A stretch of 34,003 nt of DNA from contig PFGP01000123.1 of NCBI GenBank assembly GCA_002781985.1, positions 1-34,003 of the forward strand, written 5' to 3'. The notes under the pieces were generated by a model. The model did not search any database. It was not told the DNA's origin and worked only from the letters and a program-made list of their open reading frames with translations. The translations under genes were made by a program, and so were the position numbers. Of this stretch, positions 1 to 34,003 are shown piece by piece; position 1 is the stretch's first letter; the number at the start of each line of letters is the position of its first letter. The DNA comes from Candidatus Taenaricola geysiri (lineage in GTDB: Bacteria; Omnitrophota; Gorgyraeia; Taenaricolales; Taenaricolaceae).

Positions 1-1
1 T

Positions 2-1033
2 GACGCGGTTCTTGAAGAGCTGCCTGCAAGCAGGCCTTTTATATTCATACAGGATTATCATTTTACACTTTTAGCGAAAATGATTAAAGAGAAGCGGCCG
101 GACGTTATTATTGCTTTGTTCTGGCATATACCGTGGCCTAATCCTGAGGTGTTTTCGATATGCCCGTACCAGCATGAGATCTTAGACGGTATGTTAAGCT
201 GCGACCTGGTTGGTTTTCACGTGCAGTTTCACTGCAATAATTTCTTGGATACCGCAAACCGGCTTCTTGAATGCCGCGTTGATACGGAAAAATTCAGCAT
301 AGTGCGCTCAGGCATGGAAACCCATGTCAGGTCTTTTCCTATAAGCGTAGACGTGTCTATGGCAATGTCTATGGTGAAGGCCGCAAGGCCTCAAAAGCAA
401 AGAATTATAGAAGAGTATGATCTTAAGGGTAAAATTATAGCTTTAGGCGTTGAAAGGATAGATTATACAAAAGGCATAATAGAAAGAGTACTTGCTATAG
501 ACAGATTTCTTGAAAAAAATCCGGAATACAAAAACAAGTTTGTATTTATTCAGCTTGTCGCCCCAAGCAGGACGCATATAAAACGCTATCACGACCTGAT
601 AGCCGAGATAGACGAGCTTATTGAAAAGAAAAACTGGAAATATTCCAATGGGGCATGGAAGCCGATAATATATTTAAAAAAGCAGTTTTCTCCTGAGGAA
701 ATAGCCCCGTTTTATGCTTTAGCCGATGTTTGCATTGTAAGCTCGCTGCATGACGGGATGAACCTTGTCGCAAAAGAATTTATAGCCTCAAGGGAGGATT
801 TAGGCGGCTCTTTGATTTTAAGCAGTTTTACAGGCGCATCAAAAGAGCTTACAGACGCCATACAGATAAACCCGTATGCAATAGAAGAATTCGCTGACAG
901 CATAAAACTGGCTGTGGAGATGCCGCAGGCTGAAAAAAGGCGGCGCATGGAAAATATGCGCAGGGTGGTTTCGGAAAACAATGTTTATAAATGGGCAGCG
1001 AGTATAATTACTGATTTAACCGCATTGGGTTGA
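2..1033 (+). CDS. otsA: alpha,alpha-trehalose-phosphate synthase (GT20), 5' end cut by window edge
   Basis: The frame is open from nt 2 (DAVLEELPASRPFIFIQDYHFTLLAK precedes the ATG at 80), so the gene starts upstream of the window. GT20 hallmarks are visible: QDYHF, WHIPWP, GFHVQ, ERIDYTKG, SSLHDGMNLVAKEF. Stop is TGA at 1031-1033. Confidence 0.9.
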   Translation, partial: DAVLEELPASRPFIFIQDYHFTLLAKMIKEKRPDVIIALFWHIPWPNPEVFSICPYQHEILDGMLSCDLVGFHVQFHCNNFLDTANRLLECRVDTEKFSIVRSGMETHVRSFPISVDVSMAMSMVKAARPQKQRIIEEYDLKGKIIALGVERIDYTKGIIERVLAIDRFLEKNPEYKNKFVFIQLVAPSRTHIKRYHDLIAEIDELIEKKNWKYSNGAWKPIIYLKKQFSPEEIAPFYALADVCIVSSLHDGMNLVAKEFIASREDLGGSLILSSFTGASKELTDAIQINPYAIEEFADSIKLAVEMPQAEKRRRMENMRRVVSENNVYKWAASIITDLTALG

Positions 1034-1049
1034 GAAGGAGGCGCTTGAT

Positions 1050-2105
1050 ATGGATATAAGTTTTATTTTTTCTGAAAAAGTTCTGTCAGAAGCCGTGATA
1101 CCTGTGGCTGTATTTATCGGGACGGTTATAATCGGTTATATAGCGAGAAAAATATTATTTTCCAGGGTTTCGCGCTGGGCCAGCCATACAAAAACGCAGA
1201 TAGACGATATAGCGCTGGAGGCGGCAAAGGCGCCGTTTATAATATGGTTTATCATGCTCGGGATATATTTTAGTTTAGCGGTTTCGCATATGCCGGAAAA
1301 CGTAGTTCGTATTGCAGGGAAAATGTTTTTTGTTCTCGGCGCGATTTCAGCAATGATGGTTTTATCAACCGTGATCTCAAAATCCATAAGCGCGTATTCG
1401 AGTAAAATAAATACAGCCCTGCCGGTTACAAGCGTTACCCAGAATATTACGCGGTTGGTAGTTTTCGGCATAGGCATACTTATAATACTTAATAGTTTCG
1501 GAGTGAGCATTACGCCAATACTTGCGACTCTGGGCGTAGGAGGCCTTGCTGTTGCGCTGGCCTTGCAGGACACATTATCAAACCTGTTCGCGGGGTTTCA
1601 TATAACAGTCGCCAGGCAGGTGAGAATAGGCGACTATATCAAGCTTGAGTCAGGAGAGGAAGGGTATGTTATAGATATAAATTGGCGCACTACAAAGATA
1701 AGGATGCTTCCTAATAATGTTGTCTTGGTGCCAAACGATAAATTGGCTAAAGTGATAATAACAAATTATTATCTTCCGGAAAAAGAAATGGCTGTTTTGA
1801 TAAATGTAGGCGTGCATTACAACAGCGACCTTAAGAAAGTCGAAAAAGTAACATGTGAAGTGGCAAAAGAGGTTATGAAAGAAGTGCTCGGAGGCGTTCC
1901 GGGATTTGACCCCTTTATAAGGTATCACACATTCGGGGATTTCAGCATAAATTTTACAGTGATACTGCGCGCGAAAGAATTTGTGGACCAGTATCTTGTT
2001 AAACACGAATTTGTAAAGCGCCTGCATGAGCGCTACGCCAAAGAAGGCATTAATATACCGTATCCTATAAGGGCTATAAACTACGATCAGGAAAAAGCGG
2101 GATAA
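1050..2105 (+). CDS. MscS-family mechanosensitive ion channel
   Basis: N-terminal hydrophobic helices are followed by the MscS pore-helix signature LATLGVGGLAVALALQDTLSNLFAG. A beta-domain pattern follows (GDYIKLESGEEGYVIDINWRTTKI). A GAAGGAGG RBS lies upstream. Confidence 0.85.
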   Translation: MDISFIFSEKVLSEAVIPVAVFIGTVIIGYIARKILFSRVSRWASHTKTQIDDIALEAAKAPFIIWFIMLGIYFSLAVSHMPENVVRIAGKMFFVLGAISAMMVLSTVISKSISAYSSKINTALPVTSVTQNITRLVVFGIGILIILNSFGVSITPILATLGVGGLAVALALQDTLSNLFAGFHITVARQVRIGDYIKLESGEEGYVIDINWRTTKIRMLPNNVVLVPNDKLAKVIITNYYLPEKEMAVLINVGVHYNSDLKKVEKVTCEVAKEVMKEVLGGVPGFDPFIRYHTFGDFSINFTVILRAKEFVDQYLVKHEFVKRLHERYAKEGINIPYPIRAINYDQEKAG

Positions 2106-2106
2106 T

Positions 2107-2874
2107 ATGAAACATGTTTTTAAAAGCTGGCCTGGTATAGCAAAGGCGCTATGTTTGAGCAGTATAATATTGTTTCTTGATTGTGACGGCACTTTAGCGC
2201 CGATAGCGCCGGCTCCTGATAAGGCCAGAGTTCCTTCAAAGACAAAACATATACTTAAACAGATTGCCGGCATAAAAAGCGTTAAGATAGCTGTTATAAG
2301 CGGCAGGTCTTTAAAAAGTGTAAAACGCCTGGTTGGTGTGCCGGGCATAATATATAGCGGCAACCATGGTTTCCAGATAGAAGGCCCAAAGATAAAACAT
2401 AGCCCCAATCTTTTAAAATACGCGCATGCCGTAAAAGAAATAAAACGCGCCCTTATCAGAAGATTAAAAGGCATAAAAGGGGTGTTGATAGAGGATAAAG
2501 GTATTACCTTGTCCGTTCATTACAGGCGCGCGCCTGCCTCGAGGCAGCGTTTGGTAAAGACTATTTTTCATGAAATCGTTAATTCTCATCCTGAGAAAAA
2601 TAAAATTATGGTAAAACCCGGCAAAAAGGTTTTTGAAGTAAGGCCCGCGCTTGACTGGAACAAGGGCAGCGTTGTCCTGCGGCTTTGCGGAAAAAACTTG
2701 CCAATTTATATAGGAGATGATATAACAGACGAAGATGCCTTCAGGGTTTTAAAGAATAAAGGCATTACGGTGTTTGTAGGCTCATCCCGCCGTTCGCTTG
2801 CCCAATATTATCTTAAAAACACACAAGAGGTTTACGGGTTTTTAAAAAGGATTTATAGTTTAAAGAGAGGTTAA
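2107..2874 (+). CDS. otsB: trehalose-6-phosphate phosphatase (HAD superfamily)
   Basis: HAD motif I is present (LFLDCDGTLAPI), as is the late motif IGDDITDEDAF. Size is about 255 aa. The gene starts 1 nt after the mscS stop. Confidence 0.85.
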   Translation: MKHVFKSWPGIAKALCLSSIILFLDCDGTLAPIAPAPDKARVPSKTKHILKQIAGIKSVKIAVISGRSLKSVKRLVGVPGIIYSGNHGFQIEGPKIKHSPNLLKYAHAVKEIKRALIRRLKGIKGVLIEDKGITLSVHYRRAPASRQRLVKTIFHEIVNSHPEKNKIMVKPGKKVFEVRPALDWNKGSVVLRLCGKNLPIYIGDDITDEDAFRVLKNKGITVFVGSSRRSLAQYYLKNTQEVYGFLKRIYSLKRG

Positions 2875-2877
2875 AGC

Positions 2878-3543
2878 ATGCCGGAATTAATAAAAGCCAA
2901 AGAGCCTTTCAGGTTTTATACGCGCCTGCACCTGTCAGAGCTTACCGGTTTTAAGGCAACGACGCTTGAAGAATTGCTTGATTTAATGAAAGAGGTGCCC
3001 GGTTCATGTATATATCATCACACGCACAGGTTTCTGCAACAGCATCAGTATCTTTCGCCTGAGCCGCCCAATGATTTTGCTTATTGGGTAAATAGCGCCC
3101 TTGGAGAAGATGAGCTTGCGGAAAGATTGGCCAGCATAGATACAGTGCAGTTTTCCACTATACGCGGTTTGCGCGAGGAGATGATAGCGAAAATAGAGCA
3201 GTATATTAAAGCCAACCCAAAGTCAAAACGTAAGTTCGCAGAGGAAGCCCAGGAATTTCACTTTATCAAATCAGTAAGCTTTATACTTCCCACCAAATAT
3301 GTGGTAAATGATCTCAAGGAATTCATAGATGTGCTTGCGAAGATAACAATGGATTCCGTGTATTTTCATATCTTTGAAGCGCGGCTGCGGCTTGAAAAAA
3401 AGACAAACGATTTTTCTTACTGGATAGAAACATCAATAGGAAATAAAAAACTCGCGGATAAAATAGCAAACCTGGATCCTTACACGCACACGTTGGAGGA
3501 TTTAAGGGACACATTAATTAAGATCATAGAAAAGAGCGTATAA
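2878..3543 (+). CDS. hypothetical protein made of two homologous ~95-aa halves (possibly DUF5752-like, from memory)
   Basis: Intact 221-aa ORF, tightly packed between otsB and the TreT-like gene. The two halves align to each other (..LEELLDLMKEV..SCIYHHTH..NDFAYWV.. versus ..LKEFIDVLAKI..SVYFHIFE..NDFSYWI..). No catalytic motif recognised. Confidence 0.7.
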   Translation: MPELIKAKEPFRFYTRLHLSELTGFKATTLEELLDLMKEVPGSCIYHHTHRFLQQHQYLSPEPPNDFAYWVNSALGEDELAERLASIDTVQFSTIRGLREEMIAKIEQYIKANPKSKRKFAEEAQEFHFIKSVSFILPTKYVVNDLKEFIDVLAKITMDSVYFHIFEARLRLEKKTNDFSYWIETSIGNKKLADKIANLDPYTHTLEDLRDTLIKIIEKSV

Positions 3544-3545
3544 TC

Positions 3546-4757
3546 ATGGAACGGTTGGGCGAATATATACCCATAGTAGGGCAGTCGATAATAGACGACC
3601 TTAAGCTTTTGGCAGAGCGTTTAAAAGGCAAGGTTATACAGCAGGTCAATTCCACTTCTGTCGGAGGCGGGGTTGCCGAGATTTTAAACAGGATGATCCC
3701 TCTTTTAAAGGAGCTTGGCGTTGACAGCCGCTGGGACTTTATAAAAGGAGGGGCGCAGTTTTTTGACGTTACCAAAAAATTTCATAACGCCCTTCACGGA
3801 AAAAAAGAGGATATTACAAAGCATGATTTTGAGATTTTTGAAGATACAAGCAGAAAGAATATAGAGGAACTTGATACATACGGCGATATTGTTTTTATAC
3901 ACGATCCGCAGCCTGTAGCCCTGGTAAAAAAGAAAAAGGGCAACAAATGGGTTTGGCGCTGCCATATAGATGTTTCAAGGCCGAATAAAGATGTCTGGAA
4001 TTTTTTAAAAGGGTATATAAAAAATTACGATTCAGCCGTATTTTCGGCTCCGAGCTTTTGCCAGAAAATGCCGATAAGGCAGTTTCTTATATCTCCGTCG
4101 ATAGACCCTTTAAGCGATAAAAACCGGGAGCTGCCCCAGCAGGAGATTGACGCCGTATTAAGAAAGTACGAAATAGAGGCGGACAAGCCGATAATTACCC
4201 AGATATCGCGTTTTGACCGGCTTAAAGACCCTGTGGGCGTTATAGACGCGTATCTGCAGGTAAAAAAATATATAGATTGCCAGCTTATTTTAGCCGGAGG
4301 CACTGCTGTTGATGACCCTGAAGGCGCCGAGGTTTTAGCCGAGGTCAGGGAAAAAGCCAAAAAAGACAAGGATATACATATCCTGCTCCTGCCGCAGAAC
4401 GATTTAGAGGTTAATGCCTTGCAGCGCGCTTCCACTATTATAATGCAGAAGTCGTCAAGGGAGGGTTTTGGCCTGACTGTTTCAGAGGCGTTGTGGAAGA
4501 CAAAGCCGGTAGTCGCCACTGACACAGGCGGTATACCGCTTCAGATAAAGCACAAGTATTCAGGGCTTTTATGCCATTCTATAGAAGGAGCCGCGTTTGC
4601 GATAAAGCAGCTTCTAAACAGCCCGGGCTACGCAAAGAAACTGGCTGAAAACGGCAGAGAACATGTGAGAAATAATTTTCTTATAACCCGCCATATACGA
4701 GATTATATGCTTTTATTCCTTTCCTTATATCACCCGGAAGATGTTGTAAGCCTGTAA
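3546..4757 (+). CDS. treT: GT4 glycosyltransferase, TreT-type trehalose synthase-like
   Basis: Colinear resemblance (recalled, not searched) to archaeal/Thermotogae TreT. Shared motifs: VNSTSVGGGVAEIL, HDPQP, WRCHIDVS, SPSIDPLSDKN, IITQISRFDRLKDP, DDPEG, QRAS..MQKSSREGFGLTVSEALWKTKPV, NFLITRH. Confidence 0.75.
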   Translation: MERLGEYIPIVGQSIIDDLKLLAERLKGKVIQQVNSTSVGGGVAEILNRMIPLLKELGVDSRWDFIKGGAQFFDVTKKFHNALHGKKEDITKHDFEIFEDTSRKNIEELDTYGDIVFIHDPQPVALVKKKKGNKWVWRCHIDVSRPNKDVWNFLKGYIKNYDSAVFSAPSFCQKMPIRQFLISPSIDPLSDKNRELPQQEIDAVLRKYEIEADKPIITQISRFDRLKDPVGVIDAYLQVKKYIDCQLILAGGTAVDDPEGAEVLAEVREKAKKDKDIHILLLPQNDLEVNALQRASTIIMQKSSREGFGLTVSEALWKTKPVVATDTGGIPLQIKHKYSGLLCHSIEGAAFAIKQLLNSPGYAKKLAENGREHVRNNFLITRHIRDYMLLFLSLYHPEDVVSL

Positions 4758-4763
4758 TTTATA

Positions 4764-5819
4764 ATGAAAAGCAAAGTATATTTTATAAGCGTAAAAAATT
4801 CTGATACCACTCAGGCGATAACAGAAAAATTCATCCGGCTCATCGCTGAAAGCGCCATCCTTGATTTTATAAAACCCAATGATAAGGTTGCAGTCAAGCT
4901 GCATTTCGGCGAAGAAGGCAATACCGGTTTTGTAAAGCCCGAATACCTTAAAGTTATTACAAGCGCCATAACGCGGCATGCCGCATCGCCAGTGCTTGCA
5001 GACACAAATACTCTGTATCGCGGAAGAAGGATGGCGTCCGAAGGCCATAAAAAGATTGCTTATGAGCACGGTTTTACTCCGGAAGTTTGCGGCGCGCCTG
5101 TTGTTATAGCCGAAGGAAATATCGAGGTGCCTGTGGCAGGAAAGTTTATTGCCAAGGCAAAGGTGGCGCCTTTATTTATTGAATCCGACGCATTGGTTGT
5201 TGTCAGCCATTTTAAAGGCCATATAATGGCAGGTTTTGGCGGCGCCTTAAAAAATGTAGGTATGGGTTGCGCATCCAGGCAGGGCAAGCTCGCCCAGCAT
5301 TCTGATGTTGCGCCGCTGGTGAGAGTTAAAAACTGCACCGGTTGCGGTGAATGCGAAAAGGTATGCCTGGCGGATGCCATAAGTATAATAAACAATAAAT
5401 CGCAGATAGATTCCAAAAAATGCATAGGCTGCTCAAGCTGTATAGCAGCCTGTCCTCACAACGCTATTGATGTGCATTGGGAGTCGGGCGCGGGCAATAT
5501 TCAGGAGAAGATGATAGAGCATGCCAAGGCAGTGCTGGATACAAAAAAACACAAGGCGGCATTTTTTAATTTTGCGATAAAAATTACAAAAGAATGTGAT
5601 TGCCTGGCAAAGGATGACCCCAGAATTTCGCCTGATGTCGGTATATTTGCCTCATCGGATCCGGTCAGCATAGACAAGGCGTGTTTTGATATGGTAAATG
5701 TTGCCTGCGGCATGGATGTATTCAAACAGGTGTGGCCTGAGAGGGACGCTTTAAAGCAGTTAAGGTATGCCCGGGTAATTGGTATTGGCAATTTAGATTA
5801 TGAATTGATAAAATTGTAA
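4764..5819 (+). CDS. DUF362-domain Fe-S protein with embedded 2x[4Fe-4S] ferredoxin motif (COG2768-like)
   Basis: Motifs VAVKLHFGEEGN, DTNTLY and SHFKGH..GFGGALKN..MG are present. Two CxxCxxCxxxCP motifs are visible (CTGCGECEKVC, CIGCSSCIAACP). Confidence 0.8.
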   Translation: MKSKVYFISVKNSDTTQAITEKFIRLIAESAILDFIKPNDKVAVKLHFGEEGNTGFVKPEYLKVITSAITRHAASPVLADTNTLYRGRRMASEGHKKIAYEHGFTPEVCGAPVVIAEGNIEVPVAGKFIAKAKVAPLFIESDALVVVSHFKGHIMAGFGGALKNVGMGCASRQGKLAQHSDVAPLVRVKNCTGCGECEKVCLADAISIINNKSQIDSKKCIGCSSCIAACPHNAIDVHWESGAGNIQEKMIEHAKAVLDTKKHKAAFFNFAIKITKECDCLAKDDPRISPDVGIFASSDPVSIDKACFDMVNVACGMDVFKQVWPERDALKQLRYARVIGIGNLDYELIKL

Positions 5820-5833
5820 CCGTATGATATAAT
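5805..5833 (+). promoter_or_regulatory. sigma70-type promoter with extended -10 (TTGATA-17 nt-TGaTATAAT) inside the 3' end of the DUF362 gene
   Basis: TTGATA at 5805-5810, 17-nt spacer, TG at 5825-5826, TATAAT at 5828-5833. A GGAGG SD lies at 5841-5845 and the ATG at 5851. Confidence 0.5.
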
Positions 5834-5850
5834 TCCAGCCGGAGGATAGC

Positions 5851-6369
5851 ATGACTATAAAAGAAGCTTTGGATACATCTTTTGATATGGAGAAGCAGGG
5901 ATATGATTTTTATATCAAGGCGTCAAATAAGGCCAAAAGCGCGGCAGCTAAAAAGATATTTCAGGCGCTGGCAGAAGATGAAAACAGGCATATAGACGCC
6001 ATTAAAAAATATTCTGAAAATTTGGCCGGGGATTTGGCTATGCCTAAATTGTCTATTGCCATGCCGGAGCATGCGGATATAAACAAAAGGCTTCTTTTTG
6101 GCAAAGGCCCTAAAGAGGCGCTTAAAGGTATCTCAGCTGACAGTGGCCAGCTTAAGGCTTACGAGATAGCCATGGATTTGGAGACAAGAGGGTATAATTT
6201 TTATGAGAAGGCGGCAAATTCAATAGAAGATAAAAACATTAAGGAGCTGTATAAATTTCTGATAAAGGAAGAGAAGGCGCATTATAGTATAATAGCGTCT
6301 ACCTATGATTATCTTAAGGCGCCGCAGGATTTGTTTTTTAAGGAAGAAAAATCAATAATGGAGGGTTAG
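5851..6369 (+). CDS. ferritin-like / rubrerythrin-like di-iron four-helix-bundle protein
   Basis: Two repeated halves each carry E...ExxH ligand patterns (MEKQG..EDENRH and LETRG..EEKAH). Size is 172 aa and the gene has a strong SD. Confidence 0.7.
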   Translation: MTIKEALDTSFDMEKQGYDFYIKASNKAKSAAAKKIFQALAEDENRHIDAIKKYSENLAGDLAMPKLSIAMPEHADINKRLLFGKGPKEALKGISADSGQLKAYEIAMDLETRGYNFYEKAANSIEDKNIKELYKFLIKEEKAHYSIIASTYDYLKAPQDLFFKEEKSIMEG

Positions 6370-6372
6370 ATC

Positions 6373-7392
6373 ATGGCTTTGATACCGATGAGAATGATTT
6401 TACAGGCAAGTTTGGATGCTTACAAGACAGGCAAGCCTTATGCTATAGGCGCCTATAACGTAAATAACATGGAACAGATACAGGGCATAATGATGGCTGC
6501 CAACAAAACGCAGTCGCCTGTTATTATACAGGCAAGCCGCGGAGCGTTGAAATACGCGGACATGGATTATTTAAAACATCTTATGCTGGCGGCCGCTGAG
6601 CTTAATCCGGGCATACCAATAGCCATGCATTTAGACCACGGCAACAGCCTTGACACTGTAAAAAAAGCGATAGCCCTTGGTTTTACTTCTGTTATGATAG
6701 ACGGCTCCCTGATAGAAGACGGCAAGACAGCCTCAGACTACGAATATAATGTGAAAGTGACAAAGGCCGTTGTTGATTACGCGCATAAGTTTGGGGTTAC
6801 GGTTGAAGGCGAACTGGGGACGCTTGGCGGCATAGAAGACGGAGTTGGTTCAGGCAAGATTCACCTGACAGACCCCAATCAGGCAGTGAAGTTCGTAAAA
6901 GAAACAGGCGTTGATGCGCTTGCTATAGCAATAGGCACGTCGCACGGCGCTTATAAATTTAAGGAAGAACCGAAAATCGCTTTTGATATAATAGAAAAAA
7001 TCCGCAAAACGATACCGGATGTATTTCTGGTTTCACACGGCTCTTCAAGCGTGCCGCACGAGTTGATAGACCTTATCAATAAATACGGCGGCAATATGCA
7101 GAAGACTATGGGCGTGCCTGTTGAAAGCCTGCAAAAAGCTATAAAGCTCGGGATTAATAAAATCAACGTTGATACCGACGGCAGGCTTGCCGTTACAGCG
7201 GCAATAAGGAAGGTTTTTGTTGACAGCCCTGATAAATTTGATCCAAGGGATTACCTTAAGCCTGCCAGGGAGGCCCTGTCAAATATTATTGCCCAGAGGA
7301 TGACGGCTTTCGGCACAGCGGGGCATATAAAAGATGTCAAGACAGCTACTCTTAAAGATATGATAAAACTTTATGAAAACAGCCCAGCGTAA
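6373..7392 (+). CDS. fba: class II fructose-1,6-bisphosphate aldolase
   Basis: Motifs seen: MHLDHG, VEGELGTLGGIEDG, AIAIGTSHGAYKF, VSHGSSSVP, INVDTD. Confidence 0.9.
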   Translation: MALIPMRMILQASLDAYKTGKPYAIGAYNVNNMEQIQGIMMAANKTQSPVIIQASRGALKYADMDYLKHLMLAAAELNPGIPIAMHLDHGNSLDTVKKAIALGFTSVMIDGSLIEDGKTASDYEYNVKVTKAVVDYAHKFGVTVEGELGTLGGIEDGVGSGKIHLTDPNQAVKFVKETGVDALAIAIGTSHGAYKFKEEPKIAFDIIEKIRKTIPDVFLVSHGSSSVPHELIDLINKYGGNMQKTMGVPVESLQKAIKLGINKINVDTDGRLAVTAAIRKVFVDSPDKFDPRDYLKPAREALSNIIAQRMTAFGTAGHIKDVKTATLKDMIKLYENSPA

Positions 7393-8773
7393 AAATCCTG
7401 ACATATTCGCGCTGTTTCTTCCTGAAATCAGGAGCCTACTGGCAGCCAAGGATTTTACAGGCTTAAAACAGGTGCTTAAAAATATTCGTTCTGTTGATAT
7501 TGCCTATGGATGGAGGCATCTTGAATCGCAGGATAAAATTTTTATTTTTAAGCTTTTCTCCGCCAAAAGGGCCGTGGAGGTTTTTGAAAGCCTGAATCTT
7601 AGCGAGCAGGAATATATACTGAACAACCTTGAAAATGCCGATGTCTCGCAGATTATAAACGAAATGGCGCCTGATGAAAGGGCAGACCTTTTTAAGGACC
7701 TGCCGCAGAAGGTTTCAAAAAAGCTGTTTAAATTTGTAAACAAGACAGAAGAACAGAATTTAAGGCAGCTTTTAAATTATGAAGAGGGCACAGCCGGCAG
7801 CTTGATGACAACAGACCTTGTTGAAATTAAAAAGGATATGTCGGCAAGGCAGGCGATAATTAGCCTTCAGGAGAACCTTCGCTCTGACTTTAACGAAAAC
7901 GTTTATTCTGTATTTGTGACGGATGAAAACCACAAGCTTCTGGGAAGTATTTCCCTGCAGGACCTTATAAAGGCCCCGCCTGATATATTGATCAAGGATG
8001 TAATGGTGAGCGTGGAACTTGTAAAAATAGATCCGAATACTCCGCAGGAAGAGGTTTCCACGACATTTAAAAAATATGACCTTTTTGACGCGCCGATCGT
8101 AAATAAGGATAATCTGCTCGTAGGTATAATTACGGTTGACGATATAATCGAGACAATAGAAAAACGCAGCACCAGGGATTTGTATGAAATAGGAAAAATG
8201 GATGCCAGAGGCGGCGAGATTATAAGCTATGCCACGGCAACCATGTTTGACCTTGTCAAGCGCCGCGCCGGATGGCTGATTTTGCTTCTTGTATTTGATT
8301 TTTTAACAGGCACTGTGCTTAAGAGCTTTCAAAATGTGTTAAGTTCCGTGGTGGCGCTGGCGTTTTTTATACCGATGCTTCTTGATACCGGAGGTAACGC
8401 GGGCGCTCAGGCGTCTATAACGATTATAAGAGGCCTTGCTACAGGAGATGTCAATTTCAAGAACGTACTTAAAGTTATAAAGCTTGAATTTGCGGCAGCG
8501 CTTTTGATGGGTGTAATTGTAGGTATTGTTGCCTTTGCAAGGGCGCTCTTGTTACAAAAAGATTTCTTTATTGCCGGCGTAGTAGGCATAAGCATGCTTT
8601 TTATCGCGATACTTGCTATAGCTACCGGCATTTTCCTGCCGCTTGCGTCAAAAAAGGTCGGGCTTGACCCTGCTGTGCTGGCAGGCCCGATTACCACCAG
8701 CATAGTCGATGTCGTGGGCCTTATAATATATTTTAAGATAGCCCAGCTTTTTATCCCAGCCCTTCAGTATTAA
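7373..8773 (+). CDS. mgtE: magnesium transporter MgtE
   Basis: The N-domain (ADLF..LP) is followed by a tandem CBS region. The membrane domain carries PMLLDTGGNAGAQAS. The gene overlaps the fba end by 20 nt. Confidence 0.9.
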   Translation: MKTAQRKNPDIFALFLPEIRSLLAAKDFTGLKQVLKNIRSVDIAYGWRHLESQDKIFIFKLFSAKRAVEVFESLNLSEQEYILNNLENADVSQIINEMAPDERADLFKDLPQKVSKKLFKFVNKTEEQNLRQLLNYEEGTAGSLMTTDLVEIKKDMSARQAIISLQENLRSDFNENVYSVFVTDENHKLLGSISLQDLIKAPPDILIKDVMVSVELVKIDPNTPQEEVSTTFKKYDLFDAPIVNKDNLLVGIITVDDIIETIEKRSTRDLYEIGKMDARGGEIISYATATMFDLVKRRAGWLILLLVFDFLTGTVLKSFQNVLSSVVALAFFIPMLLDTGGNAGAQASITIIRGLATGDVNFKNVLKVIKLEFAAALLMGVIVGIVAFARALLLQKDFFIAGVVGISMLFIAILAIATGIFLPLASKKVGLDPAVLAGPITTSIVDVVGLIIYFKIAQLFIPALQY

Positions 8774-10014
8774 ACTGTCCCTATATAACTTGTAAGTGTC
8801 CGGTGAGGATGCCAGGAGAGTTTGGCTTTTTTAAGATTGGCAAGGCCTGAATCGTCCATTGTGTTGATGTATTTTGCTTCTTTTGCGATATCCTGCGCAA
8901 GGTGGCTGAATATAAATTGGCTAAGGCCTTTTATGGTTGTATCAGCGGTTTCAAAGACGACGCAATACGTATCGGTATTCATTTCAAACGCGAACGTATA
9001 GGCGCGTATTTTTTCATCTATGTCAACAACCCTGCCTGTAAGCCCCAGTTCTTCATAATCAAGCATTGCCTTTTTATGGGCAGAGAAGCTATCAGCGATA
9101 AGTTGATGATATACGCTGTCGTGCGTCCCCATCTTTCTTTTAGCCCAGCTGCTATACAGGTTTAGGCATTCATCAATATCGCTTATTACAAAAGGTCTGT
9201 AAATAAATTTGTTGTTTTTTATGAAATTATTCTTTGCGGCGCGCTGCGAGGAGAATCTATTGCCTTTTAATTCCGCAATATCTTTGGCTAGGTATATATA
9301 CTCGTCTGTATTTTTGTGGATTTTTATTCCGGCGCCTTCAAACGCCTTAATTTCTTTCTCAGCGATATTTTCGATACGGCCTCCGGGTTTTAATAAATGC
9401 ATACCTTTAGGCGAGGAAATCAGCATGTTGAATTCATTTTTATATTCGTAAAATACGCACAGGTTATTGTCAATAATCTTCCATAATATGTTGAATAAAT
9501 CCGACCATATGTATATATTAACGAATGACCTCGCGGAATACTCTGAATTGTTCAGATATTTATTAAATAAGGGTTTGTGTTCAAGCGCGAGCGCTTTAAA
9601 CCCGCCCAGGTTTTTTATCGTTGTAATCTTTATCGTATCCGGCTGGTATGGCATTACGAAGCTGTGCGGCAGGCTGGTGTAGTTGAACTCAGGGTGGCCG
9701 GTTATCACTTTCGCATAAGGGCATTTGGCATCAAGGACAAGGACTATATTTTCGTATTCCTTGTTATATGTAACCATGAAGGGATAGAGCTGGCAGTCAA
9801 GCGGCCTGTGCGCGTATATATTGCAGGAATTTGATTCCGGAGAGAAATTTTGGCAGATAAATATGTCTTTGTGAGGTTTAAGCGATAACCGGCAAGTGCT
9901 ATCTGAAAAAGAATCGCTCAACAAAACCGGCGCATACCGGCTGTTTTGCTGAACGAACCTGCAACACGCATCACATTTTAAACAAATTTCATTCGGTACA
10001 AATTGTTTTAACAA
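8770..10014 (-). CDS. fusion protein: N-terminal YkgJ-type Cys-cluster domain (CxxCxxCC) + C-terminal DUF2156 (MprF C-terminal-like) domain
   Basis: The N-terminus shows CLKCDACCRF ... CNIYAHRPLDCQLYPF (YkgJ/UPF0153 pattern). From about residue 140 there are DUF2156-like motifs (SEYSARSFVNIYIW, KGNRFSSQRAAKNNF, YINTMDDSGLANLKKAKLSWHP). The only possible start is TTG at 10012-10014, directly after the in-frame TAA of the upstream gene. Confidence 0.7.
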   Translation of the reverse strand: MLKQFVPNEICLKCDACCRFVQQNSRYAPVLLSDSFSDSTCRLSLKPHKDIFICQNFSPESNSCNIYAHRPLDCQLYPFMVTYNKEYENIVLVLDAKCPYAKVITGHPEFNYTSLPHSFVMPYQPDTIKITTIKNLGGFKALALEHKPLFNKYLNNSEYSARSFVNIYIWSDLFNILWKIIDNNLCVFYEYKNEFNMLISSPKGMHLLKPGGRIENIAEKEIKAFEGAGIKIHKNTDEYIYLAKDIAELKGNRFSSQRAAKNNFIKNNKFIYRPFVISDIDECLNLYSSWAKRKMGTHDSVYHQLIADSFSAHKKAMLDYEELGLTGRVVDIDEKIRAYTFAFEMNTDTYCVVFETADTTIKGLSQFIFSHLAQDIAKEAKYINTMDDSGLANLKKAKLSWHPHRTLTSYIGTV

Positions 10015-10431
10015 TTATTGCTGCGCCTGGTTTAAATATGACTTTAATTTTTCCCAGGTTTTCTTTCCGGCCTTGCCGTCAGCTGTTAAGCCATTTTGCT
10101 GCTGAAATTCTGTTAAGGCCTTTTTGCTGGCAGGGCCTATTTTGCCGTCAATAGCGCCCTTGTAAAACCCGGCATTCTTAAGGGCCATCTGTATGTCCTG
10201 GTTGCTGGGAAGAAAGCTTGCTTCCTGCGTGTTTTCCGGCATTTGCGCAGCGCTTGTTTCAACCGGCAGGCCTTCTTTGGTAACCATGTTTATAGACGAT
10301 TTTCCGTCAACGCTGATTGACATAGGGATGGTCATTTCCATAGATTCGGCAGAGTTTTCTTTTTTAGCGCAGCCTGCGGCTAAAAGTCCCGCAAGAATCA
10401 ATACTGTAAATAGTGTTATAAATTTTGGCAT
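10015..10431 (-). CDS. lipoprotein with C-terminal peptidoglycan-binding (PG_binding_1) domain
   Basis: Signal peptide plus lipobox (LLAAGC). The C-terminus reads ALKNAGFYKGAIDGKIGPASKKALTEFQQQNGLTADGKAGKKTW. An AAGGAG SD lies on the minus strand. Confidence 0.8.
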   Translation of the reverse strand: MPKFITLFTVLILAGLLAAGCAKKENSAESMEMTIPMSISVDGKSSINMVTKEGLPVETSAAQMPENTQEASFLPSNQDIQMALKNAGFYKGAIDGKIGPASKKALTEFQQQNGLTADGKAGKKTWEKLKSYLNQAQQ

Positions 10432-10455
10432 AGCGTAACTCCTTTCAAATCAAAA

Positions 10456-10824
10456 TCATTTTTTCTTTTTGTGCATATTCAGTTCTTCCTGAAGCTTGTT
10501 TTTTTCTGAAGTAAGGGTGTCAACCTGTATAGAGAAACCGACTTTTTCCTGTAATATCTTATCGTATTCAGCCTTTAACGCCAATTTTTCGCTGAACAGC
10601 GTGTCGTAACTTGTCTTTAAAGCTATTTTTTCATTTAATATCTTGTCATGTTCTGCTTTAAAAGCGTCTTTTTCGCTTAAGGCAAGCGCCAGCTTGTCCT
10701 GTGTGGCTTTGTTTTCTTTTACCAGTTCATCATATTTGTTTTTGGAAACGCCGCAGCCGTTTAGCGTAAATACAAATACCGCAAGAATCGGTATTAAAAT
10801 AAATATCCTGCAAGAATTTTTCAT
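10456..10824 (-). CDS. small coiled-coil lipoprotein with 14-residue repeats
   Basis: The internal ATG at 10824 gives MKNSCRIFILIPILAVFVFTLNGC (lipobox). The longer 184-aa version would overlap the divergent gene and has no signal-like start. Repeats have the form ..EK.ALKAEYDKIL.EK. Confidence 0.65.
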   Translation of the reverse strand: MKNSCRIFILIPILAVFVFTLNGCGVSKNKYDELVKENKATQDKLALALSEKDAFKAEHDKILNEKIALKTSYDTLFSEKLALKAEYDKILQEKVGFSIQVDTLTSEKNKLQEELNMHKKKK

Positions 10825-10831
10825 TACAAGG

Positions 10832-10860
10832 ATTCTATCATAATCGCATTGCCAATGCAA
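10832..10860 (-). promoter_or_regulatory. sigma70-type promoter with extended -10 for the lipoprotein operon (TTGCAT-17-TGaTAGAAT), predicting a leaderless mRNA
   Basis: On the minus strand, TTGCAT lies at 10860-10855 and TAGAAT at 10837-10832, with TG two nt upstream. Only 7 nt separate the -10 box from the ATG at 10824. Confidence 0.45.
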
Positions 10861-10877
10861 GTAAAATCTGATAGAAT
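10849..10877 (+). promoter_or_regulatory. sigma70-type promoter with extended -10 for the radical SAM gene (TTGCCA-17-TGaTAGAAT)
   Basis: TTGCCA at 10849-10854, TG at 10869-10870, TAGAAT at 10872-10877. The ATG is at 10890 with no SD, implying a leader of only about 5-6 nt. Confidence 0.45.
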
Positions 10878-10889
10878 AAAACCATAAAA

Positions 10890-12128
10890 ATGCAGCCAAA
10901 ACTATTGGTTTCAGACAGCAAGAATAGAATATTTGATGTAAGCTCAATGGCCGCGGCAGGGATGAAGGCGGGCAATTTTTACCCGTTGAGGAAAGATGAA
11001 TTAATCCCATTGCCTTATGGCAGTGAACTTTTTATGCTCCAAGACAGGATCCCTGTAGGGTTTGGCAATAAGCCTGTGCCGGGCGGAGTTTTTCCGGTGG
11101 CTGCATTTTTGTCTCCCGGTTATACGGTAACATACAACGCTGCCTATATAGAAAAATCCGACGCAAAACTGCTGCCGTTATTTTCTTATGCAGCGGTTTG
11201 CTGGTATAAAGGCGGATTTTATACAACGGCTGTAAAGGTGGATCGTGAAAAAAGGCAGGACTTGCGCCTTATGGATATCGGACTTTTGCGCAGTAATGTC
11301 CGCAGGTTCAGAAAGATCTTTCCTAAAAACAGGCTTATAAGGCATCTTGTGTCATGCGCCTGCGTTTACGGATGCCCTGCGGCAAAAAATTTTTTCCTTC
11401 AGCGTTATGAATGCCCGCTTCCGGCATCGCCTCATTGTAATTCGGGCTGCATCGGCTGTATAAGCGTCAGCCATTCAAAGACATGCCCGCATGTGCAGCC
11501 GCGCATAAAATTTATCCCGACAGCGTCGGAAATTGCGGAAGTTGCCCTGTATCACATTAAGGCTGTCAGGGATCCTGTTGTTAGTTTCGGCCAGGGATGC
11601 GAGGGCGAGCCTCTTATGGTGTCCGCAGTGCTTGAAGAGGCGATCAAGCTTATAAGGGCCAAAACACAAAAAGGCGTAATAAATTTAAATACCAACGCCA
11701 ACTCTCCTGAAAAGATAAAAAAGCTGCGCTTTGCCGGCTTAGACAGTATTAGGGTAAGCTTAAACAGCTTAAGAGAGCGGTTTTATAATATTTATTACAA
11801 GCCGAAAAATTATACGTTCAGCGATGTTTTATCGTCTGTAAACGCAATGAAGTCTTCAGGCGGATTTGTTTCGATAAACTATCTTGTAATGCCGGGCTTT
11901 ACTGATTTAAGGGGCGAGGCAGCCGCGCTTTATAATTTTATCAGGGATACGAAGATAGATATGATACAATGGCGTAATCTGAATTACGACCCTGTTGACT
12001 ATTTTAAAAAGATGAAAATAACACGGACAGCCCCGGATGAATTAATCGGGGTGAAGCGGCTCATAGAAGAAACTGACAAACGTTTTCCGGGATTAAGGCA
12101 TGGATATTTTAACCCGAAGTTTATATGA
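10890..12128 (+). CDS. radical SAM protein with ~185-aa N-terminal non-rSAM domain
   Basis: A CxxxCxxC cluster is present (CNSGCIGC at about residue 190), followed by a TIM-barrel-like region (..GEPLM.., NTNANSP.., SLNS..). Confidence 0.8.
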   Translation: MQPKLLVSDSKNRIFDVSSMAAAGMKAGNFYPLRKDELIPLPYGSELFMLQDRIPVGFGNKPVPGGVFPVAAFLSPGYTVTYNAAYIEKSDAKLLPLFSYAAVCWYKGGFYTTAVKVDREKRQDLRLMDIGLLRSNVRRFRKIFPKNRLIRHLVSCACVYGCPAAKNFFLQRYECPLPASPHCNSGCIGCISVSHSKTCPHVQPRIKFIPTASEIAEVALYHIKAVRDPVVSFGQGCEGEPLMVSAVLEEAIKLIRAKTQKGVINLNTNANSPEKIKKLRFAGLDSIRVSLNSLRERFYNIYYKPKNYTFSDVLSSVNAMKSSGGFVSINYLVMPGFTDLRGEAAALYNFIRDTKIDMIQWRNLNYDPVDYFKKMKITRTAPDELIGVKRLIEETDKRFPGLRHGYFNPKFI

Positions 12129-13350
12129 CGCAGTTATAATAGGCGCGGGCCCGGCAGGCATCATGGCTGCCATAACCGCATCAAGGCGCAACCGCAGGGT
12201 TATCCTGCTTGAGAAAATGCCTTCTGTGGCAAGGAAGCTTTTGATTTCAGGCAAGGGCAGGTGCAACCTGACTAATTCAGGTAATATTGATAAATTCCTG
12301 GAAAAGTTTTCTCCTTCAGGAGTTTTTTTAAGAAACGCATTCTCAAGATTTTTTAATGACGACCTGATAGCGTTTTTTGAGGAATCAAGCTGCCCGCTTA
12401 AAACAGAAAGAGGAGGCAGGGTATTTCCTTTATCTGACTCCTCGGCTGATATACTCAATGCCCTTAAGCAGCATCTTGAAAAAAATAATGTCAAGATTGC
12501 GCGCGATGAGGAAGTTGTCGATATCTATATTGAAAAATACGGAATAAAATGCGTCGCTGCAAAAAGCGGCCGCAAATACTACGCGATGAGCGTTGCTGTA
12601 TGCACCGGGGGTTTGTCTTATCCGTTAACCGGATCAACGGGATTCGGTTTTTCCATGGCAAAAAATATGGGCCATAATGTTATAGCCGCCTCGCCGGGGC
12701 TTGTGGGCGTTGTGGTAAAATCCGTAATGCCGAGAAACCTCGAAGGCCTTTCTCTGGAAAATGTTTCTTGCGCTGTGCATACAGGCGGTAAAATCATTGA
12801 TAGCCGTCAGGGGGATATGATATTTACTTATTCCGGTTTGTCAGGCCCCGTTATACTTGATTTAAGCGGTTTGATATATGATTTGCTGCAAAAAGACAAG
12901 CAAGTTTTTGTAAGCATAAATCTAAAACCCGGCCTGGATATTAAAAAACTTGACGCAAGGCTGCAAAGGGAGTTTTTAGAGCAACCCTTAAAGATACTTA
13001 AAAATATACTCATTCAGCTTTTACCTGCGCGGCTTGTCCCTGAATTCTTGAAATACTGCGCTTTAAACCCTGCCAAAAAAGCCAACCAGATAACAAAGGA
13101 TGAGAGAAAAAAGCTTATGGAAAGCCTTTTTGATTTCAGGTTTGAAATAGTAAGGACAGGCCCGATAAAAGATGCTATAATAACGCGCGGCGGAGTGTCA
13201 ACCAGGCAGATTAATCCAAAGACAATGGAATCCAGGGTTATCAAGGGCGTTTATTTTGCCGGCGAGGTAATAGACGTTGATGCCAAGACAGGCGGATACA
13301 ATATGCAAGCCGCTTTTTCAACAGGCTATGTATGCGGAGAAAACCTATAA
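12100..13350 (+). CDS. NAD(P)/FAD-dependent oxidoreductase, HI0933/YhiN (BaiN-like) family
   Basis: Rossmann motif YDAVIIGAGPAGIMAA at the N-terminus. The C-terminus reads GVYFAGEVIDVDAKTGGYNMQAAFSTGYVCG. The gene overlaps the radical SAM gene by 29 nt. Confidence 0.85.
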   Translation: MDILTRSLYDAVIIGAGPAGIMAAITASRRNRRVILLEKMPSVARKLLISGKGRCNLTNSGNIDKFLEKFSPSGVFLRNAFSRFFNDDLIAFFEESSCPLKTERGGRVFPLSDSSADILNALKQHLEKNNVKIARDEEVVDIYIEKYGIKCVAAKSGRKYYAMSVAVCTGGLSYPLTGSTGFGFSMAKNMGHNVIAASPGLVGVVVKSVMPRNLEGLSLENVSCAVHTGGKIIDSRQGDMIFTYSGLSGPVILDLSGLIYDLLQKDKQVFVSINLKPGLDIKKLDARLQREFLEQPLKILKNILIQLLPARLVPEFLKYCALNPAKKANQITKDERKKLMESLFDFRFEIVRTGPIKDAIITRGGVSTRQINPKTMESRVIKGVYFAGEVIDVDAKTGGYNMQAAFSTGYVCGENL

Positions 13351-13360
13351 TCTAAAAACC

Positions 13361-13385
13361 AAAGACCGAGCCCGGGGCGGTCTTT
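13361..13385 (+). repeat. 25-nt hairpin repeat, copy 1 (AAAGACCGAGCCCGGGGCGGTCTTT)
   Basis: An 8-bp stem AAAGACCG/CGGTCTTT encloses a 9-nt loop. The sequence is identical to 14059-14083. It lies 10 nt after the flavoprotein stop. Confidence 0.9.
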
Positions 13386-13397
13386 GAAGGGTAGAAT

Positions 13398-14060
13398 ATG
13401 GAAAGAAAAGAAAAACTGGTAGAAGGAACTGTTTATCATATTTTTAATAGAAGTATCGCAGATTTCAAGATATTCAATAACGATCTTGAATATCTGCGGA
13501 TAAAAAATATGATAAGATACTATCAAATAGAAAGCGCAGATTTTAAGTTCTCTAAATTTATAACGCTTGAAAAAATCAAAGAAGACGGATTCAACAGCAG
13601 TTTTATTTCTTTTTCACAGGGAAAAGAAAAACTGGTGCAAATAATCGCTTATTGTATCATGCCTACTCATTTTCATTTAATTTTGAAACAGTTGAAAGAA
13701 AAAGGCATATCGATTTTTATGAGAAATATTCTTAATAGCTATAGCCATTATTTTAATATTAAACATAAAAGAAAAGGTCCTTTATGGGAAAGTAGATTTC
13801 AGAATAAATTTGTAGAAACTGACGAACAGTTGTTACATCTCACGAGATATGTGCATTTGAATCCAGTAACTGCTTTTTTGGTTGATAAACCGGAGCAATG
13901 GCTATGGTCTTCATACAATGAATACTTATCAAAAGTAGATAAAGATGAGAAAGTTTGTGATTATGAGGGTATTTTGGATGTTGAGCCGGTTTCCTACGGG
14001 GCGTTTACTGATGAAAGAATTGATTATCAGAGAGAATTGGCAAAGTTAAAAGATTTATAA
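13398..14060 (+). CDS. IS200-like Y1 (HUH) transposase / REP-associated tyrosine transposase-like protein
   Basis: HUH motif in YCIMPTHFHLIL and the catalytic-Tyr region LTRYVHLNPV. By eye the gene is clearly more A+T-rich than both flanks. Confidence 0.75.
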   Translation: MERKEKLVEGTVYHIFNRSIADFKIFNNDLEYLRIKNMIRYYQIESADFKFSKFITLEKIKEDGFNSSFISFSQGKEKLVQIIAYCIMPTHFHLILKQLKEKGISIFMRNILNSYSHYFNIKHKRKGPLWESRFQNKFVETDEQLLHLTRYVHLNPVTAFLVDKPEQWLWSSYNEYLSKVDKDEKVCDYEGILDVEPVSYGAFTDERIDYQRELAKLKDL

Positions 14061-14083
14061 AGACCGAGCCCGGGGCGGTCTTT
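14059..14083 (+). repeat. 25-nt hairpin repeat, copy 2 (same orientation)
   Basis: Perfect copy of 13361-13385. It overlaps the last two bases of the transposase stop codon. GGTAGA follows both copies, 4 nt after copy 1 and 1 nt after copy 2. Confidence 0.9.
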
Positions 14084-14103
14084 TGGTAGAGCGGAGAGAA
14101 TTT

Positions 14104-14688
14104 ATGAGGTTTATACTTGCTTCTGCATCAAGGCGCCGCACAGATATACTCAAGTCATGCCGTATAAGGCATAAGATTTTTGTTACAGGAATAAAAGAGG
14201 CAAGCCACGGCAGGTTTCATGCGGCAAGGCTTGTTATTGAGAACGCTAAAAGAAAGGCCCGCGCCGCGGCCGGGAATTTCAAATCAGGCATTGTATTGGG
14301 AGCAGATACGGTAGTTTTATTTAAAGGAAAAAATATAGGTAAGCCAAAAACCGCCATGCATGCGCGAAAGATGCTTAAGTCGTTCAGCGGCCGCCATATT
14401 GTTGTGTACACCGGGCTTTTTCTTATTGATGTTGCATCAGGCAGATGCGTTTATGGCGTTGAGAAAACCGGCTTAAAAGTAAAGAAGATAATACCCGCGG
14501 ATATTGACAAATATCTTGCCGCGCTCGGGCCGCCGGATAAAGCAGGCGGTTTTTCTATAGAAGGCGCCGGGTCTTTGATATTTGACGATATAAGAGGTTC
14601 TTATTTTAATGTGCTCGGGCTTCCGATGGCCAAACTCGCAGAATTATTTAAAAAATTAGAGTACGACATATTTGATTTTATGAGGTGA
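14104..14688 (+). CDS. maf: Maf-family nucleoside triphosphate pyrophosphatase
   Basis: The ATG at 14104 is preceded by GGAGAG; the track start at 14083 is a TTG inside the hairpin repeat. Motifs seen: ILASASRRR, GADTVV, GKP, AGGFSIEG, GLP. Confidence 0.85.
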   Translation: MRFILASASRRRTDILKSCRIRHKIFVTGIKEASHGRFHAARLVIENAKRKARAAAGNFKSGIVLGADTVVLFKGKNIGKPKTAMHARKMLKSFSGRHIVVYTGLFLIDVASGRCVYGVEKTGLKVKKIIPADIDKYLAALGPPDKAGGFSIEGAGSLIFDDIRGSYFNVLGLPMAKLAELFKKLEYDIFDFMR

Positions 14689-14691
14689 AAT

Positions 14692-15750
14692 ATGAAAAAG
14701 TTTTTAGTTTTAAGTTTTAGTTTTTCGCTTTTCGCTTTAAGTTTTACGCTTAATTGTTATGCCGATTTTAACGATTATCTTGATTATCTCGGCAAAGAGC
14801 GCGGGCATTTTGGCGTAAAGAGCGAAAATACCCTGGGCGCCGGCGAAAAGTTTTTTATAGGAGGCGATATAAACGACCTTGGCACATCCATCAAGGCCCT
14901 TGCCGAAAAAAAGCCTTTTTTATCCGAAAAACAGACAATCGGCATTGAAGCAGGGGCGGCATTTCTTGATGATAAAAGATACAAGCAGGAGACGCCCGTT
15001 ATCGGGGCATATGTTTATACGGACATGGATGAATACACCAGGTTTAGCTCCGAGATTAAATATTCGCAGCCGGAAATTTATCATGTAAGCGATGCTGCCG
15101 ATGAGCGCATAAAAAAGCACGTCGGGTCCAATAGCGTCAGCGCGCTGTTATTCAGATGTGAAAACTCGCCCGTTGATAATGATGATTATCCGACGTCAGG
15201 CCGCAAGACGGACATGGCTTTTGAGGTTTCATCGCAGGCGCTTGGCAGTGACTTTAATTTTTTAAGGTTAACCGCAGGCAACGCTTTTTATTATACCCCG
15301 GTAGAATTAAATAACCCTTTAAGCAGATTAACGTTCGCTTTTATTCAGCAGGCCGGATTTATGAACAGGTTTGCCGGAGATGATGAGATTCCTTTTTTTG
15401 AAAGGTTTTACGCTGGCGGCACCACAACAGTGCGCGGTTATATGCCGCGCTATCTTGGCCCCAGAGATAAGGATGACGAACCGATAGGAGGTAACTGCAT
15501 GGCGGCCTGGACGCTTGAGGCGCGTTATCCTGTGTGGAAAGATATAAAAGCAGCGCTTTTTTATGACCAGGGCAATGCATGGGAAAAGACAGCTGATTTA
15601 AACCTGAACGATACTAAGTCCGGAGTAGGTGCGGGCTTGAGGTGGGTGACGCGCTTCGGCACGGCCCGCCTTGATTACGGTTACGGGTTAAACGGCAATA
15701 CCCGCCAGCGCGGAGGCAGAGTGCATGCAGGTTTGGGCATGAGGTTTTAG
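14692..15750 (+). CDS. Omp85/BamA-type outer-membrane beta-barrel protein without POTRA domains
   Basis: Signal peptide, then FFERFYAGGTTTVRGY and GLRWVTRFGTARLDYGYGL. The C-terminus ends in ..GLGMRF. Confidence 0.75.
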   Translation: MKKFLVLSFSFSLFALSFTLNCYADFNDYLDYLGKERGHFGVKSENTLGAGEKFFIGGDINDLGTSIKALAEKKPFLSEKQTIGIEAGAAFLDDKRYKQETPVIGAYVYTDMDEYTRFSSEIKYSQPEIYHVSDAADERIKKHVGSNSVSALLFRCENSPVDNDDYPTSGRKTDMAFEVSSQALGSDFNFLRLTAGNAFYYTPVELNNPLSRLTFAFIQQAGFMNRFAGDDEIPFFERFYAGGTTTVRGYMPRYLGPRDKDDEPIGGNCMAAWTLEARYPVWKDIKAALFYDQGNAWEKTADLNLNDTKSGVGAGLRWVTRFGTARLDYGYGLNGNTRQRGGRVHAGLGMRF

Positions 15751-15752
15751 AA

Positions 15753-16307
15753 ATGCTAAACTTAAAACAGAAAAAAAGGCTGCTTGGCATTGCCAGAAAA
15801 ACAATAGAAGAGTATCTTTCTACCGGCAGGAAGCCTGATTTTACAGAAACAGACGCTGATTTAATACAGGCCTGCGGCGCGTTTGTGACCTTGCATGAAA
15901 ATGGCGAACTTCGAGGGTGCATAGGAAATATTATATCTCAAAAAGCGCTTTATGAAACAATCATAGATATGGCAATAGCCGCCGTTGTTGCTGATCCGAG
16001 GTTCGCGCCGGTAAAAAAAGAAGAACTTAAAAATATTGAAATCGAAATATCAGTTTTATCGCCGCTGAAAAAGATTAGCGATATAAGCGAATTCCGGCTT
16101 GGCACGCATGGAGCGCTGGTGAGGAAAGGCTTAAATTCAGGCCTGTTTCTGCCGCAGGTTGCAACAGAAACCGGTTGGAATAAGGAAGAATTTTTATCAA
16201 ACCTGTGCGCGCATAAAGCCGGGCTTGCCAAAGATGCATGGAAAGATAAATCCTGCGAAATACATGTGTTTACTGCCGATGTATTTTCGGAAAAACAATC
16301 AAAATGA
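15753..16307 (+). CDS. AMMECR1-domain protein (AmmeMemoRadiSam system protein A-like)
   Basis: Core motif GAFVTLHENGELRGCIG, then ..DPRF.PV.. and ..GLFLPQV... Confidence 0.85.
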   Translation: MLNLKQKKRLLGIARKTIEEYLSTGRKPDFTETDADLIQACGAFVTLHENGELRGCIGNIISQKALYETIIDMAIAAVVADPRFAPVKKEELKNIEIEISVLSPLKKISDISEFRLGTHGALVRKGLNSGLFLPQVATETGWNKEEFLSNLCAHKAGLAKDAWKDKSCEIHVFTADVFSEKQSK

Positions 16308-16714
16308 AAAAGGTTTTTGTATTTTTAGTCGTCTTAAGCATAGCGGCAGTATCTTTTGCCGATAACTGCCCAATAGCTAAATTTTATAAGGTTGACAGCG
16401 GCATTTATCGCGGGGCCGCACCAGGTGAAAAGGGCATGCAGCATCTTAAAGACAAAGGTATCAAAGCCATAATAGACCTTAGAACCGGGAAGGCCTCTGT
16501 ACTGAAGGAAAAACGGCTTGCTGAGAAGTTAGCGATAAGATATATTAATATTCCGTTAAACCCTATTTATGGCCTGCCTGAACAAAAACAGGTTGAAATG
16601 TTTTTAAAAATAACCAAAGACCCAAAAAACAGGCCTGTTTTTATCCATTGCCATAACGGCGTGCACAGGACAGGCAGGATGGTAGCTGTTTACCTGAAGG
16701 ATGCTTTAGAATGA
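16304..16714 (+). CDS. exported small Cys-based phosphatase (CX5R, PFA-DSP/Siw14-like)
   Basis: Signal peptide MKKVFVFLVVLSIAAVSFA and P-loop HCHNGVHRTG. A 4-nt ATGA overlap links it to the upstream gene. Confidence 0.7.
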   Translation: MKKVFVFLVVLSIAAVSFADNCPIAKFYKVDSGIYRGAAPGEKGMQHLKDKGIKAIIDLRTGKASVLKEKRLAEKLAIRYINIPLNPIYGLPEQKQVEMFLKITKDPKNRPVFIHCHNGVHRTGRMVAVYLKDALE

Positions 16715-17310
16715 ATCGTAAAGATTTATTGTCGGCATATAAAAAAAGAAAAAAAGAAATAAAACAACGCCTGGCGCAGTTTAACCGCGTCCGCAAACTT
16801 GGTAACAAGAGGTTGTTTAAGGAATTGTGTTTTTGTATATGCACCCCGCAATCAAAGGCAGTTAATTGCGATAAGGCGATACAACAGCTTGTTAAGGCAA
16901 AAGCGTTGTATAATGCCGTGCCTGAGGATATAGCTAGATATCTTAAAGGTTTGGTACGTTTTCATAATAACAAGGCGAAATATATAGTCCGGGCCAGGAA
17001 AATATTTTTTGACAGGCCTGAATTGAACCGCAAATGGCTTGTTAAAAATATCAAGGGCCTGGGGCTTAAAGAGGCCAGTCATTTTTTAAGAAACATAGGC
17101 CTTGGAAGTGACTTGGCTATAATAGATAGACATGTATTGACAAATCTCAGCAGGTGTGGTGTAATAAAAAGGATACCTGAAAGCATTTCAGCCAAACAAT
17201 ACCTTATAATTGAAGATAAAATGCGCAGGTTTTCCAAAGATATAGGCATTCCTATGGTAGAGCTTGATTTATTATTTTGGTCCGAAGAAACAGGGCATAT
17301 TTTTAAATAA
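16711..17310 (+). CDS. ogg: archaeal-type 8-oxoguanine DNA glycosylase / N-glycosylase-DNA lyase (Ogg2-like, HhH-GPD)
   Basis: HhH element GLGLKEASHFLRNIG followed by IIDRHVL. Size is about 200 aa, typical of this subgroup. Confidence 0.7.
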   Translation: MNRKDLLSAYKKRKKEIKQRLAQFNRVRKLGNKRLFKELCFCICTPQSKAVNCDKAIQQLVKAKALYNAVPEDIARYLKGLVRFHNNKAKYIVRARKIFFDRPELNRKWLVKNIKGLGLKEASHFLRNIGLGSDLAIIDRHVLTNLSRCGVIKRIPESISAKQYLIIEDKMRRFSKDIGIPMVELDLLFWSEETGHIFK

Positions 17311-17332
17311 TATATATAATAAGGAGAAGTCC

Positions 17333-18664
17333 ATGGCTAAAAAAACAAAGGCAGACGTATTAAAAATTGTAAAAGAGCGCAAGGTTAAATTTATACGCTT
17401 GTGGTTTACGGATGTTTTGGGTTTTTTAAAAGGATTCGCCATTACATCAGATGAACTGGAAAATGCGCTTGATGAGGGCATGGGTTTTGACGGTTCTTCC
17501 ATAGAGGGGTTTGCGCGTATAGAAGAATCCGATATGATCGCAAGGCCTGACATGGATACATTTGCCATACTTCCATGGCGCTCAGGAGACGAATACAGCG
17601 TAGCCAGGATGTTTTGCGATATATACGAGCCAAGTGGCAAGCCGTTTGAGGGCGATCCGCGCTATGTTTTAAAGCGCATGCTTGCAAAGGCAAAGGCCAT
17701 GGGTTTTACATATAATGTCGGGCCTGAGCTTGAATTCTTTTATTTCAAGGATTCGCAGGTTCCCCAGCCGCTGGATAACGGCGGGTATTTTGATCTTGTG
17801 CCGCTTGATGTGGCGCAGGATTTAAGGCGCGATACAATATTTATATTGCAGCAACTTGGCATTCAGGTTGAATATAGCCATCATGAGGTTGCTGCAAGCC
17901 AGCATGAGATAGATCTTCGTTATAAAGACGCCCTTACAATGGCCGATAACGTTATGACATACCGGCTTGTGGTAAAAGAAATTGCCAGAAAACACGGAGT
18001 TTATGCGACATTTATGCCAAAGCCCATATTCGGAATAAACGGTTCAGGTATGCATGTTCATCAGTCATTGTTTAAAGGCGATAAGAACGCGTTTTTTGAC
18101 GCCAAGGGTAAATATAATCTTTCAGAAACCGGCCAGGCGTATACTGCAGGCCTGTTAAAGCATGCGCCTGAAATAACATCTATCACAAGCCAGTGGGTTA
18201 ATTCTTACAAGCGGCTTGTGCCGGGATATGAAGCGCCTATTTATATTTGTTGGGCGCAGATGAACCGTTCTGCGCTTGTGCGCGTGCCTATGTATAAACC
18301 AGGCAAGGAAAAAGCAACGCGTATTGAATATCGGTCTCCTGACCCGGCGTGTAACCCGTATCTTGCGTTTTCGGCGATGCTTGCCGCAGGGCTTGAAGGG
18401 ATAGAAAAGAAATATAAACTTGCGCCTCCGGCAAATGATAATATTTATCATATGAGTGATGAAAAAAAACTCAAGGCCGGCATAAAATCTTTGCCTGAAG
18501 ATTTGTTTGAGGCGATAAAGATTACAGGAAGCAGTAAACTGATAAAAGAATCATTGGGAGAAAAGGTTTTTGAGTATTTTATCCGGAACAAAAAAATGGA
18601 ATGGGATGAATATAAAGCCCAGGTTACACAGTACGAAATAAACAAATACCTGCCTATACTATAA
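17333..18664 (+). CDS. glnA: glutamine synthetase type I
   Basis: The ATG at 17333 is preceded by AAGGAG at 17321-17326; the longer track ORF from 17264 overlaps ogg. Motifs seen: FTDVLG, GFDGSSIEGF, EVAASQHEID, GSGMHVHQSL, NPYLAF. Confidence 0.9.
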   Translation: MAKKTKADVLKIVKERKVKFIRLWFTDVLGFLKGFAITSDELENALDEGMGFDGSSIEGFARIEESDMIARPDMDTFAILPWRSGDEYSVARMFCDIYEPSGKPFEGDPRYVLKRMLAKAKAMGFTYNVGPELEFFYFKDSQVPQPLDNGGYFDLVPLDVAQDLRRDTIFILQQLGIQVEYSHHEVAASQHEIDLRYKDALTMADNVMTYRLVVKEIARKHGVYATFMPKPIFGINGSGMHVHQSLFKGDKNAFFDAKGKYNLSETGQAYTAGLLKHAPEITSITSQWVNSYKRLVPGYEAPIYICWAQMNRSALVRVPMYKPGKEKATRIEYRSPDPACNPYLAFSAMLAAGLEGIEKKYKLAPPANDNIYHMSDEKKLKAGIKSLPEDLFEAIKITGSSKLIKESLGEKVFEYFIRNKKMEWDEYKAQVTQYEINKYLPIL

Positions 18665-18674
18665 AAATACCCTT

Positions 18675-19532
18675 ATGAAGATAATGGATAAAGAAATTTT
18701 ATCAGACGTCCATGGCGTCAGGATTTTACGTATGGATATCCACGCGCCTTTATTGGCTTCAAAGGCTTCCCCCGGGCAGTTTATTGCTGTCATGGCAGTT
18801 GAGCAGGGCGAGAGGATTCCACTGACTGTTGTTGATAGCGATGCAAAAAAGGGCGTGATCACGATCATATTACAGGAGGTTGGCCTGACCACTAAACTTC
18901 TTGGCAGGCTAAACCCGGGAGATTCTTTATATTCCATGGTTGGCCCTCTTGGCCATCCTACAGAAATAAAAAATTACGGCCAGGTGGTTTTAGTCGGCGG
19001 CGGGGTTGGAATAGCCGAGATATATCCTGTAGCAAAGGCATTAAAAAAGGCAGGAAATAAAGTCATAACTATAATCGGCGCCAGGTCAAAAGAGCTTTTA
19101 ATTCTGGAAAAAGAATTAAAAGCGGTTTCAGGCGAATTGCATGTAACTACAGACGATGGTTCTTATGCCAGAAAAGGTTTTGTGACAGATGTGCTGAAAG
19201 ATGTTATTGCGAAATGCGATAATGTAGGGACAGAACAGTGTTCTGTCCCTACAGCCCTTGTTTACGCCGTAGGGCCAATTCCAATGATGAAGGCGGTTTC
19301 ATCCGTTACCAAGCCGGCAGGCATCAAGACATTAGTTTCATTAAACGCGCTTATGGTGGATGCTACGGGTATGTGCGGTTGCTGCCGCGTTACAATCGGC
19401 AATGAAACAAAATTCAGCTGTGTGGACGGGCCTGATTTTGACGCTCATCTTGTGGATTGGGATGAATTGACAAAAAGAAGCAGGATTTATATAGACAAGG
19501 AAAAACATATTTGCAACCTGAATAAATTATGA
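18675..19532 (+). CDS. FAD/NAD(P)-binding ferredoxin-reductase-like subunit with C-terminal [2Fe-2S] motif (NfnA / sulfide dehydrogenase-like)
   Basis: Motifs PGQFI.. and VGGGVGIAE, plus the C-terminal DATGMCGCCRV....FSCVDGP cluster. A 4-nt overlap links it to the next gene. Confidence 0.8.
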   Translation: MKIMDKEILSDVHGVRILRMDIHAPLLASKASPGQFIAVMAVEQGERIPLTVVDSDAKKGVITIILQEVGLTTKLLGRLNPGDSLYSMVGPLGHPTEIKNYGQVVLVGGGVGIAEIYPVAKALKKAGNKVITIIGARSKELLILEKELKAVSGELHVTTDDGSYARKGFVTDVLKDVIAKCDNVGTEQCSVPTALVYAVGPIPMMKAVSSVTKPAGIKTLVSLNALMVDATGMCGCCRVTIGNETKFSCVDGPDFDAHLVDWDELTKRSRIYIDKEKHICNLNKL

Positions 19533-20971
19533 ACAAAACTCCTTTAAAACCAAAAGAAATAGACGCATTGAAAAGATCCGTAAACTTTGATGAGGTGGTG
19601 CTTGGTTACAGTGAAAGCGATGCCCTTGCCGAAGCGGCGCGCTGCATACAGTGCAAGGCGCCGAAATGCGTTGCAGGCTGTCCGGTAGGCATAGGCATAA
19701 AAAAATTTATTTACCAGATAACGCAGAAAGATTACAGGGCGGCATACCGGACGATAAGGGAGAAAAATAATTTTCCTTCTCTTTGCGGCAGGGTCTGCCC
19801 GGCAGAATACCAGTGCAGAAAAACATGCATATTTACTAAAAAAGATGAGCCTTTTGCCAGTGACGGCGCAATCAACATACATTTTTTGGAAAGGTTTATC
19901 GGCGATTACGGGATGAAAAATAAAATTTCTGACGTGATGGGGACAGGTTTAAAACCTGTCCCCATCACGCGGCCGCTTTCTAAATTCAAGGTTGCTATTG
20001 TTGGTTCGGGGCCTGCCGGGCTTTGTTGCGCAGGCGAGCTTGTCAGAAACGGCATAAAGGTTGTTATTTTTGAAGGTTTGCATAAGACAGGCGGAGTGCT
20101 TCGCTATGGCATACCGCCGTTCAGGTTGCCGCGGGATATACTGGATTTTGAAATAAACTGCCTTAAAGACCTGGGCGTTGAAATAGATACCAATTTTATC
20201 GTCGGAAAAACAAAGACTTTAGATGAACTATTTGTTGATGGATTTTCAGCGATATTTTTAGGGCTTGGAGCGGGTATTCCGTCATTTTTAGTCATAAAAG
20301 GCGAAAATCTGTGTAATATATATTCAGCTAATGAATTTTTGACAAGGGTTAACCTGATGTCTGCCTATAAATTCCCCCAGGCGCATACGCCTGTTAATGA
20401 AGGTAAGCATATTATAGTTGTAGGCGGTGGTAATACCGCCATAGATGCTGCAAGGTGCGCCTTGCGCCTTCAGAAAAGAGCAGGCATGAAACCTGATACG
20501 ACCATTGTTTACAGGCGCACAGAAGTTGAAATGCCTGCGCGTAGGCTTGAGATAGAACACGCTAAGGAAGAAGGCGTGATTTTTAGGTTTTTGGTGAAAC
20601 CAAGTGAATTTGTAGGAGATGAAAACGGGTTTGTAAAAAAACTTACAAGCCTTGAATGTACGCTAGGCGAACCTGATGCCTCAGGTAGAAGAAGGCCTGT
20701 TGAAAAGCCCGGCAGTAACTTTGATATGGAATGTGACATGGCTGTTATAGCAGTCGGCCTTAAGGCAAATCAGATTTTAACAAAGGTAACGCCGCAATTA
20801 AAGGTTGATAAATATGGTGATGTTATGGTCAACCCTGAGACAATGGAGACTTCTATAAAAAGGGTTTTTGCGGGAGGCGATATAGTAGGAGGCGAAGGTA
20901 CAGTAATAGAGGCCATGGGAATGGCTAAAAAAGCGGCAAACGGGATAATTAACGTGCTTCGCTCACTGTAA
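19529..20971 (+). CDS. GltD/NfnB-family NAD(P)H-dependent oxidoreductase (glutamate synthase small-subunit-like)
   Basis: N-terminal Cys motifs CIQCKAPKCVAGCP and CGRVCPAEYQCRKTC. Two dinucleotide folds follow: KVAIVGSGPAGL and VVGGGNTAIDAAR. Confidence 0.85.
   Translation: MNKTPLKPKEIDALKRSVNFDEVVLGYSESDALAEAARCIQCKAPKCVAGCPVGIGIKKFIYQITQKDYRAAYRTIREKNNFPSLCGRVCPAEYQCRKTCIFTKKDEPFASDGAINIHFLERFIGDYGMKNKISDVMGTGLKPVPITRPLSKFKVAIVGSGPAGLCCAGELVRNGIKVVIFEGLHKTGGVLRYGIPPFRLPRDILDFEINCLKDLGVEIDTNFIVGKTKTLDELFVDGFSAIFLGLGAGIPSFLVIKGENLCNIYSANEFLTRVNLMSAYKFPQAHTPVNEGKHIIVVGGGNTAIDAARCALRLQKRAGMKPDTTIVYRRTEVEMPARRLEIEHAKEEGVIFRFLVKPSEFVGDENGFVKKLTSLECTLGEPDASGRRRPVEKPGSNFDMECDMAVIAVGLKANQILTKVTPQLKVDKYGDVMVNPETMETSIKRVFAGGDIVGGEGTVIEAMGMAKKAANGIINVLRSL
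19933..19969. repeat. perfect 37-nt palindrome (18-bp arms, 1-nt spacer) inside the nfnB/gltD-like CDS
   Basis: CGTGATGGGGACAGGTTT a AAACCTGTCCCCATCACG, checked base by base against the reading frame. It encodes DVMGTGLKPVPIT. Confidence 0.9.
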
Positions 20972-21009
20972 GAGCGGGCTAAATTTGACAATGTATGTCA
21001 GGCGGAAAA

Positions 21010-22347
21010 ATGAGCAGCAAAATTGAAGCCTTTATGGCAAGGGTGATTGAAAAGAATCCGGGCGAAAAAGAGTTTCACCAGGCAGTAAGAGAGGTGGTTG
21101 AGTCGGTAATGCCGTTTATTGACAAAAATCCGAAATACCAGCAACATAAGGTGTTGGAAAGAATGATTGAGCCTGAGCGCGTAATTATGTTTCGCGTGTC
21201 GTGGCTGGATGATAAAGGCGAGATCCAGGTAAACAGGGGCTTTCGCATACAGATGAACAGCGCCATAGGCCCGTACAAAGGCGGCATTCGTCTTCATCCC
21301 AGCGTAAATCTCGGAGTCCTTAAGTTTTTGGCATTCGAGCAGGTTTTTAAAAATAGTTTAACAACTCTTCCTATGGGTGGGGCCAAGGGTGGTTCTGATT
21401 TTGACCCGAAGGGAAAATCAGATAATGAGGTAATGAAATTCTGCCAGAGTTTTATGACAGAATTACAGAGGTATATAGGCCCTGATACCGATGTGCCTGC
21501 AGGCGATATCGGAACAGGCGGCCGCGAAATAGGGTATATGTTCGGTCAGTACAAAAGGTTGCGCAATGAATTTACAGGAGTGTTAACAGGAAAAGCTTTA
21601 AATTGGGGCGGAAGTTTGATAAGGCCTGGAGCAACAGGTTATGGCTGTGTTTATTTTGTGCAGGAAATGTTGAAGACAAGAGGAGAATCTTTTAAAGGTA
21701 AAATATGCGCTGTTTCAGGTTCAGGAAACGTCGCGCAATATACAGTGGAGAAACTTATTGAATTAGGGGCGAAGGTTGTAACACTTTCTGATTCAAACGG
21801 TTTTATTCATGACGAAGGTGGCATAGACAAAAAAGAGCTTGATTGCGTTTTACACCTCAAGAACGTGAAAAGGGCAAGGATTAAGGATTGCGCAAAGGAA
21901 TTTGGCTGCAAGTATTTTGAAGGCGAGCGGCCATGGAGGATAAAATGCGATATAGCGTTTCCTTCAGCTACACAGAATGAAATAAGCGAGGCTGACGCAA
22001 AGGCTCTGGTCAAAAACGGCTGTATGGCAATAGGTGAAGGCGCCAATATGCCTACAACTCCTGAAGGTATAAAGGTTTTTCAGGACGCAAAGATTCTTTA
22101 TGCTCCTGGAAAGGCAGCCAACGCAGGCGGTGTCGCGACAAGCGGCTTGGAGATGTCGCAGAACAGTATGAGGCTGTCATGGACAAGGGAAGAAGTTGAC
22201 AGAAGACTGCACGACATAATGATAGCGATACACGAACAGTGTGTCAAATACGGCAAGGAAGGCAAATACATCAATTATGTAAAAGGCGCTAACATTGCCG
22301 GATTTGTAAAAGTCGCTGATGCGATGATTGACCAGGGCCTGGTTTAA
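21010..22347 (+). CDS. gdhA: NADP-type glutamate dehydrogenase
   Basis: Motifs GGIRLHP, PMGGAKGGSDFDPKGKS and GSGNVAQY. The start is uncertain: ATG 21010 has an AGG/GGA purine patch upstream, while ATG 20995 is 5 codons longer with no SD. Confidence 0.85.
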   Translation: MSSKIEAFMARVIEKNPGEKEFHQAVREVVESVMPFIDKNPKYQQHKVLERMIEPERVIMFRVSWLDDKGEIQVNRGFRIQMNSAIGPYKGGIRLHPSVNLGVLKFLAFEQVFKNSLTTLPMGGAKGGSDFDPKGKSDNEVMKFCQSFMTELQRYIGPDTDVPAGDIGTGGREIGYMFGQYKRLRNEFTGVLTGKALNWGGSLIRPGATGYGCVYFVQEMLKTRGESFKGKICAVSGSGNVAQYTVEKLIELGAKVVTLSDSNGFIHDEGGIDKKELDCVLHLKNVKRARIKDCAKEFGCKYFEGERPWRIKCDIAFPSATQNEISEADAKALVKNGCMAIGEGANMPTTPEGIKVFQDAKILYAPGKAANAGGVATSGLEMSQNSMRLSWTREEVDRRLHDIMIAIHEQCVKYGKEGKYINYVKGANIAGFVKVADAMIDQGLV

Positions 22348-22366
22348 AAATCAATCAAGATCAGTA

Positions 22367-22395
22367 TTGACAAGTATCGTATTTTGTGATAAAAT
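22367..22395 (+). promoter_or_regulatory. sigma70-type promoter with extended -10 (TTGACA-17-TGaTAAAAT)
   Basis: TTGACA at 22367-22372, TG at 22387-22388, TAAAAT at 22390-22395. Confidence 0.55.
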
Positions 22396-22446
22396 TAAAA
22401 CAATAATAGAATAGAGCGCAATGTAAGCGCTTAAAAAAGGGACAAT

Positions 22447-22489
22447 GGCGTTTTATGTCGTACAACTGACGTAAAACGCCTTATTTTTT
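22447..22489 (+). terminator. leader terminator/attenuator hairpin L1, immediately before the GAF-ANTAR start codon
   Basis: A 13-bp stem (GGCGTTTTATGTC/GACGTAAAACGCC, one G-U pair) encloses an 8-nt loop. The run TTATTTTTT follows and ends at the ATG (22490). It lies downstream of the predicted promoter. Confidence 0.6.
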
Positions 22490-23191
22490 ATGGAAAATAT
22501 AAATTTTCAAGAAAATATAAAAGCGCTGTCTAAAATAAGCAAGGCAATAGCCTCAGATTTATATCTTGAGGATATTTTGCGTCTTATAGTCAGCGTTACG
22601 GCAGAGGTAATGGGTTCTAATATATGTTCTCTAATACTTGTAGATGAAGCAAAACAGGAGCTGGTTATTAGGGCTACACAAAGCATTAGTGAAGAGTATA
22701 ACAAGAAAAAGCCTCTTAAGATAGGCGAAGGCATTGCGGGAAAAGCTATTGAGCAAAATAGGCCTATTGTGGTAAAAGACGTAACAAAGGAAGCCGAGTA
22801 TAAGCATAAAGATATAGCGAAAAAAGAAGGCCTCAAATCGCTTTTATGTGTTCCGCTGGTGGTAAAAAACAAGGTTATAGGCGCAATAAACTGCTATACA
22901 AACAAGGCCCACAATTTTAGCGATACGGAAATCAACATCCTCACTTCAATAGCTAGCCAGGCGGCTGTTGCCATAGAGAACACAGAGTTGTTGGTAAAGA
23001 CAAAAATAATAAGAGAGGAACTCGAGGCGCGTAAAAAAGTAGAGCGCGCAAAAGGTATTTTAATGAAAGAGGAAGGTATGGCAGAGGACCAGGCTTACCT
23101 GAAGCTTCAGAAATACAGTATGGACATGCGAAAGAGCATGCGCGAAGTCGCAGAAGCTATTATTCTGGCCCACGAATTTAAGAAACAATAA
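22490..23191 (+). CDS. GAF + ANTAR domain RNA-binding antitermination regulator
   Basis: N-terminal GAF domain (..ICSLILVDE..ELVIRA.., GEGIAGKAIE, AINCY). C-terminal ANTAR region (RKKVERAKGILMKEEGMAEDQAYLKLQKYSMDMRKSMREVAEAII). No SD precedes the ATG. Confidence 0.85.
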   Translation: MENINFQENIKALSKISKAIASDLYLEDILRLIVSVTAEVMGSNICSLILVDEAKQELVIRATQSISEEYNKKKPLKIGEGIAGKAIEQNRPIVVKDVTKEAEYKHKDIAKKEGLKSLLCVPLVVKNKVIGAINCYTNKAHNFSDTEINILTSIASQAAVAIENTELLVKTKIIREELEARKKVERAKGILMKEEGMAEDQAYLKLQKYSMDMRKSMREVAEAIILAHEFKKQ

Positions 23192-23209
23192 TAAAGAAAG
23201 GATGGGGTT

Positions 23210-24793
23210 ATGAATCTGTTAAAGCCTAATAGCAACGACGCTACAGGGACTTTTAATCGTTCGAAAAACGTAGTACCGTGTTCAGGTTTGTGTTCAAAGT
23301 GTCTTGAGTCATGCAGGGGCAATTGCGAGATTTTCAAATCTTCATTTAGAGGCAGAGAGGTTATATATCCGGGGCCGTTTGGAGAGATGACAGCCGGCGG
23401 CGATAAAAATTATCCGATAGATTATTCTCATCTTAATATACAGGGCTATGCCCAGGGCGCAAAAGGCCTGGAAAAAGGTATAGAGGGCAATCCTGACACA
23501 GCTACATTTCCCGATGTGGATACCCAGATAGAATACGGCTGGGATAAAAAGGTAAAGATGCAGGTACCGATTTTTACCGGCGCCTTAGGATCGACGGAAA
23601 TCGCGCGTAAACATTGGGAATCTTTTGCTATAGGCGCCGCGATATCAGGCATTACACTTGTGTGCGGGGAAAATGTTTGCGGTATTGACCCGAAACTTGA
23701 GCTGGATTTCAAAGGCAAAATTACCAAGGCGCCTGACATGGACAGGCGTATTGAGGCGTATAAAAAGTTTCATAATGGTTTCGGCGAAATACTTGTTCAG
23801 ATGAACGTCGAAGATACCAGGCTTGGCGTCGCGGAGTATGTAAGAAAAAAACACAGTTTGGAAACTATAGAGTTGAAATGGGGCCAGGGCGCAAAGTGTA
23901 TAGGCGGTGAGATAAAAGTAAAAAGTATTGAAAGGGCGCAGGAGCTTAAAAAGCGCGGCTATATTGTTACGCCTGACCCGACAGTTCATGCAACACAGGA
24001 AGCGTTTAAAGACAAGGCGATAAAGGAATTTGAAAGGCATTCGCGGCTTGGTTTTGTCTCCGAGGAAAGCTTTATGAAAGAGATAAAGCGCTTAAGAGAC
24101 CTCGGGTTTAAGAGAATAACCTTAAAGACAGGCGCTTATTCAATGGTTGAGCTTGCGCAGGCGATTAAATTTTCGTCAATGGCGAATATAGATTTATTGA
24201 CAATTGACGGCGCGCCCGGCGGCACAGGGATGAGCCCGTGGCGCATGATGCAGGAATGGGGCATACCGACATTTTATCTGGAAGCGCTTATGTATGAATT
24301 TTGTGAGAAATTGGCAAAAAAGAAAATGAGAATTCCTGATATTGCGATGGCAGGCGGATTTTCCCTGGAGGATCACGTTTTTAAGGCCATAGCAATGGGC
24401 GCGCCTTATGTAAAAGCGGTTTGCATGGGAAGGGCGTTAATGATACCCGGTTTTGTCGGTAAGAATATAGAGGAATGGATTAAAACCAATACATTGCCGT
24501 CTACCGTATCCGAATTCGGCAAGACCGCCAAAGAGATATTCGTTTCTTATGAAGAGCTTGCGGATAAATACGGCAAGGACATGAAAGATATTCCTTTGGG
24601 CGCTGTCGGGGTTTATACATTCAGCCAGAGAATAAGAGTTGGTTTGCAGCAATTGATGGCAGGCTCCAGAAATTTTAAGGTAAACACCATTTCAAGAAAA
24701 GACCTGATGAGCCTGACAGAAGATGCGGCAAAGGTGTCAGGTATCGCTTATGTAATGGATGCCTACAGAAAAGAGGCCGAAGCGGTTCTTTAA
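23210..24793 (+). CDS. glutamate synthase-related FMN/Fe-S domain protein (GltB central domain only) with N-terminal Cys cluster
   Basis: Motifs IDGAPGGTGMSPW and AMAGGFSLEDHVFKAIAMGA. The N-terminal cluster reads CSGLCSKCLESCRGNC. No Ntn-amidotransferase or GXGXG domain is present. Confidence 0.8.
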   Translation: MNLLKPNSNDATGTFNRSKNVVPCSGLCSKCLESCRGNCEIFKSSFRGREVIYPGPFGEMTAGGDKNYPIDYSHLNIQGYAQGAKGLEKGIEGNPDTATFPDVDTQIEYGWDKKVKMQVPIFTGALGSTEIARKHWESFAIGAAISGITLVCGENVCGIDPKLELDFKGKITKAPDMDRRIEAYKKFHNGFGEILVQMNVEDTRLGVAEYVRKKHSLETIELKWGQGAKCIGGEIKVKSIERAQELKKRGYIVTPDPTVHATQEAFKDKAIKEFERHSRLGFVSEESFMKEIKRLRDLGFKRITLKTGAYSMVELAQAIKFSSMANIDLLTIDGAPGGTGMSPWRMMQEWGIPTFYLEALMYEFCEKLAKKKMRIPDIAMAGGFSLEDHVFKAIAMGAPYVKAVCMGRALMIPGFVGKNIEEWIKTNTLPSTVSEFGKTAKEIFVSYEELADKYGKDMKDIPLGAVGVYTFSQRIRVGLQQLMAGSRNFKVNTISRKDLMSLTEDAAKVSGIAYVMDAYRKEAEAVL

Positions 24794-24839
24794 GTCCCTC
24801 GTCACTGCTCGAGATAGCGGGTGACTCGGGACGAATTTT
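24794..24839 (+). terminator. possible intrinsic terminator after the gltB-like gene
   Basis: Imperfect hairpin GTCCCtcGTCAC...GTGACtcGGGAC (24794-24832) with TTTT at 24836-24839. The U-tract is weak and there is an internal 2x2 mismatch. Confidence 0.35.
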
Positions 24840-24904
24840 GCCGAACACGGCATCCCGTGAACGGGACAGCCAAAAAGATTCTACCGGAAAATTCGGAGGT
24901 GGTT

Positions 24905-25051
24905 ATGAGCGGTAAAGGATTATGCGTTACTTGTGTGAAAGACAAAGATTGCACCTTTACAAAAAGATACCCTGTTGTATACTGCGAAGAATTTAATTTT
25001 GAGCAGAAAAAGCATTTTTCTGCCAAAAAGGCTTGCAAGAGAAAAAGTTGA
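24905..25051 (+). CDS. 48-aa Cys-rich basic-tailed hypothetical protein
   Basis: The ATG at 24905 lies 5 nt after GGAGG (24895-24899). Sequence: MSGKGLCVTCVKDKDCTFTKRYPVVYCEEFNFEQKKHFSAKKACKRKS (CxxC-x5-C-x10-C plus one more Cys). The track ORF from 24821 starts at GTG inside a hairpin. Confidence 0.5.
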   Translation: MSGKGLCVTCVKDKDCTFTKRYPVVYCEEFNFEQKKHFSAKKACKRKS

Positions 25052-25075
25052 CATATTTTGAAATCGTGGTATACT
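25048..25075 (+). promoter_or_regulatory. sigma70-type promoter with extended -10 (TTGACA-16-TGgTATACT)
   Basis: TTGACA at 25048-25053 overlaps the small ORF stop. TG at 25067-25068, TATACT at 25070-25075. Confidence 0.55.
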
Positions 25076-25111
25076 AATAGATAGTCCAAAGAAGAACTGC
25101 TAGATCAAAAC

Positions 25112-25155
25112 AATGGCGTTTAGAGGCTGAATTGCCGGCCCTAAACGCCATTTTT
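25112..25155 (+). terminator. leader terminator/attenuator hairpin L2 upstream of pyrG
   Basis: Perfect 12-bp stem AATGGCGTTTAG/CTAAACGCCATT with an inner GGC..GCC helix. It runs into TTTTT (25151-25155). The pyrG SD GAGGAG lies 25 nt further on. Confidence 0.6.
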
Positions 25156-25160
25156 AATGA

Positions 25161-26812
<1,652 letters not shown>

Positions 26813-26813
<1 letters not shown>

Positions 26814-27922
26814 TGAATGCGATATTAGCGTTAGAAGACGGAAAAATATTCAGAGGCAGGTCTTTTGGAGCAGGCGGCGAAAGATACGGGGAGGTTGTGT
26901 TTAATACCAGTATGACTGGTTATCAGGAGATACTAACCGACCCATCTTATAAAGGCCAAATAGTTACAATGACTTATCCTTTGATAGGAAACTATGGGGT
27001 AAATAAAGAGGACGTAGAATCGCATAAGCCTTTTGTCGAGGGATTTGTTGTTAAGGAATACAGCAAGATCGCAAGTAATTGGCATTCGCAGCAGTCTCTG
27101 GGCGATTATCTTAAGGAAAATAACATACTCGGCATAGAAGGTATTGATACTCGGCAGCTGACCTTGCATATAAGGCTTGTAGGCGCGATGAAAGCGGTTC
27201 TGTCAACAATTGATTTAGATGAAAAGGCCCTTGTTAAAAAAGCGAAGAATTCAAAGGGGCTGGTAGGCATTGACCTGGTTAAAGAGGTTACCTGTAAAAA
27301 GCCGTATGAATGGAAAACCAAGGCCGCCCCGGGTACGGTCTTTGGTAAAAGGGTGGTGGTGGTTGACTGCGGGGTTAAATTTAATATATTGCGCAATTTG
27401 CAAAGAGTAGGTTGTCAGGTTATGGTTGTCCCGGCAACGACAACTGCAAATGATATTTTAAAAATAAAACCGGACGGGGTTTTGTTTTCAAACGGCCCTG
27501 GCGACCCATCCGCGGTTTCGTATGTTATAGAGACAACCAGCCGGCTGATAGGTAAGCTTCCGGTATTCGGCATATGCCTTGGCCAGCAGATGCTTGGCCT
27601 TGCTTTTGGCGGGAAGACATATAAGCTTAAATTTGGGCATCATGGCGGCAATCAACCGGTAAAAGATTTAAAAACAGGAAAGGCCTTTATATCGGTGCAA
27701 AACCACGGATTTTGTGTGGACATGGATTCGCTTGATAAAAAAGATATAGAGATAACGCATATAAATTTAAATGATAAGACGCTTGAGGGTTTACGGCATA
27801 AAAAACTGCCTATATTTTCCGTGCAGTTTCATCCGGAGGCCTCGCCTGGCCCGCATGACGCGCAATATTTGTTTAAAAGATTTGTGGAGATGATGGAGAA
27901 ACACCGTGCCAAAAAGAACTGA
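26813..27922 (+). CDS. carA: carbamoyl-phosphate synthase small (glutaminase) subunit, catalytic triad intact
   Basis: Motifs [24 protein letters not shown] (nucleophile Cys) and [13 protein letters not shown] (His/Glu). The start overlaps the pyrG stop (TAATG). Confidence 0.9.
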
Positions 27923-29537
27923 TATCAAAAAGATTTTAATAATCGGTTCCGGCCCAATAGTAATAGGCCAGGCATGCGAATTTGATTATTCAGGTTCCCA
28001 GGCGTGTAAGATCCTGCGCCAGGAGGGCTTTAAGGTTGTGCTTGTCAATTCAAACCCTGCTACTATAATGACAGACCCTGATATTGCTGACAGGACTTAT
28101 ATAGAGCCAATAACAACAGAGGTCATAGAGAAGATTATTGAAAGAGAAAGGCCATGCGCCTTGCTTGCCACACTGGGTGGCCAGACCGCGTTAAACGCGG
28201 CAGTTGACCTGGATAAAAAAGGTATACTTAAGAAATACAAGGTGGAGGTAATAGGCGCCAATATCGCCGCTATAAAAAAAGGCGAGGACAGGTGTTTATT
28301 CAAACTGGCTATGGAGAAGATAGGCCTTGATTTGCCAAAAAGCGACAAGGCGTATAATCAGAAAGAGGCAGCAGATGTTGTTCAGAAGATAGGTTTTCCG
28401 GTTATTATACGCCCGAGTTTTACTTTAGGCGGCGCAGGCGGCAGCATTGCATATAATATGGAAGAATTTAAAGAGCTTGCCAAACGCGGCTTGGAGTCCA
28501 GCATGATAAGCGAGATCCTTATAGAGGAATCGGTTGCAGGCTGGAAAGAATTTGAGCTTGAGGTGATGCGCGACAAAAAGGATAACGTTGTAATTATCTG
28601 CTCAATAGAAAATTTTGATCCAATGGGTATCCATACAGGCGACTCTATTACAGTCGCGCCTATACAGACATTGACTGACAGGCAATACCAAAAGATGCGA
28701 GATGCGGCCATTGCGTGTATACGCGAAATAGGCGTTGAGACAGGGGGGTCTAATATACAGTTTGCGGTTGACCCGAAAAACGGCCGCATGGTTGTTATTG
28801 AAATGAACCCAAGGGTTTCAAGGAGTTCTGCTTTGGCGTCAAAGGCAACGGGTTTTCCTATAGCAAAGATCGCGGCAAAGCTTGCCGTCGGATACACACT
28901 GGATGAAATCTCAAACGATATAACAAAAGAAACGCCCGCGTGTTTTGAGCCGTCGATAGATTACTGCGTGGTCAAAATACCGCGCTTTACATTCGAGAAA
29001 TTTAAGGCGTCAAATTCAACTTTAACTGTATCAATGAAATCGGTAGGCGAGGCGATGTCCATAGGCAGGACTTTTAAAGAGGCGCTGCAAAAAGGCCTGC
29101 GTTCGCTTGAGATAAAAAAATCAGGGCTTGAGTCCCTCAGGATAAAGGATATAGAGCTTATTTACGAAAAATTAAGAACGCCGAATGCCGAGCGCATATT
29201 TTTTATAGCCGATGCAATAAGGTTTGGGATGAGCCTTGAAGAAATAAACAAAATGACTTCAATAGACCCGTGGTTTTTATATAATATTAAGGAGATAATA
29301 GATACTGAGAAAGAGATAATAAAGAATAAAAGTAGTATTACCAAAGAGCTTTTGACAAAAGCAAAGGAATATGGTTTCAGCGATAAGCAGCTGGGTGGGC
29401 TTTTGGGCAAATCCGAAGAAGAGGCCTATAAACTGCGCAAATCCATGAATATCGCCCCAAATTTTAAGCTGGTTGATACTTGCGCTGCGGAGTTTCGCGC
29501 CTTCACCCCGTATTATTACTCCACATACGATAGTTAA
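27906..29537 (+). CDS. carB: carbamoyl-phosphate synthase large subunit, N-terminal half only (split CarB)
   Basis: The GTG start lies 6 nt after GGAGA. N-terminus [36 protein letters not shown]-grasp motifs ([36 protein letters not shown]) and an oligomerisation region are present. The ORF ends ..[11 protein letters not shown]-stop after 543 aa. Confidence 0.9.
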
Positions 29538-29544
29538 TTTTGTA

Positions 29545-29572
29545 TTGACAGTTTTCCAGATAGTGGTATAAT
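29545..29572 (+). promoter_or_regulatory. consensus sigma70 promoter with extended -10 (TTGACA-16-TGgTATAAT)
   Basis: TTGACA at 29545-29550, TG at 29564-29565, TATAAT at 29567-29572. Confidence 0.6.
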
Positions 29573-29581
29573 GTGTTAAAC

Positions 29582-29627
29582 AACGGCGTTTGAGTGTTGG
29601 ATTGTCAGCACTAAAAGCGCCGTTTTT
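29582..29627 (+). terminator. leader terminator/attenuator hairpin L3 upstream of the DUF1846 gene
   Basis: AACGGCGTTTGAGTG...CACTAAAAgCGCCGTT forms about 15 bp with one bulge and one mismatch. It runs into TTTTT (29623-29627). The hairpin begins about 3 nt after the predicted transcription start. Confidence 0.55.
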
Positions 29628-29646
29628 CTAAAACCAATACCCTCCA

Positions 29647-31170
29647 ATGAAAAAAAATGGCTTCGATAACGAGAAATATCTAAAAGAACAAACCGCCGCG
29701 ATATTAGGCAGGGTTGCCGAATTCGGCAACAAGCTTTATCTTGAATTCGGCGGAAAGCTCTGCTTTGATTATCATGCCGCGCGCGTCCTTCCGGGATATG
29801 ACCCCAACGTAAAAATAAGGCTACTTCAAAAATTAAAAGATAAAATAGAGATAGTTTTATGTATCTATTCCGGAGATATTGAAAAAGGCAGGGTCAGGGG
29901 CGATTTCGGAATAACATATGACGCTGCCACATTTAAATTGATTGACGACCTGAGGAAATGGGGGCTTGATATATCATCGGTTGTTATTACCAGGTTTACG
30001 AATCAATCAGCGGCAGTTACATTCAAGAACAAATTAGAGCGCAGGGGCGTAAAGGTATACCTGCATTATCCTATAAAAAATTATCCCACAAATATAGATT
30101 TAGTCGCAAGCGATAAGGGTTTTGGAAAGAACGATTATATAAAAACCAAAAAACCCATTGTGATAATAACCGGGCCAGGGCCTAACAGCGGCAAGCTCGC
30201 CACATGTTTATCGCAATTGTACCAGGAGCATAAAAAGGGGATAAACGCCGGTTATGCGAAATTTGAGACGTTTCCTATCTGGAATATTCCGTTGAAACAT
30301 CCTGTTAATGTCGCCTATGAGGCGGCAACCGCGGACATACAGGATTTTAACCTGGTTGATCCGCATCATTTTAAAAAATATAAAAAGAAAGTGATTAATT
30401 ATAATCGCGACGTCGAAAGCTTTCCGATATTAAAATCAATACTTGCTAAAATATGTGACGGTAAAAAAACCATGCCCGTGTATAATTCACCTACTGATAT
30501 GGGTGTAAACCGGGCCGGTTTTGGCATAGTAAACGACAAAATAGTTCAAGAGGCAGCCAAGCAGGAGTTGATAAGGAGGTATTTCAGGTATAATGCCGAA
30601 TACCTTCTTGGTATAGAAAAGAAAGAGACGGTTCAGCGCGCAATGGATTTGATGAAAGAGTTGGGTGTGGACGTTACTGACAGGCCCGTAGTCAATGTTG
30701 CCAGAAAAGCGTCAGAAGATGCCGAAAAGAAAGGCAAGGGCTTCGCCGGTATTTATTGCGGCGCGGCGCTTGAGTTAAAAAATGGGAAGATTGTAACAGG
30801 CAAGAATTCGAAGTTGATGCATGCGGCGTCAAGCCTTGTGATAAATGCGGTTAAAGTGTTGGCAAAGATACCGGATGAAATATTGCTTTTATCGCCGCAG
30901 ATAATAAGGCAGATATCAGTATTAAAGGAAAGCATTTTGGGTTTGGAGCCGGAGAGTCTGGATTTGGAGGAGGCCCTGATAGCCCTTTCAATAAGCGCGA
31001 CTACGAATCACACAGCCGAGATAGCGATGAAGAAATTGGCGGAGTTGCGCGGTTGCCAGATGCACATAACTCATATATCTACCCCGGGCGATGAGGTAGG
31101 ATTAAAGATGCTGGGCGTAAATGTGACAACAGACGGTAAGTTTTCTTCAAATAATTTGTTTGTTACGTAG
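29647..31170 (+). CDS. DUF1846 / UPF0371 family protein (function unknown)
   Basis: Colinear with the recalled Firmicutes UPF0371 pattern. Shared motifs: FD.EKYL, KLYLEFGGK, HAARVLPGY, LHYPIK.YPT, GPGP.SGKLATC, GYAKFETFPIWN.PL.HPVN.AYEAATAD, NYNRD.E.FP.LK, SPTDMGVN. No SD is present; CCCTCC precedes the ATG. Confidence 0.85.
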   Translation: MKKNGFDNEKYLKEQTAAILGRVAEFGNKLYLEFGGKLCFDYHAARVLPGYDPNVKIRLLQKLKDKIEIVLCIYSGDIEKGRVRGDFGITYDAATFKLIDDLRKWGLDISSVVITRFTNQSAAVTFKNKLERRGVKVYLHYPIKNYPTNIDLVASDKGFGKNDYIKTKKPIVIITGPGPNSGKLATCLSQLYQEHKKGINAGYAKFETFPIWNIPLKHPVNVAYEAATADIQDFNLVDPHHFKKYKKKVINYNRDVESFPILKSILAKICDGKKTMPVYNSPTDMGVNRAGFGIVNDKIVQEAAKQELIRRYFRYNAEYLLGIEKKETVQRAMDLMKELGVDVTDRPVVNVARKASEDAEKKGKGFAGIYCGAALELKNGKIVTGKNSKLMHAASSLVINAVKVLAKIPDEILLLSPQIIRQISVLKESILGLEPESLDLEEALIALSISATTNHTAEIAMKKLAELRGCQMHITHISTPGDEVGLKMLGVNVTTDGKFSSNNLFVT

Positions 31171-31180
31171 AGGGAGAGCT

Positions 31181-32284
31181 ATGAAAGCGATACTGGTGCT
31201 TGAAAACGGAAGTGTATATGAAGGCACCGCCTGCGGCGCTGCCGGCGAGAGGGTTGGAGACGTCATTATCAATACGGCTGTCGTTGGTTATCAGGAGATG
31301 GTTACAGATGCAGCCAATGCCGGAAAGATAATTGTTTTGACATATCCTTTGATAGGAAATTACGGCGTAGCGAAAAAATTCAGTGAATCAAGCAAATGTC
31401 AGGCTGCCGGATTGGTTATAAAAGAGATGTCAAGGATGTATTCTAATTGGCAGGCAGAAGGGCCTTTTGGTGAATTTTTGAAAAAAGAAAACGCTGTTGC
31501 GATAAGCGGCATTGACACAAGGACGCTCTCGGTTGAAATAAGAGATAAAGGCGAGCAGCCAGGCATAATATCAACTAAGGATTTTAATAAAGAATCGCTG
31601 CTTAAAAAAATAAAGAATCATAAAAAAGAAGGTTTTATAAAAGATACATCAGTAAAAAAACCGGTAGAATTTAAGGCAGGCGTTTTGAAATACAATATCG
31701 GTGTTGTGGATTTGGGCATGCCGAGGAGTTTTATCAGGCAGCTAAATACTCTTGGCTGCAATGTGATATTATTGCCTTATGATACGCCAAGCGCCAAGAT
31801 AATGGCGTTGAATTTAAACGGCCTAATTGTATCAAGCGGGCCTGAAAATGATCCGGCTATCCCGGATATCGCGGAAAATGTAAAAAATCTTTTAGGAAAG
31901 ATGCCTATTATGGGTATTTCAACAGGGCATCATGTTTTGGGGCTTGCTCTCGGCGGTAAACTGAAGAAGATGAAGATTGGGCATCACGGCGTGAATTATC
32001 CTATAAAAGCACTTGATTCATTTAAGGGCGATATCACTGCCCAGAATCATTCATACGTTCTGGATGAGGCAGGCATAAAGAATAGAAAAGACGTAAATAT
32101 AACGTTGCGGAATATAAATGACGATTCAATAGAGGAAATGGAAAGCAAGCCCCTGAAGTTTTTATCAGCGCAATATTGCCCTGCGAGCCCAGGATTTAAT
32201 GAGGTAAACGAGGCGTTTGAAAGATTTCTTAACATGACAAAATCAAACAAGGCTACAAAAGGGGTGCAACATGCCAAAGCGTAA
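31181..32284 (+). CDS. CarA paralogue with degenerate glutaminase active site (pseudo-glutaminase small subunit)
   Basis: The ATG at 31181 follows AGGGAGAG. The N-terminal half is conserved ([10 protein letters not shown] identical to CarA1). However GICLG is replaced by GISTG and FHPEASPG by YCP-ASPG. Confidence 0.85.
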
Positions 32285-34003
32285 AGACATAAAAAGGATT
32301 TTAATGATAGGTTCCGGCCCTATAGTTATAGGCCAGGCATGTGAATTTGATTATTCCGGTTCTCAGGCGTGTAAGGCGTTAAGAGAAGAGGGTTATTTTA
32401 CAATACTCGTCAATTCAAACCCGGCTACTATAATGACAGATCCTAATATGGCCGATGTTACGTATATAGAGCCGCTTAATATAGAAACTGTTATAGAAAT
32501 AATAAAAAAGGAAAAGCCCGACGCTATATTGCCTACTTTGGGCGGCCAGACAGGATTAAATTTGGCGTTTTTTCTTATGAAGCAGGGTATTTTGAAAAAA
32601 TACGGGATTGAATCAATAGGCGCGGATGTTGATGCCATCTCGCGCGCCGAGGACAGGGAATTGTTTAAAAAGGCGATGCTTGAGATAGGCGTAAGCATGC
32701 CGAAAAGCGGTATTGCCCACAGTGTTGAAGAGGGGATGAAGATTGGGCTTAAGATCGGGTTTCCTCTTATATTAAGGCCTGCGTATACGCTTGGCGGAAG
32801 CGGTGGTTCAATCGCGTATAATAAGGAAGAGTTGGAGATATTTTTGGCAAAAGGCCTTGAGATAAGTCCTGTAGCCCAGATTCTGGTAGAGCAATCTGTC
32901 CTTGGGTGGAAAGAGATAGAGTTTGAGGTAATGAGGGATTGCGTGGACAATGTCATTATGATCACGTCCATGGAAAATGTTGACCCTATGGGCGTGCACA
33001 CCGGCGACAGTATTGTTGTGGCGCCTTCTCAGACTTTGACGAAAGAGGAATACTCTAATTTTGTAAATCTTTCTAAAAAAATCATAAGAAAAATAGGTAT
33101 AACAGGCGGCGGCGCGAACATACAGTTTGCGCAGAATCCGGATAACGGTGAAATAGTAATTATAGAGGTAAATCCGCGTCTTTCAAGGAGTTCTGCTTTG
33201 GCGTCAAAGGCAACAGGCTTTCCTATTGCGCGCGTTGCAACAAAGCTTGCGGTAGGCCTTACTTTGCCTGAGGTATTAAATCAGGTAACAGGAAAGACAA
33301 CCGCGTTTTTTGAGCCCACAGTCGATTACTGTGTATTTAAAATATGCAGGTTCACGTTTGAAAAATTCCCAGGGACAAAAAGGATATTGAATACATCAAT
33401 GAAGGCGGTCGGGGAAGCTATGTCAATAGGAAGGAATTTCCGCGAGGCATTGCAGAAAGGCATCAGGTCCATAGAGACAAAAAGGTTTGGCTTAGGCGCT
33501 GACGGTAAGGATAAGATAACAGACGATATGCTTAAAAATCCGTCGCCGGAGATTACAGGCGAAATAAAGGATATGATACGCAAGCCCAATGACGGCAGGT
33601 TTTTTTATTTAAGGTATGCGATAAAAATAGGATTGACTACGGATGAGATATACGAGTTGTCTAAGATAGACAGGTGGTTTATTGACAACCTGAGGCAGAT
33701 TGTGGAAACAGAGGATGAGATAAAAAAATACAGGAATAAAAATATAGACGATGAAATAAATATGCCAAAAGAGATGTTTGTCAGGGCAAAGACGCACGGT
33801 TTTTCCGATGTGCAGCTGGCAGTGCTTTTAAATTCAAGGGAGAAGAATGTGAGGCAGGCAAGAAAAAAATTAAATATAAAGCCGGCGTATAAATTGGTTG
33901 ACACCTGCGCAGGCGAGTTTAAGGCAGAGAAGCCTTATTATTATTCCACTTACGAGACAAAGAATGAAAGCGCGCCGTCTTCTGATAAGAAAAAGGTGCT
34001 TAT
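32271..34003 (+). CDS. carB: carbamoyl-phosphate synthase large subunit, second copy, 3' end beyond window
   Basis: This ORF is not in the supplied ORF track because it has no stop in the window. I translated it by hand from ATG 32271 (AAGGGG upstream) and the frame stays open to 34003. It begins [33 protein letters not shown] and reads through the half-molecule junction (..[24 protein letters not shown]..). Confidence 0.9.

Follow-up and report, generated by a model that had tools for sequence, protein, structure and literature searches.

Textbooks name glutamine as the nitrogen donor of nucleotide synthesis and present ammonia-specific carbamoyl-phosphate synthetase (CPS) as a speciality of the vertebrate liver. 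In human CPS1, Gln318 blocks the old ammonia tunnel at the position matching G293 of CarA (PMC4655335). The DUF1846/UPF0371 family was described in a 2024 preprint as PyrJ, an ATP-dependent CTP synthase that uses ammonia only: purified Spd_0310 of Streptococcus pneumoniae, on its own, turns UTP into CTP when supplied with NH3 but not when supplied with Gln, and it is synthetic-lethal with pyrG, with rescue by cytidine (bioRxiv 10.1101/2024.09.24.614635). The PyrJ biochemistry comes from this one preprint; a 2022 paper gives the same protein, SPD_0310 (PDB 7F00), a hemin-binding role (PMC9238395). An earlier note on the DNA analysed here had held that DUF1846 has no assigned function, which is outdated, and the preprint also supersedes its suggestion that this locus would give the family its first functional context.

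The window, 34,003 nucleotides of contig PFGP01000123.1 from the uncultured Omnitrophota bacterium Candidatus Taenaricola geysiri, contains three tightly spaced genes on the + strand: a DUF1846 gene (pyrJ, 29647..31170), a CarA paralogue (carA*, 31181..32284), and a CPS large-subunit gene (carB', from 32271). The earlier note's coordinates for all three genes are correct on re-reading. The DUF1846 ORF encodes 507 aa and closes with a TAG stop at 31168-31170; the ATG of carA* at 31181 lies 10 nt past its end, and its Shine-Dalgarno sequence (31170..31178, + strand), read directly from the sequence as GAGGGAGAG, stands between the two. The end of carA* at 32284 and the ATG of carB' at 32271 overlap by 14 nt. 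CarB' extends past the end of the window, with 577 aa inside (32271..34003); on contigs with an identical DUF1846 protein it is complete at 1094 aa (locus L001, 12625-15909). Directly before these genes lies a glutamine-using counterpart, pyrG-carA-carB(N). We think it fairly probable that the three genes provide two independent ammonia-using pyrimidine enzymes beside this counterpart, with a regulon that is probably shared.

The identity of the first gene product is clear at the family level. The protein matches PF08903 in its N-terminal part (residues 5-339, E 3.6e-158) and PF20921 in its C-terminal part (residues 345-505, E 7.7e-52), scores 724.6 bits on the NCBIfam equivalog NF010184 against a curated cut-off of 631, and aligns over its full length with 7F00 (49% identity, 491 aligned residues, E 2.4e-149). 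The name of the NF010184 model is still 'hypothetical protein'. The structure prediction and Foldseek search that the earlier note had proposed yielded the same fold as 7F00 and 3BH1: the AF2 model has a pLDDT of 91, with TM 0.86-0.94 to the two structures, and the predicted structure matches 7F00 in Foldseek with E 1e-56 and TM 0.86/0.92. By analogy, the window protein is a probable PyrJ ortholog, an ammonia-dependent CTP synthase whose activity is carried over from S. pneumoniae.

Given that its predicted fold is shared with SPD_0310, which as a tetramer binds hemin with high affinity (PMC9238395), the window protein might instead be a hemin-binding protein of iron homeostasis whose place beside car genes is fortuitous. 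We find this barely credible. No DUF1846 gene had a haem or iron gene neighbourhood in the approximately 97 loci examined; the recurrent neighbours are pyrG, carB, purF-like genes, gdhA, and glnA. Moreover, the genetics and enzymology of the preprint explain why PyrJ is essential in species without pyrG (bioRxiv 10.1101/2024.09.24.614635).

The second gene encodes a CarA with a dead glutaminase site. CarA* (367 aa) retains both domains of a CPS small subunit, PF00988 (CPSase_sm_chain, E 1.5e-42) and PF00117 (class-I GATase, E 7.1e-28), and scores 332 bits on TIGR01368, the model for glutamine-hydrolysing CarA. This is just above the cut-off of 307, so annotation pipelines will label CarA* as glutamine-hydrolysing. 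The catalytic triad is gone: relative to E. coli, the window protein has Cys269Ser and His353Tyr/Cys, and Glu355 is lost or replaced. Indeed, a complete Cys-His-Glu triad (E. coli C269, H353, E355) is found in none of the 120 nearest homologues, which are 58-71% identical to the window protein. Across this clade position 269 is S, A, or G, position 353 is Tyr or Asn, and position 355 is deleted; the glutamine-site changes G243E, Q273E, and G313S occur throughout. The earlier claim that this paralogue cannot hydrolyse glutamine is borne out, for the canonical mechanism, by the triad changes in the window and in 120 of 120 homologues.

Several further features are conserved within the clade. G293 is replaced by Val in 99 of 121 sequences and by Ser in 16 of 121, such that the old ammonia tunnel appears from the sequence to be plugged. 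New residues (GPE-N-D and QY-x-P-x-SPGF) are conserved across the clade, and the GATase-like domain is 63-66% conserved between distant genomes, which shows that it is under selection. CarA* is a member of a conserved Omnitrophota clade. Because these proteins lack canonical glutamine hydrolysis, it is reasonable to think of another nitrogen source, namely free ammonia. E. coli CarAB accepts NH3 too, so that a dead CarA shows lost glutamine use and does not in itself show a specialised ammonia enzyme.

The third gene product, CarB', has two ATP-grasp halves, an oligomerisation domain, and an MGS-like allosteric domain, and scores 1630 bits on the NF003671 equivalog (cut-off 599). In its N-half, 19 of the 20 ATP, metal, and K+ residues that we checked are identical to those of E. 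coli, the exception being E208Q, and judged by these residues CarB' looks catalytically competent. The substitutions peculiar to this clade (C232T, M264F, R265V, A267L) map to the tunnel gate and to the interface between the subunits.

The glutamine-using counterpart consists of pyrG (25191..26813, + strand), a glutamine-dependent CTP synthase gene with an intact GATase site (GLCLGMQ, FHPE); a canonical carA (26813..27922, + strand) with an intact triad (GICLGQQ, FHPE) and 528 bits on TIGR01368; and carB(N) (27906..29537, + strand). The last encodes an N-half only, 543 aa with the carboxyphosphate and oligomerisation domains, and aligns with E. coli CarB residues 1-548. This incomplete subunit raises the question of whether the two CPS sets might work as one mixed complex, in which the canonical pair CarA-CarB(N) performs glutamine hydrolysis and carbamate formation and CarB' contributes the carbamate-phosphorylating C-half and the allosteric domain. 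Consistent with this idea, CarB(N) has kept its oligomerisation domain without a C-half of its own, and in the tree it clusters with canonical N-halves while the N-half of CarB' forms a long-branch clade and its C-half shares 77.5% identity with the C-half of a canonical relative; both sets also occur together in the window and in loci L091-L093. We nevertheless regard a mixed complex as improbable. The N-half of CarB' keeps its catalytic residues, which is not what one expects of a spare part. CarA*-CarB' occurs with no CarA-CarB(N) within 10 kb in L007, L009, and L094-L097, and conversely no CarA*-CarB' lies downstream of CarB(N) in L011-L014. Finally, isolated CPS halves and a 41-kDa mini-CPS carry out the whole reaction as dimers (PMC6022934).

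We then compared the gene neighbourhoods across genomes. Among ten loci sampled around a CarA paralogue, the window included, DUF1846 lies in the same co-directional cluster in all ten and directly upstream of CarA* in eight, so that the three-gene module proposed in the earlier note is real and conserved. DUF1846 has car genes close by in 7 of 9 Omnitrophota-type loci versus 2 of 71 from other phyla (Fisher p 4e-7); the expected association of DUF1846 with car genes thus holds within Omnitrophota and fails elsewhere. A CPS gene follows DUF1846 directly in 12 cases, with a dead CarA in eight, no CarA in three (L027, L047, L074), and a fully intact CarA only in L073.

These counts bear on the earlier note's central model, in which DUF1846 is a physical partner of CarA*-CarB' that supplies an alternative nitrogen donor, or channels it, to CarB by way of the dead CarA, or else regulates or consumes carbamoyl phosphate. 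The tight DUF1846-CarA* adjacency in eight loci, with a gap of only 10 nt in the window, fits such a partnership, and the new residues conserved in the CarA* clade could make a new interface. Yet PyrJ is a self-sufficient catalyst in vitro (bioRxiv 10.1101/2024.09.24.614635), and the family, which retains about 50% identity between phyla, has no car neighbours in 69 of 71 loci outside Omnitrophota. In the CarA* genomes themselves DUF1846 is not specially divergent, with about 80% identity across the phylum. Gene order is also variable: in L007 and L097 two or three further genes intervene between DUF1846 and CarB. In L027, L047, and L074 there is no CarA for DUF1846 to dock on, and in L073 the CarA is intact. 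We therefore consider the physical model very improbable; DUF1846 probably does not feed nitrogen to CarB.

A different alternative is that the linkage reflects only a shared pathway and co-regulation, as an Omnitrophota super-operon of nitrogen-adding nucleotide steps in which the dead CarA is unconnected with the use of ammonia by PyrJ. Canonical purF, guaA, and purL-purQ lie downstream of CarB' in six loci, showing that the wider cluster mixes glutamine-using and ammonia-type enzymes. Taken together, L091-L096 read pyrG-carA-carBN...DUF1846-carA*-carB'-purF-guaA-purSL-purQ, where purF (MKEYCGVVG) and guaA are canonical. In several phyla pyrG adjoins DUF1846 (5 of 80 loci), and L073, where DUF1846 stands with an intact CarA-CarB, indicates that pathway membership alone could explain the linkage. 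On the other hand, a CPS encoded immediately after DUF1846 has no working glutaminase partner in 11 of 12 instances, and a gene for a PurF-like protein whose Cys1 is replaced by Ser adjoins DUF1846 in seven loci and recurs there in at least four phyla. Neither pattern would be expected if the nitrogen donor were irrelevant, and we judge the shared-pathway explanation to be unlikely. The nitrogen theme is also seen in gdhA, which is located upstream of DUF1846 in the window as well as in L009 and L095.

The upstream regions of the two operons point to common control. As the earlier note had proposed, a single promoter and leader precede the three linked genes: the 109-nt intergenic gap 5' of DUF1846 contains a consensus promoter (29545..29572, + strand; TTGACA, 16 nt, TG-extended TATAAT), 8 nt past the carB(N) stop, followed by a hairpin leader (29580..29629, + strand). 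This promoter is the sole 12/12 sigma-70 match in 24500-34003, and inside the three genes there is no promoter or terminator match stronger than the upstream ones. Their spacing suggests that the three genes are co-transcribed. A terminator-like hairpin spans 29582-29624 in this leader, with the 12-mer ACAACGGCGTTT as its 5' arm and a T-run behind it; its fold reaches -23.9 kcal/mol (z -4.4), a stability that none of 200 shuffles matched. The glutamine-using operon has its own promoter and terminator-type leader (25048..25190, + strand; same 12-mer, ACAATGGCGTTT). Three exact copies of the 12-mer occur in the window, every one in the 5' arm of a leader hairpin, and allowing one mismatch gives 6 matches versus 0.41 expected. 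The presence of the same leader motif on both operons argues for co-regulation and against a glutamine/ammonia switch.

The third copy belongs to the leader of a GAF-ANTAR regulator gene (22490..23191, + strand; assigned by Pfam labels), whose product is a candidate to act in trans on the shared leaders; further GAF-ANTAR genes are found close to DUF1846 in L007, L097, L013, L019, and L021. An Rfam search gave no match for the leaders, and no clear ANTAR-type dual-hexaloop motif is seen in the three of them, the pyrJ leader having almost no sequence 5' of its hairpin.

Returning to the reading that we favour, two independent ammonia-using enzymes, PyrJ would aminate UTP to CTP with ATP and NH3, the last step of the pathway, and CarA*-CarB' would be a carbamoyl-phosphate synthetase catalysing the first step with nitrogen from free ammonia. 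CarA* would be retained for a structural role, perhaps also taking in ammonia, and would not split glutamine. Each operon would be driven from its own consensus promoter through a terminator-type leader with the common 12-nt motif, and the two would probably form one nitrogen- or nucleotide-related regulon that may be read by the neighbouring GAF-ANTAR protein. More tentatively, and with somewhat less than an even chance in our estimation, Omnitrophota and some neighbouring uncultured lineages may possess a dedicated free-ammonia route to nucleotides parallel to the glutamine route, composed of PyrJ, a CPS whose CarA was rebuilt for ammonia intake or dropped, and, in sister lineages, a PurF with Ser for Cys1. 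In this genome, a duplication of carA and of the N-half of carB would have given rise to the ammonia pair, with the counterpart operon pyrG-carA-carB(N) beside it and both gated by GAF-ANTAR-type antitermination at the shared leader motif.

If true, a conserved bacterial operon of an ammonia-only CTP synthase and a pseudo-glutaminase CPS would mean that whole segments of a pathway can be switched over to free ammonia, and direct use of ammonia would spare the ATP otherwise spent making glutamine. In the window the same two steps are encoded next to each other in a glutamine-type and an ammonia-type version, and this natural comparison makes the idea directly testable. There is also a systematic annotation error, as CarA* passes the 'glutamine-hydrolyzing' CarA cut-off and PyrJ goes unnamed.

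The window protein and S. pneumoniae PyrJ (Spd_0310) have both Pfam domains in common, are 49% identical over their full length, and share a fold (TM 0.86-0.92, from the predicted structure), and pyrG is also present in both genomes. The difference is in context: pyrJ is not reported in a car operon in S. pneumoniae, whereas across Omnitrophota it heads or joins the CPS cluster. The regulatory regions recall pyrG attenuation in B. subtilis and ANTAR antitermination in that a strong promoter runs into an intrinsic terminator before pyrG and before pyrJ, and the GAF-ANTAR gene in the island carries the common leader motif; in contrast to B. subtilis pyrG, the window leaders lack the GGGC start and the pyrimidine-rich arm. 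CarB(N), encoded beside an active CarA, is a free-standing half of the CPS.A type, similar to the split CPS.A/CPS.B/GLN of Aquifex aeolicus and the 41-kDa CPS of Methanobrevibacter smithii (PMC6022934), except that there is no separate CPS.B gene nearby and the sole C-half in the locus is in full-length CarB'.

With E. coli CarA-CarB (CPS II; PDB 1JDB, 1C30) the downstream pair shares two subunits from translationally coupled genes, all domains of CarB including the MGS-like allosteric domain, the ATP and metal residues, and both CarA domains. It differs in that CarA* has no triad, carries G243E/Q273E/G313S, and mostly has Val at G293, and in that CarB' has C232T at the gate and R265V at the interface. 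CarA*-CarB' would resemble vertebrate CPS I. Like human CPS1 (PDB 5DOU), it retains an inactive glutaminase-like domain with Ser for the catalytic Cys; judging from the alignment it has a bulky residue at the E. coli Gly293 position, where the CPS1 tunnel is blocked, and free ammonia is the expected nitrogen source. But CPS1 is one fused polypeptide that needs N-acetylglutamate, and in CPS1 the triad region still has its His and Glu, in another context. Because CarA* and CarB' are encoded by separate genes, the pair is CPS I-like in its working at most and is not a CPS I member; the bacterial CarA* clade arose independently of the vertebrate enzyme.

The last 9 kb of the window hold six genes, all co-directional. 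The first three form a glutamine-using operon: pyrG (25191-26813), whose GATase site is intact, a canonical carA (26813-27922) with both the GICLGQQ and FHPE motifs, and carB(N) (27906-29537), which encodes only the N-half of CarB (543 aa, with pre-ATP-grasp, ATP-grasp, and oligomerisation domains). They are followed by pyrJ (29647-31170), encoding a 507-aa DUF1846 (UPF0371) protein, the carA paralogue carA* (31181-32284), and a second carB, carB', running from 32271 to the window end. The coordinates in the earlier note are exact: the TAG stop of pyrJ at 31168-31170 is followed by GAGGGAGAG and by the carA* ATG at 31181, and the last 14 nt of carA* are shared with carB'. On contigs encoding the identical DUF1846 protein, CarB' is complete as a 1094-aa large subunit, with a 127-aa gene, glutamine synthetase, and then gltB lying 3' of it. 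One such contig, L001, carries two further 12/12 consensus promoters after carB', just past the window end (15933-15961 and 16381-16790); one serves the 127-aa protein, which is Gly/Ala/Pro-rich with a signal-like N-terminus, and the other heads a ~380-nt leader with two terminator-like hairpins, before the 502-aa glutamine synthetase and gltB.

The closest named relatives of the window-end proteins all belong to Candidatus Omnitrophota. The DNA runs containing the window gene are groundwater and aquifer metagenomes, and none of the runs containing it is an RNA run. We dropped an early idea of an ammonium-rich digester habitat. Elsewhere in the window, 23210-24793 encodes a 527-aa protein whose sole domain is the glutamate synthase FMN core (PF01645) and which has no NCBIfam match; this core protein recurs in a Syntrophorhabdus MAG (L023 12327-13889) and an Actinomycetota MAG (L060 17892-19475), where the relatives lie 7-8 kb from DUF1846 and show 55-68% identity.

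The earlier note described DUF1846 as a family of unknown function, which is out of date: a 2024 preprint assigns it PyrJ activity (bioRxiv 10.1101/2024.09.24.614635). In S. pneumoniae, spd_0310 is synthetic-lethal with pyrG and cytidine rescues the double defect; purified Spd_0310, renamed PyrJ, converts UTP to CTP with ammonia and not glutamine; and pyrG is absent from ~31% of pyrJ-bearing genomes (same preprint). The window protein matches the SPD_0310 structure, PDB 7F00 (PMC9238395), with an E value of 2.4e-149 (49% identity over 491 residues), and is 47% identical to 3BH1. It scores above the NCBIfam equivalog cut-off, although the model is still named "hypothetical protein", and its AlphaFold model (pLDDT 91) superimposes on both crystal structures with TM scores of 0.86-0.94. 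The family is very conserved, with ~80% identity within Omnitrophota. Given the identity to 7F00, the equivalog score, the fold match, and this conservation, we assign the window protein as a PyrJ ortholog by sequence and predicted fold, with putative activity. A full-chain Foldseek search returned no significant matches other than 7F00 and 3BH1, and did not independently corroborate the cytidine-deaminase-like fold that the preprint describes for the PyrJ C-domain (bioRxiv 10.1101/2024.09.24.614635). Hemin binding has also been proposed for SPD_0310 (PMC9238395), but such a role gains no support from the gene context of DUF1846.

Aligned with E. coli CarA, CarA* carries Ser at the Cys269 position and has lost both His353 and Glu355. 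The triad is missing in all 120 of its nearest homologues (58-71% identical; mostly Omnitrophota, with one from Ratteibacteria). The clade also shares the changes G243E, Q273E, G313S, P360F, and H361D/N, and 99 of 121 sequences have Val at Gly293; in human CPS1, Gln318 at the equivalent position blocks the ancestral ammonia tunnel (PMC4655335). We rejected Ser269 as a substitute nucleophile: about a quarter of the clade has Ala, Gly, or Val there, and the His and Glu are gone. Even so, distant genomes share 63-66% identity in the GATase-like domain (canonical CarA from the same genomes: 74-75%), and this level of identity indicates that the domain is maintained by selection and is not decaying. 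Judged by its sequence, then, CarA* is a conserved pseudo-glutaminase. Because it scores above the TIGR01368 cut-off (332 versus 307 bits), pipelines name this triad-less protein the "glutamine-hydrolyzing" CPS small subunit, and its named database relatives bear the same label. A literature search returned nothing relevant on triad-less bacterial CarA or on ammonia-dependent CPS in Omnitrophota.

CarB', the partner of CarA*, looks catalytically active: of the 20 nucleotide, metal, and K+ residues in its N-half, 19 are conserved. Among its clade-specific changes, C232T lies at the tunnel gate, and M264F, R265V, and A267L are found where the subunits meet. In a tree, CarB(N) groups with canonical N-halves, sharing 61% identity with E. 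coli and 72% with locus L073, whose CarB is intact. The N-halves of CarB' make up a long-branch clade of their own and are 56% identical to CarB(N). By contrast, the C-half of CarB' is canonical-like (77.5% identical to that of L073). This pattern fits a duplication of carA and the carB N-half, after which the N-half copy joined to the C-half evolved in step with the failing glutaminase. Stand-alone N-halves of 543-554 aa after an intact carA are conserved in several Omnitrophota (L012 2573-4231, L091 4732-6396, L092 3704-5368, and L093 4501-6165, besides the window), and we found no separate C-half gene nearby. L091 (6418-8243), L092, and L093 each carry a trio of small genes (229, 247, and 124 aa) in the interval from carB(N) to DUF1846; none of the three matches Pfam or NCBIfam, and the window lacks them. 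We also considered a mixed complex of CarA-CarB(N) with CarA*-CarB', and disfavour it because each pair is found without the other nearby (L011-L014 have CarB(N) upstream of DUF1846 and no CarA*-CarB' downstream) and because the CarB' N-half looks competent.

How general is the linkage? Ten distinct loci make up our CarA*-centred sample (the window, L007, L009, and L091-L097), and at every one DUF1846 belongs to the same co-directional cluster. Independent lineages number closer to seven, since L091-L093 are close relatives. DUF1846 lies directly upstream of CarA* at eight (the window, L009, and L091-L096). The order in L007 is CarA*-CarB'-PurF-like-GlmS-DUF1846, and L097 is the same plus a HisF-like gene between PurF-like and GlmS. 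We then scanned from DUF1846, taking one genome per species (80 loci, many phyla) and counting car genes within 10 kb. These occur at 7/9 Omnitrophota-type loci but only 2/71 others (Fisher p 4e-7). The association that the earlier note raised is thus a strong one, yet it is limited to a single lineage and does not characterise the family.

In 12 cases DUF1846 lies directly 5' of a CPS gene. This gene is CarA* in eight; three are a CarB without any CarA (L047 235-4973, L074 9260-14024, and L027 548-2844, from Omnitrophota, Victivallales, and a MAG labelled Pseudomonadota), and one is an intact CarA. The L047 and L074 CarBs make up a long-branch clade marked by R265Q and A267Y/W; we checked for transfer of a DUF1846-CarB unit, and the CarBs cluster while their DUF1846 partners are not sisters. 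The earlier note cast DUF1846 as a candidate for supplying or channelling an alternative nitrogen donor to CarB', or for regulating it or using its carbamoyl phosphate. The module is real and its nitrogen theme plausible, but this role is probably wrong: PyrJ functions alone, mostly has no car neighbour, sits in variable gene orders, and at three loci is paired with CarB where there is no CarA at all, which makes channelling unlikely. The single intact case, L073 (8440-14293), has DUF1846 followed by carA (GICFGQQ and FHPE) and a full-length carB with a CarB(N)-like N-half and a CarB'-like C-half; it may represent either the ancestral state or a recombination product of the two carB paralogues. 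L012 (CAYGZJ010000008.1) is labelled "uncultured Planctomycetales", but it shares 76-81% identity with the window in pyrG, carA, carB(N), and DUF1846, the last of which branches within the Omnitrophota clade, so the label or binning is probably wrong.

Unbiased neighbour clustering of the 80 loci yielded no universal partner of DUF1846. The top recurrent neighbours are a generic 254-aa family, pyrG (5/80), CarB halves, and a PurF-like family with Ser for Cys1 (5/80, plus L007 and L097); GAF-ANTAR genes also recur, and gdhA with an Nfn/GltD-like pair is found near DUF1846 in the window, L009, and L095. The Ser-PurF protein (~470 aa) starts MSGIFG, with Ser in the position of the Ntn nucleophile. 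It adjoins DUF1846 in L007 14649-16055, L016 3149-4190, L019 11121-12103, and L097 7542-8945, and on the minus strand in L025 2400-3857, L038 11636-13147, and L049 (about 7721-9124), covering Omnitrophota, Ratteibacteria, Elusimicrobia, Pirellulales, and Vicinamibacterales. Among its 120 nearest homologues, 112 begin MSG[IV][FY]G; they are 74-97% identical, span several phyla, and are all annotated "amidophosphoribosyltransferase". The protein's TIGR01134 score, 207 bits, is below the cut-off of 350. Canonical purF, guaA, and purLQ follow CarB' in six loci, which, together with the intact CarA coupled to PyrJ in L073, would favour linkage through the shared pathway only; we give this explanation roughly one chance in five.

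The promoter and leader described ahead of the three-gene set are borne out: the 109-nt spacer before DUF1846 contains the sole 12/12 promoter match of the region and a stable hairpin (z -4.4) followed by a T-run, and pyrJ, carA*, and carB' are presumably co-transcribed. An exact 12-mer, ACAAYGGCGTTT, lies in the 5' arm of the terminator hairpin of three leaders, those of the ANTAR gene, pyrG, and pyrJ; allowing one mismatch, there are 6 matches compared with 0.41 expected by chance. It is absent from other Omnitrophota loci and is therefore a species-level feature. The shared 12-mer suggests a single trans-acting antiterminator, for which the GAF-ANTAR protein is the obvious candidate, and implies that the pyrG and pyrJ operons are co-regulated, not switched against each other. 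No canonical ANTAR dual-hexaloop site was evident in the leader folds, and Rfam gave no match in the whole window at gathering thresholds. We rejected attenuation by reiterative transcription of the B. subtilis pyrG type, since both leaders lack the GGGC start as well as the CU-rich terminator arm. A Shine-Dalgarno sequence is missing ahead of pyrJ, whose ATG follows CCCTCC within an A-rich stretch (29630-29650). In L013, L094, and L011, a -10-like box lies only ~10-25 nt 5' of the DUF1846 ATG, suggesting that 5' UTRs are very short or absent in several relatives.

In the reading we consider most likely, PyrJ and CarA*-CarB' act as distinct enzymes within a single pathway, and neither depends on glutamine. 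Carbamoyl phosphate would be formed by CarB' out of bicarbonate, two ATP, and free NH3, with CarA* as a structural and possibly ammonia-intake subunit, and PyrJ would aminate UTP with NH3. The upstream operon supplies the glutamine-type counterparts, PyrG and CarA-CarB(N); the latter could act as a dimeric mini-CPS without an allosteric domain, given that the full reaction is catalysed both by CPS halves in isolation and by an archaeal CPS of 41 kDa (PMC6022934). This reading is moderately interesting and readily testable. The operon appears to combine PyrJ with a CPS-I-like bacterial CPS, a variant of already known kinds. In human CPS1, as in CarA*, Ser replaces the catalytic Cys (PMC4655335), and the dead domain of CPS1 plays a role much like the one we propose for CarA*.

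Follow-up and report, generated by a model that had tools for sequence, protein, structure and literature searches.

A conserved family of carbamoyl phosphate synthetase small subunits without the glutaminase triad, encoded beside carB and linked to pyrJ in Omnitrophota

Carbamoyl phosphate synthetases (CPSs) that use only ammonia and carry a dead glutaminase domain are regarded as a speciality of the vertebrate urea cycle. Human CPS1 is such an enzyme: it retains an inactive glutaminase-like domain in which the catalytic Cys is replaced by Ser294, the ancestral tunnel is blocked by Gln318 (Gly293 in E. coli), and another path along the interface has been proposed for the entry of external ammonia (PMC4655335). 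The bacterial CPSs characterised so far are all stated to be glutamine-dependent (PMC8121099). In E. coli, purified CarB alone is an ammonium-dependent CPS, as summarised from Trotta 1971 in PMC8121099, and CPS variants whose ammonia tunnel has been blocked or perforated are still active on ammonia (PMC4655335). Small-subunit mutants of this enzyme (C269S, PDB 1c30; the tunnel-blocked G359F, PDB 1m6v) produce carbamoyl phosphate from ammonia without glutaminase function. Bacteroides thetaiotaomicron possesses an orphan CarB2 (BT3866), an additional CPS for which ammonium dependence has been proposed and whose fitness data track the ammonium supply (PMC8121099). For the CTP synthase step, the DUF1846 protein PyrJ was described as an enzyme using ammonia and not glutamine (2024 preprint, bioRxiv 10.1101/2024.09.24.614635).

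Here, we analysed a stretch of 34,003 nucleotides of contig PFGP01000123.1 from Candidatus Taenaricola geysiri (called the window), which contains two carA genes (Table 1). The second, carA2, had been proposed from its letters to encode a small subunit devoid of the Cys-His-Glu glutaminase triad. It starts with an ATG at 31181, directly preceded by AGGGAGAG, and its stop codon occupies 32282-32284, in agreement with the coordinates given originally. BLASTP aligned CarA1 and CarA2 over 369 columns with 40% identity and reproduced every motif quoted for the two proteins in the original prediction, including a ten-letter stretch in the N-terminal part that is identical in both: the nucleophile motif reads GICLGQQ in CarA1 and GISTGHH in CarA2, and SNGPGDP in CarA1 corresponds to SSGPENDP in CarA2. 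The domains PF00988 (E=1.5e-42) and PF00117 (E=7.1e-28) were both detected in CarA2, and its TIGR01368 score was 332.1 bits at an equivalog cut-off of 307.35.

Table 1. Positions of the genes and regulatory elements around carA1 and carA2 in the window.
Feature	Positions	Strand	Evidence or remark
gene for a GAF-ANTAR regulator (putative antiterminator acting on the cluster)	22490..23191	+	own leader at 22443-22489 with the same hairpin motif
leader hairpin and U-run upstream of pyrG, with the shared CAATGGCGTTT...AAACGCC motif	25111..25155	+	motif match
pyrG, glutamine-dependent CTP synthase, first gene of pyrG-carA1-carB1N	25191..26813	+	PF06418, PF00117
carA1, canonical small subunit, triad intact (Cys255/His340/Glu342)	26813..27922	+	TIGR01368, 527.8 bits
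carB1N, N-terminal CarB half (pre-ATP-grasp, ATP-grasp and oligomerisation domains)	27906..29537	+	overlaps carA1 by 17 nt
promoter-like site in the carB1N/pyrJ gap, perfect sigma-70 consensus (TTGACA-16 nt-TATAAT, TG-extended)	29545..29572	+	consensus match only
leader hairpin and U-run, resembling a terminator or attenuator, downstream of the promoter-like site and upstream of pyrJ, beginning with the shared motif CAACGGCGTTT	29582..29631	+	dG -23.9 kcal/mol, z -3.4
pyrJ homologue (DUF1846/UPF0371), directly upstream of carA2	29647..31170	+	PF08903, PF20921, NF010184, PDB 7F00
carA2, paralogous CPS small subunit lacking the Cys-His-Glu triad (pseudo-glutaminase)	31181..32284	+	PF00988, PF00117, TIGR01368
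carB2, 5' part (gene leaves the window)	32271..34003	+	ATG lies inside the 3' end of carA2 (14-nt overlap)

Alignment with HMMER to the E. coli CarA structures 1c30 and 1t36 (E=1.6e-59) placed Ser247 of CarA2 (31919-31921) at Cys269 and Cys333 (32177-32179) at His353, and a gap with nothing aligned at Glu355. The triad needed for glutamine hydrolysis in the CarA family (E. coli C269/H353/E355) is gone from CarA2, and this profile alignment bore out the predicted substitutions. A misaligned triad was considered and rejected, because the sites are anchored by invariant flanking residues (G267, G271-H272, Q351, P354 and P358-G359) that allow no other placement. The AlphaFold2 model of CarA2, calculated from an alignment of 122 sequences, reached a pLDDT of 91.7 and a pTM of 0.91; a version with 12 sequences gave a pLDDT of 66 and was set aside. 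Over its full length the model superposed on E. coli CarA with a TM score of 0.89-0.90 and an rmsd of 2.4-2.8 Å (TM 0.90 against 1cs0_B), and the fold is thus predicted to be intact.

The 120 closest homologues of CarA2, from Omnitrophota and Ratteibacteria metagenome-assembled genomes, form a conserved family in which all 120 members lack the triad and keep an intact ORF with dozens of invariant positions. Identities range from 58 to 71% and about 100 columns are invariant or nearly so. At the position of Cys269, Ser (85), Ala (24), Gly (6), Val (2) and others are found, and since this position can be Ser, Ala or Gly, the family holds no conserved substitute nucleophile; Tyr, Asn, Cys or Asp takes the place of His353, whereas Glu355 is deleted throughout. 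Further substitutions are characteristic of the family: Gly243 is Glu in 120/120 members, position 245 is Asp in 119/120, Phe at 360 and Glu at 362 are invariant, Gln273 is mostly replaced by Glu and Ser47 by Ala or Thr, Lys202 is variable, and Val is found in place of Gly293 (98/120) and Ala309 (113/120). Numbered on CarA2 itself, E. coli positions 243, 245, 293, 309, 360 and 361 correspond to Glu222, Asp224, Val271, Val287, Phe339 and Asn340. The tunnel and pocket residues D45, G241, H272, N311, H312, Q351, P358 and G359 are invariant. The conserved, rebuilt pocket formed by Glu243, Asp245, Phe360 and Glu362 hints at a function beyond scaffolding, which an ammonia-dependent CPS as such leaves unspecified. 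Between CarA2 orthologues dN amounts to 0.28-0.38 with dS saturated between species, the strain-level comparison consists of two substitutions, and for the same genome pair dN is 0.38 for CarA2 vs 0.18 for CarA1. Purifying selection on CarA2 appears evident from these alignments. In a crude NJ tree the family sits among other bacterial CarA lineages. Among the 80 loci listed in a metagenome scan, which was saturated by matches to the generic TYPLIGNY pattern, 7 were of the CarA2 type.

The partner gene carB2 is present in full length on other contigs of the same organism and encodes 1094 residues including the MGS-like allosteric domain. CarB2 aligned over its whole length with E. coli CarB (1287 bits, residues 1-1086 to 1-1070 of 1bxr_A) and contains the two ATP-grasp halves, the oligomerisation domain and the MGS-like domain expected of a CarB (NF003671/TIGR01369). 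The nucleotide- and bicarbonate-site residues of the N-half (R129, R169, E215, H243, N283, Q285, E299, N301 and R303) are kept, as are most tunnel residues. A CarB gene lies directly 3' of carA2 in 17 of the 17 contexts that show this gene (8 of these 17 are cut by a contig end), with full-length products (1081-1103 residues) wherever the contig permits, and in 86/120 CarA2 relatives the C-terminus reads [YH]AK[AT], the overlap reading of the carB MPKR start. carA2 is thus coupled to a full-length but divergent carB2 that, as judged from its residues, appears catalytically intact, and the adjacent overlapping genes argue for a pairing of CarA2 with CarB2. In 13/13 CarB2-type proteins Arg265 is replaced by Val and the gate residue Cys232 by Thr, whereas both residues are kept in 23/23 canonical CarBs; among 66 Firmicutes CarBs, Cys232 is found in all and Arg265 in 65. 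The residues of the E. coli tunnel perforation mutant of Kim and Raushel from 2004 are said to be alphaP360, alphaH361 and betaR265, and a naturally perforated tunnel in CarA2-CarB2 is only a lead. Cys232 belongs with A314 and A251 to the tunnel gate (PMC8674909).

Directly upstream of carA2 lies a homologue of pyrJ, whose product has both DUF1846 domains (PF08903, E=3.6e-158; PF20921, E=7.7e-52), scores 724.6 bits against NF010184 (cut-off 631), matches PDB 7F00 over residues 1-504 (E=2.4e-149) and resembles Spd_0310-type proteins over its full length. By analogy it would be an ammonium-dependent CTP synthase, as reported for a distant Streptococcus homologue in the preprint introduced above, the sole source on its function. 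carA2-carB2 is linked to pyrJ: a DUF1846/pyrJ gene adjoins the pair in 5/9 contexts vs 1/73 canonical CarA loci (Fisher p=2.7e-5). The window would therefore comprise two parallel modules, a glutamine set (pyrG-carA1-carB, N-half) and an ammonium set (pyrJ-carA2-carB2). Against this pairing with an ammonia-dependent CPS stand the 4/9 CarA2 contexts without pyrJ within ~8 kb and the single type of leader hairpin shared by both modules; because the leader type is the same, a differential regulation by ammonium is not evident. The three leaders, in front of the GAF-ANTAR gene, pyrG and pyrJ, have CAAYGGCGUUU in common. A search with Rfam detected no known RNA families in the window.

The original prediction also had CarA2 coexist with a glutamine-dependent CarA1 system. 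As far as CarA1 is concerned this agrees with its intact triad, but the adjacent CarB is only an N-terminal half of 543 residues, stopping at YYYSTYDS exactly where the CarB halves meet. Its gene is conserved as an N-half-only gene in relatives, where a separate gene for the C-half (514-530 residues) is adjacent or dispersed, and the trio pyrG-carA1-carB1N recurs in five other loci, always with pyrG first. A C-half gene was not found in the DNA of Ca. Taenaricola geysiri that was searched; the C-half must be encoded elsewhere, or the N-half works as a homodimer. CarB1N is only 56% identical to the N-half of CarB2 and has another residue at interface position 265. In several genomes carA2-carB2 occurs without carA1 within 10 kb. 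The gene cluster is rich in glutamine amidotransferases and includes a glutamate dehydrogenase (GDH) gene.

A survey of triad-less CarA and its neighbours, suggested along with the prediction, revealed that the trait is widespread, neither rare nor unique. Using as query a 6-sequence alignment of the Cys-to-Gly type (not the Omnitrophota type), we found CarA proteins with Cys replaced by Gly or Ala in at least 538 GTDB species, including cultured Sporosarcina. Their genes lie directly 5' of a CarB gene in 80/80 loci examined (75 full-length, 5 cut by the contig end). In Sporosarcina ureae the Cys-less CarA is the pyrAA of a pyrR-P-B-C-AA-AB-K-D-F operon (one locus checked), and another pyr cluster harbours a triad-less CarA that is 47% identical. 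The Cys-less PyrAA-PyrAB pairs of Sporosarcina, Savagea, Lederbergia, Siminovitchia, some Enterococcus and others resemble CarA2-CarB2 in the loss of the nucleophile and in the CarB gene directly 3'. They represent, however, independent and mostly shallower losses at ~35-40% identity to CarA2: many keep His353 and Glu355 (QFHPE), their CarB retains Arg265 and Cys232, and there is no pyrJ within 6 kb. The statement that a characterised bacterial equivalent is lacking held in so far as our literature search returned nothing relevant on characterised bacterial triad-less CarA, on a Sporosarcina CPS or on follow-ups to the Bacteroides CarB2; it needs amending because the orphan CarB2 of B. thetaiotaomicron is a genetic precedent for an ammonium-dependent CPS in bacteria (PMC8121099).

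How, then, does CarA2-CarB2 relate to the described enzymes? It has in common with human CPS1 (PDB 5DOU/5DOT) a dead glutaminase moiety, the exchange of Cys for Ser and a bulky residue at position 293, and the CarA2 model superposes on the N-terminal moiety of CPS1 with a TM score of 0.84-0.86. CPS1 is nevertheless a single polypeptide of 1500 residues that requires N-acetylglutamate and keeps His and Glu, whereas CarA2-CarB2 is encoded by two overlapping genes, has also lost His and Glu, carries a one-residue insertion that creates GPExDP, and shows Thr at the gate position Cys232 of CarB2. Because it consists of two separate genes and nests among bacterial CarA lineages, the pair is best described as a probable analogue of CPS I and not a member; the resemblance would be convergent, of bacterial and independent origin. 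E. coli CarAB shares with CarA2-CarB2 the two-subunit organisation and matching fold and tunnel residues, but its dead glutaminases are laboratory mutants, while the dead state of CarA2 appears to have arisen in nature long ago and to have been refined by additional conserved changes. BT3866 likewise coexists with a canonical glutamine-dependent CarAB, in that case located in a nitrogen-assimilation locus; it is devoid of any small subunit, in contrast to the Omnitrophota CarB2 with its pseudo-glutaminase subunit and its link to pyrJ. Streptococcus pneumoniae PyrG and PyrJ provide a parallel to the proposed roles of CarA1 and CarA2, one step being served by a glutamine-using and an ammonia-only enzyme, but these two have unrelated folds, whereas CarA2-CarB2 and the canonical CPS are paralogues; the reaction differs as well, and clustering of pyrG or pyrJ with CPS genes was not reported in S. 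pneumoniae. The split CPS of Aquifex aeolicus, with separate GLN, CPS.A and CPS.B (PMC6022934), is similar to CarA1-CarB1N in that the N-half gene ends at the half boundary; this likeness applies to the CarA1 system and not to CarA2.

Taken together, CarA2-CarB2 is likely a complete CPS working on free ammonia, with a small subunit unable to hydrolyse glutamine, analogous to CPS I. We infer ammonia as the substrate from the triad loss, the pyrJ linkage and the E. coli precedents, and likewise the division of work between the modules and the route of ammonia entry; independence from glutamine is further strengthened by the PyrJ linkage together with the independent Cys-less CarA-CarB pairs in pyrimidine clusters. 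CarA2 would be kept as the structural and activating partner required by CarB and would probably also lie on the path of external ammonia to the carboxyphosphate site. Expressed together with pyrJ, carA2-carB2 would constitute an 'ammonium' module beside the 'glutamine' module pyrG-carA1-carB (N-half), so that the cell could draw on either donor for the two steps of pyrimidine synthesis that require nitrogen and for the carbamoyl phosphate that goes into arginine. The strongest competitor, which we nonetheless consider rather unlikely, is that CarA2 acts chiefly in ligand sensing or gating, its rebuilt pocket binding a metabolite or serving as a gated ammonia port and thereby controlling CarB2. 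The new invariant residues Glu243, Asp245, Phe360 and Glu362 exactly at the old active site, the persistence of Q310, N311 and H312 as invariant residues, and the co-varying changes of Arg265 and Cys232 in CarB2 all speak for it; yet no ligand can be named, glutamine is an unlikely one since the backbone-holding positions Ser47, Gly243 and Gln273 are all changed, and such a role would refine the ammonia-dependent CPS without excluding it.

A quite improbable arrangement is that CarB2 receives its ammonia in trans, from CarA1 or from an amidotransferase or deaminase of the cluster, with CarA2 merely holding the complex together. The abundance of glutamine amidotransferases and the GDH in the cluster and the half CarB beside CarA1 would fit, but the overlap of each carA with the carB that follows it points to cognate translational coupling, the small-subunit docking site would be taken by CarA2, the N-halves of CarB1N and CarB2 have diverged including position 265, and carA1 is absent from the vicinity of carA2-carB2 in several genomes. 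Hydrolysis of glutamine or another amide by a non-canonical set of residues, with Ser247 as nucleophile, is suggested by the Ser at the nucleophile elbow and the Cys at the His position and is highly improbable: the elbow is Ala, Gly or Val in 32/120 relatives, the 'His' site is Tyr, Asn, Cys or Asp with the acid deleted, the oxyanion and substrate-binding positions are altered, and E. coli C269S (1c30) was crystallised as a glutaminase-dead mutant. Ser247 was consequently rejected as replacement nucleophile, as it is not conserved in the family. Least probable of all is a carA2 decaying after duplication, a view to which its roughly twofold faster evolution relative to carA1 would lend itself; it is effectively refuted by the family conservation, with intact ORFs in at least 120 clusters across a phylum, many invariant columns, the conserved carB overlap and a confidently predicted fold. 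No signs of pseudogenisation were found in the ORFs or the family, and the same evidence sustains the earlier view of CarA2 as a maintained subunit.

The analysis identifies a family of bacterial CarA proteins that are conserved as pseudo-glutaminases and coupled to an apparently intact CarB. Since triad-less CarA passes the TIGR01368 cut-off, PGAP-type models label it 'glutamine-hydrolyzing', a systematic annotation error by which metabolic reconstructions of uncultured phyla are led astray. Hundreds of species have undergone comparable losses, culturable Sporosarcina among them, which puts a direct test of the question within reach. The arrangement of pyrJ-carA2-carB2 beside pyrG-carA1-carB suggests a design principle in which nitrogen-requiring steps are duplicated in a glutamine-donor and an ammonium-donor version. 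More tentatively, and with considerable doubt about the whole, CPS I-like ammonia-dedicated CPSs may have evolved repeatedly in bacteria, and in Omnitrophota the small subunit may have been rebuilt into an ammonia-intake or sensing device (Glu243, Asp245, Phe360 and Glu362, a Val293 plug, and Arg265 to Val and Cys232 to Thr in CarB), expressed with PyrJ as an ammonium module that runs parallel to, or is switched against, PyrG, CarA1 and the split CarB. If this were true, the textbook view of bacterial CPSs as glutamine-dependent without exception would be overturned.

The product of carA2, the second CPS small-subunit gene of the window, contains both CarA domains (Pfam CPSase small chain, E=1.5e-42; class I amidotransferase, E=7.1e-28) and is 40% identical to CarA1, the canonical small subunit (BLASTP); all motifs cited in the original prediction were recovered. 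Numbering was anchored with HMMER on the CarA structures of E. coli (E=1.6e-59), where Cys269 and His353 correspond to Ser247 and Cys333 of CarA2, Glu355 has no counterpart and Gly243-Asp-Pro becomes Glu-Asn-Asp-Pro with one residue inserted. Other placements of the triad were ruled out by invariant flanking residues. The claimed absence of the Cys-His-Glu triad from the second CarA was thereby confirmed; CarA1 retains it. The predicted structure of CarA2 (pLDDT 91.7, model from 122 sequences) superimposes on E. coli CarA over its full length (TM 0.89-0.90) and, with TM 0.84-0.86, on the N-terminal part of human CPS1. A family-specific, nearly invariant Cys at residue 73, in the motif ESxKCW of the N-terminal domain, is missing from CarA1 and E. 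coli CarA.

Features of the window discussed in the text
Feature	Position	Strand	Remarks
Trehalose cluster	80-4757		OtsA-like GT20 (cut at window start), MscS-type channel, trehalose phosphatase, DUF5752, TreT-like trehalose synthase
220-aa ORF	13398-14060		Weak match to an IS200-like Y1 transposase (E=3.8e-7); perhaps a gene resembling REP-associated tyrosine transposases, or a remnant
Nitrogen-assimilation cluster	17264-24793		Dense; also L005 (contig of the same organism) 18532-21632
GAF-ANTAR leader hairpin + U-run	22443-22489		Downstream of promoter-like site; folding prediction only
pyrG leader hairpin + U-run	25111-25155		Downstream of promoter-like site; folding prediction only
carA1	26813-27922		Canonical small subunit
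carB1N	27906-29537		543 aa, N-terminal half only, ends YYYSTYDS at inter-half linker
Sigma-70 perfect consensus	29545-29572		Just before pyrJ; consensus prediction only
pyrJ leader hairpin + U-run	29581-29631		Downstream of sigma-70-like site; folding prediction only
pyrJ homologue	29647-31170		DUF1846/UPF0371 protein, directly upstream of carA2
carA2	31181-32284	+	ATG start, AGGGAGAG just upstream, 367 aa product
ESxKCW Cys codon of carA2	31397-31399		Residue 73
carB2 start	32271		ATG overlaps carA2 3' end by 14 nt (32271-32284)

The CarA2 family is represented by the 120 top-scoring database hits (identity 58-99%), which come, where the organism is named, from Omnitrophota and Ratteibacteria MAGs. 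The triad is absent from all 120 members: the Glu is deleted throughout, the His is replaced by Tyr (79), Asn (19), Cys (9) or Asp (8), and the nucleophile site is occupied by Ser (85), Ala (24), Gly (6), Val (2) or others, so that this residue cannot be a substitute nucleophile. Residual glutaminase activity of CarA2 is contradicted by this variability of every catalytic position. The glutamine-binding positions are remodelled in a conserved pattern (Gly243 to Glu in 120/120, Pro245 to Asp in 119/120, Gln273 mostly to Glu, Ser47 to Ala or Thr), and D45, G241, H272, H290, N294, Q310, N311, H312, Q351, P358 and G359 of the pocket and tunnel are invariant. Between species, dN of CarA2 is 0.28-0.38 with saturated dS, about twice the dN of CarA1 for the same genome pairs, which indicates relaxed but clear purifying selection. 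Together with the conservation of the triad-less family this excludes a pseudogene, and the earlier view that the protein is maintained holds.

The carA2-frame reading of the carB start ATG-CCN-AAR-CG (MPKR) gives a C-terminal [YH]AK[AT] tail that is present in 86 of the 120 family members, so the 14-nt overlap is conserved in the family. CarB2, complete on two contigs of the same organism (L005/L006), has 1094 aa and every CarB domain, can be aligned with E. coli CarB over the entire length (1287 bits) and keeps most tunnel residues as well as the N-half ligands for ATP, bicarbonate and metal. Directly 3' of every CarA2-type gene that could be examined lies a CarB2-type gene, full-length where the contig permits (loci L001, L003, L087, L088, L090-L096 and the more distant L174 and L175). 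All 13 CarB2-type sequences share Arg265 to Val and Cys232 to Thr; both residues are kept in 23/23 canonical CarBs, and among 66 Firmicutes CarBs Cys232 is kept in 66 and Arg265 in 65. Cys232 is part of the ammonia-tunnel gate A314/A251/C232 (PMC8674909).

We propose that CarA2-CarB2 would be a CPS fed by free ammonia. The E. coli variants C269S and C269G lose glutamine-dependent and keep ammonia-dependent synthesis. In addition, ammonium suffices for E. coli CarB alone (Trotta 1971, cited in PMC8121099), and E. coli CPS with a blocked or perforated ammonia tunnel is still active with ammonia (PMC4655335). These precedents support the feasibility of such an enzyme. In human CPS1 the Cys is replaced by Ser, Gln318, which corresponds to E. 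coli Gly293, obstructs the old tunnel, and ammonia from outside is proposed to reach the conserved gate by way of the interface (PMC4655335). In the CarA2 family Val occupies position 293 in 98/120 and position 309 in 113/120 members, and the interface is changed in both subunits (CarA2 Pro360 to Phe and His361 to Asp/Asn; CarB2 Arg265 to Val). Kim and Raushel reportedly perforated the tunnel wall by mutating alphaP360, alphaH361 and betaR265. A natural side entrance for ammonia in CarA2-CarB2 is thus a possibility and a lead. CarA2 would likely be kept to stabilise or activate CarB and as part of the ammonia path; the invariant new residues suggest a possible role as sensor or gated port, a reading that refines the ammonia-using view. 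Delivery of ammonia to CarB2 by CarA1 or another protein is unlikely, as each carA-carB pair is translationally coupled, the CarA-CarB interfaces have diverged and some genomes have no CarA1 nearby.

Loss of the catalytic Cys extends beyond this family. The Cys is missing in about half of the 150 representatives nearest CarA2 in a library of 1.8 billion proteins, and the Cys-less ones span many deep lineages. A survey of Cys-less CarA and their neighbours, run over GTDB with one genome per species and the pattern P[IML][FL]G[IVY][GA]LGHQ, identified at least 538 GTDB species with a CarA gene in which Gly or Ala takes the place of the nucleophile. Among the best 80 of these (L007-L086) are cultured Sporosarcina (S. 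ureae DSM 2281, S. soli, others), Filibacter, Savagea, Lederbergia, Siminovitchia, Oceanobacillus, some Enterococcus and Pelotomaculum, and in 80/80 a CarB gene follows directly (75 full-length, 5 cut by the contig end). In S. ureae DSM 2281 the gene (L062, 6001-7098) is pyrAA of a classical pyrR-pyrP-pyrB-pyrC-pyrAA-pyrAB-pyrK-pyrD-pyrF operon, so the pyrimidine-operon CPS is predicted to work there without a glutaminase nucleophile. This fits the lifestyle of Sporosarcina, which are ureolytic and live in ammonia-rich habitats. Many Gly/Ala CarAs retain His and Glu (QFHPE), which suggests more recent losses.

Fitness data indicate an ammonium-dependent CPS for the orphan CarB2 of Bacteroides thetaiotaomicron, all eubacterial CPSs characterised to date being described as glutamine-dependent (PMC8121099). 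Our literature search turned up no description of a triad-less CarA from bacteria, and the original prediction, too, was aware of no characterised bacterial equivalent. Vertebrate CPS I is already known as an ammonia-using CPS of this kind, its glutaminase moiety being inactive; a bacterial form with two subunits appears uncharacterised, as do the conserved CarA2 remodelling, the coupling to pyrJ and the breadth across bacteria. CarA2 scores 332 bits against TIGR01368 (NCBIfam equivalog cut-off 307) and its relatives are recorded at NCBI as 'glutamine-hydrolyzing carbamoyl-phosphate synthase small subunit', a label that is a systematic over-annotation.

A coexisting glutamine-dependent CarA1 system had also been predicted. 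Its small subunit bears this out with an intact triad, but the complete CPS assumed is reduced in the window to an adjacent N-terminal half of CarB, CarB1N. N-half-only CarBs of 553-557 aa (~80% identity) constitute a family conserved in Omnitrophota; CarB1N shares 68-72% identity with canonical full-length CarBs and only 56% with the CarB2 N-half. Genes for C-halves (514-530 aa) occur in related contigs, either adjacent (L109, L129, L143) or in unrelated contexts, an arrangement resembling the split CPS of Aquifex (PMC6022934). A stand-alone C-half of this organism was not found in the DNA examined; it is probably encoded elsewhere in the genome, the alternative being that CarB1N acts as a homodimeric half-enzyme.

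The surroundings are rich in genes of nitrogen metabolism: two for GS, GltB, a GltD-like gene, GDH and a GAF-ANTAR regulator form one cluster, and in relatives nearly all glutamine amidotransferases (PurF, PurQ/L, GuaA, GlmS, NadE) are gathered there as well. The cluster includes a type III-like GS, a PyrK-like/GltD-like pair, GDH, the GAF-ANTAR gene and a Glu_synthase (FMN) domain protein of 527 aa that stands alone (no match in an NCBIfam search), with the second GS and full GltB downstream. The leaders of pyrJ, pyrG and the ANTAR gene share the hairpin motif CAAYGGCGUUU...AAACGCC, gave no match in Rfam and are, from predicted folding, candidate attenuators of one nitrogen regulon. The same hairpins occur at L003 3573-3608, L088 6820-6857, L089 7205-7239 and L116 7955-7988.

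The DUF1846 protein of S. pneumoniae, Spd_0310, earlier called a hemin-binding protein (PMC9238395), was renamed PyrJ in a 2024 preprint (bioRxiv 10.1101/2024.09.24.614635), which reports its synthetic lethality with pyrG, rescue of the defect by cytidine, and the conversion of UTP to CTP by the purified protein with ammonia and not with glutamine. DUF1846 genes were recorded in the window, L001, L003, L087, L088 and L116; they adjoin carA2-carB2 in the window/L005, L003, L087 and L088, lie two genes off in L001 and were not found within ~8 kb of carA2-carB2 in L090, L091, L094 and L096. This linkage (5/9 carA2-carB2 contexts) compares with 1/73 canonical CarA loci (Fisher p=2.7e-5). Immediately upstream of pyrJ-carA2-carB2 stands pyrG-carA1-carB1N, a trio also present in L003, L004, L089, L107 and L111, and the window thus joins an ammonium-donor set to a glutamine-donor set. 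Judged from gene context and the preprint, the glutamine-donor set would therefore consist of PyrG and CarA1 with its CarB, and the ammonium-donor set of PyrJ and CarA2-CarB2.
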